Below are positions 1 to 64,000 of a stretch of 64,000 nucleotides of DNA, in pieces. Positions within the stretch are counted from its first letter, which is position 1. The number at the start of each line of letters is the position of its first letter. Made by a program: the position numbers and the translations under genes. Origin of the DNA: Oligoflexales bacterium (GTDB lineage Bacteria; Bdellovibrionota_B; Oligoflexia; Oligoflexales; Bog-1112); NCBI GenBank assembly GCA_045106415.1, contig JBGCEP010000004.1, positions 1 through 64,000 of the forward strand, written 5' to 3'. Under the pieces are notes generated by a model. It ran no database searches. It saw only the letters and a program-made list of their open reading frames with translations, and was not told where the DNA came from.

Positions 1-361
<361 letters not shown>

Positions 362-475
362 TTCATTGTCACGCTCTCTGCGTTAAAGAGATCGGGATGA
401 AATGAAGTCTAGGATCACAATGGCTCAATAGAGTTAGTAAAATATCTCATGATATTTAATGTCAAAGTTCAATCT

Positions 476-589
476 GGCTGTGTTTATGGCGGTGAGGAAA
501 TACCCGTTCCCATCCCGAACACGGAAGTCAAGCTCACCAGCGGCGATAGTACTGCAGAATTATCTGTGGGAGAGTAGCACGACGCAGCC
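476..589 (+). rRNA. rrf: 5S rRNA (operon copy)
   Basis: Helix I GGCTG...CAGCC; CCCGTTCCCATCCCGAACACGGAAGTCAAGC; GTGGGAGAGTAG. Follows the 23S rRNA. Confidence 0.97.
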
Positions 590-600
590 TTACAATATTT

Positions 601-637
601 AAAAGCCCTTTCTGATTCGTCAGGAAGGGCTTTTTTT
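601..637 (+). terminator. Intrinsic terminator of the rRNA operon
   Basis: AAAAGCCCTTTCTGA-TTCG-TCAGGAAGGGC followed by T7. Confidence 0.9.
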
Positions 638-754
638 ATTTTAAATTTTCGAAAAAATGATGTTTGTTTGGTGATAAATTTTTTAAATTATACTATTTTT
701 TATCATGAATTTTTCATAGTATGCCATTCATCTTATTTTTAACGGGTTTTTATT

Positions 755-1147
755 ATGAAAAAAATTATACTTTTATGTGGTGTTTTGTTTCAACTCTCGG
801 CATTTTCTCATCCATTATTTATGTGTTCTCGTTATTTAGGTCAGAACTCTCGAGAATCCTTACCTCTTCACCGTGGAGATGTGAGTGATTATAAGAGCTG
901 TCCTCTTGAGGATGTTGACTTAAATTTAAATCCGAAATCATCTGCAAACTACCTTAAAAATATACTTATAGCATCTTCTGTTTCTGGGGCTGTAGGCCTC
1001 TATTATCTTGCTTTTCATGATGTAGAGATGAATGAGTTAGGATTAAGTGTTTTGGGGATGAGTGCTGTTGTCGGTATTAGTGCTGCTTGTTTGAGGTATT
1101 GTGCTTTGCCTCAAAAAGCAGAAGACCCAGAATTGCTATACTTATAA
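755..1147 (+). CDS. Hypothetical protein with signal peptide and two C-terminal hydrophobic segments
   Basis: MKKIILLCGVLFQLSAFS signal-like N-terminus; hydrophobic stretches ILIASSVSGAVGLYYLAF and LGLSVLGMSAVVGISAACL. Confidence 0.7.
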   Translation: MKKIILLCGVLFQLSAFSHPLFMCSRYLGQNSRESLPLHRGDVSDYKSCPLEDVDLNLNPKSSANYLKNILIASSVSGAVGLYYLAFHDVEMNELGLSVLGMSAVVGISAACLRYCALPQKAEDPELLYL

Positions 1148-1240
1148 CTCTCTTGGAAAAGGAACTTTCTTCTTTTTTTGTTGCTATTTTTTTTAATAAG
1201 ACATTGAATCATTTCTTCGTGATTTGAATCGAGATTTTTT

Positions 1241-2164
1241 ATGATTTATGTTTTCCGCTTTTTCTTGTGTGTTTTCTTTTTTTTCTTAACCGCTACGCAC
1301 GGTACAACTCTTCCTAAACTGTCTGCAACAGATATGCCACCATTTATGAGGTATCAAAAAGGTGTACCTCAAAAAGAATCTCAGCTCCCGGCTTTAAAGA
1401 GTAGTGTGCATCACTATCAACAAAAAATGAAACGTCTCGAAAAAACTTACAGAGGTGTCTTAAGCTGTGCTGTCGAAATGATTGAAGAAGGTTATCAAGG
1501 GCTAGAGTCTATTGAGTCTGGATTTTTCGTCTTAGAACAGCTCCCTAAAATAGGTGAGGAATTGCTCCGTCTTGAAGCATCTTGTAAACAGAAATTAGTG
1601 GGAATGAAAAAAGCAGAGAGAGTTTCAGCAAGTCGACTTGAACTGAGTGTGTTTTATAGTGGTCTCCCTTTGCAGATGAAAAAAATATGGAATAAAGCAT
1701 TTCAGATGAAAGACGAAGAGTTTTTGCACCCTATGAATCATTTGAGTCAAACTTATGAGGGGCGCTTTGGAGGCTTTGCTGCTGTGGGGTTTGGACTGCA
1801 GCTAGGATTGCGGGTGAAAAAAAAGAAGACTCCATTAGGTCGTCGATTTTTATATACAAGACCTCTCTTTCCATTTACCTCTGGATATGGAGCTGGTTTG
1901 GTTTTTGGTGGAGTGAGGGCTCGGCACGGTGAACGTGATGTTGAAATAGCACAAGACACTCCCCCTGGAACAAGAGTTATGCCTGGTTTAGCTGTCCATG
2001 AAGGAAGTGTTGATTTGGGTGGAGGTCTGAGGCAAGAGCGTTTTGCGTATTCTCCAGCTCTTGGTTTTGGTCTTTGGGAAAATTTAGGTAGCCCTTTTGA
2101 AGATGGTTTAAGAGTTGACTTGAAACCTGACTATAGTTTCTTGATAAAAACGCTTTCTTTATAG
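1241..2164 (+). CDS. Hypothetical secreted protein
   Basis: 307-aa ORF with hydrophobic N-terminus, helical middle and Gly-rich C-terminal strands. No family recognised. Confidence 0.75.
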   Translation: MIYVFRFFLCVFFFFLTATHGTTLPKLSATDMPPFMRYQKGVPQKESQLPALKSSVHHYQQKMKRLEKTYRGVLSCAVEMIEEGYQGLESIESGFFVLEQLPKIGEELLRLEASCKQKLVGMKKAERVSASRLELSVFYSGLPLQMKKIWNKAFQMKDEEFLHPMNHLSQTYEGRFGGFAAVGFGLQLGLRVKKKKTPLGRRFLYTRPLFPFTSGYGAGLVFGGVRARHGERDVEIAQDTPPGTRVMPGLAVHEGSVDLGGGLRQERFAYSPALGFGLWENLGSPFEDGLRVDLKPDYSFLIKTLSL

Positions 2165-2370
2165 TGTGCCGCTGTTAGCTCATTTTAATAATGTAAAGAT
2201 TGTGATTAGCTGTATGTCTACTCGTCTGAAATATATCATGTTTTTGTATTGCTCATGACTGTAAGTGGTTTTTAAATTGTATTGAATGATTAGACTAGAA
2301 AATTCATGCTTTGTGAGGATAAAATTTCTTGTATTTATACTCAGAAACTGATAGATAATCCTACATATCT

Positions 2371-2484
2371 GGCTGTGTTTATGGCGGTGAGGAAATACCC
2401 GTTCCCATCCCGAACACGGAAGTCAAGCTCACCAGCGGCGATGGTACTGCAGAATTATCTGTGGGAGAGTAGCACGACGCAGCC
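2371..2484 (+). rRNA. rrf: 5S rRNA, stand-alone second copy
   Basis: Identical to 476-589 except G2443 versus A548. Has its own terminator at 2496-2527. Confidence 0.95.
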
Positions 2485-2495
2485 TTACAATATTG

Positions 2496-2527
2496 AAGCC
2501 CTCGAACTCTTTTCGAGGGCTTTTTTT
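2496..2527 (+). terminator. Intrinsic terminator after the orphan 5S
   Basis: AAGCCCTCGAA-CTCT-TTCGAGGGC followed by T7. Confidence 0.85.
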
Positions 2528-2539
2528 ACGAGGTTTTTT

Positions 2540-3304
2540 ATGTTGGTTGCCGCTTGGAATGTGAATTCAGTAAGAACTCGTCTTCAGAGGCTTATTCATT
2601 TTTTAGAGAGACATCAGCCTGATGTTCTTTGCTTATCTGAATTAAAGTGTGAAGATCATCAATTCCCATACGAAGCTATTGATGAGTTAGGCTACCATTA
2701 TGAAGTCTATGGTGAAAAACGATATAATGGTGTAGCTATTCTTTCTCGTTTTCCTATTCGTAAGGTTACGAGAGGTTTTGATGATGGGCAGTCACGTTAT
2801 ATTTCAGGAGAAATAAGGGGTGTTCGAGTTTGTAGTATCTATGTTCCAAACGGTCGAGAAGTTGGTTGTGAGCATTATGACTATAAATTAAAATGGTTTG
2901 AAGCATTGGCGCAAACATTGAAGTCTTTTTCACTCCCTTATTTAGTGTGTGGTGATTTTAATGTTGCCCCACAAGATAAAGATGTTTACGAACCAGAACA
3001 GTGGAGTGAAAAAATACTTTGCTCAACACCGGAGAGGGAGGCTTTGCAAAAGCTTTTGGATCAAGGGTGTGAAGATACATTTATAAAGTTGAACCCGCGT
3101 GCAAAAAATGCGTTTTCTTGGTGGGATTATCGAAGTCAGGGTTTTGAAAAAAATCATGGCCTTCGTATCGACTTTATTTTAGCTGAAAAATCTCTTGCAG
3201 CAGGGTGCAAGGAGGCGTGGATAGATATAGATGAACGCTCTGGAGAGCAACCTTCTGATCACGCACCTGTCCTCGCTCGCTTTTCTTCAAAATGGCAAAA
3301 ATGA
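2540..3304 (+). CDS. xth: Exodeoxyribonuclease III (AP endonuclease, EEP family)
   Basis: Motifs WNVNS, YNGVAILSR, YVPNG, GDFNVA, FSWWDYR, GLRIDF, PSDHAPV. Start moved to ATG 2540 (GAGG RBS at 2530-2533) because the track's upstream extension runs through the 5S gene. Confidence 0.93.
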   Translation: MLVAAWNVNSVRTRLQRLIHFLERHQPDVLCLSELKCEDHQFPYEAIDELGYHYEVYGEKRYNGVAILSRFPIRKVTRGFDDGQSRYISGEIRGVRVCSIYVPNGREVGCEHYDYKLKWFEALAQTLKSFSLPYLVCGDFNVAPQDKDVYEPEQWSEKILCSTPEREALQKLLDQGCEDTFIKLNPRAKNAFSWWDYRSQGFEKNHGLRIDFILAEKSLAAGCKEAWIDIDERSGEQPSDHAPVLARFSSKWQK

Positions 3305-3316
3305 TAGGAATTTTTA

Positions 3317-3745
3317 ATGAATGATTTTCAACAAAAATTAGGTGTGTGGTTTCAAGAGAATAAAGAAGATAAGTCTTTGCTTCTTCCACACAAACTCCCA
3401 GTTTCTTTTGTGGCAAAACTCGCTGAAGAAGCAACAGAGGTTTTAAAGAATTCAGAAATGGATTGGAGTGTTTGTCAGGAAAAAATGCCAAGTGTTCTTA
3501 TGGTGACAGGTTTGCTGATGGCTGACGCGGAAGGGCAGTTTGCATGTTCTAAAGAAGGGATTCTTCAAAGGGCGATGGCGTATGGTTTTCAAGTGAATCT
3601 GGAGCTTTTGAAGCGGCACGGGCTTATTGAGCTAGAGTCTGAATGCACGCTGGAGAATGTTTTTGAGTTGTCCGAAGATCGAAAACCAAAAATTAAAAAA
3701 GATAGAGTTGATGCCCTTAAAGAAGAGATGAACTTACAATCATAA
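3317..3745 (+). CDS. Hypothetical protein
   Basis: 142-aa ORF with AGGA RBS, tightly packed between xth and murB. Confidence 0.75.
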   Translation: MNDFQQKLGVWFQENKEDKSLLLPHKLPVSFVAKLAEEATEVLKNSEMDWSVCQEKMPSVLMVTGLLMADAEGQFACSKEGILQRAMAYGFQVNLELLKRHGLIELESECTLENVFELSEDRKPKIKKDRVDALKEEMNLQS

Positions 3746-3757
3746 AGGTGACAGCCT

Positions 3758-4705
3758 ATGAAGCTTTCTGAAGTTTCTTACTACCAGACAGGTGGTTTGT
3801 GCAAAGAGTGGCATGAACCGAAAAACCTTGTCGAGCTGCAAGAGAGTATGGAAGCTATCAAAGGGCAGCCGTGGTTTTTATTAGGTGCTGGTAGCAATTC
3901 GTTAGTGATGGATACAGAGTGGTTTGGTGCTGTTCTGTCATTGCGCTCTATGACCCAGATTGAAAGCACTGAATTAGGAGCTGTTTTTGGTGCTGGGTGT
4001 GTCAACTCAGATGTCTCTGAGTTTGCTTACCAGAAAGAGTGGGCAGGGGGAGAGTTTCTTTACAGGTTACCTGGTCAGCTTGGCGGCACGGTGCGTATGA
4101 ACGCTCGCTGTTATGGTGGAGAAATAGGTCGAATTGCTCGTAAAGTATGGACTGTTGATGTTCATTCCAGAATAAAAATATGGGAAAGTCCTCAAGAGTG
4201 TTTTAAAGGCTATAAAGATACTGTTTTTATGCAAGAGCCTTTAGTCGTTGCTCAAGCAGAGCTCGGATTTTTTAATGGAAGACAGTCGGTTATTCGCCAG
4301 AAAATGGATTTTTGCGAACAAGATCGTATTCAAAAAGGACAATTTCTTCATCCAAGTTGTGGGTGTGTTTTTAAAAACTGCTATCAAGCAGAGGTGTCGG
4401 TGCCCAGTGGAATGCTTCTGGAGCACGCGGGTGTTATAGGAATGACTCATGGTGGTGCTGTGGTGAGCCCTCAACATGCGAACTTTGTATACAACAAAAA
4501 TGATGCAACAAGTAGAGAAATTTTAGAGCTTACTCTAATGATGAGAGAAAAAGTTTGGGATGCTTTTGGTGTCTGGTTAGAGTACGAAATGGAAGTTTTA
4601 GGGAGTATACCTCTAGACTTAAAAACTGCTGTTTCTGAAAAAAGAGCCCCTCAATATAGTGTTAAAGCTCTTCAAGAGTTAAGAGACCTTTTTAAAAAGC
4701 GTTGA
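3758..4705 (+). CDS. murB: UDP-N-acetylenolpyruvoylglucosamine reductase
   Basis: Motifs GAGSN, LPGQLGGTVRMNA, PSCGCVFKN, HANFVYN, LEYEM. Confidence 0.93.
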   Translation: MKLSEVSYYQTGGLCKEWHEPKNLVELQESMEAIKGQPWFLLGAGSNSLVMDTEWFGAVLSLRSMTQIESTELGAVFGAGCVNSDVSEFAYQKEWAGGEFLYRLPGQLGGTVRMNARCYGGEIGRIARKVWTVDVHSRIKIWESPQECFKGYKDTVFMQEPLVVAQAELGFFNGRQSVIRQKMDFCEQDRIQKGQFLHPSCGCVFKNCYQAEVSVPSGMLLEHAGVIGMTHGGAVVSPQHANFVYNKNDATSREILELTLMMREKVWDAFGVWLEYEMEVLGSIPLDLKTAVSEKRAPQYSVKALQELRDLFKKR

Positions 4706-4901
4706 TTGCGTAAGGCTAGGCAAATTTTTCTGAAGTTTTTAGTTGTTCATGTTGTCGTGACAGCTAGAATCATTTTAAGTTCTTAGAAAAACATCTAATC
4801 CTGAAATTTGTCTTCATTATTCTGATCCTCAGGCTTGCTCTGGGCGCGACTGGCGTTCAGAATGGAAAGATAGAGATATATGATGACTATGGAGGCAAGG
4901 C

Positions 4902-5753
4902 TTGCTAAGACGTGGAGCATGGATACCACTTCTGTGGCTTTCGATACATGTGTCAGCCAAAGAATTGCCAACCCCTTCTGGGCTATCCGCAGCTGTTGAT
5001 TTTTGGGAAAAAGTTTTTCATACATACACACCTCGTATGTGTGTTGTGCATGATGAAAAAACGCACAGGATCTTAGCAACGTTCAATATCAAGTCTCGTT
5101 CACGTCGCAGACAAAGCCGTGAAGTTAAAGATTATGTGACTTCTATTCGCAAAATCTTAAATAAAAAAATTGCTGGGCATAGGCTTCGAACGTCTTTTCA
5201 AAGAAAAGTTATTGAGCGTGCAAAGGGTTTGCCGCTTCGTCAGCTTCGTCATCGTTTAAGGTGCCAGCGAGGTGTGGATTTAAGTCCGAGTATCCAAAGG
5301 TCAAAAAGATATCTTCCAGTCATTCATCGAGTGTTAGAAAAAAATGGTCTGCCTAAAGACCTTGCTTATTTACCCCACCTAGAAAGTGGGTTTAATCCAC
5401 GAGCTAGATCGAAGGCTGGAGCGCTAGGGATTTGGCAATTGATGAGTAGTACTGTTCGGCAATATAATCGCAAAATGAAGTTGCGACATCGAAGAGAAGT
5501 TGATGCCTCAACGGATTTTGCTGTGAAGCATTTGAAGCGACTGTATTCAAAGACAAAGTCCTGGCCCCTTGCTGTTACTGCTTATAACTATGGTGTTAAT
5601 GGGACAATGAGAGCTATCAGAAGATTTGGGCGTGACTACATGAAAATTCATCGTAGGCACCGAACTCGAGTGTTTCGGTTTGCTGCTCGAAATTATTATC
5701 CATCATTTTTGGCTGTTCGTAATGTAGTGAAAAAAAAGCAAAAGAAGACTTAA
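4902..5753 (+). CDS. Lytic transglycosylase (SLT / MltD-like)
   Basis: Motifs LPHLESGFNPRARSKAGALGIWQLM (catalytic ES) and LAVTAYNYG; signal peptide; GGAGG RBS before the TTG start. Confidence 0.9.
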   Translation: MLRRGAWIPLLWLSIHVSAKELPTPSGLSAAVDFWEKVFHTYTPRMCVVHDEKTHRILATFNIKSRSRRRQSREVKDYVTSIRKILNKKIAGHRLRTSFQRKVIERAKGLPLRQLRHRLRCQRGVDLSPSIQRSKRYLPVIHRVLEKNGLPKDLAYLPHLESGFNPRARSKAGALGIWQLMSSTVRQYNRKMKLRHRREVDASTDFAVKHLKRLYSKTKSWPLAVTAYNYGVNGTMRAIRRFGRDYMKIHRRHRTRVFRFAARNYYPSFLAVRNVVKKKQKKT

Positions 5754-5765
5754 TACTCTTGTAAA

Positions 5766-8225
5766 TTAAAGCGTCTTCCCCTCGAAGAAGGCGTGTAAGT
5801 CACTTAAGAGCCCTGATGCTGTCTCTTGAATTCCAGCTCCAGGGCCAGAGAGCAACAGAGGTAAGCTTTGGAATTTTGTTTCAATAATGAAAAGATTCGA
5901 AGATCCTTGTAATAGGCCACATGGACTATTTTTTTCAACTTCTTCCATACCAATGTGAACGCCCTGTGAAGCTGAGATACTTGCCGTGTACCTTAGAACT
6001 AAACCTCTTTTTTCACAAGATTGGACCCTCTCTTTAAATTCTTTATTCTGTTCTTCAAGTTCAAATAAAATCCTAGCTTGATTATCAGTATTGGGGACTG
6101 AGCACACAGGTTCTAGGTGAACATCTTCTGCTTCAATTTTCATGCCTAAAATGCGAGCGAGAATCAGGCATTTTCGCTGAACATCTTGTGCGGTGAGGTC
6201 TTCTCTGAGATCTGGTTCTGTAAACCCAGATTCATAGGCATGACGGACAGCTTCGGAAAAATCACAACCAAGGGTCATTTGTGAAAAAATAGCACCTAAG
6301 GAACCGGAAAAAGATCCGTATATTGATAGAATGTCGTCGTGACTTGAGAGAAGAGAGCGAATGGTTCGAATAATAGGGAGGCCAGATCCCACGGTTGCTT
6401 CGTACCCTAAATATAAACCTCGAGAAGCAGCCATTTCATGAAGAGTTTCCCATTGATCTTGTGTGCCTGATAGTGGAAGTTTGTTGGCGGTGATGATATG
6501 TTTTTTTTCCCGAATATTTTGCATCAAAGTTGGAAAAGTTTGTGATGCAGTGCAGTCGATGAAAAGGCTATAAGGGTTGTGTGATGATGGTGTTATGAAG
6601 CTTTCCCCGTGTTGTTTTTTATGAATCATATTTTCAACATCATCAGTCATCTGGCTGTTGTCAATGTTTGCTGTGCCTTTACTGTCAGAAACACTTGCTA
6701 TATGAGAAGGTAGGTTAGAGGCAAGAGCTCTACGAGCAAAAGCTTGGCCGACATGGCCAAAGCCATGGATGTGTATGCCGCATGTATTATTTGATGCATG
6801 AAGTGTGTTGATAGGTGTATCTCTGTCTTTTGATGAAAGCTGAAATTCTTGATGGAGAGCTTGTGTGGCTTCTTGTGCATCAAGTTCTGAGATGACAATA
6901 GATATGTTGAGTTCAGAGGCTCCTTGCGCTAAACCGTGAATATTGATCCCAGCTTTTGCTATGGTTTGTAAACACTGTGAAGCAAGTCCTATTTTCCCAT
7001 GCATACCGAGCCCGACAATTGAAACAATAGCAAGGTTTTCGACTGAAGAAATTTTATGAATGAGGCCCTGTTGAACCTCACAAGCAAATGCTTTTTTCAG
7101 AGCCTTAATAGCTCGCTGGCTTGTTTTTGAGTGAGTCGTAATGCAAATGCTGTTTTCACTAGAAGCTTGAGAAATGAGTGTCATAAATATTTTAGCTTCA
7201 GAAAGAGTTTGGAAAACTTTTCCAGCAATACCAGGTGTGCCTGTTAACCCATATCCTTCAATGTGGATCATTGTTTGGTTATCGACAGTTGTTATGGCTT
7301 GTACAGGGGATGAAGAGATGTGAGGGTGGTTGTCAATGAGTGTTCCTGGTTGATTTGGGTAGCGGAAATTTTTAATAATGAGAGGTATGTGTGAGCGAAT
7401 TAAAGGTCGCATTGTTCTTGGGTGAAGGATTCCGGAGCTGCAGTATGCAAACTCAGAGGCTTCTTTATAGTGAAGATGGGAGATAGGAGATGCGTTGGGG
7501 ACTTTTTGTCTATCCGCTGTCATTAACCCATCTGTGTCTTTAAATAAAATGACGCTTTCACTATGAGTCGCCTGAGCGACGATGAAGGCTGTATAGTCAG
7601 CTCCTCCTTTCCCTAACGTTACAAGAGAAAGATCTTCTGGGTCCCAAGCAATAAATCCAGGAATTATTATTTTTGTGTCATTTTTAAGATGTGAATCAAA
7701 TTGTTGGCGAATCAAATGTTCACACTCTGCTTCGAGAGGAGTGATTCCCATGGAGCTGACTTGTACACGAATAAAGTCAGAAGCATCAAGGTATACGCTG
7801 GGGTGTTTTTTTAAGACTAGAAGTTGTTGTAAAAGTAGTGCGCTTGTTCTTTCTCCGTGAGCAGCAATATGGTCGTAACACTTTTGGGTGAACTCTTTTA
7901 AAACTTTGAGTCCGTTGCAAATATCAAGGTAATTCTGAGTTGTTTCTTCAAGGTGTTCTTTGAATTCTTGAGGGACGGAAAACTTTAAATTTTCAAAAAT
8001 ATCTAAATATCGGCTTTTCATGTCATGAGCAACGGTGTGAGCAAGATGTGTTGAGCCTGTTGAACAAGCCTCTTGGGCCCCTAAAATGAGTTGGTCCGTA
8101 AGTCCATACAAAGCGGAAACTACGATGATTTGGTAGTTTTTGTGAGAAACCGTGATGTCAAGGCACTGCGCTATGGTCTCAGCTTGAGACATTGCAGCGC
8201 CGCCAAATTTGATGACAGAGGTCAT
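5766..8225 (-). CDS. thrA: Bifunctional aspartokinase / homoserine dehydrogenase (divergent AK motifs)
   Basis: KFGG and VVSA, two ACT domains (ISQASSE, AQGASE), and HSDH motifs GFGHVG, TANK, YEATVGSGLP, GFTEPD...D..RK, GPGAG. Confidence 0.88.
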   Translation of the reverse strand: MTSVIKFGGAAMSQAETIAQCLDITVSHKNYQIIVVSALYGLTDQLILGAQEACSTGSTHLAHTVAHDMKSRYLDIFENLKFSVPQEFKEHLEETTQNYLDICNGLKVLKEFTQKCYDHIAAHGERTSALLLQQLLVLKKHPSVYLDASDFIRVQVSSMGITPLEAECEHLIRQQFDSHLKNDTKIIIPGFIAWDPEDLSLVTLGKGGADYTAFIVAQATHSESVILFKDTDGLMTADRQKVPNASPISHLHYKEASEFAYCSSGILHPRTMRPLIRSHIPLIIKNFRYPNQPGTLIDNHPHISSSPVQAITTVDNQTMIHIEGYGLTGTPGIAGKVFQTLSEAKIFMTLISQASSENSICITTHSKTSQRAIKALKKAFACEVQQGLIHKISSVENLAIVSIVGLGMHGKIGLASQCLQTIAKAGINIHGLAQGASELNISIVISELDAQEATQALHQEFQLSSKDRDTPINTLHASNNTCGIHIHGFGHVGQAFARRALASNLPSHIASVSDSKGTANIDNSQMTDDVENMIHKKQHGESFITPSSHNPYSLFIDCTASQTFPTLMQNIREKKHIITANKLPLSGTQDQWETLHEMAASRGLYLGYEATVGSGLPIIRTIRSLLSSHDDILSIYGSFSGSLGAIFSQMTLGCDFSEAVRHAYESGFTEPDLREDLTAQDVQRKCLILARILGMKIEAEDVHLEPVCSVPNTDNQARILFELEEQNKEFKERVQSCEKRGLVLRYTASISASQGVHIGMEEVEKNSPCGLLQGSSNLFIIETKFQSLPLLLSGPGAGIQETASGLLSDLHAFFEGKTL

Positions 8226-8746
8226 CTATTCCTCTTTGTTGATTGTAACTATGATTCGACATTTTATCTTAAAGACATAAATATGAATATTTATTTTATA
8301 GATATATTAAATTGTTATGGTTTTTTTTAAAAAAATTATGATTGAAACTTGTAACAAAAGGATCAGCGTTAGAAGAGGATTCAAGAGGTGAAATAAAAGC
8401 ATCAAGGTCTAATTGAGTCTTCTCAACTTTTTGGGCACTTTTTCAACATAGTTTCCGATACGAAAAAAGAAGGGAGTAGAAAGTTTGTCAGTGTAAAAAC
8501 TTCATCGTTAGACTTCTGTCTCAAATTCTGCATCTAATATTTATTCTTTAAATCAAAATTAGGTGTGATCAATGTTGGGCAAGAGAGCTCTCGGAATTCT
8601 CATCTCTTTGTGAGAGGTGCCTATTGGATATTACGTTTCTCAGGCGTGATCTTAAAATATTCTATATTAAATGCTTTTTATGTGAACATTGACGATCGGA
8701 ATAAACCAGTGTGAATAACCGCGCTAGGCGGCAGATTATTTAATCC

Positions 8747-8778
8747 CTCTGAAGAGAGATTTTGTGTTCTCTTCAGAG
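8747..8778 (-). terminator. Hairpin downstream of lepA (probable terminator)
   Basis: 11-bp stem CTCTGAAGAGA/TCTCTTCAGAG just after the lepA stop. No clear U-tract on the minus strand. Confidence 0.5.
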
Positions 8779-8791
8779 AAATTGTTTTGCG

Positions 8792-10594
8792 TTAGTCGTC
8801 TAAGCTTAAAATAGACATAAAGGCTTTTTGTGGGATTTCAACACTGCCCACAGACTTCATGCGTTTCTTACCTTCTTTTTGTTTTTCAAGAAGTTTTCTT
8901 TTTCGGCTGATATCACCACCGTAACATTTTGCTGTTACGTCTTTGCGTACTGCTGATAGTGTTTCTCTAGCTATGATTTTACTGCCGATAGCAGCTTGAA
9001 TTGCAATTTGGAACATATGTCGGCTCATAGAAAGTTTGAGTTTCTTACATAGAGCTCGCCCACGGTGTGGAGCAAAACCGCGGTGAACAATGCAGGCAAG
9101 GGCGTCAACAGAGAGGTTGTTGACAAGGATATCGAGTTTTACAAGATCGCCTTCGCGATACCCAACAAATTCATACTCCATAGATGCATACCCCCGGCTT
9201 AATGATTTGAGCTTATCATGGAAGTCAAAAATCATTTCAGTCATAGGAACTTCGTAAGTAATCATCACTCGTTTAGGAGAGTTGTAGTCTAAGGCAACTT
9301 GAATGCCTCTTCTTTCTTGAAGAATTTTAAGGATAGCGCCAATAAACTCTTCTGGGCTGTGGATGCGAATCCGGACCCAAGGTTCGTCAATTTTTTCAAT
9401 TTTCGTTGGGTCAGGAAGTCGAGCCGGGTTTTCAACTTTAATGATTTCACCATTGACGTGATGAACTTGATAAACAACAGAAGGTGCTGTGAAAATTAAA
9501 TCAAGGTTGTATTCTCGTTCCAGCCGTTCTTGGATGATGTCCATATGGAGTAAACCAAGAAAACCCACTCGAAAACCAAAGCCAAGGGCATTGGAATTTT
9601 CGACCTCCGTGACTAAGCTCGCGTCGTTGAGTTGGAGCTTTTCCATGGAGTCTTTAAGAAGAAGGTAGTCGCTGGCGTCAACCGGAAAAATACCGCCAAA
9701 AACTGTTTGTTTAACCTCTTGAAATCCAGGTAGTACATCTGTGGCTGGTTTACTACTGAGTGTGATTGTGTCGCCAACTCTAGTCTCGGAGACTGTTTTG
9801 ATCGAAGCAGCAAGAAAGCCAACTTCCCCGCATTCAATGCTTTTGGTGTCTAGTGGCTTGGGTGTGAGTTTTCCCATCCGCGTTAAGTCGTACTTAAGGC
9901 CTGTTGACATCATCTGGATATTGTCACGTGATTGAATGGAGCCTGAAACCATTTTAACGAGACTGACAGCACCAATATAAGAGTCAAACCAACTATCAAA
10001 AATTAATGCCCGAGTCGGTTCGTTACGTAAATCTTGAGGAGGAGGAATTCTTGTGACAATCGCTTCGAGGAGCTCTTTTATGCCAATTCCCGCCTTTGCA
10101 CTGACGAGGAGAGACTCAGAGGCTTCAATTGCAAGCTCCTCTTCGATTTCTTCCATGACGCGTTCTGGCTCTGCGCCAGGAAGGTCAATTTTATTGATGA
10201 CAGGAATCATTGCAAGCTCGTGTTTGTGGGCAAGATTCACGTTAGCAACCGTTTGTGCTTCAACCCCTTGTGCAGCATCAACAATCACTAACGCTCCCTC
10301 GCAAGCAGCAAGAGAACGAGAGACTTCATAGCTAAAGTCAACGTGTCCAGGGGTATCAATAAGGTTGAATAGGTAGGTTTCTCCGTCGTCTGACTTCCAC
10401 TCCATGCTTGCTGTTTGAGCCTTGATCGTGATTCCGCGCTCTCGCTCAATGTCCATGCTGTCAAGAACCTGCTCTTGCATCTCACGTTTTGTTAAACTTC
10501 CGGTAAATTCAATCATGCGGTCTGCTAAAGTCGATTTTCCATGGTCAATATGCGCTACAATACTGAAGTTTCTGATGCGTTTTGGTTCATACAT
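8792..10594 (-). CDS. lepA: Elongation factor 4 (LepA)
   Basis: Motifs [64 protein letters not shown]. Confidence 0.99.
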
Positions 10595-10665
10595 AAAAAA
10601 AGGGTCCTTTAGTTTATCTGTTGATCCACCGATGAGGCCTTTATAGGAATCGACATGGACGAGTT

Positions 10666-11127
10666 ATGTTTATCATACCTGCTACGCTGATTGGGATCGT
10701 ATTTTTGTTTTCTTCTTGTGCCTCAGAAGATCCTCAAAGTGCTCGTGGCCCTGTAAGAGGGGAGGAGCACCCCATTCGTTTTTCTCTAGAACCAGGCCGC
10801 TCGATCAACGGCTTTCCTCATATGCCGGATCAACAACCAATTCTTGTTCACTGGCATTATCCTAGTGGAGCGACGGAGTCAAGAGTAGGGTTTCGTCGAT
10901 GGGATTTTAATGCAGATAAACGAACAGATATGCTTGACGTACTTAATGTTGAAGGAAAAATCACAGCGAGAGCATTTGATTTTGACTCAGACGGTAAAAT
11001 TGATGCGAGCTGGATCAATACAGATGGAGGTCGGTATTGTTGGGGGGCTGAGTGGAGAGAGTGTGAATCGAATTTGCAGCCTATGAAGTCTGCGAAACTG
11101 GATTCGTTGTCTAGTAAAGACGAGTAA
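10666..11127 (+). CDS. Lipoprotein with DxDxDG-like Ca-binding motifs
   Basis: Lipobox FSSC; motifs DFNADKRTD and DFDSDGKID. Confidence 0.7.
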   Translation: MFIIPATLIGIVFLFSSCASEDPQSARGPVRGEEHPIRFSLEPGRSINGFPHMPDQQPILVHWHYPSGATESRVGFRRWDFNADKRTDMLDVLNVEGKITARAFDFDSDGKIDASWINTDGGRYCWGAEWRECESNLQPMKSAKLDSLSSKDE

Positions 11128-11539
11128 CCTTCCCATTTAAGTGAGAAGGAAGTTTGTGTGAAAAATCCTGTGCCTCACTTTGTGTCATAAACCAGCCGCT
11201 ACGAATTTTATAAACCATACGATCCTCTAAAATCATAGGTGTGTAGAAAGCATCGACCCCGCTCTGTTTGAGCTGATAGATGACTTTCTCTGCTTCGCTT
11301 CGGGAGTATGAAACACCTAATTGAAGAGTATAGTCTCCTTCAGGAATGGCTTGAAAATCTTCTGGTGCATGGCCGACTGCGTGATAGAACAGCTTTTCTG
11401 ACATTGTTTCCCTGAGCTTTTGGGGTGGGGTTTGTTTTATGGCATAGTGTGCTGTGATAACGAGTGCGGATATAAAAAAGAGACATCCAAAGATGACTTT
11501 GAATAAAAGAGCTGGTGTTGTCAGTTTTTGTTTTCTCAT
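11111..11539 (-). CDS. SPOR-domain membrane-anchored protein
   Basis: N-terminal TM helix; YTLQLG...EAE...L...G...YKIRSGWF...EA pattern. Confidence 0.8.
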   Translation of the reverse strand: MRKQKLTTPALLFKVIFGCLFFISALVITAHYAIKQTPPQKLRETMSEKLFYHAVGHAPEDFQAIPEGDYTLQLGVSYSRSEAEKVIYQLKQSGVDAFYTPMILEDRMVYKIRSGWFMTQSEAQDFSHKLPSHLNGKVTRLY

Positions 11540-11617
11540 ATGTATATTTTACGATAACCCGACGGTGATCCCTAATTGATTTTTTATGGTTGGTATCACA
11601 GTGGTGAAAGAGGTTAA

Positions 11618-14212
11618 ATGAATATTGAGTTGAAAAAGATTCAAACCCATAATTTAAAAGGGTTTGATCTTGAAATTCCTTTGGGTGAATGGACGGTTGT
11701 CACCGGGGTCTCTGGTTCAGGAAAAAGCTCCCTGGTGTTTCATACTTTATACGCAGAGGCATATCGCCGTTATGTTGAAAGTCTTTCGAGTTATGCGAGG
11801 CAGTTTTTAAAGGCACTTCCAAAACCTTCTCTTAAAGCTGTTGAGAACCTTCCTCCTGCGATTGCTTTACGACAACAAAAAGCTAGAGCTGGAGCTCGCT
11901 CTACGGTTGGAACAATGACTGAAATTGTAGTGTTGCTACGTTCTCTTTTTGTACAGCACGGGCAAACCATATGTGATTGTGGGAGCCTTGTTAATATTGA
12001 TTACCCAGCGAAGATAGCAGAGTCTTTTCGAGAAAAAAAAGAAGATCTATGGGTTTTAGCTCCCTTGGATGAGTGGGAATTATCACCTAAAGAATTGTGG
12101 AGTTGGCTAAGGCAACAGGGTTTTGCCCGTTGTTTTGAGAGTGGGAAGCGGACAAAGTTAGAAAGTTATGAAAAAACAGGTGTGCCACAAGGAGTTTCAC
12201 TCCTCATAACAAAGGTGAAGCCAGAGCAGACATATAAAATTGAAGAAGCTTTAAGCTTAGCTTTTCGTGTGGGTAAACGGCGAGTAATCGTCTTGTGCGG
12301 TGACGATCGTATGGAGTTTTATAATGAAATGCGGTGCAATGCATGTCATAAAAAATTTCGCGTCCCTTCAGTGGGGCTTTTATCATGGAATCATCCTCTT
12401 GGAGCTTGTCAATCCTGCCAAGGCTTTGGGCGTGTTCCTGTTTTAGACTGGGAGAAAGTTCTTCCAAATCGAGATTTAAGTCTTTTTGAAGGAGCGGTTG
12501 CCCCACTTGCTTTTTCGAATCATGACCGCTGGCTCACGAAATTCTCTGGCGATTTACATAAGCCGTTGGTTCAAATGGGGGTAGCAGAGGAGAAACAGGT
12601 AAAAGACTTTATTTTAAAGTACTTTCAGTGGGTTGATAGTAAAAAATATAAGTCTCACTATAGAATCCATAGTGCAAGGTACCACCAATATGAGACATGC
12701 TCAGCGTGCCGTGGTTATCGATTAAATGAACAAGCCCTTTCTGTGCAGTGTTCAGGATACCATTTAGGCGATTTGTGCCAAATGCAGTTGTCTGATGTGC
12801 GTGAATGGCTCGGTTCTGTGCCGAAAAATGGCGTTGAGGAAACTCATGAGGAAGCCATGCAGATGCTCGATTACCTTAATGAAATTGGATTGAGCTATTT
12901 AAGTATTGAACGCAAGACAGAATCTTTATCAGGTGGTGAATTGCAGCGTCTGAAAATGGCACGCAGTCTAGGGCATGAGTTGACTGAAGCCCTTTATTGC
13001 CTTGATGAGCCCACTGCTGGGTTGCACCCGCTTGATGTTCAATCTGTAATCCGTGTGATTCAAAGATTAAAGTCACAAGGAAATACAGTTGTTGTCGTAG
13101 AGCATGATAAACAGGTCATTCAGCATGCAGATCATTTCATTTGTTTAGGTCCAGAGGCAGGGCATAGAGGTGGGCAGGTTGTCTCCCGAGCGAAAGAAGT
13201 TGTGTTTCAGCAAAGCTCTCAAAACAGGTTAATGACAACTGTGCCTTTGTCTTTTCAGTCGGGGAGGCTTCATAATTTAAAAAATCAATGTGTGACCTTA
13301 CAAGCTCAAGCGCTTAATCTTATTTGTGGTGTGAGTGGTAGTGGGAAGTCAACGATGATTCGCAAAGTACTAGTGCCTCAAGTTCTTGATATGATAGCAG
13401 GAAATACACAGCATAGGTTGCTTGATAAACAGTGGGAATGTTTTGAACACGTTCTTGTTGTTGACCAAGAGCCACCAGGGAAAAGTAGGCGCTCGAATAT
13501 AGCGACTTATCTTGGAGTGATGGACGAGCTTCGAAAGGCCTTCGCTAAGGAACCTCTTGCGCAGCAATTAGGTCTGAAATTAGGGTCTTTTAGTTTTAAT
13601 GTGCCGGGAGGGCGGTGTGAAGTCTGTCAAGGTGTGGGTGAAATTGAAGAAGAAGTATCGTTTTTGGGTGCTGTGCAGCAGGTTTGCCCAGACTGTGAGG
13701 GGCAAAGGTTTGATGAAAAAGTATTGTCCGTGCGCTGGCGGAGTAAAAACTTGAGCCAAGTTTTATCGCTGACTGTTGAAGAAGCTTTAGAGCATTTTCA
13801 TGACCAAAAAAAAATAGCTAAAATACTGACCCAGGTTGTCGAAGCGGGCTTGGGATATCTTACTTTAGGGCAGTCTACAAACACATTTTCTGGAGGGGAG
13901 TCACAGAGGTTGAAATTGCTGCATGAGTTGGTGCGAGTGAAAAAAGAAAAACCTCATCTGATTGTGCTCGATGAACCAACAGTGGGATTGTCAGATCAAG
14001 ATGTTCTTAAACTTCTTGAAAACTTGAATATTGTGATTGAAGCAGGTCATACAGTGATTGTGATTGAACATCACATAGGGTTGTTGAAGGCAGCAGATTG
14101 GGTGATAGAAATGGGCCCAGGAGCTGGTGATCAAGGAGGAAAAGTGACTTATCAAGGTTCTATGGAAGGCCTTAGAGAAGATTCTCAATCGAACACTGCA
14201 AGATTTTTGTAG
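11618..14212 (+). CDS. uvrA: UvrA-family ABC ATPase (compact, 864 aa)
   Basis: Two HNLK/GVSGSGKS Walker A regions, signatures LSGGE and FSGGE, LDEPT twice, and Zn fingers (CQSCQG, CSACRG, FSFNVPGGRCEVCQG). Confidence 0.9.
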   Translation: MNIELKKIQTHNLKGFDLEIPLGEWTVVTGVSGSGKSSLVFHTLYAEAYRRYVESLSSYARQFLKALPKPSLKAVENLPPAIALRQQKARAGARSTVGTMTEIVVLLRSLFVQHGQTICDCGSLVNIDYPAKIAESFREKKEDLWVLAPLDEWELSPKELWSWLRQQGFARCFESGKRTKLESYEKTGVPQGVSLLITKVKPEQTYKIEEALSLAFRVGKRRVIVLCGDDRMEFYNEMRCNACHKKFRVPSVGLLSWNHPLGACQSCQGFGRVPVLDWEKVLPNRDLSLFEGAVAPLAFSNHDRWLTKFSGDLHKPLVQMGVAEEKQVKDFILKYFQWVDSKKYKSHYRIHSARYHQYETCSACRGYRLNEQALSVQCSGYHLGDLCQMQLSDVREWLGSVPKNGVEETHEEAMQMLDYLNEIGLSYLSIERKTESLSGGELQRLKMARSLGHELTEALYCLDEPTAGLHPLDVQSVIRVIQRLKSQGNTVVVVEHDKQVIQHADHFICLGPEAGHRGGQVVSRAKEVVFQQSSQNRLMTTVPLSFQSGRLHNLKNQCVTLQAQALNLICGVSGSGKSTMIRKVLVPQVLDMIAGNTQHRLLDKQWECFEHVLVVDQEPPGKSRRSNIATYLGVMDELRKAFAKEPLAQQLGLKLGSFSFNVPGGRCEVCQGVGEIEEEVSFLGAVQQVCPDCEGQRFDEKVLSVRWRSKNLSQVLSLTVEEALEHFHDQKKIAKILTQVVEAGLGYLTLGQSTNTFSGGESQRLKLLHELVRVKKEKPHLIVLDEPTVGLSDQDVLKLLENLNIVIEAGHTVIVIEHHIGLLKAADWVIEMGPGAGDQGGKVTYQGSMEGLREDSQSNTARFL

Positions 14213-14374
14213 TTGAGACAGTCCTTGGCCTTAGGGCTTCTTTGAGTTACTTTGATGCCCGCAGCGATTGAGTTCGTTGTCGGTTGTATGAAAAAATTTA
14301 TGGTTTATTGATTGAGCAGCTCGTCTTGTGATGAGTTAGAAAATAAAAGCAGACTGTTTGTAGTGGGGTGAGGC

Positions 14375-15469
14375 ATGAGCCAAAAGCGCGATTATTATGA
14401 AGTTCTTGGTGTTGATAGAGGTGCTGATGCAGCACAATTGAAAAAATCTTATAGACAAGCTGCTTTGAAGTATCATCCAGATCGAAATCCTGGAGATGCG
14501 AAAGCTGAAGAAATGTTTAAAGAAGTTTCTGAGGCTTATGAAGTTTTATCTGATGATCAAAAAAGACAAGTCTATGACCGTTTTGGCCATGATGGTCTTT
14601 CTGGTCAAGGTTTTGCTCAAAGAGACCCAGGAGATGTGTTTTCATCTTTTAGCAGTTTATTTGAAGATTTTTTTGGTTTTTCAGGTGGAGGAGGCTCTTC
14701 AAGAGGGAGAGACCTTGCATATGAACTCGAGCTTTCCTTTGAAGAAGCGATGTCTGGGACTGAAAAAACCATTCAATTCCAGAGGCCAACATCTTGTGAG
14801 CCATGCCATGGCACTGGTTCTAAAACACGTGAACGTGTGACTTGTCAAATGTGCCAGGGGCATGGACAGGTTCGTAGGAATCAAGGGTTCTTTAGTGTTG
14901 CGACGACATGTCCAACGTGCAGAGGGGCTGGTAACCAAGTTAAAAATGCTTGTCACAAATGCAAAGGCCAAGGGGTTGTTCAAGGAGAACGTGAGCTTAA
15001 AGTAAAGGTGCCGGCAGGTGTTGATAATGGCCAAAAGCTGCGCGTTTCAGGTGAGGGTGAAGCTGGGGATGACGGTGGGCGACCTGGGGATCTTTATGTT
15101 GTTTTAAATATTGCTGAGAGCAAATATTTTGAGCGTCATGACTCTCATTTGATTTATCGTCAGCCTATCGGTGTTGCGCAAGCTTCTTTAGGGTGCCAGG
15201 TAGAAGTCCCTACCCTAGAAGGCAAAAAAATGATCGATGTCGTTGCAGGGACGCAGCATGAAGATCGGATGGTTCTTAAAGGGGAAGGGGTGCCTCGGTT
15301 GAGAGGAGGGACTCGTGGAGACCTTTATATTGAGTTTCAGGTTAAAATTCCTGAAAAGTTAACGAATGAACAACGAGAATTATTGCAAAAGTTTGCTGAA
15401 TCTCGTGGTGAAGCTATTAAACCGTGTAAAAAAACAGAAGGCAGCTTTTTCCAAAGAATTTTTGAATAG
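14375..15469 (+). CDS. dnaJ: Molecular chaperone DnaJ
   Basis: J domain with HPD, G/F-rich linker, four CxxCxGxG repeats and the C-terminal domain. Confidence 0.97.
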   Translation: MSQKRDYYEVLGVDRGADAAQLKKSYRQAALKYHPDRNPGDAKAEEMFKEVSEAYEVLSDDQKRQVYDRFGHDGLSGQGFAQRDPGDVFSSFSSLFEDFFGFSGGGGSSRGRDLAYELELSFEEAMSGTEKTIQFQRPTSCEPCHGTGSKTRERVTCQMCQGHGQVRRNQGFFSVATTCPTCRGAGNQVKNACHKCKGQGVVQGERELKVKVPAGVDNGQKLRVSGEGEAGDDGGRPGDLYVVLNIAESKYFERHDSHLIYRQPIGVAQASLGCQVEVPTLEGKKMIDVVAGTQHEDRMVLKGEGVPRLRGGTRGDLYIEFQVKIPEKLTNEQRELLQKFAESRGEAIKPCKKTEGSFFQRIFE

Positions 15470-15479
15470 TTTGAAATAT

Positions 15480-15517
15480 AAAAGAACGCTCTAAGAAAGA
15501 GCTTAGAACGTTCTTTT
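15480..15517. terminator. Probable bidirectional terminator
   Basis: AAAAGAACG-C-TCTAAG...CTTAGA-A-CGTTCTTTT between convergent genes. Confidence 0.7.
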
Positions 15518-15715
15518 ATATAATTAATCACATATAAACACATTTGTGCTATTTGTTACGCTCTGTCGCTACTTTTCTTATCAGATAGTTTATAGAATAT
15601 TCCCTTTTTATGTTCTGTTATTTTCGAGTCAGACTTATGGTAAGTAAGGGCCTCTTTGTTGAGAATGCCAGTATATTGGGCGATTTGTCTCAGAAGAAAA
15701 TTCCTATGACTGTGA

Positions 15716-16897
15716 TTATGCTGCGTCACTTGCTTCGCCGAGCCATGCAATTTGGCTGATGACACCAAGTTGCTCTGTTTTGGCAAAACTTGCTTTCCGT
15801 CCTCTGCGTTTTGTTTTTAAGGCTCCCATTGTAAGGGCTGTCATATCGTCGGTTTGTTGGAACTGTACGAGGAAATGCTTAAAACTTTGTCGTAGTGGAG
15901 CTTGTTTGAGTAAAGTGAGAAGTTGAGGAAGCTCGGGTTCTTCTTTGAATTTTTGAAATGCATTCAGAATATCTCTGGCGAGTTCTTTTTGATTGACGTC
16001 TGCTGCATGTGTGTAAAGTTGTGCTAAGTGCTGCAAAAAAGTTCCTCGGATTGCACTTGAGTGCTCGTGATCGAGTATGGTTTCTGTGAGGGCAAATAAA
16101 AACATTGAGAACTTTTCTGGTTTTCTTAGCATAAATGCCTTGAAGGTATTGCTGAAAATATATTGAGATGATGCATCGCCGTGGAGTACAAAAGGGATGC
16201 TTTCCTGCAAGTACTGAAGAGCAACACCTTCGGTTTTCTTTTGTGATAAAAGATTAAAAAGAGTTTCATACGCAGTGTATCCAAAGCGGCTCATGACTCT
16301 GTTGAAAGGTTCTTGTTGTTTTGTCTCAGCGCAAAGTGTTCCCATATAGTGAAGGAGGCTTAGTCTTACTGCCGTGGAAGTGCTGTTGCCAAGTGATAAA
16401 AGGTAGTTGTCCATGTGTGCAAGAATCCCTTTGGCTTTTTTGAACTCTCCTGGAAACTCCTCGTCAAATGCGCGAATCGCCATTCCGAGTTCACACATGA
16501 GAGCGACGCAAACAGCAAGGTAATCATCGCCATCTTGTCCATGGACAAAAGCAGCAGAAACAGAGACCTCTGAAAGAGCAATGCAAGCTTCTGCTCGGTA
16601 TTGATGTTCAAAAATTTCTTCTAGAAATGCATCAACGAGATCTTCAGATACTTTTGTTGCTATCATCCATGAAAGCAAACTCTCAAGGATAATTTCACAA
16701 GCTAATCGATCTTGAGATCGTTCGCAAAAAGTGACTGTGAAATGCCTTGTTAATGCAACGCAGTCAAGCTCTGAAAATGATTTTTTCATGTTTTTTGCAT
16801 CTTTAATATTAAGAAGAACACCTGTGTCAACGAGGGTGCGTGCGTTTTCTAAGTTTTTTACCTGACGCCAGTTTGTAAGATCTTGATGACGAGCCAC
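15716..16897 (-). CDS. Hypothetical all-alpha (ARM/HEAT-like) protein
   Basis: 393-aa helical Leu-rich ORF; GGAGG RBS before the GTG start; co-oriented downstream of the PilZ gene. Confidence 0.75.
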   Translation of the reverse strand: MARHQDLTNWRQVKNLENARTLVDTGVLLNIKDAKNMKKSFSELDCVALTRHFTVTFCERSQDRLACEIILESLLSWMIATKVSEDLVDAFLEEIFEHQYRAEACIALSEVSVSAAFVHGQDGDDYLAVCVALMCELGMAIRAFDEEFPGEFKKAKGILAHMDNYLLSLGNSTSTAVRLSLLHYMGTLCAETKQQEPFNRVMSRFGYTAYETLFNLLSQKKTEGVALQYLQESIPFVLHGDASSQYIFSNTFKAFMLRKPEKFSMFLFALTETILDHEHSSAIRGTFLQHLAQLYTHAADVNQKELARDILNAFQKFKEEPELPQLLTLLKQAPLRQSFKHFLVQFQQTDDMTALTMGALKTKRRGRKASFAKTEQLGVISQIAWLGEASDAA

Positions 16898-16921
16898 GGG
16901 ACCCTCCTGTGCAATTAAGAA

Positions 16922-17506
16922 TTAAGATGTAGCGACTGTCGCGATTTGTGTCTCTTGAATTTGTGATTTTTTTTGCTCTTTTTGAAGAAGCATTTCAATT
17001 TGCTGTAGAACTTGATGATCAATATTTTCAAACTGTAGCCCATACCCTTTAGGAAAGCGGGGGTCGTCATTAAAGCGAATGACGCAAGCTTGAGCGTTGA
17101 AAGATTTTAAGAAGCCGTTGACTTGGCATGTCAAACGCAGATGTTCGCCATGATCAAATGGTTTTTCGAAGGCTTCAATGAAAATACCGGAGGTTGATAT
17201 GTTGACACCTTTTCCAAAAGCAATGTCGCCTTGGTTGTGAAATATGACACGGCCGTCGATGATCGTCCGTGGGGCAGCTGGTGGTTGTTCGGTAATTGGA
17301 ACTTCTGGTGCCTGAGTTGCTGCTGCTAAGACCTCTGAATGGTGGTCTTTAAGAGGTTTCCACTCTTTCCATCCACCTCGAAAGACCCAAGCGTCTAAGC
17401 TAATAATGCTATGATCAAGGAGCTGAATAATGTGTTTAGGGCCAAAAGGACCAAGCTGGTTGTTTTGATGGTAAACATACCATGTTTCCTCATTTTTTTG
17501 ACTCAT
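16922..17506 (-). CDS. GYF_2 (DUF4339)-PilZ domain protein
   Basis: WYVYHQNNQLGPF...WVFRGGWKEWKPL matches GYF_2; NISTSGIFI...GYGLQF matches PilZ. Confidence 0.85.
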   Translation of the reverse strand: MSQKNEETWYVYHQNNQLGPFGPKHIIQLLDHSIISLDAWVFRGGWKEWKPLKDHHSEVLAAATQAPEVPITEQPPAAPRTIIDGRVIFHNQGDIAFGKGVNISTSGIFIEAFEKPFDHGEHLRLTCQVNGFLKSFNAQACVIRFNDDPRFPKGYGLQFENIDHQVLQQIEMLLQKEQKKSQIQETQIATVATS

Positions 17507-17583
17507 AAAAACTCCTTAATCAGTTTCTCTAAATAAACATTTGTTCCGCTTGCAGTATCAAAACTGAGTGGTCCGTGAGCCAC

Positions 17584-17611
17584 TTATCGGAAGATGAATA
17601 CATACTCTTGA
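17584..17611 (-). promoter_or_regulatory. Sigma-28 (FliA)-like promoter
   Basis: Minus strand reads TCAA-N16-TCCGATAA, about 80 nt upstream of the GYF_2-PilZ gene. Confidence 0.6.
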
Positions 17612-17680
17612 GGGATTCTTATTAAAGGAGTGTTTTGTTTTATGAAATCAAATAGATACAAAAGCCACGATCCTCAGGGA

Positions 17681-18235
17681 ATGACTTTACTTTTTTTACG
17701 AAAAAGTTTATCAGCGTTTATTTTGTTAGCGATTTCAGTGGTTTTAGCTCCCTCGCAAACCAAGTCTGAGAATATGCTGAAGTTTTCACAATCCCCTCAA
17801 ACGAGGCAGTGGAAACAGTTTATGAAGATGAAGCCTGGTGATTATCAAATGTTATGGGATTCTTTGAGCTTGGCTGGAGAAGGGTTCTCGTCGTGGAGCT
17901 GGGAGTGGAAAATAGGGTGGGTTCGGACCTGCAAAAAAAAGGCAGGCTACTGTCGAGAACTCCTGCTTCTTGCTGTTGAAGATCCTGCTGCGGTTGTTAG
18001 GAGTGCTTCAGCACAAAAAATAGCAAATTTATATTATCAGAGTGGTGACAAAGATTTTCTCAGCATCTTGTTAAAAGAAATGCAAAAAGACCGAAATAAG
18101 AAGCTTAAAAGTTCTTGGCCGGTTGAAAAACAATTGTCCTTAACAAGGAGATGTATTCTTGGGCCAACAATATTTAAGAAGCGTAAGCAAAAAGAAATGA
18201 GAAACGTACTTGCCAAAGTGTGTCGCACACGCTAA
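17681..18235 (+). CDS. Hypothetical exported protein with a HEAT-like repeat
   Basis: Signal-like segment after ATG 17681; LLLAVEDPAAVVRSASA resembles a HEAT repeat. Start uncertain (track gives 17630). Confidence 0.6.
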   Translation: MTLLFLRKSLSAFILLAISVVLAPSQTKSENMLKFSQSPQTRQWKQFMKMKPGDYQMLWDSLSLAGEGFSSWSWEWKIGWVRTCKKKAGYCRELLLLAVEDPAAVVRSASAQKIANLYYQSGDKDFLSILLKEMQKDRNKKLKSSWPVEKQLSLTRRCILGPTIFKKRKQKEMRNVLAKVCRTR

Positions 18236-18281
18236 AACATGCATGTGAATTAACACTCATTCTTAGAGTGTGTAAGTATGG

Positions 18282-18358
18282 GGTTCCATAGCTCAGCTGG
18301 ATAGAGCACCGGATTTCTAATCCGGCGGTCGGTGGTTCGAATCCACCTGGGATCACCA
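18282..18358 (+). tRNA. tRNA-Arg(TCT)
   Basis: Acceptor stem GGTTCCA/TGGGATC; D arm GCTC..GAGC; anticodon arm CCGGA-TTTCTAA-TCCGG; T arm GGTGG-TTCGAAT-CCACC; encoded CCA. Confidence 0.97.
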
Positions 18359-18404
18359 TGTGCTTACCATTTAAAAAACCAAACTCGGTATTCAGGAGGA
18401 CGCG

Positions 18405-19373
18405 GTGTCTATGACCTATGACAGTCGCCCAGCTATTGAGGTTGAGGGCGTTTCTCGAAGCTATGGTGATGTGCTTGCTGTCGACAATGTCCAGTTTTCC
18501 ATTCCTCGCGGTCAGATTGTTGGTTTGCTAGGGCATAATGGAGCTGGAAAGACTACGACTATCAAGATGATGACTGGTTTTTTAGAACCCTCACATGGGA
18601 CTATTAAGGTGAATGGTCTGCGTGTTGACGAGCATAGTCTGGAGGTTCAGCAGAAGATAGGTTATCTGCCGGAACACTCTCCTCTTTATCCAGAAATGAC
18701 TGTTGTTGAATATTTAGCTTTTGTGGCACGGATTCGTAATGTACCCGCTCCTCAGATACAAAGTGCAGTTCTTGAGGCCATGAAATCAACGGATTTAGCT
18801 TCTAAAATGCATGCTAAGATTCAAACGTTGTCAAAAGGTTTTCGCCAACGTGTTGGTGTTGCTCAAGCCATTGTGCATAAACCAGATATTTTGATATTGG
18901 ATGAGCCGACAAGTGGGTTGGATCCAGCTCAAATTTCAGCAATGAGAGATTTGATTAAAAGTTTAGCGAAACATTCAACGATCTTATTGTCGACTCATAT
19001 TATGCAAGAGGTTGAAGCAATTTGTGATCGTGTAATTATTATTATGCAAGGACATGTTGCTGTCGATTCTATGCTTCAAGACCTTCAAAAAAGTCATGAC
19101 TTAACTATGCTGCTCAAACAACCCTCTTCTGAAGTTTCTCCTTTCTTATCTGAGATGCCAGGGGTTGAAGATGTGTCTTTAGTAAGCGAACATGATGGTT
19201 TTTATCGGTATGCAATTCGAAGCACAGAAGTCGGTCGCCGAGACTTAGCGCCAAACCTTGTACGCAAAGTGACAGAAAAAGGTTGGGATTTATATCAAGT
19301 TGCACCTGAGGTGCGTGATCTTGAAACTGTTTTCCGTGATGTCAATTCAGGGAAAGGAAATCACTATGCATAA
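18405..19373 (+). CDS. ABC transporter ATP-binding protein (GldA-like)
   Basis: Motifs GHNGAGKTT, LSKGFRQR, ILDEPT, STH; AGGAGG RBS. Confidence 0.92.
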   Translation: MSMTYDSRPAIEVEGVSRSYGDVLAVDNVQFSIPRGQIVGLLGHNGAGKTTTIKMMTGFLEPSHGTIKVNGLRVDEHSLEVQQKIGYLPEHSPLYPEMTVVEYLAFVARIRNVPAPQIQSAVLEAMKSTDLASKMHAKIQTLSKGFRQRVGVAQAIVHKPDILILDEPTSGLDPAQISAMRDLIKSLAKHSTILLSTHIMQEVEAICDRVIIIMQGHVAVDSMLQDLQKSHDLTMLLKQPSSEVSPFLSEMPGVEDVSLVSEHDGFYRYAIRSTEVGRRDLAPNLVRKVTEKGWDLYQVAPEVRDLETVFRDVNSGKGNHYA

Positions 19374-22263
19374 TATTTGGACTATTGCTAAAAAAGAACT
19401 AAGAAGCTACTTCGCATCGCCAACTGCATTTATCTTTTTGGCAGTGTATTTATTTGTAAGTTTATTTGTTTTTTTCTGGGTAGAAACTTTTTTTGCTCGA
19501 AACTTAGCCGATTTAAGGCCCCTTTTTGAGTGGATGCCGCTGCTTTTAATAGCGCTTATCTCGACTTTAACGATGAAAAGTTGGAGTGAGGAGCGACGAA
19601 TGGGAACGTTAGAGTTTTTGCTGACCCTGCCTGTGAAGACCTCATCTCTTGTTTTAGGGAAATTTGTGGCTTGCATGGCCTTGGTTACCACGGCAATGGC
19701 ATTGACGTCTGGTTTAGCTTTCTCTGTGGGAATGCTTGGGTCAGTTGATTGGGGGCCTGTTTTTGGGGCTTACTTGGCATGTTTGTTAGTCGCTGCAGCT
19801 TACACTTCTATTGGGCTCTTTGTGAGTGCTCGTACGGACAGTCAAATTGTGAGTTTATTAACAAGCTCTTTGATTTGCGGTGTCTTTTACATGTTGGGGA
19901 GTGAAGTTCTTGGCGGATTTGTTGGAAATCAGGTTTTTGAGTTGCTAAAGGCTTTAGGAACAGGGTCTCGTTTTCAATCTGTTAGTCGTGGTGTTGTTGA
20001 TCTGCGTGATATTTATTATTACTTCAGCCTTGCTGGAACTTTTTTAATGGTGAATATTTATTCACTTGAGCGTTTAAAGTGGTCTCAGGGCCAGAGTCGC
20101 CGAAGTGCTCATAAATCACTGCAGTTTTTTGTTGGTCTTGCTGTTTTGAATTTAGCGCTAGGTAATGTGTGGTTAGCAAAAGTAAAAACAGCAAGGGTTG
20201 ATTTAACGTCAAACCAACTTTATTCAATTTCAGAAACCACTCAAGATATTCTGGGGCAGTTGGAAGAACCTTTGTTGATCCGAGGTTATTTTAGCTCAAG
20301 AACTCATCCTTTATTATCACCTCTTGTCCCAGCTGTACGCGATTTGATTTCAGAGTATGAAGTTGCCGGAGAAGGTCGTGTGCGAGCTGAGTTTATTGAC
20401 CCTAGAGAGCATGAAGACTTAGAAGCTGAAGCGAGTCGAAAGTATAATATTGAGCCTGTGCCATTTCAGGTGAATGATCGCCATTCAGCAGCTATGGTGA
20501 ATTCATATTTCAATATTTTGATTGAGTATGGTGATAAATATGAAGTTTTAAGTTTTGATGATTTGATTGAAGTGAAGTCTCAAGGGGTTACAGATATTGA
20601 TGTCCGCTTGAAAAATCTTGAATACGATGTAACGCGTACGATTAAAAAAGTTGTGACAAGTTTTCGTAATACAGATAATTTCTTTGCAAACTTAAATCGA
20701 GATATTCAGTTTGTTGGCTATGTGTCTGAAGCAGATATTCCAGCTCAACTACAAGCGTTTTTGCAAGAAGTTAGAACTGAAATAGACAAATATGCTTCAA
20801 CGTCACAAGGGCGTATGAAGGTGTCTTTTTTTGACCCTGTAGCAGAACCTGAGGTCGGTCGCATGATTGCGGAAGATTTTGGTTTTGGTCCACAGAAAAT
20901 GCCTTTTGATTTAGATCAAGAGTTTTATTTTCACCTTACCTTGCAAGATGGTGATAAAGTCTATCCTTTGGCAATTCCTCAGGATTTGAGTAGTGAAGGA
21001 TTTAAGACTAATTTTGAGGCAACGTTAAAAAGAATTGTGCCAGGATTTTTACGAACTGTGGGTTTAGTTTCGACGTCGAGCCCAGAAGGTTTTGGGGGTA
21101 ACCCATATGGTTCTGCGGCTATGAATAAAGGTTTTCAAGCCTTAGAGCAAAAACTGGCTGAGAACTATTCGGTGCAAACGGTTAATCTGGATGATGGGCA
21201 GTTAGAAGACGATATTGATATCCTGGTTCTTCTGGCACCTAAGGATCTCAATGAAAAACAGCTCTTTTCACTTGATCAGTTTTTGATGAAAGGTGGGACG
21301 GTTGTTTTGGGGACATCACCTGTAAGCGTTCAGAAAGATCGCACAGGATTTCGTGCTGAGCGTCATCATTCGGGTTTAGAAGAGTGGTTGAAGCATCATG
21401 GTTTAAGTGTTGAAGAGTCTTTGGTGATGGATCCTCAGAATACAGGTTTTCCTGAGATTCGCGCACGCATGGTCCAAGGAGTTACGATTCGAGAGCCTTA
21501 CATGGCCTCTTACCCTCTTTTTGTTGATGTGCGTGAAGATGGTTTGAATGCCTCACATCCTGTGACAGCTAACTTAGGTCAGCTCACGATGCCTTGGTCG
21601 TCACCTGTTAAGGTTAACAGAGAGCAACTGAAGGATCATAAAGTTGTCTCTTTAATTGAAAGTTCCAAACAATCTTGGGTGCAAGAGGGGGTGTCTGTAG
21701 AGCCTAATCGCGACCTTTATCCCGAGTATGGTTTTGAAGAAAAGTCGGATCGAGAATCACATTCATTGGCGGTTAGTGTGGAGGGTGTTTTTCATTCTAG
21801 CTTTAAGGGGAAACAATCTCCTGTGTTTCCTGTGAATGAAGTTGAGGGTGCGCAAGGAGATAAAAAAGAGAAAGTTGATGAGGAAACTCAAATAGCGACA
21901 GTGCTGACGAAGTCTCCTGATATTGCCCGTATTGTGTTGTTTGCTTCAAATGAGTTTGTTGCTGATGATACTTTGCAAATTGAGAATATGATTGGTGGTA
22001 TGAGGTACTTAGGTTCTTTACAGTTGGTCGAAAATACTTTGGATTGGGCCACTCAGGATAGTTCTTTGTTGAATATTCGCACACAAAGTCATTTTGCTCG
22101 TACGTTGATCCCTATGAGTGACGATGAAAAAAGTACGTGGGAAATTTTGAATTATATTTTTGCTGTCTTAGGTTTAGGAATTGTGTATGCCGTCTCAAAA
22201 TGGTGGCAGCGTCGAGATGCTCAAATGTGGAAACTTGAAACTCTTGAAAGGAGTCATGCATGA
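19366..22263 (+). CDS. ABC-2 permease fused to a GldG-like auxiliary domain (GldF+GldG fusion)
   Basis: KKELRSYFASPTA, EERRMGTLEFLLTLPV and LGKF match GldF-like permeases; RVDLTSNQLYSIS...T and a C-terminal TM helix match GldG. ATG 19366 overlaps the upstream stop. Confidence 0.88.
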   Translation: MHNIWTIAKKELRSYFASPTAFIFLAVYLFVSLFVFFWVETFFARNLADLRPLFEWMPLLLIALISTLTMKSWSEERRMGTLEFLLTLPVKTSSLVLGKFVACMALVTTAMALTSGLAFSVGMLGSVDWGPVFGAYLACLLVAAAYTSIGLFVSARTDSQIVSLLTSSLICGVFYMLGSEVLGGFVGNQVFELLKALGTGSRFQSVSRGVVDLRDIYYYFSLAGTFLMVNIYSLERLKWSQGQSRRSAHKSLQFFVGLAVLNLALGNVWLAKVKTARVDLTSNQLYSISETTQDILGQLEEPLLIRGYFSSRTHPLLSPLVPAVRDLISEYEVAGEGRVRAEFIDPREHEDLEAEASRKYNIEPVPFQVNDRHSAAMVNSYFNILIEYGDKYEVLSFDDLIEVKSQGVTDIDVRLKNLEYDVTRTIKKVVTSFRNTDNFFANLNRDIQFVGYVSEADIPAQLQAFLQEVRTEIDKYASTSQGRMKVSFFDPVAEPEVGRMIAEDFGFGPQKMPFDLDQEFYFHLTLQDGDKVYPLAIPQDLSSEGFKTNFEATLKRIVPGFLRTVGLVSTSSPEGFGGNPYGSAAMNKGFQALEQKLAENYSVQTVNLDDGQLEDDIDILVLLAPKDLNEKQLFSLDQFLMKGGTVVLGTSPVSVQKDRTGFRAERHHSGLEEWLKHHGLSVEESLVMDPQNTGFPEIRARMVQGVTIREPYMASYPLFVDVREDGLNASHPVTANLGQLTMPWSSPVKVNREQLKDHKVVSLIESSKQSWVQEGVSVEPNRDLYPEYGFEEKSDRESHSLAVSVEGVFHSSFKGKQSPVFPVNEVEGAQGDKKEKVDEETQIATVLTKSPDIARIVLFASNEFVADDTLQIENMIGGMRYLGSLQLVENTLDWATQDSSLLNIRTQSHFARTLIPMSDDEKSTWEILNYIFAVLGLGIVYAVSKWWQRRDAQMWKLETLERSHA

Positions 22264-23297
22264 ATAAGGTTTCTATGAAACTTACGCTTTTACTTATGTT
22301 TCAAGCGGGTTTAGTGCTTTTTTTCTGGAGAGCTCCGGAGCAAACAGCAGGGCAAAGTGGTGATGAATCTTTGCTGACGCTTCATGAGTCTCATTTAGAT
22401 AGTATGACGATATCTGAGCAAGTCACTGCAGACTCGGAAGATAGTTTAGACCCTTCTGAGCAGAGTGAAGTAAAAATGTTGTCTTTTAAAAAAGTGAACG
22501 AGCAATGGGTGATGCCTGATCATAGCGATTTTCCTGTTGCTCAGGATAAGCTAAATAAAGTTTTAGGGTCACTTTCTGAAACACGCCGTGGCTGGCCCGT
22601 GGGCAAAACAGAAATAGCAGCAAAGGCATTAAAGGTAACAGAGGAAAATTACGAAAAACGAGTGTCGTTAAGTGTCGGGGAGAAAACAGACGTTTTGTAT
22701 CTTGGGACTTCCCCAGGTTTTCGTAAAGTTCATGCAAGACTTGGTGGTGAAGATAAGACTTGGGCTATTGTCCTGAACTCATGGGACTTTCCAGTCAACC
22801 CTGCAGACTGGCGTTCAAAAGAAGTTTATGAGGTTCCTCGGGCCCACGTCACTCAGGTAACATTTAAAGGAACAGAGGTTGTTCTTCAGAAAACAGAGAA
22901 AGGATTCTCTGTTGCTTCTTTACAAGAAGGTTTTGAAGTTCAAGACGATGTTGTAAATAAGCTTTTAAAGGTCGCTCTTTCTCCTCGCTATGAAGATGTA
23001 TTCACAAAAGCTTTGCCGAAAGACGCGGAGTCGTGGGCTGAGTGGGATGTTGAGTTTGTCTCTAGTGGTGAGTCAAGAGCTCAAAAATTTCAAGTGTGGA
23101 GTTCGAAGCAGGAAGAGCACCTGATTTTAAAATCATCAGAGCACCCGTGGTTTTTTATAGTAACGAGAGAGGCTTTAGCTGAAGTCAAAAATTTGACATA
23201 TGATGATTTAGTAAAAGCATCTGAAGCTTCAGCGTCAGACGATGGATCTCCTGTAGATGCGAGAATACCTTCTGAACCGAGTGCTTCGGACTCGTAG
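22260..23297 (+). CDS. DUF4340-like periplasmic protein
   Basis: N-terminal TM helix; W-V-M...FPV...K and LYLG.SPG....HAR pattern; usual third gene of Gld-type ABC loci. Confidence 0.75.
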   Translation: MNKVSMKLTLLLMFQAGLVLFFWRAPEQTAGQSGDESLLTLHESHLDSMTISEQVTADSEDSLDPSEQSEVKMLSFKKVNEQWVMPDHSDFPVAQDKLNKVLGSLSETRRGWPVGKTEIAAKALKVTEENYEKRVSLSVGEKTDVLYLGTSPGFRKVHARLGGEDKTWAIVLNSWDFPVNPADWRSKEVYEVPRAHVTQVTFKGTEVVLQKTEKGFSVASLQEGFEVQDDVVNKLLKVALSPRYEDVFTKALPKDAESWAEWDVEFVSSGESRAQKFQVWSSKQEEHLILKSSEHPWFFIVTREALAEVKNLTYDDLVKASEASASDDGSPVDARIPSEPSASDS

Positions 23298-23314
23298 TTC
23301 TTACCTTAATTTTG

Positions 23315-23349
23315 AAAAAAGCCCTGTGATATAAGCAGGGCTTTTTTTT
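23315..23349 (+). terminator. Intrinsic terminator
   Basis: AAAAAAGCCCTG...CAGGGC followed by T8. Confidence 0.85.
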
Positions 23350-23412
23350 CACCCCCTGTATTTTTGTTGAGGCTTATACTAAAGGTATCAGTTTTTCTTA
23401 AAGGCAGATCAG

Positions 23413-24768
23413 GTGCAGAGTTCTTACCAATCTTATTGTGTTGTCGAAGAGAGATTAACCGCATCTTTTAGGCGTCTTGGAGTTGAGATATCTGCTCATG
23501 ATGTCGAGCTTCGGGCTTCTCGAATTTTTCGAGCAATGTCGAAACCGTCCAGAGTGTTCCATGGTGTTTATCATGTCTTAGAGCTATCTGCACATGTTGA
23601 TGCTTTGGGCTGTTTGGCTGCTTTATATCATGATTTTATATATTTGCAACTGGATCATGGTTTCGGTGAATTTGCTGAACATCTCAGAGACACCTGCCGT
23701 TATGAGCAAGGCCGAGTATATTTACAGCCTGTTGGTAAAGAAGATGTTGTGCTTGCAGGTGTTTGTGAGATTTTCGGAGTCCCGCTAGAAGGAGGGCTTC
23801 TTGAGGTGTCTTTACAAAATGAATTTGTGAGTGCGCTCGTTGCCGTCTGTGAACTTCATTCTTTTATGACTCCGCGTGATCTTTTTATGATTGCAACTTG
23901 CATTGAAGCGACAATACCTTTTCGGGAAGAATCAGTATTTCCGAACTCTTTAGTGAAACGTTTAGGTACTGCGTGGAAACGTTTAGATGTTCCTATGGCA
24001 GACTCAGATATTGATGAAGCTATGTTTAGAGCGGTAGATCTTGCGAATCGAGATGTTTTAAATTTTTCGAGTGAGCAGGTGGAAGAGTTTTTGAAAAATA
24101 CCTGGGCTCTTATTTCAGAAGGTTCCCCTGAAATTCTAGAGGTTTCTTGCAGTGTGCGAGCCTGCAGGATTGCAATCTATAAAATGTTTGATTTTTTAAA
24201 CCATTTGCAGCCGCAGCAGATTTATCATTCTTATAAAAGATGTCCGCCAGATGAAGAGCTTCTGCTAAAAACCCAGATGTCTGAGAAGAATCTTATTCTT
24301 GCAAGATTGTATTTAATGGCGCAACTGTGTGCTTTGAACTTGTTGGATGCTGTCTCTGTCGAAACCGGTGGGAATACTTTGTTAATTAAATACGCAGGTC
24401 ATGTCTCGTCCTACGCCGAAATATCAGGACTTGAGCAGGAACTTTTAAAGCAAGCGAGTCATGTTGATTCGGATGTTTCTGTGGATCCTGTGCTTATGAA
24501 GCTCCTACAAAGTGAAAGCTTGAGATCATCAATTTTTATTTATACTTCTCCTATCGCTGGTTACCTTTATGGCACTTTAGGCCACAAAGGTTTAATGGAT
24601 TTCTATAATAAGTGCAGGCTTTATATGGACGGGGATAAGGATTCTTTTTCATATCTGAAAGATCTTCCTCAAAAAGTGATTTTAAGTGTGGTGAACGGAG
24701 TAGGAAATGTTGCCACATTACGAAAACCTAAAATCATACAGCTTACAAAACAGCTTCAGTTGCTGTGA
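23413..24768 (+). CDS. HD-motif metal-dependent hydrolase-like hypothetical protein
   Basis: FHGVYH...LAALYHDFIY, QNEF, IEATIPFR, LANRDV. Confidence 0.7.
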   Translation: MQSSYQSYCVVEERLTASFRRLGVEISAHDVELRASRIFRAMSKPSRVFHGVYHVLELSAHVDALGCLAALYHDFIYLQLDHGFGEFAEHLRDTCRYEQGRVYLQPVGKEDVVLAGVCEIFGVPLEGGLLEVSLQNEFVSALVAVCELHSFMTPRDLFMIATCIEATIPFREESVFPNSLVKRLGTAWKRLDVPMADSDIDEAMFRAVDLANRDVLNFSSEQVEEFLKNTWALISEGSPEILEVSCSVRACRIAIYKMFDFLNHLQPQQIYHSYKRCPPDEELLLKTQMSEKNLILARLYLMAQLCALNLLDAVSVETGGNTLLIKYAGHVSSYAEISGLEQELLKQASHVDSDVSVDPVLMKLLQSESLRSSIFIYTSPIAGYLYGTLGHKGLMDFYNKCRLYMDGDKDSFSYLKDLPQKVILSVVNGVGNVATLRKPKIIQLTKQLQLL

Positions 24769-24880
24769 TGCTCTTCCTTTCTCAGTTTTTAAACTACTGT
24801 AAATAAATCAAAAAAAATAAAAAGTTGATTTTTTTCAAAAACATCTCCGATGAAGGTTTAGCCAATCGTGAGGAGTTGAT

Positions 24881-25507
24881 GTGAAACTTTTAATTTTACT
24901 GTTGTTGTCTTTTAGTGTCTTAGGAGCGCAAGGCAACAGCGATTATGATAATGGCTTGAATCAAACCCAACAAAATGACGAAAACAACAACTTTTATGAG
25001 GACGCAGAAGAATATAATAAAAATATTGTTGATTCATCAGAAAATACTGTTAGTGATTTTGATGCTGATAAAGACCCGATTATACAAGAAATTATGGGCT
25101 GGAACGAGGGGGAATACTTATTTGTTATGACTCATAATGTGTATATTAGAAAAGGCCCAGGTTTATTTTATCCTACAGTGAAAAAACTTAATCATAATCA
25201 GAAGGTTAAGGTTTTAGGAAAAAGAAAAGGGGGGTGGGTCCTTGTGTCACATGGAGGTTGGGTTCCTTATAAATCTTTAGATATAAGGCGGTATGAAAAA
25301 CCACAGAAATATAGAGAAAGTTTGACCACTATTGTGCAGTTAGTGAGTGTTAAAGTGTACGGTGGGCCAGGTTTTCATTACCCGGTTGTTAGCAAAAGGA
25401 TGAAAGGAGATAGGGTGAGGATTATACGAAATCATGGTCCTTGGGCTCAAATTGGTGCATCGCAGTATGTTCTAAGAGGGTTGATTGACGGAAGAAAAAC
25501 ACGCTGA
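24881..25507 (+). CDS. Secreted protein with two bacterial SH3-like domains
   Basis: Signal peptide; VYIRKGPG..YP.V...GW and VYGGPG..YPVV...W repeats; GAGGAG RBS. Confidence 0.8.
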   Translation: MKLLILLLLSFSVLGAQGNSDYDNGLNQTQQNDENNNFYEDAEEYNKNIVDSSENTVSDFDADKDPIIQEIMGWNEGEYLFVMTHNVYIRKGPGLFYPTVKKLNHNQKVKVLGKRKGGWVLVSHGGWVPYKSLDIRRYEKPQKYRESLTTIVQLVSVKVYGGPGFHYPVVSKRMKGDRVRIIRNHGPWAQIGASQYVLRGLIDGRKTR

Positions 25508-25536
25508 AACCTTGAGCTAGTCGAAGGTTTCAGCGT
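25501..25536. terminator. Hairpin between convergent genes
   Basis: 13-bp stem ACGCTGAAACCTT...AAGGTTTCAGCGT. Confidence 0.7.
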
Positions 25537-25544
25537 GAGTTGTT

Positions 25545-26216
<672 letters not shown>

Positions 26217-26573
26217 AATTCACGCTCCCAAAGAGTTACTTATACTTTGACAGTGTTGACTTGATTTTCATGAAAACATAAAGGTTTTCATGAAGTAAGC
26301 TCCAGAAGCCAGCACCGTACTCGTTCGGAAATGGTCTCAGTAAATGATACTGTGCCAACCAGAACATACAACCAAAACAATACAGTGAAAATCTCTTGAG
26401 TGAAAGGGCAAGAAAGGTAAAATTAAAAATTCTCTCTTTTGTGAGGTGAAACATATCTTCTTTGTAAACCGTTTGAGAGAAATAAGCTGTGCTGTGCTAT
26501 GAAATTTGTCGTTCAAGAGGCGTGTAAATGTTAAAACCAACTCATGGTAGCGATATACTTTATGGAGTTTGAG

Positions 26574-27263
26574 ATGAAAAAAATTCAAGTGACTTATATT
26601 GTGGGCTTTTTTGTTGCAGCATTCATGCTGTTTTCTCTTCAAAAGCAAACATCTATGCGGCAAAGTATTGGTGGTGATGATTTTGCAAAAGCTTTAGTAG
26701 CGTGGGAAGAAAAAAACTTAGAGACGGCAGCTATGTTGCTTGGTGAAGATCACCATAAGTATATTGAACGTGAGCATGGGTGTGAGTTAGGAATTTCTGT
26801 CTTTGCTAAGCTGCATGAATATGAAAAAGTTGAGCGCATCGCTCATAGCTGTCGTCATAAAGTTCCCGCTATGGCTCTTGAAGGTTATGCATTCGCTTTG
26901 AGCTTTCAGGGTAAGTTTGATGAGGCGATTGCTACATTAGAAAAATTCGAAGGTTATGATCTTTTTACAGATGAAGAGAAAAAAAAATCACGCATGGCTT
27001 TAGCTAAGGTTTTGAATCTTAAAGGCCACTATCATAAATCAGTCGGTGTTTTGACGAAGCTTGCGCTTGAAGAGCATGGAGAGATGGTTTTACCTTTGCT
27101 TTTGAAAACACTGAAACAGTCTAAAAACTCAGAATTAGTATTGGAAGCAAGGCAAGCCTTTTCACAGAATGCTAAAATTCAAAGCCTTTTTGAGAAAAAG
27201 TGGAAGAATATTGAAAAATCGCACCACCAAATTGAAACAAAAAATATAGAACAAACGTCATAG
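26574..27263 (+). CDS. TPR-like membrane-anchored or exported protein
   Basis: N-terminal TM helix; TPR-like helices YAFALSFQGKFDEAIATLE and LAKVLNLKGHYHKS; GGAG RBS before ATG 26574. Confidence 0.75.
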   Translation: MKKIQVTYIVGFFVAAFMLFSLQKQTSMRQSIGGDDFAKALVAWEEKNLETAAMLLGEDHHKYIEREHGCELGISVFAKLHEYEKVERIAHSCRHKVPAMALEGYAFALSFQGKFDEAIATLEKFEGYDLFTDEEKKKSRMALAKVLNLKGHYHKSVGVLTKLALEEHGEMVLPLLLKTLKQSKNSELVLEARQAFSQNAKIQSLFEKKWKNIEKSHHQIETKNIEQTS

Positions 27264-27279
27264 AAAATGAAGGTGACTT

Positions 27280-28209
27280 ATGCCATTCCTAAAGCCTCCA
27301 AATCTTCAAAATCAGGCTCATATTAAGCAGAATGTGTTGGAAAAAACATTGTTTGTTCTTCCTCAAAATGACGGGGAAGCCATACGGTCTTTAGATATTT
27401 TAGAAGCTGTGAAAGCACCGTGGGTTCATCGAAGTTTACAATCTTGGGGAGCGGTTTTAGATCGAGAGGTTCTTCCCAGAGAGGTTCTTTCTAAGGTTGA
27501 TAGAGTCGTTACTTTCGAACTTCCTGCTAAAGTTCCTGAAAAAGGTGAGCTCTGTTGTGAGGAAAGACTCAAACTTCAAGGTGTTGATCTTAAAATTATT
27601 GATCACCACAGATATGGGTGGGTTGATAGATCTTCTTCTCAAAGTTCTTTGGAACAATTGTGTGCAGATATTGGCTGGAAGCTTGATCGTGTTGATATGG
27701 GAATTGCGGTGAATGATCGTTCGTATATTGGAGGGCTCTATGAAGCGGGATATACAACCGATGAAGTTGTAGAAATTCGATACTATGACTTAAAAGCTCA
27801 AGGTCACCATATGGGTGAGATTTTGGATTTAAGAAAAAAAGCTCAGCTTTGGATTCAAGATCACCATGCTGAAAAGGGCTTTTGGCTTTTAGAGCATTTA
27901 ACTTTTGATAAGAAATGGATTATGCAAGAGCTCGCTTTAAATGCACAAAAAAATGATGTTCATGCTCTTGAGAGGCAGCCTCATAAAATGAGTTTTTCAG
28001 GCTCGCCTGAAGTTGTTGCTGCGCTTAATGCATTGAAGCCCAAAGACTGGGGGTATAAAGGGCGGTATACTTGTTATTCTGGGGGAGACCCACAGACGTC
28101 ACAGTACTGGACGCTACGAGGAATGAAACCTTTAGGGAAACTCTTGAGTGAAAAAATATTTGCAACAGTAACGGATATACTGAAAAAAGAGGTGGCTGAT
28201 GAGAGATGA
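27280..28209 (+). CDS. DHH-family phosphoesterase, NrN-like
   Basis: Ordered motifs NDGE, WGA, FEL, IIDHH, SSLEQ, IAVNDRSYI, EIR..D..AQG. Confidence 0.7.
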   Translation: MPFLKPPNLQNQAHIKQNVLEKTLFVLPQNDGEAIRSLDILEAVKAPWVHRSLQSWGAVLDREVLPREVLSKVDRVVTFELPAKVPEKGELCCEERLKLQGVDLKIIDHHRYGWVDRSSSQSSLEQLCADIGWKLDRVDMGIAVNDRSYIGGLYEAGYTTDEVVEIRYYDLKAQGHHMGEILDLRKKAQLWIQDHHAEKGFWLLEHLTFDKKWIMQELALNAQKNDVHALERQPHKMSFSGSPEVVAALNALKPKDWGYKGRYTCYSGGDPQTSQYWTLRGMKPLGKLLSEKIFATVTDILKKEVADER

Positions 28210-29563
28210 GTTTGATCTGATTGTAATTGGAGCAGGATCTGGAGGCGTGAGAGCATCTCGAATAGCAGCCTCGTATGGTGCAAAAGTTGCTGTTGTGGAA
28301 GAGCGTTTTGCTGGGGGGACATGTGTCAACGTTGGGTGTGTGCCGAAAAAATTATTTGTTTATAGTGCCGAGGTTGGTGAGGCATTGAGACATGCGCAAG
28401 GGTATGGCTGGAATGCTGAAGGAAAGAGCTTCTCATGGGATACGTTGAGAGATCAACAACTAAAAGAAGTTGCACGTTTACAAGCTATCTATAAAAAAAT
28501 GCTGAATACAGCAGGTGTGGAATGGATTGATGGTAAGGCCTCATTGGCAGGGCCTCAAGAAGTGAACGTTGGTGGTGTGGTATATCGAGCGAAAAAAATT
28601 CTGATTGCATGTGGGTCACGCCCTAATCGTCCTCAGATACCAGGGATTGAAAAAGCATTGGTTTCTGATCATATGTTTAGTTTAGAGAAACTTCCACAAT
28701 CAGCAATTGTATTAGGTGGTGGTTATATAGGTGTTGAGTTTGCTGGTATTTTGAATGCTTTTGGCGTTAAAGTAACTTTAGTCATGAGAAAAGATACGGT
28801 GCTGAATCGCTTCGATAATGATGTCAGGCATCACGTGCATAACTGTGTTCAAGCACGAGGAGTTCAAATGGTGACTCATGAAAAACTTCAAGAAATTCTT
28901 GAGCACAAAAATGGATTTGAAGTAAAAACTGATAAAGGAACATATACAGCTGATCTTGTTTTAAATGCTTTGGGGCGAGTTGCTTATACCGAACAACTTG
29001 GTTTGGAAAATACGGAAATAACAACGAATGCTCAAGGTCATATTGAAGTTGATTCAGCAACTTTTCAAACAAAAGAGCCTTCTGTATATGCTGTTGGTGA
29101 TGTGACAGGGGGCTTACAACTCACCCCGGTGGCTTTAGCTGAGGGAATGGCATTTGCGCAACAACACTTTGGTGATATAAAGCCAGCTTTTATGCACGTT
29201 GCCGTGCCCACGGCTGTATTTTCACAGCCAGAAATAGGCACAGTTGGAATGACGGAAGAGGCAGCGTCTTTACAGTGTGATATTGACGTCTACATGAGTC
29301 AATTCAAACCACTGTCAGCAGCGTTGAGTGGATCTCAAGAAAAAGTACTGATGAAGTTGATTGTAGAACAAAAGACAGAAAAAATTTTAGGCCTTCATAT
29401 GGTAGGGCCGCATGCAGGTGAAATGCTGCAAGGGTTTGCTGTTGGGGTCACCGCAGGAATGACGAAAAACCAAATGGATCAAACTGTTGGAATTCATCCT
29501 ACCATGGCTGAAGAGTTTGTCACAATGAGAGAGCCCACCCGCTCAGTACAGAAGGTGTCGTAA
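28199..29563 (+). CDS. gor: Glutathione-disulfide reductase
   Basis: Motifs GAGSGG, GGTCVNVGCVPKK, GGGYIGVEFA, QLTPVA, GIHPTMAEEF. Confidence 0.93.
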   Translation: MRDEFDLIVIGAGSGGVRASRIAASYGAKVAVVEERFAGGTCVNVGCVPKKLFVYSAEVGEALRHAQGYGWNAEGKSFSWDTLRDQQLKEVARLQAIYKKMLNTAGVEWIDGKASLAGPQEVNVGGVVYRAKKILIACGSRPNRPQIPGIEKALVSDHMFSLEKLPQSAIVLGGGYIGVEFAGILNAFGVKVTLVMRKDTVLNRFDNDVRHHVHNCVQARGVQMVTHEKLQEILEHKNGFEVKTDKGTYTADLVLNALGRVAYTEQLGLENTEITTNAQGHIEVDSATFQTKEPSVYAVGDVTGGLQLTPVALAEGMAFAQQHFGDIKPAFMHVAVPTAVFSQPEIGTVGMTEEAASLQCDIDVYMSQFKPLSAALSGSQEKVLMKLIVEQKTEKILGLHMVGPHAGEMLQGFAVGVTAGMTKNQMDQTVGIHPTMAEEFVTMREPTRSVQKVS

Positions 29564-30855
29564 TGGATCATTTTGAATTGTTTAAAAACCATTTAAAACA
29601 ACGTGAGCAACAAGCTCAAGATCTTTTGAGTGTTCTCAAATATGACTCTATTATTTTTGACTCTGGAGTGGAGTCTTATTATGCTGAAGATGATCAAACC
29701 TACCCTTATCGCCCAGCGCCAGCGTTTAAGTCTTGGTGTCCAGAGGTTTCTTCTGGAAGTGCTATTCATGTCAAACTAAATTCTTCTGCTCATCTGTTAA
29801 GGGTGATTCCGCAAGATTTTTGGCATGCGAGTCCAGAAGATGGAGAGTGGGTAAAGGCTTTTGAAGAATCAAAAGTGTTTTCAGATAGAAAATCTTTAGT
29901 AGATAGTTTGCCTAAAACTGGTAGACACCTTTGGATAGGCCCAGGATTGGAAATGAAGGATGTGTCGCAATGGACATTGAATTTAGAAGCAGCGGTGGCT
30001 CACCTCCATTGGGACAGAGGCTGTAAGACTGCCTATGAAATTGAGTGTTTGCGAGACGCTAATCGAATTGCAGCTTTAGGGCATGTGGCAGCAAGAGAAA
30101 AGTTTTTAGAGGGGGGATCTGAGCGTCAGATTCATCATGCCTATTTAGTGGCAACGTCCGGGCTAGAGTCTGAGCTCCCATATAATAATATTGTATGCCT
30201 AGACCAACATGCTGCAACACTGCATTATCAATACAAGTCCTCTGAGAGAGTTGAAGCAGGAGTTCTGCTTATTGATGGAGGGCATAGCGTGCAAGGTTAT
30301 GGGTCTGACATTACAAGAACTTGGGTGCATTATCGCGCACCAGAAACGTTTCAGTTGATTCGGAATGACCTCGAGGTTTTACAAAAAAAATTAGCCAATC
30401 AAGCTGTTGTTGGAATGAACTTTGCTGATCTGCATCTTATGTCTATTGATGGTATTGGACAGATTTTACTTGATCACAATGTTTTAAAAAATACAGCACA
30501 AGGAGAACAAGAATTCCGTTCTTTGGTACGATCATTTTACCCACACGGTCTTGGCCATATGCTCGGTGTCCTTGTTCATGATGTTGCTGGTCGGCAAAAG
30601 AATAGAGCTGGTGCAGCATGTGACCCTCACCCTGAAGATGAAAAATTACGCACCAACAGAGAGTTGAGAAATAAAGAGGTCATCACTGTTGAACCAGGAA
30701 TTTACTGGATCCCTATGCTGTGGAAAAATTTAGACTCAAGGTATTTGAATTTACCACTCATGGAAGAACTCACTCTGTGGGGAGGTATGAGGATTGAAGA
30801 CAATGTGGTTGTTGGCCAGAAACCAGAAAATTTAACGCGTGAGTTTCTAGCATAA
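29563..30855 (+). CDS. pepQ: Xaa-Pro dipeptidase (M24B prolidase)
   Basis: Motifs LHY, LIDGG, SDITRT, PHGLGH.LG..VHDV, TVEPGIY, GGMRIED. Confidence 0.88.
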   Translation: MDHFELFKNHLKQREQQAQDLLSVLKYDSIIFDSGVESYYAEDDQTYPYRPAPAFKSWCPEVSSGSAIHVKLNSSAHLLRVIPQDFWHASPEDGEWVKAFEESKVFSDRKSLVDSLPKTGRHLWIGPGLEMKDVSQWTLNLEAAVAHLHWDRGCKTAYEIECLRDANRIAALGHVAAREKFLEGGSERQIHHAYLVATSGLESELPYNNIVCLDQHAATLHYQYKSSERVEAGVLLIDGGHSVQGYGSDITRTWVHYRAPETFQLIRNDLEVLQKKLANQAVVGMNFADLHLMSIDGIGQILLDHNVLKNTAQGEQEFRSLVRSFYPHGLGHMLGVLVHDVAGRQKNRAGAACDPHPEDEKLRTNRELRNKEVITVEPGIYWIPMLWKNLDSRYLNLPLMEELTLWGGMRIEDNVVVGQKPENLTREFLA

Positions 30856-30950
30856 AAGCTTACAAAATTGGAGCGGCAAAAATAGCAGTCTGCATGTGCC
30901 AGGATTATGACGGATAATAGTAGAGAACCGTCAAATTTTGGAGGGCTTGA

Positions 30951-31946
30951 ATGAATCAAGTGCTGTCTCAGAATGAAGTTGATGCTCTTTTGTCTGCAGT
31001 ATCTGATAACAAAGTCGATGCTGATGAACCTGATCTAGGCGACGGTGGTGGCGGTGAAGCCTCTGGGGCCGGTGTTGTCCAGTATGATTTGGCGAACCAA
31101 GACAGAATTATTCGGGGGCGCTTGCCTACCTTAGATATTATTCATGACCGTTTTATCCGGCTTTTTCGAGTAACGCTATCTAATGGTTTGAGGAAAATGG
31201 CAAACTTAAGTGTGAACTCGACAGGGCCGTTGAAATTTTCAGAGTTTATGAATTCTTTGCCTCTTCCCTCTTGCCTTAATATCTTGAGACTAGATCCATT
31301 AAGAGGGGCTGCTATTTTGGTGATTGAATCAAAGCTTTTGTATGCTTTGGTAGATAGTTTTTTTGGCGGCAATGATGTGCCTTATACAAAAATTGAAGGA
31401 AAAGACTTTACGCAAATTGAAATTAAAATAGCAAGAAGAGTAGTTCTTTCTGCTTTAGATGATTTGGAACGTGCGTGGGAGCCTGTCTACCCTCTTAAGG
31501 TCGGTTATTCTAGAACAGAAATTAACCCTCAGTTTGTCGCTGTTGTCCCTCCTTCTGATGTTGTGATTGCGACAACGTTTGATGTGGAACTTGAAAAAGT
31601 ATCAGGGACAATTAAAATTGTAATTCCATACGCGACGCTAGAACCGATTAAATCGAAGCTATCTGTTGGGTTTCAGAGTGAACAACTTGAGGTTGATCAT
31701 ATTTGGATTAACCGTATTAAAGAGCAATTAATGAATACCTCTGCAAACCTATTGGTTCGTTTGGGAGAGGCGCATATCTCTGTCGGGGATTTAGCGAATC
31801 TTGAAACTGGCGATATTTTGCAGCTTGATCATGATGCCTCAAACCCTCTAGATATTATGGTTGAAGGTGTCCCGAAGTTTAGGTGTATACCAGGTGTGCT
31901 GAAAGGTCACAGGGCGGTCAAAGTAACAGAGTCTTTGATTGAGTGA
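30951..31946 (+). CDS. fliM: Flagellar motor switch protein FliM
   Basis: CheY-binding N-terminus VLSQNEVDALL, RGRLPTL, EINPQF, PYATLEPI, and a C-terminal SpoA domain. Confidence 0.97.
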   Translation: MNQVLSQNEVDALLSAVSDNKVDADEPDLGDGGGGEASGAGVVQYDLANQDRIIRGRLPTLDIIHDRFIRLFRVTLSNGLRKMANLSVNSTGPLKFSEFMNSLPLPSCLNILRLDPLRGAAILVIESKLLYALVDSFFGGNDVPYTKIEGKDFTQIEIKIARRVVLSALDDLERAWEPVYPLKVGYSRTEINPQFVAVVPPSDVVIATTFDVELEKVSGTIKIVIPYATLEPIKSKLSVGFQSEQLEVDHIWINRIKEQLMNTSANLLVRLGEAHISVGDLANLETGDILQLDHDASNPLDIMVEGVPKFRCIPGVLKGHRAVKVTESLIE

Positions 31947-31990
31947 GCAGCTATTCTTGCTAGTGAGCCATTGAGTCTTGACCACGACTA

Positions 31991-32526
31991 TCAATATTTT
32001 GAATTGGCAATAAAAATCGACAGACGATATCGGGCTCTTGTGATTATGATTTGTTGATAAAAGATGAAAACAGGAATACGTCTTTTTAAGACGAGCTCAA
32101 GGTCCGGATATTGGCAAGAGCTTGTAAAAAATTCATCCCATGAATTCCATACAAAATTTTTAAAAAAAATGTGAGCAGCTTCAAACAACTTATAGAATAT
32201 TCTTTGTTTTTACCATAATGCTCTTTTCTTTTTTTGGTCGTATAGCAATGTTCTAGAATCTTTGTGCTGACCTCTGAATGGGCTCCGTTTAAAGGATATT
32301 CATTACGACCTCGGTAGAGATGAATGATGATATTTTTGCCTTTAAATTCAAAGTGCTTCGATTTTATCCCGGTTTCTCCACTTTAAATGGTTCTCCCTTG
32401 CGTGCAATAATGTATTTATTGGTAGAGGTTTAAGCTGTTTAACATTAGGTTCGTAGTCACCTAGAGCGCCTTGAACAACTATTGTTTTTAGATGAAGGCT
32501 GATAGCAGCACATTAAAAAATCTCAT
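31991..32526 (-). pseudogene. Possible decayed gene
   Basis: ATG 32526 opens a signal-like MRFFNVLLSAFI that stops at once. A 98-codon start-less open frame (32382-32089) and an overlapping 65-aa frame follow. Confidence 0.3.
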
Positions 32527-32602
32527 TTTTTCTGTCACGAACAAGGATGCTTAAGCGCGTGAAATCATAAAGTTTTCTATGAAAGAGTTGTGTTTTTTAT
32601 AT

Positions 32603-32628
32603 CTATCGGCGAAGCGATTTTTCTTTTA
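32603..32628 (-). promoter_or_regulatory. Sigma-28-like promoter
   Basis: Minus strand reads TAAA-N14-GCCGATAG. Confidence 0.45.
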
Positions 32629-32753
32629 GGCGTCGCTATCTTAACTCTTCGCAGGTGGGATAAAGAAAAAACCTTAGAACCGCCATACAAAACACCAGGT
32701 AGTCGTCGCAGGTGTGATTATCAAAATATTTAAAAATTTGTTGGCAAGAAACA

Positions 32754-32891
32754 GCAGCCGTTAAAAAGAATCCGACTTTGATATGCACGCTTCAGCTCAC
32801 CAGATCAAAAGCAGGACCTTGTTCGGGTGACAGTAGAGCGGTTGTTTTTATTTGTCGGAACGAACCTTAAGTCGCACTAAGGAATCGCTGC
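32754..32891. ncRNA. Candidate rod-shaped structured RNA
   Basis: Nested symmetric pairings GCAGC/GCTGC, TCCGAC/GTCGGA, CGCT/AGCG and TCACC/GGTGA around an 11x13-nt bubble. Confidence 0.35.
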
Positions 32892-32897
32892 CTTGAT

Positions 32898-34094
32898 TTA
32901 AGAAGTTTTCTTTTTTGCATTTAAAGCATTTGTGATGACTTCCATGGTTTTGATTCCTTTGTCGTATGCTGGTGATAATTCTAAACAGCGTTTTAAACAG
33001 GTTCTTGCTTCTTCGAAGTCTTGGCGTGTTTTTCTGCCTTTGTAGGCAAGGGCCATGTTGTAATAAATTCGGTAGTTTTCTTTGAATTTAGGGAAGAAAC
33101 TTAGTGCTGTTTCATATTCATTCAGGGCTTGTTGAGTATCCCCATTTTTAGACATTTCTACGCCTCGGTTATTATAGTAGCGAACTATTTCCATAGGAGT
33201 TGCAGTGTTTTGACCAAGCTCTTTAGCCTGATCGTGAAAGCCTGCTCTTTGAAGTTTACCAATCGCTTCAAATTTATAATCAGGGACTTCTGGGGTGTGT
33301 CCAATGAGTTGAGTAAATAATTTTACAGACTGCTCGGGAGAACTAAGCTGAATATAGCTTTCAGCCATTGTGCTCATTCGTTGAAGCTGCCCTGGAGCGT
33401 TTTTGTGTAGCTTTTCCATGATAGAAACAGAAACGTCGTAGTGGCCCAAGTGGTACTCAAGTTGGGCCTGCAAATTTAAGAGGCGAGGGTTGTCGGGGTC
33501 TTTGGATAGTTGGCCTGTGACAAGCTGCAGAGCATCCTGGTAATTTTCCGCTCGGATATAAAGATCAACCATGAGATTAAGTGCGCGTTGACCTATTTGT
33601 GATAAGTGGGATCGCACCGTTGATAAAGCTTCTTGTAGGCCGCTTTTCTCCAGTGTTTGGTAAGCTTCGGTTGCAATAGTTTCATAAAGTATAGCGCGTT
33701 TTTTATTATTGTAGGCTTTAGCTAATAATGACAAAAGTTGCGGGTGATTAATTGGTTTTTTGACAATTTCAATATCTCCGAGCTCTTTTAGCAATGCACT
33801 GGCTTCAGCTGAAAAAGATCCGCTTTGAAAAATCATCATTCCGGTTGTTCTTCGGCCTTCATCTGCATTTTTGCGCCATTTTTGTATGAGAGCAAGGCCA
33901 GGAACGTCTTCTAAAGCTTGTTCAAGTATCGCGCAGTCAAAGCGAGTTTGTTCGTATAAATATAGAGCGCTGTTGCCATCTATTGCTTTTTGAACATTGA
34001 TTTTTTGACGCATGAGATTGTTTGTGATTCCGTTCGAGACAGAAGCATCTTGATCGACAACCAGGACTTTACTGGGAAGCTCGCTCATTTTCAT
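32898..34094 (-). CDS. Receiver-domain (pseudo-receiver) + TPR protein
   Basis: N-terminal REC fold (VLVVDQD...ILEQ...PG...KP); TPRs such as YYNNRGVEMSKNGDTQQALNEYETAL and YYNMALAY. Confidence 0.85.
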   Translation of the reverse strand: MKMSELPSKVLVVDQDASVSNGITNNLMRQKINVQKAIDGNSALYLYEQTRFDCAILEQALEDVPGLALIQKWRKNADEGRRTTGMMIFQSGSFSAEASALLKELGDIEIVKKPINHPQLLSLLAKAYNNKKRAILYETIATEAYQTLEKSGLQEALSTVRSHLSQIGQRALNLMVDLYIRAENYQDALQLVTGQLSKDPDNPRLLNLQAQLEYHLGHYDVSVSIMEKLHKNAPGQLQRMSTMAESYIQLSSPEQSVKLFTQLIGHTPEVPDYKFEAIGKLQRAGFHDQAKELGQNTATPMEIVRYYNNRGVEMSKNGDTQQALNEYETALSFFPKFKENYRIYYNMALAYKGRKTRQDFEEARTCLKRCLELSPAYDKGIKTMEVITNALNAKKKTS

Positions 34095-34167
34095 ATTCCT
34101 CTAAGATCTGTATCATTCTAACACAGAGTGTCATCGTTCAGGTGTAAAGACCAAATGGGAGGCAAGT

Positions 34168-35211
34168 GTGCGTATTGGGGTTTGTACGGGTGGTGGAGAT
34201 TGCCCAGGGTTGAATGCAGCGATTCGAGCTGTTGTGAAATACGGTCTACAGCATGGCCATCAAATGATAGGTGTTTTAGATAGTTATCATGGGATGATGT
34301 CTGACCCTCTTCATGTAAGGACTTTAGACTGGACGGATGTGAGTGAGATTTTACACCGTGGTGGCACGATTTTAGGCACGCATAATAGTGGAACAACTTT
34401 TTCTGATAAAGACGCTATTAAAAGAGCAGTGTCTGGGTATACATCTCTTCAACTGGATGCGTTGGTTGTCATAGGTGGTGAAGGGACACAAGAAATGGCT
34501 CGTAAGCTGATTGAAGCAGGGCTAAATATTGTTGGAGTTCCTAAGACAATTGATAATGATCTGCCCGGAACAGAAAGAACCATTGGTTTTACTTCATGTG
34601 TCGACCTTGTTGCTGACTCTATTGAAAGGCTTCACTCTACGGCTGAATCTCATGACCGAGTTATGGTGCTAGAAGTGATGGGGCGCGATTCAGGGTATAT
34701 TGCTGCATATGGAGGAATTGCAGGAGGAGCAAATGTTGTGCTTATTCCCGAGATTCCATTTCATTATGAGAAAGTTTGCGAGAAAATACAGCGCAGAAAA
34801 GATCTTGGGCGAACTTATTCCGTTGTCGTTGTTGCTGAAGGAGCAAAGCCTGTTGCTGGAGAAGCTCTTTATAAAAAACACCAAGGAAATGAACGTCTAG
34901 GGGGTATTGGAGAGGTTCTAGCTCATGAACTTTATCGACAAACCTCAATGGAAACTCGAGTCACCGTACTGGGCCACCTGCAAAGAGGTGGCCACCCTTC
35001 AGCTGAAGATCGTTTACTTGCTACTCGATTAGGGTGTAGAGCTCTTGAACTGGTTCATGAGAAGAAATTTGGAATGATTGTTGGCTCACAAGGAGATAAA
35101 GTCGCGGAGTATTATTATAAAGATATCCAACCTGGAGCTCGAAGAGTGCTAAAGCCAGATAATGATCTTCTAAGGTTTGCTGAAGGGATTGGTATTAGTT
35201 TTGGCCGCTGA
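34168..35211 (+). CDS. pfkA: 6-phosphofructokinase (PfkA family)
   Basis: Motifs GGGDCPGLNA, GGTILG, GGEGT, PKTIDND, EVMGR, LGHLQRGG. Gly at the 104-equivalent position suggests ATP use. Confidence 0.93.
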   Translation: MRIGVCTGGGDCPGLNAAIRAVVKYGLQHGHQMIGVLDSYHGMMSDPLHVRTLDWTDVSEILHRGGTILGTHNSGTTFSDKDAIKRAVSGYTSLQLDALVVIGGEGTQEMARKLIEAGLNIVGVPKTIDNDLPGTERTIGFTSCVDLVADSIERLHSTAESHDRVMVLEVMGRDSGYIAAYGGIAGGANVVLIPEIPFHYEKVCEKIQRRKDLGRTYSVVVVAEGAKPVAGEALYKKHQGNERLGGIGEVLAHELYRQTSMETRVTVLGHLQRGGHPSAEDRLLATRLGCRALELVHEKKFGMIVGSQGDKVAEYYYKDIQPGARRVLKPDNDLLRFAEGIGISFGR

Positions 35212-35214
35212 TTG

Positions 35215-35847
35215 TTATTGCAGTGGCAAGAGGTGCTCAATTGAGAGTTGCATTGTGAACTGGGTATGAGAAGCGATCGAGTCAGTTGGGTGTGAGTTAA
35301 AGCGGTGGACAGTAAAGTCTAGGAGGCCATTGACGCCTAGACGAGTCGATTCTGTGAAAGGAAATAACCCACCATATCCAACTCTGAAAAGTGAAAGCAG
35401 AGAAGACCCTGTCTGCTCTTCACTTTTCCACTGCCCTTTTGCAAGCCCCACCCCAGCAATCCATGCAAGTGAAATGTTTTTTTGAGTCTTTGTCCCATAA
35501 TGCATGACGAAGTTAACACCGATATCTTGGTCGATGGAAACCTTGCCTGAGGCAATATGGCCTGTTTGAGCTTCTGCCCTGAGGTTTAAGAAATTCCAAG
35601 CAGAGAGAGGTTTTGTGTATCCAATACTCACGCCTGAGTACCAAGCTGGTGATAAAGAAGAACCATCGTTTGGTCTTGACTGGCCAATATTACTGTGCAG
35701 TCCAATGGAAAGGTTTGGTTTTTTTGATATGGGCTGAAAAAGAGGTGGTGAAGAAGGAGCTTCCCACTCCTCGTTTGATTGAGCTGTTAATGGAGAAAAG
35801 GAAAAAAATAAAATAATGGTACATACTTTTGACAATGGTGTGAGCAT
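35215..35847 (-). CDS. Putative outer-membrane beta-barrel protein
   Basis: Signal peptide followed by alternating amphipathic Gly/aromatic strands. Confidence 0.6.
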   Translation of the reverse strand: MLTPLSKVCTIILFFSFSPLTAQSNEEWEAPSSPPLFQPISKKPNLSIGLHSNIGQSRPNDGSSLSPAWYSGVSIGYTKPLSAWNFLNLRAEAQTGHIASGKVSIDQDIGVNFVMHYGTKTQKNISLAWIAGVGLAKGQWKSEEQTGSSLLSLFRVGYGGLFPFTESTRLGVNGLLDFTVHRFNSHPTDSIASHTQFTMQLSIEHLLPLQ

Positions 35848-36242
35848 GATGAGTCTTCCTATTTAAACATGGATTTATTTTTATTATAAAGCATGTGTCA
35901 ACTTGTTAAATGGTTATAAAAGCTTACGGCTTAATGAACTCGTTGTTGATATAATTTTTGTGCTTATGTGTTTTAAAATCAATGCTTTACTAAATCTTTT
36001 CAGTTTTGACAAAGATTTTTGCAGCTTCCGCTGTCAGCCTGTAACCTTTCTTAGGTATTGAGTTTTGTGAAAGAGGTGATGCTCCATGGTAAAGACGCAA
36101 GCTTGTGAAGTCTGAGCTGAGAAGAAGCAGTTGTGGCTTTAGCAGTTGAAATTTGACAGAGGATCTTATATACAGAGTTTTACCTCCATCTTGAAATGAT
36201 GGTTGTATACAAGACTTAGCATTGCCTTGACAGGGAGAAAAT

Positions 36243-36404
36243 ATGGCTTCTGCAACAAAAAAACTTAAGGTTCGCCGCCTTTTAACAATTGCTCGTCGTG
36301 CTCGTAAGCGTAAAAATCACGTGAATCGTTTTGGTACAACAGCTCCAAGCTTGCCTTTGAATGTTCCAAACGCGAACGAAAAAGCGATGTTGGCAGCACG
36401 CTAA
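36243..36404 (+). CDS. Small basic protein, 53 aa (below the ORF-track cutoff)
   Basis: GGGAG RBS at 36233-36237; MASATKKLKVRRLLTIARRARKRKNHVNRFGTTAPSLPLNVPNANEKAMLAAR; followed by a hairpin. Confidence 0.75.
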   Translation: MASATKKLKVRRLLTIARRARKRKNHVNRFGTTAPSLPLNVPNANEKAMLAAR

Positions 36405-36413
36405 TTTGAGTGT

Positions 36414-36440
36414 TCGGAGTTTTTGACTCCGATTCTCTTC
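36414..36440 (+). terminator. Hairpin terminator after the small basic protein
   Basis: TCGGAGT-TTTTG-ACTCCGA followed by a pyrimidine run. Confidence 0.55.
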
Positions 36441-36525
36441 ATTCCCATTGAATTCTTCTTTTGTTCTTCTTTATTATCGCGCTAAACTCATTATTTCCAT
36501 TTTATAAAAATGCTTAGAGGTATGT

Positions 36526-37299
36526 ATGCAAGTTTCTCATACGGAAGCCGTTGGATTTCAGGGCTTTAAATGGGTCAAAGCATTTCATTTGATGTTGCTA
36601 CTTCTTACTGTGACTGCTTTACACTTTTTGTCGCTTTTGTACCAAAAAACTATCGTGCTCTTTTCAAGAGATCCAAATGCTGAAGATCGTATCCATGATG
36701 TGTGCTGTTCATGGGCTCGGACAGTTTTTCAATGGAGTCCTTGGTGGGATTTGGATTTAGATGGTCAAGAAAATTTGCCGCGAGATGACGAGCCCCGTGT
36801 TGTTGTCGTGAATCATGAAAGTGCCACGGATATCTTTACTTTATATTGGTTAGGACTGCAATTTCGTTGGCTAGCCAAGGCATCGGTCTTTCGTATCCCT
36901 ATTATAGGCACGGCCATGCGATGGGCGGGTTATATTCCTGTTCATAGAGGGCGTAAAACCTCACGTAAAGAAGCCATGTCTCGGAGTGCTGATGTTCTTA
37001 AAAAGGGGCGGTGCATGGCTTTTTTTCCGGAGGGGACGCGCTCTACAACTGGTGAATTTAGGCCTTTTAAACCAGGAGCTTTTAGGCTTTCTGTCTCAGA
37101 AAATGTGGAGATTCTACCTGTTGTTTTGCGAGGAGCTGGAGATTTATTGAAAAAAGGTTCTATTGTTCCTCAAAGGGCAGTGATCAGCATGAGTGTTCTA
37201 CCCCCAATGAAAGCTGCAGAGGGTGAGTCCATTGAAGACTTTACAGAACGCGTGAGAAACAAGATGATTGATGTGCATAAGCTCCCAACGCACAGCTGA
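36526..37299 (+). CDS. plsC: 1-acyl-sn-glycerol-3-phosphate acyltransferase
   Basis: Motifs NHESATD (HX4D), FFPEGTRS, FKPGAF. Confidence 0.9.
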   Translation: MQVSHTEAVGFQGFKWVKAFHLMLLLLTVTALHFLSLLYQKTIVLFSRDPNAEDRIHDVCCSWARTVFQWSPWWDLDLDGQENLPRDDEPRVVVVNHESATDIFTLYWLGLQFRWLAKASVFRIPIIGTAMRWAGYIPVHRGRKTSRKEAMSRSADVLKKGRCMAFFPEGTRSTTGEFRPFKPGAFRLSVSENVEILPVVLRGAGDLLKKGSIVPQRAVISMSVLPPMKAAEGESIEDFTERVRNKMIDVHKLPTHS

Positions 37300-37338
37300 T
37301 GGTGCTATTCTAACCTTGTGAATGAATGAGGTGGAATT

Positions 37339-37959
37339 ATGAAGCATTTTATTTTTGATTTTGATGGTACGTTGGTCGATTCTCGATATCTTGTGTGGGA
37401 GTATATTGAGGATCGAGCAAATGACCGTAAGTTAACTCCTGAAGATTTAAGGGAATACAGCGCTACTGAGGTGATACCTGCTTTGGGAATTAAGCCATGG
37501 GAAGTACCGCAGTTGATGATTCAAGTGCGCAGAGCTTTTTTAGAGCGCCTTGATCAGCAGCCTATTATTGAGGGTGTTGTAGAGTGCTTTCGAGAGTTAA
37601 GAAAACAAGGGCACTGTATTCACGTTGTGTCATCTAATGCTAAAGAAAATATAGATAAATTTTTACAGTTGCATGAAATTGATGATTGCGTTGATCGAGT
37701 GATCAGTTTTTTTGGCTTATTTGGCAAAGCTAAAATTCTGAGAAATTTAATGAGGGACCTACAAGCAACCCCTGGTGATGTTATGTATATTGGAGATGAA
37801 ACTCGAGATATTGTTGCCGCTCAAAAAGCAAAGATATCCAGCTTAGCAGTGACATGGGGGTATAACTCGGAGAATGTCCTTGCTGCAACGGATCCAAGTT
37901 TTTTAGCGAGAAATCCATCTGAAATGATAGGTATTTTGTCAAAACGAGGCGAGTTGTGA
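37339..37959 (+). CDS. HAD-family hydrolase (phosphoglycolate phosphatase-like)
   Basis: Motifs FDFDGTLVDS, VSSN, K, YIGDETRD, VTWGY. Confidence 0.9.
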   Translation: MKHFIFDFDGTLVDSRYLVWEYIEDRANDRKLTPEDLREYSATEVIPALGIKPWEVPQLMIQVRRAFLERLDQQPIIEGVVECFRELRKQGHCIHVVSSNAKENIDKFLQLHEIDDCVDRVISFFGLFGKAKILRNLMRDLQATPGDVMYIGDETRDIVAAQKAKISSLAVTWGYNSENVLAATDPSFLARNPSEMIGILSKRGEL

Positions 37960-38702
37960 ACCCTGTCCACCTGATTCCAATGCGAGAAGATAACTATACT
38001 TTTGCTATCCAAAGTAAGCTAAGCCCGAAAAAAGTTCTTATTATTGATCCCTCTACTGAAAAAATTGTCGATGAGATCAAACGACGAAAATGGACAGTTG
38101 TCGGGATTTTTAATACACACCATCATTATGATCATGTGGGTGGGAATCAAGAACTCGCTTCAAAATGGGAATGCCCGGTTTATGGAGCTGATCTTGATAG
38201 AGAACAAATTCCTGCTTTAAGTCATAGTTTAAAAGATGGCGATAAAATAGAAATCGCAGGATGGAAGATAAGAGTTTTAGCGACTCCAGGTCATACTCTT
38301 GGGGCCTTGTGTTTTATTTTCGATGAAATCAAGGCTGTTTTTGTTGGAGATACGATGTTTGCTATGGGATGTGGGCGGTTGTTCGAAGGATCCCCACAGC
38401 AGATGCTGGAAAGTTTACTCAAAATAGGATCCTTACCTGAGGATTATAAAATTTATTGTGGACATGAGTATACGGAGCAAAATGTACGTTTTGCTCTTTC
38501 GGTTGAATCATCGTCTTTTTTAAAAAAATATGCTGAAGGTATAAAAAATATCCGACGGGCACAAAGGCCCACTATTCCAACTCAAGTGTCTGATGAGTGG
38601 CAAGGAAACCCCTTTTTAAGAGTTACTCTACCGTCAAAGCATTGTACTGACGATGCTGTGAAAAATTTCACGCTTTTGCGTGAAAGAAAAGATGTATTTT
38701 AG
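37956..38702 (+). CDS. gloB: Hydroxyacylglutathione hydrolase (glyoxalase II)
   Basis: Motifs THHHYDHVGG, TPGHT, GDTMFAMGCGRLFEG, CGHEYT, NPFLR. Confidence 0.92.
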   Translation: MNPVHLIPMREDNYTFAIQSKLSPKKVLIIDPSTEKIVDEIKRRKWTVVGIFNTHHHYDHVGGNQELASKWECPVYGADLDREQIPALSHSLKDGDKIEIAGWKIRVLATPGHTLGALCFIFDEIKAVFVGDTMFAMGCGRLFEGSPQQMLESLLKIGSLPEDYKIYCGHEYTEQNVRFALSVESSSFLKKYAEGIKNIRRAQRPTIPTQVSDEWQGNPFLRVTLPSKHCTDDAVKNFTLLRERKDVF

Positions 38703-38723
38703 GTCGATGGTAAATAAACTAAG

Positions 38724-40910
38724 TCAGTTGCCTGAACTTATCTTCAAAGCACAAGAGTTAAGTTCTGCAATGATTTTTTTTGATGTAATTGGTTTTGTGA
38801 CAAACCGATTCATGCCAGCAATAAAACATCTTTCTTTATCTTCAGGTAAGGCGTTTGCCGTCATTGCAATAATAATTGCATTTTTTGATGCATGATTTTC
38901 AGAGTTTCTAATCTGTGTGGTGGCATCAACACCATCCAAATTTGGCATCTGCATATCCATTAAAATCACATCGAATTTTTGATTTCTTGATTTTGTTACT
39001 GCTTCAACTCCATCATGAGCGAATACAAAAGAAAGTTTAAATTTTTCTAAAAAAGCACCTAAAATATCCCGATTTGTACTGTTGTCTTCAGCGACAAGTA
39101 TTTGTAGTTTTTGGGCTTCTGAGGTTAGTTTATGAGTATCGTTATTTTCTAAAATATGATTTTTTGTGAGACTCATTTCGATAGCAAAAGAAAAAGTAGT
39201 CCCTTCATTCTGTATAGAGTGGACATGTATTTCTGATCCCATAAGTTCAATAATGCGTTTGCAAATTGTTAAACCTAACCCTGTTCCACCATATCTACGA
39301 GTTGTAGAAGAGTCTTCTTGTTCAAAAGGCTGGAAAAGTTTGTTGAGGCGATGAGGGGAAATACCTATTCCTGTATCTTGCACAGAAAATTTTATTGTAT
39401 GGTGTGATTCTGTTTTCTTAATTGTTTCAACAGTTGTAAGGATATGACCTTCGTGCGTAAATTTCACAGAATTTCCGATAAGGTTTAATAAAATCTGGCT
39501 TAATCGCGTGGGATCACATAAAAGAAGAGGACTATCAAAATTTTTGAACTCAGTTCTTATTGCTACAGATTTTTTTTGACCTATAGAAATGAATATGAGC
39601 GCTACTTCTTGTGTAATTTTTTGAATATCAGATGGAAGACTTTCTAAAGAAAGTTTTTTTTCTTCGATTTTTGAAAAATCTAGAATATCACTAATAATAG
39701 AAAGTAAAAGTTTGCTGCTTTTTTCTATAACACGTAGCTTCTCTTTGGGGTAATTTGATGCTTCGTCGTTTATCATGAAATCAGCAGACCCAATTATACC
39801 ATTGAGGGGAGTGCGGATTTCATGGCTCATATTTGCTATGAATTCTGAGCGGGCTATTAAAGCTTGTTCTGCACGGTTTTTTTCTTTCTCTAAATCAGCA
39901 GTCCTGATTTTTACTTTTTCTTCAAGATGACTGTTTGCTTTTATATTTTCAGTGTTTTTTTCGTCAAATGCAATAGCAATAATTTCAAAATCATCATTGG
40001 AACCTATTGGGTAACAGCTGATATTGCCCTCTTTAAGGTGCGTGTTTTGAATTCTATCAACTAAAACTTCAATAGGTCCGCTAATAAGAAATCCTATTTT
40101 TTTTGCTAAATAAATAGATGTAAAAGTAGAAAATAAGATAGATAATAAAATTAGGACTATAGATGTAATTAATATTTGATAATAAGGGTTTTTTTCGTTG
40201 AAAACATTTATTTTTATATTTGGGCTTTTAATGATAGAGGTGTTTTTTGTGAAGTGAGAACTTCCTGCTTTATATAAGTTATTGATGTCTCTATCTGATG
40301 AGAATATTTTGATGTGATTATAATATAGTTCGAAGTATTCTTCTTTTTCATGCAATTTTTTTAGCGATAAATTTAAGTCGAAATAAGCTGCGAGAAAACC
40401 TTGTTTTTTACCATAGTATTGAATTGGAGCAACAAGGAACATAGAGTTTTTAGATAAAATTTTAAAAACTTTATGTTGTGAAGATTTTAAGACTATTTTG
40501 TCTTTAAATTCTTCTAAATAATTCTCTCCTGTGTAAGCAAGAAGAGATCCGTGATTATCAAAAATAGATAATCCTAATAAATCAGGTCTTTTTTTATCTT
40601 GAATAAAGCTATCAAAGCTTTGAAAATTGTATTCTAACAAGGAAGTAATAATCCTTGGTTCAGAGGCTAGGTTTTTTATTTGATTTGCAAGAATATCAAA
40701 AGTGATATCTATTTGTTGTGTTTTATGGTTTACGGCTATTCTGTCACTTTTTTTAATTTCATTTTGTAATGTATATAAATAAACAGATGAACTTAGAATA
40801 AATGATGTTGCCATCACCGAAATGAGTGAAAGAAAAACATAACGGTTTATTCTTTTGGAAAAACGACCTTTGTAAGAATTTACATTGTTATTTCCCAACA
40901 ATATCTCCAT
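38724..40910 (-). CDS. Membrane hybrid sensor histidine kinase (periplasmic sensor, HisKA, HATPase, REC)
   Basis: Two TM helices; FIANMSHEIRTPLNG, NLIGNSVKFT, DTGIG, GGTGLGL; receiver EDN...DMQMP...KP. Start uncertain (40910 or 40943). Confidence 0.92.
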   Translation of the reverse strand: MEILLGNNNVNSYKGRFSKRINRYVFLSLISVMATSFILSSSVYLYTLQNEIKKSDRIAVNHKTQQIDITFDILANQIKNLASEPRIITSLLEYNFQSFDSFIQDKKRPDLLGLSIFDNHGSLLAYTGENYLEEFKDKIVLKSSQHKVFKILSKNSMFLVAPIQYYGKKQGFLAAYFDLNLSLKKLHEKEEYFELYYNHIKIFSSDRDINNLYKAGSSHFTKNTSIIKSPNIKINVFNEKNPYYQILITSIVLILLSILFSTFTSIYLAKKIGFLISGPIEVLVDRIQNTHLKEGNISCYPIGSNDDFEIIAIAFDEKNTENIKANSHLEEKVKIRTADLEKEKNRAEQALIARSEFIANMSHEIRTPLNGIIGSADFMINDEASNYPKEKLRVIEKSSKLLLSIISDILDFSKIEEKKLSLESLPSDIQKITQEVALIFISIGQKKSVAIRTEFKNFDSPLLLCDPTRLSQILLNLIGNSVKFTHEGHILTTVETIKKTESHHTIKFSVQDTGIGISPHRLNKLFQPFEQEDSSTTRRYGGTGLGLTICKRIIELMGSEIHVHSIQNEGTTFSFAIEMSLTKNHILENNDTHKLTSEAQKLQILVAEDNSTNRDILGAFLEKFKLSFVFAHDGVEAVTKSRNQKFDVILMDMQMPNLDGVDATTQIRNSENHASKNAIIIAMTANALPEDKERCFIAGMNRFVTKPITSKKIIAELNSCALKISSGN

Positions 40911-42966
40911 TTTTACTAAACTTTGCAAAATTAATATCTTCACTACTTAAAGCATCTTGTTTTTCGATATTAAAAAAAGGTTTGTGATATAAACGAAAGA
41001 GACCGTCGTATGTTTGCATAGATCGAAGATGTTTTTTTATTGAATTTCTTTCATAAGATAATCCTTTTTGAATAGCAAAAGAAAGCATTTTGATAAGCTC
41101 ATAAGTATGAATAGTTGCGAAAGGAGCAGGTGTGACACGGTTCTGAGTTGAGAAGTGTCGTGTGTATTTTTTGAAGAAATCATAAGCTTTGGTGTTATGT
41201 TTTTTGTTGTCTGGCTTAATATATGTTTGAAGAAAGACAAGAGGAACATTTTTAAGTTCTTTTTGAACTTGTGTCCAAAATCTACCACCTAAAATACCCC
41301 AATGAGAAACGATAGGTATTGGTTTTTTAAGCTGAGTAATTTTTTTGATGAGATGAACTCCCTCAGGGGAATTCCCAATATAAATAATGACATCGGATGA
41401 TGAGTTCTCTAAATATTGAATGATTTGAGAGAAAGATGATTCGCCCCACTTAAACCAGTAGGGTTTAATGAGATTTATATTCTTAGATTTTGCTTCTTTT
41501 GATATAGCTGAAAAATTACCTCGACCCCACGGGGTATCTTCTAAGATTAAAGAAATATTTTCTCCGTGCTGAGTGGCCTCTTTTAATAGAGCTTTTCCTG
41601 CATATTCATCACGCACTGAAAATCGAAAGTGATATGGATTTTTTTTAGAGATGATATTTGAGGCAGCAGCCCAAGGAATTAGATAAGGAATTTTATTTTC
41701 TTGGACGAATTTTGCTTCTTTTAAAATGACAGGGCTGTGCATTCCTCCTAAAAGAGAAACAACGAGAGGGTCTTTTGACAGTTCTTTTATATTATGAATT
41801 CCATTAGCTGGAAACCCTCCGTGATCTCTAATGTCGAGAACTAATTTTTTTTTCAAAAAATCATCACCATGATTGATTTCACTAACAGCAAGTTCGGCTC
41901 CTCTTATAATAGCTAGAGCAGAGTCTTTTGCTTCTAGTGAGAAACTTATATTGACACCTATCGCAATATTATTTTCTAAAGATTTAATGATATCTGGATT
42001 AATTAAATCTTTAAAAGAATTTAAAAGATGTCTGTAGCGAAAATAAAGTCCAGACATTTTTTTAAAAATTGAAGCTTTAAATGTTTGATCCATGATTGAA
42101 ATATGAATGTTTTTTTCTTTCATTTTCTTAATAATAAGACGTTCGTTATCTAAAGAATCTTTTCTTTGAAAATCTTTAGATCGCAGAAGTGATTTTTCAA
42201 TAATATTTTTGATGTTCTTGGGAATGTCTTTAAAAAAAACATCACTCATAAGTGATATATATGCAATGTATCCGTGATTAGATAGAGATATGTGTTTGTG
42301 AGTTTCATATAGCTTCATAGCACTGAATGAGGACAATGAATTTTCTTGAATATCAAATTCATTACTTTTAAATGAACTGTGAAGAGAGTGAAAATCAATG
42401 AATTTTGGGAAAGCGTGAAGATGGATAACTTGTGATTTTAAAATATGACTTTGCATGACACGGAATATTTTTCCGCTAAAATCATTAATACCATGTAGAC
42501 GGGATTTAGAAATCATCTGCTTAAATCCTGATTCCCAATAAGAGACAGGAGATAAGCCATGTTTTAAAAGTTTTTGCGATATTTTTTTACCAAAAGGGCC
42601 ATCGAGTGCTGTGTGTATTTTTTTTCTGTTATTAAATAAGTAAGGTATATCTAATATTCTGATCTGAGGGGCAAGAGAGGTTATTTTTGATGTTGGTGTA
42701 ATAGAAATAGAGAGCTTTCCGTCTTGAACCATTTTTATCATCTGAACATCTGTACCTAATTCTTGATTAGGGTGAATTTTAACATGAATTTTATTATGAG
42801 AATCTCTTTCGACTATTTCTTTGAAGTAAGTAGCTCCTCGATGTATTGAGCTATTTACAGGCATATTGTGTCCAAGGCTTATTTGATAAACTTTATCGTT
42901 TAATGAAATTTTGTAGACAGTAGCACAAAGAACGAAAAAGCATAAATAAAATGGAATTTTATTCAT
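40888..42966 (-). CDS. Fusion of a DctP-type TRAP solute-binding domain and a LivJ-type (PBP1) binding domain
   Basis: N-half GHNMP...HPNQELG...WESGFKQ...FRVM...QEN matches DctP. C-half GAELAVSEIN...RDHGG...LGGMHSP...IPWAA...FRFSVRD matches PBP type 1. Confidence 0.82.
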   Translation of the reverse strand: MNKIPFYLCFFVLCATVYKISLNDKVYQISLGHNMPVNSSIHRGATYFKEIVERDSHNKIHVKIHPNQELGTDVQMIKMVQDGKLSISITPTSKITSLAPQIRILDIPYLFNNRKKIHTALDGPFGKKISQKLLKHGLSPVSYWESGFKQMISKSRLHGINDFSGKIFRVMQSHILKSQVIHLHAFPKFIDFHSLHSSFKSNEFDIQENSLSSFSAMKLYETHKHISLSNHGYIAYISLMSDVFFKDIPKNIKNIIEKSLLRSKDFQRKDSLDNERLIIKKMKEKNIHISIMDQTFKASIFKKMSGLYFRYRHLLNSFKDLINPDIIKSLENNIAIGVNISFSLEAKDSALAIIRGAELAVSEINHGDDFLKKKLVLDIRDHGGFPANGIHNIKELSKDPLVVSLLGGMHSPVILKEAKFVQENKIPYLIPWAAASNIISKKNPYHFRFSVRDEYAGKALLKEATQHGENISLILEDTPWGRGNFSAISKEAKSKNINLIKPYWFKWGESSFSQIIQYLENSSSDVIIYIGNSPEGVHLIKKITQLKKPIPIVSHWGILGGRFWTQVQKELKNVPLVFLQTYIKPDNKKHNTKAYDFFKKYTRHFSTQNRVTPAPFATIHTYELIKMLSFAIQKGLSYERNSIKKHLRSMQTYDGLFRLYHKPFFNIEKQDALSSEDINFAKFSKNGDIVGK

Positions 42967-43008
42967 AAGGCCACCTAGTATAAAAAGATCTAGTTACAGA
43001 TAAGGTAT

Positions 43009-43036
43009 CTTTCGGTTTTATTTTGGATAAAATTTA
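43009..43036 (-). promoter_or_regulatory. Sigma-28-like promoter for the DctP-fusion / kinase pair
   Basis: Minus strand reads TAAA-N16-ACCGAAAG. Confidence 0.4.
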
Positions 43037-43207
43037 CCATTCTAATAATGGTCTTGCGATTAAAAATTGGTTTTCAAATCATTTTATTTATAGAGGTAAG
43101 TCAAAGATGTTGGGGTTATTGATTTTTATCATGTTGTTTTTTTAAAAGATTTAATAATTTTTTTGTATTTTTTAAATAAGATTCCCCCTTCAATTTTTCT
43201 TTCTGTC

Positions 43208-43235
43208 TTACGTGTTAGCGCTATTGCTCCGATAA
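43208..43235 (+). promoter_or_regulatory. Sigma-28-like promoter for the SpoIIE operon
   Basis: TTAC-N16-TCCGATAA; strong -10, weak -35. Confidence 0.45.
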
Positions 43236-43251
43236 GCTAAATAAAGTATTC

Positions 43252-45216
43252 GTGATAGGTTGTTCAGTGGTACCACAGGTGCATTTTTCGCAGTCTTTAA
43301 CATTTAAGCTGTTTCTATTAATGGCTTGTACCTTACTTGGTACTGTTGCTGTTATTACTTATAGAAATGCTGTTGAATTTCAGAATATTTTATGGGGGCA
43401 GCTCAGTGATAAAGCACAAACAGATAGTGAAACAGCTCTTAATTCGATTTCAAGCCAAGTCGATTTTTGGAAAGGTCATGTTCAGCAAATAGTAAAAGAA
43501 GCTGTTCAAACACGAAGATATTCAGCCCCAGCGGCAAAAGCTTTGATTAAAGCTTCTTCAGATATTGTATCTTTTCATCTTTTAGAAGAGAAAAATAAAA
43601 ATGTAAAAACCTTCACTTTTTTATTCACAGACAATAAAAATCAGAATCAGTTTGAAGATAAAGACCCAGATAAAATTGAAAAAATTATACGTTATGACAA
43701 CCAACTGTGGGTAAGAAAATCCTCAAAGGCTAAAAAATTAAAACAAATTTATTTAGTCAATGCTTCAACACGTCCTAAGCTTGGACTATTGAGGATAGCT
43801 GTTCCCGCAGTTGTGGGGAAGAAGAGAGTATGGGGAATTCTCACGGTCTGGCAAAGACCTTTGGCGTCGAGTTTACCAGTAAGTAAACAAACGGAAGCAT
43901 ATGTGATTAATAAGCGCGGAAGGCTGCTCGTCTCACAAGGAAGAAATATATTAAAACCGAAATCACTCCTAAAAGATGGTGTGACTCGTCTTGCTTTAAA
44001 AAGTTCTTCAAATGCAGGAATTTTCCGTGAAAAAAGAAAAGGCAGTAACATTTTAGCAGCCTATGCACGAGACGATGCACTTGGTTTTTCCGTTATCTTG
44101 AAAAGAGACCCTTCTTCAGGTATTGAGCAAATTAATCGAGAGCTTATGAGAACTTTACTTATGACTTCATTTGCTTTTTTAATCGCTATTTTTATAACAT
44201 GGGTTTTTGCAGACCAGCTCACAAGAAATTTGAGAATTTTAGTCGATTTAACCCAATTAATTGCATCAGGAAATTTTCAAGCGAGAGTGCCAGCAACCTC
44301 GAAGGATGAGGTTGCTGTGTTAGGAAACTCTATTAATAATATGTCGTCACGGATTGAAGAGCTTATGTCGGCTCAAATGGAGGCTGTGAGACAAGAAAAA
44401 GAGTTAGAAACAGCAAAAATGGTGCAAGAAACACTTTTCCCTAAAGAGAATATTAATCACGTATCTATTCGATTGACGGGTTGCTATGAACCAGCATCTG
44501 AATGTGGTGGTGATTGGTGGGGGCATTTTCAAACACAGAGCGGATTGCAGTTTTTTTGTGTAGCAGATGCGACGGGTCACGGGGTTGCTGCTGCTATTGT
44601 CACTGCATTAGCATTTTCATCTTGTATGACATTTGCTGAAGCTTGGTCTGAACAATATGCTGAAGATCCCGCTAAAATGCTGGAAAAAATGAATGAAGTT
44701 ATGTGGAGTGCGGGACGAGGAGTCACGACAATGACTTTTTTTGCTGCTTTTCTTAATCCTGAAACAAAAACACTAACTTTTGCAAACGCTGGACATAACC
44801 ATCCTTTTTTAATGCCTAAGTATGATACAGACCCTCGTTTGAATTCGAATAAAAAAGTAAAACCAAGAAGTTTAGTTTTACAAGCTAGAGGTATCCCTTT
44901 AGGTTTAGGTCCTAATGCATCATATAAAAACAAAGCTATTGAATGTGTGAATGATGACAAGATTTTTCTTTATACAGATGGTCTTATTGAATGTACAAAC
45001 CACCAAGGTGAAATGTATGGCAAAAGAAAAATGATGAAAAAAGTAGAGTCTCTTGTGGATCAGGACATTGATACAATTCGAGAGATAGCTCTAGAAGACG
45101 CAATGAACTTCTTTGAAGGCTACCCACAGGATGACGATATTACAGTTGTCGTTGCAGATATTATGCCAACAACGCCACTGAAAAAAGTGCAAATCGAAGG
45201 TGAGATGGATTCATGA
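43252..45216 (+). CDS. Membrane PP2C/SpoIIE phosphatase with Cache-like sensor and HAMP domain
   Basis: Two TM helices; HAMP (GNFQARV...DEVAVL...N.M); SpoIIE motifs GGDWW, DATGHG, NAGH, YTDGL, DDIT. Exact start uncertain. Confidence 0.92.
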   Translation: MIGCSVVPQVHFSQSLTFKLFLLMACTLLGTVAVITYRNAVEFQNILWGQLSDKAQTDSETALNSISSQVDFWKGHVQQIVKEAVQTRRYSAPAAKALIKASSDIVSFHLLEEKNKNVKTFTFLFTDNKNQNQFEDKDPDKIEKIIRYDNQLWVRKSSKAKKLKQIYLVNASTRPKLGLLRIAVPAVVGKKRVWGILTVWQRPLASSLPVSKQTEAYVINKRGRLLVSQGRNILKPKSLLKDGVTRLALKSSSNAGIFREKRKGSNILAAYARDDALGFSVILKRDPSSGIEQINRELMRTLLMTSFAFLIAIFITWVFADQLTRNLRILVDLTQLIASGNFQARVPATSKDEVAVLGNSINNMSSRIEELMSAQMEAVRQEKELETAKMVQETLFPKENINHVSIRLTGCYEPASECGGDWWGHFQTQSGLQFFCVADATGHGVAAAIVTALAFSSCMTFAEAWSEQYAEDPAKMLEKMNEVMWSAGRGVTTMTFFAAFLNPETKTLTFANAGHNHPFLMPKYDTDPRLNSNKKVKPRSLVLQARGIPLGLGPNASYKNKAIECVNDDKIFLYTDGLIECTNHQGEMYGKRKMMKKVESLVDQDIDTIREIALEDAMNFFEGYPQDDDITVVVADIMPTTPLKKVQIEGEMDS

Positions 45217-46721
45217 TAATAAAGTACTTCCTGCTTGTTTTATGGCTTGCTTTGATTGGTGTCAATATTTTGGCGTGGCAAAAAGTAGACTGGTTTTTTG
45301 ATCGTCATAAAGAACATAAGGCAATTTTAATGAAAGTGGATGGTCAAGTGAAATCCCGACCAAAAGATCTGACGATATGGAGAACTGCAGGAAAAGGTAG
45401 AAAGTTTTATGGAGAAGAAATCTTAGCGACTGAGAAAGATTCAACCGCTGTATTAGTGTTTCAAGGTGGAAGATCTATTGAGCTCGGCTCCAATAGCCAG
45501 CTGGCTATTGGGCAAAGTGAAGCTTCACCTTCTTCATCAGATACAGCTATGACCATTACTCTTCTTAAAGGAAATGCAAAAGTTGAAAATAAACCGACAA
45601 AAGACAGTGAAAATAAACCCCTTGAAGTTCAATCTGGGGATGTAGCGATTGAGCTTGATCAAAAAAATAGCTCAGTTATTCAATTGTCTAAAAGTGTGAA
45701 AAAAGAAACAGCAGATGTTTTTGTTGCTTCAGGATCTGCAAATCTTATTAATGTTACAACAGGTGAAGTCTCTAAAATTAATAAAAAAACACACTCAAAA
45801 CCAATAGAGCCAGAAATTGAAGAGCCCTCTGCTATAATCTCGTCACTGCCTAAAGTCTCAATCATATGGCCTCAAAACAGAATGTCGTTGTGGACGACTC
45901 GACCATTGAACGGCCAGAAGGGTTTTCTGCCTGTGAGAGTTGCGCTGCAAGGAGGAGGACCTTCTCAAGAGTGGGAAGCTTTTGTTTTGTTAGGACGTCA
46001 ATCTTATCCGGTTCAAAATGGCCAAGCCAAAATTCCAGTGAATTTTTTAAAAAATGCAAATACAACAACCTTAGGTTATCGTATTCAACTGCAGGTTGGT
46101 GCGCGGTTCCGCAAACCTTTATATCAAACTCAATCAGGACGGAAAGAAAAAATAGAGAGAAATATTGTTTCATTTGAAATTCGATCTCTTTTAGCGTTGC
46201 CTCCTAAAGTTCGCATATCACTGCCTCGTATTCAGCAGACACCCATTATGGAATCAGGATGGTTTTTACAAAAAGGAAAAAAATCACATAATCTGATTGT
46301 GAATATTTACTCCCATCAGGATATAGTTAAAATGGCACCTGTTTTAAATGCAGCAAAATATTTTCATATTGTTTCTACTCCTCCAGAGCCAAATGGAAAA
46401 GAGATGTATCTGAGTCGAGGAGGACAAATTATTGCTTCAGCTCAAGGCGTCAAAAACACACAGGACTTAAGGACACTTAAATCAGTATTAAATGCTGACG
46501 TTGTTTTTTATGGCCCTGCATCAGCTCTCCATCCTTTAACGTTTGATCAAAAAGGTTTGCAGATATTGAGGTCGAGAGAGCAAGTGTATGTTTCTTCTCA
46601 AGGAAGAATGAGCCCTGTCAAGACAGAGGTGCTTCTGGAGGATGCGGCTGCTAGAAATTTCGTTCTACAATCCGCAGACGGTGTGTTCCTTCAGCCTGTA
46701 CAAGTTTTGGAGGTTCGTTAA
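45213..46721 (+). CDS. FecR-like domain protein
   Basis: N-terminal TM helix, then G.VK.R....IW...ILAT..DSTA.L.F..G..IELG.NS.L pattern, plus an uncharacterised C-terminal region; ATGA overlap with the upstream gene. Confidence 0.7.
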   Translation: MIIKYFLLVLWLALIGVNILAWQKVDWFFDRHKEHKAILMKVDGQVKSRPKDLTIWRTAGKGRKFYGEEILATEKDSTAVLVFQGGRSIELGSNSQLAIGQSEASPSSSDTAMTITLLKGNAKVENKPTKDSENKPLEVQSGDVAIELDQKNSSVIQLSKSVKKETADVFVASGSANLINVTTGEVSKINKKTHSKPIEPEIEEPSAIISSLPKVSIIWPQNRMSLWTTRPLNGQKGFLPVRVALQGGGPSQEWEAFVLLGRQSYPVQNGQAKIPVNFLKNANTTTLGYRIQLQVGARFRKPLYQTQSGRKEKIERNIVSFEIRSLLALPPKVRISLPRIQQTPIMESGWFLQKGKKSHNLIVNIYSHQDIVKMAPVLNAAKYFHIVSTPPEPNGKEMYLSRGGQIIASAQGVKNTQDLRTLKSVLNADVVFYGPASALHPLTFDQKGLQILRSREQVYVSSQGRMSPVKTEVLLEDAAARNFVLQSADGVFLQPVQVLEVR

Positions 46722-46722
46722 T

Positions 46723-48240
46723 TTGAAATTTTTAAGGTTTGCTGTTTTTTTACTTTGGAGCATATCTGCTTATGGCGAGCATGTCGCGATACAGTGGCGA
46801 TGGAGCGATCCTTCTGATACCCCAAAAAAAGTAGAAGACAAAAGTGAATTTAAAAATCAATGGAAAGATACTTGCGCGACTCTTGGTAATTTTTTGAGAC
46901 CAGGACAAGGACCTTATGGTTGGGGGATTTTTTCTTCTTATACTTGCTTTATCAATAAAAAATATCAAAATGGAAAAAAGAAATTTAAAACACCTTGGCT
47001 TTTAGAGTTCTTACAAAGTTCCGATGAAATTGTGATTTCGCTTTATTATCAAGGTCAAAGTTCTTCTTTTTTACCACTTAATAATAAAAAACCGCTCTCT
47101 GTTGTTCGTCTAGAAAATTTTGATGGGATTGTTTCGATTTTAGGATCAAAAAAGTTAATACCTCTTCTTTTGGCAAATCTATGGGATCAGGCTCCTTTTG
47201 TTCGTAAAATTAAAGCAAGAAAAAGAAAGTATGAAAAAATATCAGGACCAAAGCCACCTCGTGTGGATCCTTTTCCTTTACCACCTGTGCCTGAAAAAAT
47301 AACTTTATATAGAATGAAAAAAAAGAAAGAAAAAGATGTTTATTGGGTAGGAACCCCTATTGCAGAAGGAGTATCTGATGCTTCCAATGTGACTTATTTA
47401 CACTCTGGGGTTTATGTAGGGCAACCCACTTGGGAGTTTGCTGAGCCGGTTGAAGCTTTAGAGGATTTATGGGTGCACAATTCTTTTGGAGCACTTTCAA
47501 TGCAAAAAGAGTTGAATAAACGTTTAAAAGACGCCATAAATTTAATTCAAGATATCGGTCTTTTAGGGGCGATAGCAGATGCTTTGTCCATGAGCGTATC
47601 AAGTGGGTATTTTGGTTTTCGTTATGGACAATCTATGGTGACGCAACAGTTCTTTGAAAACAATATGTCTATTATGAGTTTGTTGCTTGAAGTCAGGGCG
47701 GGTCCATTACAAGGTCTAAGATTTTATGCTGATTCTTGGCCAAGCTTTTCCCTTCCTACTGGTGTTGAATTTGGAGGAAATCGGCAAGTTCTTGGGTGGG
47801 CTTTTGGTACAGATGTCGGTCCTTTTTATATGGATTTAACTCCCACTTTTGGACGCTGGAGTGTACACATGGCAATACCTGTAGATGAATCTGTCTTACC
47901 TTTTGATCTTAAACAAGCACTAAGTGTAGGGATAGAAATGGGAACCGAATTGCAATTTGAGGATCATTTGTATCGCTTTGGTTATAGCAAGGCCTATTCA
48001 ATTCCACAGAGCAATCAGAAAACAGAGGTTTCTACGGCAAGATATGCTTTTGATTCGTTTCATAAAATTGGCCTTTTTGATCATGTTGAATCTTCTCTAC
48101 TTTTATTTTTAATCGTGGAGTTTGCCTCTTTTAAAGATTCAACAGAGCAAGACCCTGACTCGTTTGATATTACAGAGCGAATTGAAGACATAAGTTTTCC
48201 TTTTGCGTTTTCAGGCATAGGAGTTACATTTTCATGGTAG
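46723..48240 (+). CDS. Secreted protein with a probable C-terminal outer-membrane beta-barrel
   Basis: GGAGG RBS (46709-46713) before TTG 46723 gives signal peptide MKFLRFAVFLLWSISAYG; amphipathic C-terminal strands end in GIGVTFSW. Confidence 0.7.
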   Translation: MKFLRFAVFLLWSISAYGEHVAIQWRWSDPSDTPKKVEDKSEFKNQWKDTCATLGNFLRPGQGPYGWGIFSSYTCFINKKYQNGKKKFKTPWLLEFLQSSDEIVISLYYQGQSSSFLPLNNKKPLSVVRLENFDGIVSILGSKKLIPLLLANLWDQAPFVRKIKARKRKYEKISGPKPPRVDPFPLPPVPEKITLYRMKKKKEKDVYWVGTPIAEGVSDASNVTYLHSGVYVGQPTWEFAEPVEALEDLWVHNSFGALSMQKELNKRLKDAINLIQDIGLLGAIADALSMSVSSGYFGFRYGQSMVTQQFFENNMSIMSLLLEVRAGPLQGLRFYADSWPSFSLPTGVEFGGNRQVLGWAFGTDVGPFYMDLTPTFGRWSVHMAIPVDESVLPFDLKQALSVGIEMGTELQFEDHLYRFGYSKAYSIPQSNQKTEVSTARYAFDSFHKIGLFDHVESSLLLFLIVEFASFKDSTEQDPDSFDITERIEDISFPFAFSGIGVTFSW

Positions 48241-48242
48241 CG

Positions 48243-48953
48243 ATGAAATGGGTTCTCCTTAATCTTTTGTTTTGTAATATATTGTTAGGATCATCTGAAA
48301 TTATAGATATTTTAGATAAAAAAACAGAACGTATTCTTCAAAAAGGGAAAGTTTTTTTTCCAAGAAATGTATCTATTGTGAGAATGAAGAAGAAAAGAAT
48401 ATACGGGGTGTCTTTAAAAAAGATTGAGCAAATGAAAGGCGTCCATATTTTTGATGGAGAAACGTTAAATTGGTCTTGGCTTATGAATGGCTTGCGTTAT
48501 CAAAAAATGGATGAGAAGAAGTCCTATCATAATGTTTTTGAGTTGACTCATGCAGACGCTTTATTGTCTTCTCATAACAAAAAATGGGATGTGGTTGTTG
48601 CAGATAACAAAGAAATAAAGAAAATTTATCAGTCAGAAAAACCTAAAAAGATAGATAGGTATTCTTTAAAGTCCTGGCTCACGAAAGCATTTGGATATAA
48701 TGCTATGATGATTGCTCATCATAATAAATTTTATTATATAAAAGGTTTTGATTCTTTGAAAAAAGGGGATCAAGGAGTTGTTTTTAAAGAAAGTTCCGAT
48801 GTTAGAGTCGTTACAGATGAAGAAATTGTTGGAATTATAGAAATTTCTCACACGATCGGTCAATATGGTGTCGGGAAGGTAGTACTTGGGGAGTTTTTAG
48901 GTCTTGCTGAGGGAACTAAATTAAAAATAATCTCGAAAACAAAGCTAAACTAG
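48243..48953 (+). CDS. Hypothetical exported protein
   Basis: Signal-like MKWVLLNLLFCNILLG; starts 2 nt after the upstream stop. Confidence 0.7.
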   Translation: MKWVLLNLLFCNILLGSSEIIDILDKKTERILQKGKVFFPRNVSIVRMKKKRIYGVSLKKIEQMKGVHIFDGETLNWSWLMNGLRYQKMDEKKSYHNVFELTHADALLSSHNKKWDVVVADNKEIKKIYQSEKPKKIDRYSLKSWLTKAFGYNAMMIAHHNKFYYIKGFDSLKKGDQGVVFKESSDVRVVTDEEIVGIIEISHTIGQYGVGKVVLGEFLGLAEGTKLKIISKTKLN

Positions 48954-49014
48954 AGATGAGTTATGAAAATGTGGGTTGTCTAATTTTTTGTTTTATAGTG
49001 AAAATTGAGAGCGA

Positions 49015-49584
49015 TTAAAACCCACTTATTTTCGAACTTTGAAATTGAAATGAAAGCTCTAAAGTGTCTTTAACATTTGCGATAAGACCACCGGCGACAG
49101 AGGGTGGCTCAAGACCTAAGTTTGTAAATGTCGTTTGTAGAGTGCCGTTAAATATATAGTTTGTTTCTTTTTTTGATAGTGTGACATCAAAAATGACATC
49201 GAATTGCTTATTGTTGATTTGTAGTGTTCCTGAGATTTTACTGGTTTCTTGTTTAAGAAAATGATCCCGTTTAATAGGAGCTGATATAAATATGAGGTCT
49301 TCTTGATTTTTTCCGCCAAGAAGATCAAAAACAGCGACGTCCCGGTCTTCTTCTCCACTATCAAAATTTTTAATGGGAAAGATGCCTGTTAAAACGATAG
49401 TGTCTTTTTTTGTAGTGACTGTTGTGGTAATAGAGCAGTTTTTCCCAGCGGGTTCTAAGGCTCGAAAGAGAAACATTGTTTTTTGAGTTTTCCATGAAAC
49501 ACAATGATCACCTTTTTGATAGAGTCCCTCTGCAAAAAGAAAAGAAGGTAAAGCTAAAGATGCAATTAAATATAACAACTTCAT
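49015..49584 (-). CDS. YceI-like periplasmic protein
   Basis: Signal peptide; FDSGEEDRD, GTLQIN and F..LGL.PP pattern. Confidence 0.75.
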   Translation of the reverse strand: MKLLYLIASLALPSFLFAEGLYQKGDHCVSWKTQKTMFLFRALEPAGKNCSITTTVTTKKDTIVLTGIFPIKNFDSGEEDRDVAVFDLLGGKNQEDLIFISAPIKRDHFLKQETSKISGTLQINNKQFDVIFDVTLSKKETNYIFNGTLQTTFTNLGLEPPSVAGGLIANVKDTLELSFQFQSSKISGF

Positions 49585-49608
49585 GAAAACCTCAAAAAGA
49601 AAACGATA

Positions 49609-50934
49609 TTAACGTTTAAGGTTGATAACTTCTTCAACCATTGTATCTGTTGTTGTGATCGAACGCGAATTCGCTTGAAAGAGACGTTGTGTCATGATCA
49701 TTTGAACAAATTCTTCAGCTAAGTCAACGTTTGACTCTTCAAGAGAAGAAGCAAATAATGCTCCTCGAGTACCAGTTTCAGGCATGCCAATGTTTGGGGG
49801 CCCTGCTTCTGGTCCACCTTGAAACCGGTTTTTCCCAGCTTTTTCAAGAGCGTCTTGGTTTGCAAACGTAGCTAAAGCGATTCCTGAAAGAGTCCGTTGA
49901 ATACCGTTTGTGTAAACACCGGTTACCATTCCATCTCTGCCGATTCGCAAAGATTTTAACCCACCAGACTCATAGCCGTCTTGAGTGTGTGAGACCGTAA
50001 CTGATTTTCCAGCGATTGAGGTTGATGAATTTAATCCGCTTCCTCCTTCTTCGAGGATATTGACGCCAAAGTCGAAATTAATGATTTGATCAGGAAAGGC
50101 CCCATTGTTGAAGTTAACAGAAGACTCTTCTGTTATTTCTTCTTCTAAAAGGCCAAGTCTATCGAATTTAATACTTCCGTTGGCAATTTCCTTGAAGTTT
50201 CCGTCGCTATTAGGGTCTGCAACTTCTGAGTTGTCCACAACAGCTCGCCATTCCCATTCTGTGCCTTCTTCATCAGCGTTGATTTTACGAAAAAATGTTG
50301 TCACTTGATGGCCGCGGCCATGAGAGTCAAAGACAGATACTGATGTTGAAAAATTTGATGTTAACTCTGGGTTTTCAATATCAAAATCACCTTCAACAAG
50401 TTTCGCGCGAGAGTCTAATTGAACATTCATATTTAGGGTGTCAGTTGCTCTTGGAGGAATACTGTTTGTTGCGATTTGAATATCTGTGAGTCGAGATGAA
50501 AGAGTTCCGTCAATATCAGCCATGTAGCCTTGGATTCTGTTGCCGTATGGGTCAGCAAAAAATCCATCTTTATCAAAATGGAGGTTTCCCACTCGAGTGT
50601 AAAATTTACCAGCCGACTGTTGAGCATCTTCGTTCGCGCCAGAAACAATAAAAAAGCCTTGCCCTTGAATAGCGACGTCCGTCAAATTACTGGTGACCTG
50701 CATCCCACCTTGTGTGTGTAGGGTTTTAACATTTGCTAATCGTGCTCCACGCCCAATTTGCGCTGGGCCAGCGCCACTGTTTAAGTCCATTGACAACATG
50801 TCTTCAAATTCTGCTCGATCTTTCTTGAAGCCTTTAGCACTTGCATTTGCAATGTTGTTGGCAATAACAGACATGCCGTCTGAGTTGACTGTGAGTCCTG
50901 TGACCCCAGTGTGAAGAGCTTGTGTTACACCCAT
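49609..50934 (-). CDS. flgE: Flagellar hook protein FlgE
   Basis: Motifs IANNIANA...GFK, DVAIQGQGFF, YTRVG, VFDSHG, LEESNVDLAEEFVQMI..QR..QANSR. Confidence 0.95.
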   Translation of the reverse strand: MGVTQALHTGVTGLTVNSDGMSVIANNIANASAKGFKKDRAEFEDMLSMDLNSGAGPAQIGRGARLANVKTLHTQGGMQVTSNLTDVAIQGQGFFIVSGANEDAQQSAGKFYTRVGNLHFDKDGFFADPYGNRIQGYMADIDGTLSSRLTDIQIATNSIPPRATDTLNMNVQLDSRAKLVEGDFDIENPELTSNFSTSVSVFDSHGRGHQVTTFFRKINADEEGTEWEWRAVVDNSEVADPNSDGNFKEIANGSIKFDRLGLLEEEITEESSVNFNNGAFPDQIINFDFGVNILEEGGSGLNSSTSIAGKSVTVSHTQDGYESGGLKSLRIGRDGMVTGVYTNGIQRTLSGIALATFANQDALEKAGKNRFQGGPEAGPPNIGMPETGTRGALFASSLEESNVDLAEEFVQMIMTQRLFQANSRSITTTDTMVEEVINLKR

Positions 50935-51065
50935 GCTTATCTCCCATATATCGTCTCTATAGTGAGATTAGCGTGGTTTTAAGATGTAGCGTAAATGTTG
51001 CAGATTTTCATGAATTGTAGAGTCGAGAAATTTTGATTTTTTGCTTTTCTACGAAAAGAACAAGG

Positions 51066-51581
51066 CTAAGTCATTATTTTTAGGCGTGGGGCATTGTTAT
51101 CTTTCTGGTTAGTTTGTGTTTTTTGTCCAGGAGAATTTTGACCACCTGGTTGCCCGGAGATGAATTTTTGGTATTCTTCTGGTTGAAGTTTGGGAGAAGG
51201 AACCCCATCCTCTCTAGGGTTTTCTATGACGTCTTTCCATGCAACTAATAGAGTTTGAAGTAGGGACTCAACATGTTCGAGGCATTCACGGCGATTGTGA
51301 ATATTACCTTCGATCAATTTATCAATCATGAAAACGTAGAGATTTTCGAGGTCAACAGCAAGATCACCACCTACTTTAAAATCAAGTGTGGCCATAAGCT
51401 CAGAGACAATGGCAGTTGCTTTGCTTATATACATACCTTTATCGGCAATGCGCTTTTCATCGAGGGCTGTGCATGCTTGCTTTATGAAGCGAATGGCTCC
51501 TTCATAGAGCATAATAAGGACTTTTTCACGGCTGGCGGTTGTGACCGCAGTCTTTTGGTATTGCTGGTATGGATTGCTCAT
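51066..51581 (-). CDS. fliS: Flagellar chaperone FliS
   Basis: Motifs V.TAS...LIMLYEGAIRF, EL..TLD...GG.LA..L..LY.FM, AWK. Confidence 0.95.
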   Translation of the reverse strand: MSNPYQQYQKTAVTTASREKVLIMLYEGAIRFIKQACTALDEKRIADKGMYISKATAIVSELMATLDFKVGGDLAVDLENLYVFMIDKLIEGNIHNRRECLEHVESLLQTLLVAWKDVIENPREDGVPSPKLQPEEYQKFISGQPGGQNSPGQKTQTNQKDNNAPRLKIMT

Positions 51582-51584
51582 GAT

Positions 51585-52934
51585 CTAGCCTTTTTTCTGT
51601 GCACCCCCCAATCTTGCGGATAGGAAGTCGCTCTGCCCTTTGAGGTTCGCCAGGGTTCCTTCGAGGACAGTGAACTGGCGATCAATCGCCTCTTCTTTTG
51701 CCTCTATCTGGCGCGTACGCCGCTCAATTGTTTCGTCCTGCTGGCGGATCACTTGATCTAGACCTCGAATACGGCTCTTAAGCACTCCGAAACCTGGATC
51801 TCTCAGTGCTCGAATTCGAGAGCTGAGAACTTCCGCAAGACCAGTTCTAGATTTAGAACGGATAAACAAATTTGCGACACTATCATAGTCTTCGGTTAAA
51901 GCGTTCCGGACTTTAGCTTCGTCCATAGTGAGCTCACCTGTTTTTGGATTTGTTGTGATTCCAACTTCTGATAAAGTCCCGAATTTTTCACCAGATATTG
52001 GAAATCTTTGGATGCCATCTTGAAGTTGACGCATGATCATCTTTATAGAAGAATCTCCAGCAAGTCGTCCATACCCACCTGTATCAGGGTTTTCTTGAAA
52101 CTGATTATGAACAAACATAGCAATGTCATTATAAGCAGTCACGAATTCGTTGATTCCCTCTATCGTCGCATCGATGTCGTGCACAACACTGACTTGAATT
52201 CGAGTACCTGGTTCTGAACGCCTTACGTTGAGAGTAACGCCATCGATGAGCTCATCAAGAACATTGTCTTCATCGGTGACCGGGACATCTTCAAATAAGA
52301 CATCTAAGTTACGACCTGTGACCTGCTCTTTGAATTCTAGAAATGTTGTGTCTTCATCGAGGTAAATTGAAGCTTCACGCCCAGACTGCTCACTGACAAC
52401 GAGGAGTCGATATGGCTCTGGCTTATATTTTGTATTGATGACCATGGCTCTGACGCCAGCTTCAGATTCGTTGATTTGTTCGGCAACTTCTTGAAGGGTC
52501 GTATATGGCTCAACCATAACTTCGATTTCTTTACCGTCATCACGCTCAATAAGCATATAACCAAAACCTACAGGCGTATCATCTTTATCGGGAAAGCCAT
52601 AAGCTAATTCTTTTTCTGACCGAGCCATTGCTCGAACTTCAACTTCATAGTTTCCAAGCATGGCTCCCGCTGCAACGCTTCCGTCTATGATGTCAGGGTG
52701 AGAGCTATCTAGTTTGAGTTTGTAGAAATCATAGCGAGTTTTCAGTTTGTTTAAACTAGAGTCGAGTTGACCAATAATCGCATTGAGATCTTCAAATTCT
52801 GTTTTTTCTGCCTGAACTTCTGATTTTCTCTTTTTTGCTGATTCAAGAGGGATACGCTGAACCTTTTTTAACTCATCAATCATAGATGGGTTAATACCGG
52901 CTTGCTTCAATCCTGTATGCATACGTATCGGCAT
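51585..52934 (-). CDS. fliD: Flagellar filament cap FliD
   Basis: DNVLDELIDGVTLN, FVTAYN, L.GDS, LSEVGITT, QFT.LE pattern; adjacent to fliS. Confidence 0.9.
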   Translation of the reverse strand: MPIRMHTGLKQAGINPSMIDELKKVQRIPLESAKKRKSEVQAEKTEFEDLNAIIGQLDSSLNKLKTRYDFYKLKLDSSHPDIIDGSVAAGAMLGNYEVEVRAMARSEKELAYGFPDKDDTPVGFGYMLIERDDGKEIEVMVEPYTTLQEVAEQINESEAGVRAMVINTKYKPEPYRLLVVSEQSGREASIYLDEDTTFLEFKEQVTGRNLDVLFEDVPVTDEDNVLDELIDGVTLNVRRSEPGTRIQVSVVHDIDATIEGINEFVTAYNDIAMFVHNQFQENPDTGGYGRLAGDSSIKMIMRQLQDGIQRFPISGEKFGTLSEVGITTNPKTGELTMDEAKVRNALTEDYDSVANLFIRSKSRTGLAEVLSSRIRALRDPGFGVLKSRIRGLDQVIRQQDETIERRTRQIEAKEEAIDRQFTVLEGTLANLKGQSDFLSARLGGAQKKG

Positions 52935-53022
52935 AGAGTTGGTATCCTTCTCTTATCTCTCGTATGGTAGCAGTCGTTGCCTATTGAGAGGAGGTAAGAT
53001 CTCGCCGACTTCATATAATGCT

Positions 53023-53970
53023 ATGATAAAAACTATGAAAACGAAGTTGTCACATCCAGTTAGCCGTCTTGAGGTTCACTTAAGAAATGATCTTCTGCAA
53101 TCTTCGTTGCGGCAAGATTTTCCGCATGCTGGGCCTGTCGAGCAAGAATACCCACTTGTTTTGCAGCAAAACAATCATGTTCATAGCTATTGCTTTTGGT
53201 CAGAAGCAAAAGATTTGATTGGTCATTTAAACTGCTGGCCAAGGGTGCTTAAAGATCCTCATGGAGCCCGGAATCTACGTGTTGGCGTGATAGGAAATGT
53301 TGCTGTTTCCGAAGCCTATAGAAGGCAAGGTTACATGAAAAAAATGTTTCAAGCTTTGATGAAAAAACCTCATGTGAAAAATTTAGATGGCTTTGTCTTA
53401 TGGACTGATGAACCAAAGTTTTATTGTTCTATGGGTTTTCGAGCTGTTGGCCGAGAGGCTCATTTAAGGTTCTCTCTTCCAGAAAATTCTTCTCCTGTGG
53501 CAGCCAATTTTTTTCATGAAACTGTTAAGGATTTAACAGATGAAGATTTTGTTGCTTTGCACGCTTTAAGACCAAGCTGTTCATTTATACCTGAAAGAAC
53601 TGTGGAAGAGACAAAAGCACTTTTGTCGATTCCTGATTGTATCTTGTTAGTAAGGCGAGACGCTAACGGGATTATGACTGAAAATATTATTGTAGGACGA
53701 GGGTGTGATTTTATTGGAACTATCCATGAATGGGGAGGGCGGTCAGCAGACGCTTTGTATCAAGGGATTGTTCAAATATTACAACTGACTGAATGGGAAT
53801 CTGTACAATTGATTGCTCCTATAGAAGTTGTCAAGTCGAGCCTTTGGGGAGGGCTTTGCTCTCGTGCTGATCATATGGAAGAGGTCCCTATGGCATTTGG
53901 CTGGTGTCGAACCTTTGAAGGTTATCAGCATTTGAATTCGTCTTTTTTTTGGGGTCTAGATTCAATTTGA
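53023..53970 (+). CDS. GNAT-family N-acetyltransferase
   Basis: Acetyl-CoA motif IGNVAVSEAYRRQGYM and FY.SMGF. Start uncertain (53023 or 53035; the track's 52939 abuts the fliD start). Confidence 0.8.
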   Translation: MIKTMKTKLSHPVSRLEVHLRNDLLQSSLRQDFPHAGPVEQEYPLVLQQNNHVHSYCFWSEAKDLIGHLNCWPRVLKDPHGARNLRVGVIGNVAVSEAYRRQGYMKKMFQALMKKPHVKNLDGFVLWTDEPKFYCSMGFRAVGREAHLRFSLPENSSPVAANFFHETVKDLTDEDFVALHALRPSCSFIPERTVEETKALLSIPDCILLVRRDANGIMTENIIVGRGCDFIGTIHEWGGRSADALYQGIVQILQLTEWESVQLIAPIEVVKSSLWGGLCSRADHMEEVPMAFGWCRTFEGYQHLNSSFFWGLDSI

Positions 53971-54088
53971 TTTTTGTTAGTTGAGGCTAAATCTATGTAT
54001 TGTTGGGTATCTCTGTCAAAAGGTAACGCTTCCTTCTTTTTTTAAAATTGGCTATATCATTTGTAAAGAAAAATGATGAAAGGTTGCC

Positions 54089-55204
54089 ATGAAACGCTGT
54101 CTGTTTTTTTCTCTTTTAATCTATACTGCGTGTCCTCATCAAGAAGTTGTTGCTTATAGTGACTGGCATAGTGGAGGTGTTGGTTTTGCCCAGAGTTCTG
54201 ATATGCCTTGGTTTGAGGGAGGGCAAAAAGTTTCTTACTGCTTTAAAATTGATGAAGACAATTTTGGCGTTGACTTAGTTTCTGTACGGAAATCTTGGAA
54301 TGAGGCTTTGGGGTTTTGGGATCAGGTCTTTACCCATAAAAATTTTGATCATTATAAAAAAAATGTTTTTCCAGATTTTTATGAAGAAGAGTGCAGAGAA
54401 ACCACTCAATTTAAAATTTATTTAGGGGTATGGCCAGAAGGCTTTCCTGGTGATCCAAAAACGACTGTAGCTAGAGCTGTACAGGTTTCTCGTTCCTTGT
54501 ATGTTTCTCCAGAAAAAGGTCACAATCAGCTTGAAAGAGCTCTTTCTAATCGGTGGTCGTATCAGGGGGGGTGGCTACTATCTGTTACTTTGATGCATGA
54601 GATAGGCCATGTTTTAGGGTTCCCGCATGATGATCGAGCTACAAGTATTATGAATGATGCGAATATTCTGAAGCTGGTTGGTGCTTTTTTTGTTCAAGGT
54701 TTTTCTGATTTCTCAGAAGTTTTAAGCAAAGAAATGTCGAAGACGGCTGCTACTATAAAGTTTGATAATTTTTTAAGCGTTAAGGATGCTGGGTACATTG
54801 AGTCGCGTAACACCATAACATTAAAGAGTTTTTTCCCAAAGTATAGGGATTGTCATATGCTTCTAGTTTTTTATACAGAAAAAATATTTATCTTCCAATG
54901 GGAGAGAGATGATAGGGTTGTTGGTGTAGAATTTTTTCCTGCAACCTTGGATGAAACATATCGTTACCTTAAGCCTTTAGAAAAATCTTGTGACCTGTAT
55001 ATGCGAAATTTTCTTATGGCCCCGCTCTATAATTTGATGGCTAAAAAAGACATGGCTATAATACCAAATTCTGCAAAAATAGCGTATGGAAGAGAGTTGG
55101 TGCTGAGTCACGGCGATATTGTTTTGAAGATAAAATCAGATGGTTGGGAAATTTTAAAACTTAATGGGGAAAAGTACAAAACAACAGGGTTGCAGCCTTA
55201 TTAG
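54089..55204 (+). CDS. Metzincin (matrixin-like) Zn metalloprotease, exported
   Basis: HEIGHVLGFPH zinc motif with Met-turn SIM; signal or lipoprotein-like N-terminus. Confidence 0.8.
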   Translation: MKRCLFFSLLIYTACPHQEVVAYSDWHSGGVGFAQSSDMPWFEGGQKVSYCFKIDEDNFGVDLVSVRKSWNEALGFWDQVFTHKNFDHYKKNVFPDFYEEECRETTQFKIYLGVWPEGFPGDPKTTVARAVQVSRSLYVSPEKGHNQLERALSNRWSYQGGWLLSVTLMHEIGHVLGFPHDDRATSIMNDANILKLVGAFFVQGFSDFSEVLSKEMSKTAATIKFDNFLSVKDAGYIESRNTITLKSFFPKYRDCHMLLVFYTEKIFIFQWERDDRVVGVEFFPATLDETYRYLKPLEKSCDLYMRNFLMAPLYNLMAKKDMAIIPNSAKIAYGRELVLSHGDIVLKIKSDGWEILKLNGEKYKTTGLQPY

Positions 55205-56064
55205 TAAGATCGCGTGAGTTTTGAGCTGTGGATATTGAGAGCGTAAACATCTTTTTGATCATGCTTTTGCACCTCTTTTTGTGACCATGAAATAAGTGCA
55301 TTTATCTTTTGTTTGAGCTGAGATTGAAATGTAGAGTTTGAAGTAAACATCACAGAAAAACTGACTTCGCTCTCTTGTTCATTGCGTTCTGCTTGATCGA
55401 GTGCAAAAGCAAGCCTGCTTCTAAAGAAAGCTGGGAATAAATAGCTGTCTTTTGGTAAGTGAGCCTGGAGGTTACTGCAGGTGTATGTATTGCTTTCATC
55501 TTTTTTATGAATAAGCTTGTGTGAAATAAGTTTTCTTAAGGTCGTTTGTAGCTTTGAGTGGGAACACCCTAGGTGTTTTTGAAGAGTTAGGTGATCTATC
55601 GCTGTTCCGCTATGAGATGAGATAAATTGTCTTACGAGCTGAGCTGTCATATCAAGATGAAACCAATCAGGAGTTTCTCTTGATGGAGGAGGTACGATAT
55701 TTGTAATGTCAAAGAGGTGCTTCTCTGCTTCAAGGACTTTTTCTTTGAGATTGTTTTGACGCCCAGGTTTTTTCGATTGCTGATAGTTTGCTAAAGCCTC
55801 CAGGAAGTCTTGCTCTTTAGAGTCAAGCTGCAAGAACTCACATGCACCCCAGAGTTGATCAAGGCTTAAGTGGGTTTTTAAAGAGAGGGCAAGAGACAGG
55901 TATGCAGGTTTGATGCCGCAAGCGTGTGCCAAGTATTTCAATTTGTAGCTTTCAGGTTTGACCTCTTTCATAAAAGACATTGTGTCCTTTAAAATCAACC
56001 TGTAGTCGTTATCTATGCCTTGATTGTTGATGATGATTCGCATTGCTATCTCTTCTAAGTACAT
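55201..56064 (-). CDS. TIGR02147/DUF4423-like HTH protein
   Basis: N-terminal DYR..LK, LA..CGI...YLS..L....HLS HTH; second winged helix; C-terminal VY.LN. Confidence 0.75.
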   Translation of the reverse strand: MYLEEIAMRIIINNQGIDNDYRLILKDTMSFMKEVKPESYKLKYLAHACGIKPAYLSLALSLKTHLSLDQLWGACEFLQLDSKEQDFLEALANYQQSKKPGRQNNLKEKVLEAEKHLFDITNIVPPPSRETPDWFHLDMTAQLVRQFISSHSGTAIDHLTLQKHLGCSHSKLQTTLRKLISHKLIHKKDESNTYTCSNLQAHLPKDSYLFPAFFRSRLAFALDQAERNEQESEVSFSVMFTSNSTFQSQLKQKINALISWSQKEVQKHDQKDVYALNIHSSKLTRSY

Positions 56065-56186
56065 AAATGATGTGCTTATGCCAGCGCACGATATTAAGTC
56101 TCATTAAAGATATATAAAAATTGAAGAGATTTGTTTTTTTTTAAGAGAAAATGAATTTTAAGATGAGAATTCATTTTCTCTTAAAA

Positions 56187-57716
56187 TTAGGTCGTTGGTG
56201 ACGCTGAAGTTTGTCTGCGGAAAATGTGAAGTATAGCTAGGGATGTTGTTGTGATGAGGGTGAAGCTTACTAGAGGGCTTAACTGGACGAAGTCGATAAG
56301 CAAATATGTTGAAATCGACATGATTGCTGTTGTGATGCAGTAGGGTAATTGAGTGACTACGTGATTCATATGATCGCAACCAGCGCCAGTTGAAGATAGT
56401 ATCGAAGTGTCAGAAATAGGAGAACAGTGATCTCCAAAAACAGATCCGCCTAAGACAGCAGCAATGCATAAGCTTAGAGCCTCTGGCGAAGAACCGTTCA
56501 TTTGGGCAATAATTGGCAATAAAATAGAAAATGTCGCCCAGCTTGTGCCTGTTGTAAAAGAAAGCAGTCCGGCAAGTAGAAAGCTGACCAATGGAAGGCG
56601 TGAGATCGGAACATTTGCTTGGGTGAGCTGTTCGACTATGAACTCACCTGTTTTTAATTCTCCTATGACAGAGGCTAATCCCCATGCAAGAAATAAAATT
56701 GTCATAGCTGGGGCCATGGTTTTGAAGCCTATGACTGCTGCCGGAAGCAATGTCCCTTGGCGTCGAGGAAGCTTCACTACTGTGATCGTAAGCGCAGAAA
56801 GCGCCCCGAACCACAAAGAAGGGCCGATTTCCATATAACGTACAAAATCCATAGCCGTGGCTGTGGCAGGTATTTTAAAATAGGCAGATAGGAACATTCC
56901 CCCAAGAGTTGCGGCTAAAAGTGTTCCCATAGCCCATAAGGGAGTGTGATAGGTCGTCGTGTTTTCAGAGTATTCTGTATGTGCAATTGTGACATTGAGC
57001 TCTTTTTCACTTTTTGCCATTGCTTTAAAATTGAAGTCGGTGATAGCAACATAGAAGACAGCGCCAATTGTGAATAAAGAGTAAAAGTTTAGAAAAATAG
57101 ATTCTAAGAAAAGACTAAGGCCATCAGTAGATAGGTTTTCGTTACGTGCAATTCCGTCAAGAATAGCAATGATCGTCGCTCCCCAGCTTGAAATTGGCGC
57201 TAAAATGCATACTGGGCCAGCTGTTGAATCGAGAAAGTACGCAAGTTTTTCGCGAGAAATTTTTGAACGATCTGCCAACGGCCTTGATACCGTGCCAACA
57301 GCAAGAGTGTTGAAGTAATCATCAATGAAAACAGCAAGACCTAAGCAGATAATTGTAAGTTGAGTTTTTATTTTTGAAGTTTTATGCCTCATAAACTGCA
57401 AGCTAAGTTGTTCCATTCCACCAGAGGTAATGAGCAGGTGAATTAAAATGCCTAAAAACCAAAGAAACCCGAATAATGATATGTGGTCGATATCTAAACC
57501 GTGGCTGCTTTCATATAGAACGGAAAGAAGGCTTTTATAGAGATGTGGAATCATCGCTAAAAGCTGACCGTCAACAGCAAGAAAACTACCGGTTAAGAGA
57601 CCTAGGAAAAGAGCACCTATGGCATGGCGTGTGGCTAAAGCTGCTGTGATTGTGACAAGGGGTGGAAGGATAGCGAGCCAATCAGGAAAATGTGTTGCGG
57701 TCATAGAGGTACTCAC
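56187..57716 (-). CDS. NhaC-family (Na+/H+ antiporter-type) transporter, probably for an amino or organic acid
   Basis: Motifs FIDDYFN, SREKLAYFLDSTA, GTSWATF, FGDHCSPISDTSILSS, HVVTQLPY; multiple TM helices. Confidence 0.9.
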   Translation of the reverse strand: MSTSMTATHFPDWLAILPPLVTITAALATRHAIGALFLGLLTGSFLAVDGQLLAMIPHLYKSLLSVLYESSHGLDIDHISLFGFLWFLGILIHLLITSGGMEQLSLQFMRHKTSKIKTQLTIICLGLAVFIDDYFNTLAVGTVSRPLADRSKISREKLAYFLDSTAGPVCILAPISSWGATIIAILDGIARNENLSTDGLSLFLESIFLNFYSLFTIGAVFYVAITDFNFKAMAKSEKELNVTIAHTEYSENTTTYHTPLWAMGTLLAATLGGMFLSAYFKIPATATAMDFVRYMEIGPSLWFGALSALTITVVKLPRRQGTLLPAAVIGFKTMAPAMTILFLAWGLASVIGELKTGEFIVEQLTQANVPISRLPLVSFLLAGLLSFTTGTSWATFSILLPIIAQMNGSSPEALSLCIAAVLGGSVFGDHCSPISDTSILSSTGAGCDHMNHVVTQLPYCITTAIMSISTYLLIDFVQLSPLVSFTLITTTSLAILHIFRRQTSASPTT

Positions 57717-57813
57717 AGAGCTGAAAAGGTTAAAACCGGCTACGCCGATGCTCAGTTCTACAGGATCGTGTCAGAGTAAGCAATCTTATGCGTAAGCGGC
57801 ATAATCTAATTTA

Positions 57814-58473
57814 TTAAGATGATTGGTTTTGGTGTAAAAGAAGTTGAAGCTGCTCAATTTCTAATGGCGACAGTTGCTGATGATTCTCTTCTTGTGCTTG
57901 GAAGTGAGGTTTTAAGAGGTATAAATAGACAATGCTCCAAAACTGGTTGAGCCATAATGCGTTGTCGTAAAAATTATGAGTGTCGTAATATTCGGTGCGG
58001 TGGCGTGTGGAAATATTCCAGTATTCAACATCCCAAAAAAGTAAACTTCCTGCGCCTAGAGCTGCTGTCAGCAAGGTTGGAATCATCACAGGGTGCTCAC
58101 GAAAAAGTAAAGCGTAATTGATAGCGGAGGCGCCAAGATATAAAGCAGGGGTGCCACCACACCACCAGCGTTCACAGTTGTAGATATTAAGAACCTCTAG
58201 GTGTTGGAGAAGAAAAGCTAATGAGTTGAGTGAGAGCTGAATGTGTTGACCCACGCGAGAAGAAGTGAGCCTTTGAGAAGGTTCGTTATCTTCAGTGAAT
58301 GGTGTCTGAATTTCTCGTGGAGTTTGAATAGAAATTGAGACAATTTCGCTGTCTGAGTTGGAAATTCGTGTGTGGTGAGAGTTCCTTGGAGCACTGTAAA
58401 GTGGCAAAATAATAAGGCTCGACAATAATGAGACTTTTAAAAATTGAATAGTTTTATTGCAAGAAAAGGTCAT
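57814..58473 (-). CDS. Hypothetical membrane protein
   Basis: Signal-like N-terminus, disordered linker and several hydrophobic segments. Confidence 0.65.
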   Translation of the reverse strand: MTFSCNKTIQFLKVSLLSSLIILPLYSAPRNSHHTRISNSDSEIVSISIQTPREIQTPFTEDNEPSQRLTSSRVGQHIQLSLNSLAFLLQHLEVLNIYNCERWWCGGTPALYLGASAINYALLFREHPVMIPTLLTAALGAGSLLFWDVEYWNISTRHRTEYYDTHNFYDNALWLNQFWSIVYLYLLKPHFQAQEENHQQLSPLEIEQLQLLLHQNQSS

Positions 58474-58684
58474 AAAGTTCCCTGGTGTTCAAATAACTTT
58501 GATTTTATAGATCAGAAAAAGAATTGTATCAAGCGTGGGTTTGTGTTCTTGGCTTTTTTGGACATGTCTGAGTAGCAGAGAAAAGTAGTCTTTTTGTGTC
58601 TTTTAAATTTTTTATTTAAGGTTTTTGTATTGCATGACGATAAGTGCGGTGAGTTTAGCGGAGAAAAAATTGCTTTATACACGC

Positions 58685-61585
58685 ATGTGGATCCTCCAGT
58701 TTTTGATGTTGATTTTTGTTTTGGGGTCTTGCCGATCTGAGTCAAATAAATCATCCGCCGGAAGTTCAGCGGATGTTGGCATATCGACCCCTTATTGGCT
58801 TGTTGAAACATGCGATGTGGATACTGAGTTATGTTTTACGGAGATATCATTTGATTCAAATTTTGGAGGTTATTCCTTAGAGGGCAGTGAAAATGTTGAG
58901 GTGTCTATTGAGGAGTGTGAAATTGTGGGCCCGGTTCCGGCCCCATCACAAAGTGTTTGTCGTAAAATGGCTGAGGACGAAATAGCTGATCGTCTCCCCA
59001 AAGAGATAGCATCTTTTGAACAGTTATCAGCAAAAGAACCTTTGCAGCTAGCAATTGAAAGCCATGGTCAAGCTGCTTATTTAGCTGTGTCAGAGTGGAG
59101 TCAATGTCGTTTTGACCCTAGTTATCGAAGCCTGTTGGATCTTGATTTGCAGCAGGATTTAGAGTCGGAATTGAGTCTTGTGCAGCAAGAAATTCAAAAC
59201 CCACTAGAGTTTTACCGTAATTTTTATGAAGGGGATGTTGGCCTTGCGAAGCTAGTTCTTCTTTTAGATAAAAGCGGTAGTATTGCTGATGCTGAAGGTC
59301 TTGATGCTCTTTTAAAAAAAGCTGGTTTTGGTAAAGAAAAAGTCGATATTGATGTTGAAATGTTTCGGAGTAAGTTAAATTTTGATGTGATCGACTTTAG
59401 TGATAAAGGTTCTTTTTTTCTTTCTCTTTCACGTTTATCTCCAACCGGTAGTTTTGCACGTGAAATTTTTACGGCTGCATCTCATTTAAGCGGTATCACT
59501 AAGTCGGGTAAGAACTTTTTTGAAACTGTAGACAAAGAACTTTTGAACACAGAAGAAGAAATTTTAGATGCAACTTTGTCAAAAAAAGAAAAACTGCACA
59601 GAGTAATGGAAAAGACTTTAGTGATGACAGCTGTGGCTTTAGATCTCGCCTCAGCAAATTTAAAAGGAGCGGCGATTGTTGATGACGAAAAGTCATCAGA
59701 TCTAAAAGATAAGGCTGAGTCGACTGAGCAACAAGCTCAGGGAGCTCGATATGTAAAATGGGTTAAAGACCGAGTGAAGTCTGGCGGGGCTGATTTTAAA
59801 AAAGAACTTTTACTTGCTTCACAAAGAGTTGTTGATCATGGCTTTGATGCTGCTGTGGATATAGAGTCTGGAGGTGCAAGAAAAGTTGGTGTTCGTCCTT
59901 CACAAGCAAAACATGATCATGTTGAAAGTTTTGGTGAATTATTTGAGCAAACGTTTAAGGTTCGACAAGAAAGTGTGGCTCGGCATGATGTTTCTATTTC
60001 TTCTGTTTTAACTCGAGGGGCTGCATCTGCTGTTTATGGTGATCCTTTTGCTATGGTCTATGGTGCGTTTGAGGGTGCAGCTGTTGTTAATGGCACAATA
60101 AAGTATGCGAGAAACCGAGATACGATGGTCTTAAAGGTGAAGCAAGGCGAAAAAGAGTTAGCTTTACGTTATCCTTTTGAAAGGACAAAAGACTTTGTTG
60201 TGACCGCAGAAGAGCATAAACGCCTTAAAGATGCATATGATTGGCGTAAACTTCATCGTGTTGAAGGGGTTAGTTTTGATAAAGTGAAAGAAGGTTTGAA
60301 GAAATATTCAAAAGCTCGACAAGATCATCATATTCTCGATGCTCTCAATGTTGCTAGCTATAGTGAAAGAGTAGACAAGGCCACTGAAAGTGTGATGAAA
60401 CTTCGTAAGAAGAAAGACAATGAAAACGCCGATGACTATGATAAAGATTATGACTCTGTGTCACGCTCTTTAGTCGATATTGCCGAAGCAGCGGATTCTG
60501 ATATTACGGATATTATGAATGATGAGGGGGAGTCGAAAAGTTTCCAGGCGAAATTTTACACTGCAAATCACATTCAGAAAAATTTGATAGAGACAGTGTC
60601 TGATCATAAAGCTTTAGAAGATTTTGTAAAGCTTAAAGAGTCAATGAGGAAAAACCGTAAAGTTCCAGAAGGAAGTGAAGAAAAAATTGATGGGTTTCTT
60701 GCTGACTCAGAAAAATACCTTGCCCAAAAAGGCATAGATCGTGAGGAGGTTGTGGATTTTCATAAGCTTTATAGTTTAGTTGAAAAAGACTCTTCAAAGC
60801 TTAAAAATGTTGATTTTGCAGATCCTGCATTTAAAAATTTAAGAACAGTCCGTGACCGTTTTTCAGAAACAACAGCTCTACAAAAATCAAACTGCAGTGG
60901 CACAATCTGTGCTGCTGTGATCGAAGCTGCAATCACTGAGAAAAAAAATTCGAATGAATTAAAAAATATGGTTAAAACTCTAGAGAAAGATTTCTCTGGT
61001 CCAGCCAAGACGCCAGGTCCTTCTAAAATAAGAAAAAGTCTTGCGAAACATGGCGTTGGGCAAGAAGTTGAATCAGAACAGCCAGAAAGATTGAAGAAAC
61101 AAGATAGAGGAGACTATGAATTTGCTGTAAGTCGTCGAGCTAATATTACAGTCCGAATGAATTTAAAGGGTCTTTTGGAAGCGAAAGATAAATTCTCAAG
61201 TAAGAAAAGAGCGCTTGCGAAAAAGATGTCTCTTTCTTATAAACGAAAAAAAGAAGACAAAAAAAAGAGAATCTCTTTAAAAAGTGAAAAATTAAAAGAA
61301 AATATGAAGAGTGATGTAGCAAAGAAAGAGGCTAAGAAAAAAGAAGAGAAACAAAAAGAGGCTAAGAAGAAAAAAGAAGAGAAAAAGAAAGAGGCTAAGA
61401 AAAAATCTGCAAAGAAAAAAAGTACAAAGCTAGCGCTATCTTTATCGGAAGATGGTTTGAGTCAAGAAGAGGATCTTCATAACTGTGCTGAGCCATCTCT
61501 TTTTTATTACCTTGTTGTGATGCAGACGACTCTGTCGGAGATTCAATCGCAGAGGTCCTTTCTCAATTTGATAGAGTCACCATGA
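58685..61585 (+). CDS. Large putative lipoprotein with a Lys-rich C-terminal repeat
   Basis: ATG 58685 gives MWILQFLMLIFVLGSC (lipobox); long helical body; KEAKKK repeats near the C-terminus. Confidence 0.75.
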   Translation: MWILQFLMLIFVLGSCRSESNKSSAGSSADVGISTPYWLVETCDVDTELCFTEISFDSNFGGYSLEGSENVEVSIEECEIVGPVPAPSQSVCRKMAEDEIADRLPKEIASFEQLSAKEPLQLAIESHGQAAYLAVSEWSQCRFDPSYRSLLDLDLQQDLESELSLVQQEIQNPLEFYRNFYEGDVGLAKLVLLLDKSGSIADAEGLDALLKKAGFGKEKVDIDVEMFRSKLNFDVIDFSDKGSFFLSLSRLSPTGSFAREIFTAASHLSGITKSGKNFFETVDKELLNTEEEILDATLSKKEKLHRVMEKTLVMTAVALDLASANLKGAAIVDDEKSSDLKDKAESTEQQAQGARYVKWVKDRVKSGGADFKKELLLASQRVVDHGFDAAVDIESGGARKVGVRPSQAKHDHVESFGELFEQTFKVRQESVARHDVSISSVLTRGAASAVYGDPFAMVYGAFEGAAVVNGTIKYARNRDTMVLKVKQGEKELALRYPFERTKDFVVTAEEHKRLKDAYDWRKLHRVEGVSFDKVKEGLKKYSKARQDHHILDALNVASYSERVDKATESVMKLRKKKDNENADDYDKDYDSVSRSLVDIAEAADSDITDIMNDEGESKSFQAKFYTANHIQKNLIETVSDHKALEDFVKLKESMRKNRKVPEGSEEKIDGFLADSEKYLAQKGIDREEVVDFHKLYSLVEKDSSKLKNVDFADPAFKNLRTVRDRFSETTALQKSNCSGTICAAVIEAAITEKKNSNELKNMVKTLEKDFSGPAKTPGPSKIRKSLAKHGVGQEVESEQPERLKKQDRGDYEFAVSRRANITVRMNLKGLLEAKDKFSSKKRALAKKMSLSYKRKKEDKKKRISLKSEKLKENMKSDVAKKEAKKKEEKQKEAKKKKEEKKKEAKKKSAKKKSTKLALSLSEDGLSQEEDLHNCAEPSLFYYLVVMQTTLSEIQSQRSFLNLIESP

Positions 61586-61592
61586 GTTTTGA

Positions 61593-61622
61593 TTGACGAG
61601 TTGGTTTTCTGTGTTCTATAAC
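61593..61622 (+). promoter_or_regulatory. Sigma-70-like promoter
   Basis: TTGACG-N18-TATAAC upstream of the 61651 ORF. Confidence 0.55.
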
Positions 61623-61650
61623 TGAGCCAACTTGAGCAAAAGAGAATTTT

Positions 61651-62445
61651 ATGGATAAGATTTTAGCCTGTGTCGTATGTTACGTGCTTTTTGGGGTCGT
61701 ATACGGAAATGATCTAAACCTTTTAATGGTTGAGCGTTATGGCGAGAACCCTGATGCTTATATGAAAACGGAGAGGATTTTAAAATGGTTGCAACCGCAG
61801 GTAAGTTATCAAATTCCTTCGATGGAAAAAGATGAAAAACAAAATGTTGTTATGTCAGCGCTTTGTTCCTCTCAAAAGCCTCCAATGCTTAAAGTAGAAG
61901 CTCAATGGAATAAAGAGGAATCTATTCAAAGAGAGGACGCAAGTATTTTAGGCGGGTTTGGGACTTTAATTGTCGATAATGAGAAAGATTTCTGTATTCC
62001 TGTTGCGCCATCTCAGAAAAGTTTTTTTGCCTATTATGGAGCGTATCTGATTCCTTATGATAATGTTGTCCAGTTTGAGTCAGACTCCCCTCTTCCCCTT
62101 ACCGAGATGCGGATCGGACCTTTGTATGCAGAACAGTATTTAATGGATGAGCAGTTAGGGGGAGGTTTTTATCTTGAAACACATGATCGTCCTCATTTTC
62201 ATATGCCATTAAATGTTGAAGCATCTGGCTACTTGATATTAGGAAAGATGAACGGTAGGTATTTAGAGGTTTCGGCATTTTCAATTCCATATGGCTACAG
62301 TGTTTATACTCCTCCTGAAGTGATTCATAATGATGGTTTTTTAGTTGGCCATTATAAGGTCGTGTATTCAGTGACTGAGCATTATTCAACAGTGCTTTTG
62401 CAGAATCAAACAGGACAGATGCTTCCAGTTTCAATTGAAAAGTGA
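61651..62445 (+). CDS. Exported protein with a cupin-like metal-binding motif
   Basis: Signal peptide; His pattern LETHDRPHFH ... PPEVIHND. Confidence 0.6.
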   Translation: MDKILACVVCYVLFGVVYGNDLNLLMVERYGENPDAYMKTERILKWLQPQVSYQIPSMEKDEKQNVVMSALCSSQKPPMLKVEAQWNKEESIQREDASILGGFGTLIVDNEKDFCIPVAPSQKSFFAYYGAYLIPYDNVVQFESDSPLPLTEMRIGPLYAEQYLMDEQLGGGFYLETHDRPHFHMPLNVEASGYLILGKMNGRYLEVSAFSIPYGYSVYTPPEVIHNDGFLVGHYKVVYSVTEHYSTVLLQNQTGQMLPVSIEK

Positions 62446-62531
62446 TGCGTAGATTTTAAATATGATAGATCTGATTATTTATGGATTTGATATATAAATA
62501 TTCTTATGATTTTTCATCTGAAATTAATTTT

Positions 62532-63296
62532 TTAAAACTTTATAAAAAAGCACTCTCGTACTGAGTAAGGTGTGTTGCGTCTTGATTTTTGAGTTCCTAG
62601 AGGCATGAAAGAAGTTGTGACAGGAGAGTGATACGTTTTGAATAAATGATCCCAAAGTGAGATGGAGAAGCTGAAGTTTGAATCGGTCATTTTTATAGGA
62701 ATGGAATGATGAATCCGATGCATGCAGGGGGTCACAAGTATTTTTTGTAAAGGGTAGTCCCAACGGCCAATTGAAATATTACTGTGTTGAAAAATAGCTG
62801 CGCTACTTAAAATAACCTCTGCGATAAAAATACCTAAAGGGTGTGCACCGAGGCATAAAACTGCAGCAGATTTGATCAGAGTTGAGAGGATCATTTCAAT
62901 CGGATGAAATCGAATTCCACTTGAAAGGTCGAGGTCTTGATCTTCGTGGTGAACTCTGTGCCATGTCCATAACCATGGTATTTTATGAAAAAAACGATGC
63001 TGCCAGTAAATGATGAAATCAAGAGATATGACTGTGATTATAATTGCCAACACTTCTGGAAACTGAATGTTTTTTAAAATTCCAAAAGAGTTGTAAGAAC
63101 TCTGAGCTAATAGAAATGGCGGTAACAATGGTAAGAGTTGAGCGATTGTGCTATTGCAGGTGGCAAGTGATAGGTTTACAAACCAGCGTAGACTTCGAGG
63201 TTGTGTACTTGGGTAAGCGGGTTTGATGTTCTCCCAGATAGAAAAGGCGCAGCATAAAATTAAAAAAATAAAAATTTTAGTATGAATATAGATCAC
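62532..63296 (-). CDS. Sterol desaturase / fatty-acid hydroxylase family protein
   Basis: His boxes HRFFH, HRVHH and HRIHH; RFHP; WDHLFKT. Confidence 0.92.
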   Translation of the reverse strand: MIYIHTKIFIFLILCCAFSIWENIKPAYPSTQPRSLRWFVNLSLATCNSTIAQLLPLLPPFLLAQSSYNSFGILKNIQFPEVLAIIITVISLDFIIYWQHRFFHKIPWLWTWHRVHHEDQDLDLSSGIRFHPIEMILSTLIKSAAVLCLGAHPLGIFIAEVILSSAAIFQHSNISIGRWDYPLQKILVTPCMHRIHHSIPIKMTDSNFSFSISLWDHLFKTYHSPVTTSFMPLGTQKSRRNTPYSVRECFFIKF

Positions 63297-63311
63297 AATG
63301 CTCTCATTAAT

Positions 63312-63343
63312 AAAAAAAGAGGTATTGATATCAATACCTCTTT
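63312..63343 (-). terminator. Flagellin terminator
   Basis: Perfect 28-bp palindrome AAAGAGGTATTGATATCAATACCTCTTT (63316-63343) running into a T tract on the minus strand. Confidence 0.85.
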
Positions 63344-63362
63344 GACTATAATTTATGAAACC

Positions 63363-64000
63363 TTACTGATTTTGAAGTAAGCTTAATGCCATTCTTGGGA
63401 CGTTATTTGCTTGTGCTAGTACTGAAACACCTGCCTGCATAAGGATAGAGTGTTTTGTTAGAGAGGCGGTTTCGTCTGCAACGTCAACATCTTTAATTCG
63501 TGATCTTGCCGCAGAAAGATTTTCAACGGAAATAGCAATGTTTTTGACTGTTGAGGTGAGTCTGTTTTCTAAGGCACCTAACTCACCTCGGATAGAGGCA
63601 ACTTCATCAACAGCTCGTCCAATGAGCTCTAAGCTTCTTTGTGATGAAAATTTATCTCCAATACCAACATCTTCAAGTCCGAGCTTGTCGACGTTGACAT
63701 CCAGTTTAAAAGCGTTGAAAGAGATTCTGTCAACACCTAAAAGATTTGAGCCACCTGTGTTTACTTGAAAATCTAAAGATCCACCGGTGCCATCTAAAAG
63801 AACTGTTCCGTTAAATTCAGTGGAGTTTGCGATTCGATCAAGCTCCTCTTTTAAGGATTGGTACTCTTCGTTGAGATAACGCCGTTCTTTTTGTCCAATT
63901 GTATCACTGGCTGCTTGCACACCAAGCTCACGGAGTCGAACAAGGATGTTTTGAACTTCATTCAAACCACCTTCTGCGACCTGAATCAGAGAGACTCCGT
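63363..64000 (-). CDS. fliC: Flagellin (5' end outside window)
   Basis: Frame open to the window edge: GVSLIQVAEGGLNEVQNILVRLREL, RIANSTEFNG, RGELGALENRL, SRIKDVDVA.E, VLAQAN. Confidence 0.97.
   Translation of the reverse strand, partial: GVSLIQVAEGGLNEVQNILVRLRELGVQAASDTIGQKERRYLNEEYQSLKEELDRIANSTEFNGTVLLDGTGGSLDFQVNTGGSNLLGVDRISFNAFKLDVNVDKLGLEDVGIGDKFSSQRSLELIGRAVDEVASIRGELGALENRLTSTVKNIAISVENLSAARSRIKDVDVADETASLTKHSILMQAGVSVLAQANNVPRMALSLLQNQ

Follow-up and report, generated by a model that had tools for sequence, protein, structure and literature searches.

The window, i.e. the whole stretch of 64,000 nucleotides analysed here, carries a gene for an NrN-like two-domain DHH phosphodiesterase, which is preceded by a Shine-Dalgarno-like element and lies between a TPR-like gene upstream and the genes gor and pepQ downstream (Table 1). 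The reading frame of the NrN-like gene overlaps that of gor by 11 nt, as the ATG of gor is at 28199 and the TGA of the NrN-like gene at 28207-28209, and gor in turn overlaps pepQ by 1 nt. The 309-aa open reading frame (ORF) and both overlaps, as read from the ORFs and the sequence, are exactly as described in the original prediction for this locus. The composition is native, with a GC content of 0.385 versus about 0.40. The TPR-like gene that had been placed upstream is also there, and the start at 26574 that had been given for it is an internal ATG in the frame of the longer ORF; its assignment to the TPR proteins, however, is weak. The product has a hydrophobic helix at its N-terminus and weak TPR-like signals, with all TPR models falling below the Pfam cut-offs (best E 0.013), and a PADLOC search with it returned no match.

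Table 1 Features of the NrN-like locus in the window
Feature	Position	Strand	Evidence and remarks
Upstream TPR-like gene	26544..27263	+	239-aa product; 16 nt 5' of the NrN-like gene
Shine-Dalgarno-like AAGGTGA	27270..27276	+	3 nt 5' of the ATG at 27280; located by inspecting the sequence itself
NrN-like two-domain DHH phosphodiesterase gene	27280..28209	+	309 aa; PADLOC, PDB, AF2 model, structural matches, trees
gor, glutathione-disulfide reductase	28199..29563	+	NF004776, 554.5 bits (cut-off 480)
pepQ, Xaa-Pro dipeptidase	29563..30855	+	NF010133, 361.9 bits (cut-off 339)

Results

Assignment to the NrN family

Searches of Pfam and NCBIfam with the NrN-like protein returned no family at E<=1, the DHH and DHHA1 models included. 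In PADLOC it matched nothing but the two models for DHH proteins associated with CorA, C3a116 (E 3.1e-10, with residues 24-293 aligned to 4-232 of 235) and DHH_CorA (E 6.5e-10). NrN was the sole match in a sequence search of the PDB, at E 4.4e-5 when the single sequence was the query and at 1.6e-15 with the family profile. When an AF2 model of the protein (pLDDT 91.5, pTM 0.86) was compared with known structures, NrN was the best match by Foldseek (E 4.5e-11, TM 0.66), followed by NrnA/GdpP (1e-6, TM 0.36-0.40). VIA aligned 239 of 245 residues with NrN at Z 18.1 (rmsd 3.9, 22% identity), while other DHH enzymes reached at most Z 11.2 (PggH 10.4, NrnA 7.5-8.3, GdpP 6.3-7.0). By homology and fold, the product of 27280-28209 is a member of the NrN family. 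The original prediction had recognized the motif series as that of NrN rather than of NrnA, GdpP or RecJ, and NrN indeed ranks first in the PDB sequence, Foldseek and VIA comparisons alike. An NrnA-type DHH/DHHA1 phosphoesterase was considered and rejected, as there was no Pfam match at E<=1 and NrN is structurally nearer than NrnA, GdpP and PggH.

Every motif of that series was found in the protein in the order given, namely N30-D31-G32-E33, W56-G57-A58 and E80-L81, then I106-I107-D108-H109-H110 and S122-S123-L124-E125-Q126, and finally I142..I150 (IAVNDRSYI) and E165-I166-R167..D170..A173-Q174-G175; the catalytic motifs among them are N30-D31-x-E33, D108-H109-H110 and N145-D146. They are not chance occurrences, because 30 alignment columns show no variation among 33 homologues with 32-43% identity to the window protein, including N30, D31, E33, W56, G57, A58, E80, D108, H109, H110, S122, L124, E125, Q126, N145, D146, R147 and G175.

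Phylogeny and fusion partners

Phylogenetic relationships were inferred from a careful IQ-TREE analysis of 67 rows and from two quick trees beside it, all of them unrooted. In the careful tree, one branch parts 12 CorA-fused or CRISPR rows from six rows fused to Macro or hydrolase domains, with UFBoot 98 and SH-aLRT 93, and it is present in 100% of 200 bootstrap trees; the same split was recovered in the two quick trees with SH-aLRT values of 98 and 96. The window protein falls into a set supported at 100/99 together with five of the six Macro/hydrolase-fused rows, on the opposite side from all 12 CorA/CRISPR rows, and is thereby placed outside the CorA-linked branch of the NrN family.

The two branches share most of their conserved positions. 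D31/E33, D108-H109-H110 and N145-D146 are conserved at >=0.95 in both, and P28, N30, D31, E33, W56, G57, E80, D108, H109, H110, Y112, R117, S122-Q126, N145, D146, R167, Q174, G175, G241 and G268 at >=0.80 in both, with A58, P82, E94, R147 and G269 at 0.70-0.78 on the CorA side. The window protein has kept nearly the whole NrN signature as well as the residues for metal binding and catalysis (D31, E33, D108-H109-H110 and D146). Most of the residues conserved in its branch alone (E217, L218, G225, S240, D253 and Y266) belong to the C-terminal, substrate-holding domain.

In the branch of the window protein, relatives occur as fusions with domains of a MacroD-like, esterase-like or kinase-like type. 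The MacroD-type partner matches DR_2288 (E 1.2e-12) and YmdB (E 9.5e-10), and the atypical kinase-like partner has structural matches to Fam20C (Z 11.8), CtkA (11.3), CotH (9.9) and HipA (8.7). No Macro module was found in the 95 genomes of the order, in a search run without a positive control.

Search for CRISPR partners

Neither a cas gene nor CorA was found in the window, either by a Pfam survey of 44 further ORFs or by whole-genome searches that included it, and a k-mer scan of contig C4, to which the window belongs, returned no CRISPR array candidate. The earlier statement that the 64 kb hold no cas10/Cmr, CorA or CRISPR array agrees with these results. The genome as a whole (93.8% complete, 89 contigs, an assembly from which plasmids or unbinned contigs with a type III locus could be absent) yielded no Cas10 or CorA above threshold and no CRISPR array; its best Cas10 signal reached 28.6 bits against a cut-off of 170, over the HD part only. 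Five other genomes carrying the NrN-like gene, two of them single-contig, contained no Csm1 over the cut-off and no CorA, and PDLC01418 was not found in the same five, in a search without a ringing control. Cas10b occurs in one of the 95 genomes of the order and in none of the ten that have the NrN-like gene. In 19 close relatives, neither Cas10 nor CorA nor an array was found within two genes on either side of the NrN-like gene.

Among eight distant loci, five have a relative that forms a fusion with CorA or adjoins it, and Cas10 is present in four of those five. A named CRISPR NrN is encoded on the Haliscomenobacter hydrossis plasmid pHALHY02, as an 897-aa NrN-CorA fusion upstream of Cas10/Cmr2.

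Gene neighbourhood and distribution

The NrN-like gene had been described as coupled to gor-pepQ, which is physically true in the window genome. The coupling is not conserved, however: gor adjoins the NrN-like gene in none of 27 related loci, and pepQ in only one of them, L007, where it lies downstream after a 117-nt gap with 40.5% identity. The window and L007 have in common the gene order SH3 gene-TPR-like-NrN-pepQ-fliM, and a weak relative of the TPR-like product (41.5% over 65 aa) is found at the equivalent position in L007. Because it is not conserved across related loci, the gor-pepQ adjacency says little about function, and the overlaps would represent local operon packing rather than a conserved pathway.

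The NrN-like gene is carried by 10 of the 95 genomes of the order (Oligoflexales), and its inheritance is patchy, yet vertical and chromosomal. The genes around it in the window and in close relatives are mostly housekeeping genes; defence-type neighbours were seen in two of the 19 close relatives, i.e. AbiU (L019) and a PDC-M37B/DolB-like AAA+ giant (L024).

Discussion

[quoted passage not shown] (2023, PMC10600005). The close likeness of the window protein to this SAM-AMP-destroying enzyme, together with the lack of a matching CRISPR system, suggests that it probably cuts a related small molecule. On the basis of sequence and modelling, we predict that the product of 27280-28209 is an active non-CRISPR NrN-type AMP-releasing phosphodiesterase, and we give this reading a probability of roughly 55%. 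Of the three roles put forward in the original prediction, it is that of a stand-alone relative which the evidence favours. [quoted passage not shown] As the branch-specific residues lie mostly in the C-terminal domain, the group left after AMP release may differ from SAM or be broader than it; SAM-AMP itself stays a possible substrate, since almost all residues conserved in the CRISPR NrNs are kept.

The fusions to MacroD-like, esterase-like and atypical-kinase-like domains point away from RNA scavenging and towards a turnover of conjugates of the adenylylated or ADP-ribose type. A homologue search of the window genome showed the Macro, esterase and kinase-like partners to be absent, and for this reason the clue may not transfer to the window protein. 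It is conceivable, though not probable, that the NrN fold reaches beyond CRISPR, this branch consisting of AMP-releasing enzymes of an undescribed pathway that makes and breaks AMP conjugates (adenosine-type, amino-acid-bearing or ADP-ribose-type, SAM-AMP-like ones included), with the MacroD-like, esterase-like and Fam20/CotH-like kinase-fold domains as its other enzymes. Bacteria without Cas10 would then contain molecules like SAM-AMP.

The window protein might instead be a general nucleotide scavenger, i.e. a nanoRNase, pAp phosphatase or pApA/pGpG hydrolase standing in for NrnA, PggH or the GdpP catalytic domain. The DHH/DHHA1-type fold that it has in common with PggH (Z 10.4) and NrnA (Z 7.5-8.3) would allow this, as would its housekeeping neighbours and a genome without a canonical DHH protein of NrnA size, the sole PF01368 match being a 543-aa ORF on contig C27. 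However, Orn is present in the genome well above its curated cut-off (231.4 versus 106 bits), which makes a general nanoRNase role unlikely; the presence of the gene in 10 of 95 genomes is unlike that of an essential scavenger, and the Pfam models for DHH and DHHA1 do not recognize the protein at all. Furthermore, pApA and cA2-6 are both left uncut by NrN, its closest characterised relative (Chi et al. 2023, PMC10600005). We regard the scavenger role as unlikely on the whole.

Partners of the MacroD and kinase-like types occur in enzymes acting on nucleotidylated or ADP-ribosylated targets, and sister lineages of the window protein carry fusions to the atypical kinase-like fold, others to MacroD-type domains. 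The enzyme could accordingly take AMP or a related nucleotide off a macromolecule, for instance by de-AMPylating a protein hydroxyl or by decapping RNA or abortive transcripts whose 5' end bears an adenosine cofactor. The chemistry, X-O-P-5'-adenosine to X-OH and AMP, would equal that of NrN as given in PMC10600005. This idea is purely inferential, however, with the fusion partners missing from the window genome; no relevant paper on RNA capped with SAM or SAH came up in a search of the literature, and the compact closed two-domain fold, NrN-like, fits a small ligand. Action on a macromolecule therefore seems quite unlikely.

A role in counter-defence or anti-signalling, in which the enzyme destroys the SAM-AMP of the type III CRISPR-CorA system of a prey or competitor, or guards against a foreign signal, appears very unlikely. 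The nearly complete NrN signature, a patchy distribution typical of conflict genes and the AbiU and AAA+ neighbours in two of 19 close relatives would be in its favour, and phage SAM-AMP lyases have been proposed as anti-CRISPRs, as stated in PMC12255297. SAM-AMP arises, however, within the very cell that has sensed the foreign RNA, out of reach of a cytoplasmic enzyme in another cell, and the N-terminus, inspected by eye, shows neither a signal peptide nor a hydrophobic stretch. Among the INPHARED phages there was no match to the protein, and IMG/VR gave only three, of 47 residues each at E 3e-4; native composition and vertical synteny within the family (L007) speak against this role as well. 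The anti-signalling role that had been proposed is thus left without support, given also that the neighbours are mostly housekeeping genes.

Although true CRISPR NrNs are homologues of the window protein, as the five CorA-linked distant loci and pHALHY02 attest, the suggestion that it acts in trans to switch off a type III CorA system encoded at another place in the genome, or is a relic of a lost one, is extremely improbable, because neither Cas10 nor CorA was found in its own, 93.8%-complete genome or in the five other carriers (nor an array in its own), Cas10b is so rare in the order, and a relic would hold neither 30 invariant columns over 33 homologues nor a well-supported branch of its own.

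Comparison with known systems

The NrnA, PggH, GdpP catalytic-domain and RecJ enzymes (PF01368 + PF02272) share with the window protein the DHH superfamily architecture and metal-dependent phosphodiesterase chemistry; the window protein, in contrast, has no Pfam DHH/DHHA1 match and resembles them only at Z 6.3-11.2 and TM 0.35-0.46. The NrN-CorA fusions of type III-B/III-D loci (such as L028, L029, P0059, P0082 and pHALHY02), which were retrieved with the motif patterns of the window protein's own family, have a homologous phosphodiesterase domain, but they are fused to a CorA-like channel and stand beside cas10 and cmr/csm genes, neither of which holds for the window protein. The Macro- or esterase-fused P0040, P0042, P0043, P0044, P0050 and P0092 and the kinase-like-fused P0098 group belong to the same branch as the window protein, which is a single-domain-pair enzyme, whereas they have added domains.

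Solved NrN and the window protein have in common a compact fold of two domains along the whole length, as well as the DHH triad and the motifs NDxE, ND, SxLEQ and R..D..AQG, and the trapping mutants of the NrN crystal entries, E21A and D119A, align with E33 and D146 of the window protein, as judged from the alignment ranges. The window protein differs in its length, 309 versus 260 aa, being extended at the N-terminus and having insertions at 84-91, 113-116 and 180-183, and in having its own, branch-specific conserved residues in the C-terminal domain.

Results

Organization of the gene cluster

The NrN-like gene belongs to a tightly packed cluster of four genes on one strand, in which it follows a TPR-like gene and precedes gor and pepQ (see the table). 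The overlaps of 11 nt between the NrN-like gene and gor, and of 1 nt between gor and pepQ, noticed in the original prediction were confirmed by direct reading of the sequence, which also places a ribosome-binding site, AAGGTGA, 3 nt 5' of the ATG at 27280. No RNA element rose above chance in an Rfam search of 25400-31200, and the 364-nt leader 5' of the TPR-like gene has a folding z of -1.84.

Several other features of the window were also observed. A 451-aa ORF two genes 5' of the TPR-like gene has neither a Pfam nor a PADLOC match. The N-terminal half of a 223-aa ORF without a Pfam match is extremely acidic (D/E/N runs), its tail is lysine-rich with AKKxAKKT repeats, and the 112-aa 'FLATFLAV' ORF opposite to it is its mirror image and probably no gene. 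The GC content falls to 0.305-0.316, versus ~0.40 elsewhere, over a stretch that contains a 692-aa DctP + Peripla_BP_6 fusion as well as the last part of a hybrid histidine kinase gene and the first part of a HAMP-SpoIIE phosphatase gene.

Coordinates of the features in the window, in related loci from other genomes (L numbers) and on another contig of the window's genome (C16)
Feature	Sequence	Position	Strand	Remarks
Four-gene cluster	window	26544-30855		
TPR-like gene	window	26544-27263	+	239 aa; N-terminal hydrophobic helix; no TPR signal reaches its Pfam cut-off (best E 0.013)
NrN-like gene	window	27280-28209	+	309-aa ORF
gor	window	28199-29563	+	NF004776, 554.5 bits vs cut-off 480
pepQ	window	29563-30855	+	NF010133, 361.9 bits vs cut-off 339
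451-aa ORF	window	23413-24768		
112-aa 'FLATFLAV' ORF	window	25540-25878	+	
223-aa acidic ORF	window	25545-26216	-	
gloB	window	37956-38702		9.7 kb 3' of NrN-like gene
Low-GC stretch	window	40001-44000		
gloB overlapping NrN-like start	L011	7213-7956		7-nt overlap
gloB overlapping NrN-like start	L012	7045-7980		7-nt overlap
Alpha/beta-hydrolase-Macro gene	L015	6067-7833		overlaps NrN-like start by 4 nt
Genes observed at L027	L027	677-1435	-	
Genes observed at L027	L027	1411-2292	+	
Genes observed at L027	L027	7726-9585	-	
In-frame coding repeats	C16	1-1600		

Identity and fold of the 309-aa protein

All seven motifs listed in the original prediction (NDGE, WGA, EL, IIDHH, SSLEQ, IAVNDRSYI and EIR..D..AQG) are found in the 309-aa ORF in the order claimed, and they are not due to chance, since 30 columns, including the NDxE, WGA, DHH, SxLEQ, NDR and G175 positions, are invariant in an alignment of 33 homologues that are 32-43% identical to the window protein. 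No Pfam-A or NCBIfam model matches the protein at E<=1, and every ESM Atlas neighbour is annotated as 'hypothetical protein'. Its only two PADLOC matches are both to CorA-associated DHH hydrolase models, i.e. C3a116 (E 3.1e-10, residues 24-293) and DHH_CorA (E 6.5e-10). Among PDB sequences, only the NrN entries 9lq9, 9lqa, 9lqb and 9lqc match at E<=0.001, with an E of 4.4e-5 for the single sequence and of 1.6e-15 for the family profile. When an AlphaFold2 model built from the 33-sequence alignment (pLDDT 91.5, pTM 0.86) was searched with Foldseek, NrN entries ranked top (E 4.5e-11 to 8.7e-11, target TM 0.64-0.67), and NrnA, GdpP and RecJ gave E values of at least 1e-6 and TM of 0.35-0.43. VIA-align superposed 239/245 residues on NrN (Z 18.1, rmsd 3.9, 22% identity); the next family reached Z 11.2, PggH 10.4 and NrnA 7.5-8.3. 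The NrN-like assignment thus stands, because both profile and structure comparisons put NrN first and not an ordinary NrnA/DHHA1 protein.

Active site and specificity

The DHH triad D85/H86/H87 of NrN, which was mutated by Chi et al. (PMC10600005), aligns with D108-H109-H110 of the window protein, and E21A and D119A, the mutations in the titles of NrN crystal entries, align with E33 and D146, as judged from the aligned ranges. The CorA side, too, keeps nearly all of the residues that are conserved in the window protein's branch: P28, N30, D31, E33, W56, G57, E80, D108, H109, H110, Y112, R117, S122-Q126, N145, D146, R167, D170, Q174, G175, G241 and G268 are conserved at >=0.80 in both branches, and A58, P82, E94, R147 and G269 have a CorA-side conservation of 0.70-0.78. 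The residues E217, L218, G225, S240, D253 and Y266, conserved in the window branch only, are concentrated in the second half of the sequence; L127/C128, W133 and D139 are further branch-specific residues, and the window protein carries inserts at 84-91 and 180-183 as well as an N-terminal extension. In the DHH/DHHA1 enzymes NrnA, GdpP and RecJ, the metals are bound in the N-domain and the substrate in the C-domain. From this layout, the shared conservation and the branch-specific residues in the second half, we infer that the window protein may share its chemistry and AMP site with NrN, and that the pocket receiving the rest of the substrate would be modified.

Phylogeny and CRISPR-linked relatives

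When 1.84 billion representative proteins were searched with a profile, 822 relatives came up at E<=1e-3, 447 at E<=1e-10 and 79 at E<=1e-30. A quick LG+G4 tree built from 125 domains split the window protein, together with all six Macro/hydrolase-fused rows, from all 15 CorA-fused or CRISPR-linked rows with an SH-aLRT of 98, and the same window/CorA split was recovered at 96 in a quick mixture-model tree of 67 rows. It was found again in a careful LG+C20+F+G4 tree (UFBoot 98, SH-aLRT 93, 100% of 200 bootstrap trees), in which the window protein falls into an 11-row set without fusions (100/99) and into a 28-row set with five Macro-fused forms (100/99). These trees are unrooted, four rows are long-branched, and the bootstrap correlation of the careful tree, 0.982, is not fully settled. 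The separation of the window protein's branch from the CorA/CRISPR-linked NrNs is well supported.

In addition, a motif-based scan using one genome per species returned 27 related loci, 19 of which (L007-L025) hold full-length relatives with 33-46% identity, mostly in Oligoflexales, Bdellovibrionota and Bacteriovoracaceae assemblies. Eight distant loci (L026-L033) picked up by the same scan were examined with PADLOC. In L028 and L029, genes for Cas10 and Csm proteins come after an NrN-CorA fusion gene, L031 and L033 hold CorA with Cmr1, Cas10b, Cmr3 and Cmr4, and CorA adjoins the match in L032; no CorA was seen within the stretch examined at L026, L027 and L030. The NrN-like gene of L027 is stand-alone, groups with the CorA side in the tree and is arranged back to back with an NYN-domain gene, of a family also present in CorA type III loci; a mad3/mad8-like gene is nearby, and neither CorA nor Cas10 occurs in its 10-kb stretch. 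On the Haliscomenobacter hydrossis plasmid pHALHY02, the match lies within an 897-aa 'hypothetical protein' two genes 5' of the one annotated as Cas10/Cmr2, after which come Cmr3, Cmr4 and Cmr6.

Fused relatives

Three families account for the extensions of more than 150 aa among 180 proteins: CorA (32), an N-terminal domain of ~350 aa (13) and an alpha/beta-hydrolase/Macro module (7). No Pfam match at E<=1e-4 was obtained for the ~350-aa domain, nor, among 34 fused representatives scanned, for 28 of them. Fusions carry the alpha/beta-hydrolase + MacroD-like module either before or after the NrN-like domain (representative proteins P0039, P0040, P0042, P0043, P0044, P0050 and P0092), and at L015 the module is encoded on its own, in a gene that runs into the NrN-like start; the modules share 39-54% identity with one another and with this L015 gene. 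Similarity to MacroD-type ADP-ribose/O-acetyl-ADP-ribose hydrolases was found for the Macro part (DR_2288, E 1.2e-12; YmdB, E 9.5e-10; AF1521, E 2e-6), and similarity to esterases for the hydrolase part. The ~350-aa N-domain marks a sister clade (P0075, P0086, P0088, P0092, P0098, P0102, P0111, P0119, P0127, P0137, P0166, P0171 and P0176), of which P0092 bears a C-terminal Macro domain as well. The AlphaFold2 model of this domain in P0098 (pLDDT 81.8) resembles atypical kinase folds, i.e. Fam20C (Z 11.8), CtkA (11.3), Golgi casein kinase (11.3), CotH (9.9) and HipA (8.7), a kinase-like reading for which Foldseek support and ESM Atlas hints are weak. No Macro, hydrolase or kinase-like partner was found in the window's genome, and the L015 Macro query matched none of 95 genomes of the order, a query that had no match anywhere and no positive control, which makes this negative a weak one. 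As a lead, the fusions point the branch towards adenylyl or ADP-ribose conjugate metabolism, which applies at the level of the branch only and is no evidence on the window protein.

Distribution and neighbourhood

The NrN-like gene is patchy in the order, being present in 10 of 95 genomes (the window's included), 7 of 58 high-quality genomes and 7 of 44 genera. This patchiness makes it unlikely that the protein works as a general nanoRNase; moreover, the window's genome encodes Orn (231.4 bits vs cut-off 106), and NrN itself cuts neither pApA nor cA2-6 according to PMC10600005. An anti-signalling enzyme would fit the NrN signature that is kept, but this reading lacks support: phage copies are absent from INPHARED, IMG/VR gave only three 47-residue matches (E 3e-4), the composition is native, the synteny is vertical, and the N-terminus has by eye no export signal. 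The one match in PLSDB is a canonical NrN-CorA fusion beside Cas10/Cmr2.

The original prediction also described the NrN-like gene as coupled to gor-pepQ, which is right as to the physical overlap. gor was found at none of the 27 related loci, and pepQ adjoins the NrN-like gene in one; only L007 has the same context, i.e. an SH3 gene, a weak TPR-like relative, the NrN-like gene, pepQ and fliM (87.6% identity). Clustering of 307 ORFs from 28 loci yielded only one cluster present in more than two loci, namely the NrN-like protein itself. A functional link was therefore rejected, and the coupling is local operon packing inherited within one family, the link being incidental.

In the relatives, most of the immediate neighbours have housekeeping functions (ProRS, pyruvate kinase, PGI, aconitase, ThrRS). 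Three contexts are exceptional: the gloB genes of L011 and L012 and the alpha/beta-hydrolase-Macro gene of L015, which overlap the NrN-like start, and a HigB-like gene in L016. PADLOC searches of 42 neighbouring ORFs gave defence-type models at only two close relatives, i.e. AbiU (L019) and a PDC-M37B/DolB-like AAA+ giant (L024). L011 and L012, with their overlapping gloB, are relatives of another family; the window also holds a gloB, and gor overlaps the end of its NrN-like gene. gloB is thus a second, independent glutathione-linked neighbour, which may be a coincidence.

Search for a CRISPR partner

The window's genome (2.95 Mb, 89 contigs, 93.8% complete) contains a single match to the NrN-like model, the gene studied here. 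Csm1 (TIGR02578) gave one match of 28.6 bits (cut-off 170), in which only the HD part of the model aligns with a 526-aa ORF; Cmr2 (TIGR02577) gave 14.9 bits with stop codons within the match; and the PADLOC Cas10b and Cas10 models gave nothing at E<=1. For CorA, the best Pfam PF01544 match has 12.7 bits vs a cut-off of 27, and the PADLOC model has none. The genome is thus without a detected CorA-family Mg2+ channel of any kind; the same searches gave matches in 13-14 of 14 control genomes.

A k-mer scan for arrays returned eight candidates, none on the window's contig, C4. The four inspected (on C16, on C79 and at both ends of C69) were rejected as coding tandem repeats; the other four have 3-4 copies and lie on C27 (twice), C30 and C62. 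The repeats on C16, at the end of C79 and at both ends of C69 are long and in frame, encoding acidic (D/E/N-rich) or lysine-rich peptides, and such tandem coding repeats at contig ends mimic CRISPR-type spacing in a k-mer scan. The 44 further ORFs of the window surveyed with Pfam represent an ordinary chromosomal core (MurB, ThrA, LepA, DnaJ, FliM, PFK, gloB and flagellar genes).

Five other genomes that carry the NrN-like gene, two of them single-contig, were searched as well. Csm1 gave only HD-region matches of 26-31 bits in ORFs of ~530-550 aa, the PADLOC CorA model had no match, and the Cas10 model PDLC01418 had none at a threshold at which the controls did not match either. Cas10b occurs in 1 of 95 genomes of the order, and that genome lacks the NrN-like gene. 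The CRISPR-linked roles suggested originally are thus not supported, and both the absence of any Cas10 or CorA above threshold in the window's genome and the strong conservation among the 33 homologues contradict a tie to a type III system that is distant or has been lost.

Discussion

The reading of the gene as a non-CRISPR member of a known enzyme kind, encoding a putative NrN-like enzyme, is supported. No description of a non-CRISPR NrN branch was found in the literature, and a search for 'SAM-capped RNA' returned nothing relevant; the supplements of the papers on NrN might list such homologues. In CRISPR-free genomes we see a conserved, intact and unannotated branch of the NrN family, with relatives fused to Macro, esterase and kinase-like domains, whose members are candidates for testing if cells synthesize or break down SAM-AMP-like conjugates outside CRISPR immunity. 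Caution is called for when such genes are scored as defence components on PADLOC-type matches alone. In the available portions of PMC10600005, PMC12255297, PMC11229360 and bioRxiv 10.1101/270033, NrN is presented solely as an accessory of CorA-type III CRISPR systems; the non-CRISPR branch may help explain the evolutionary origin of this enzyme.
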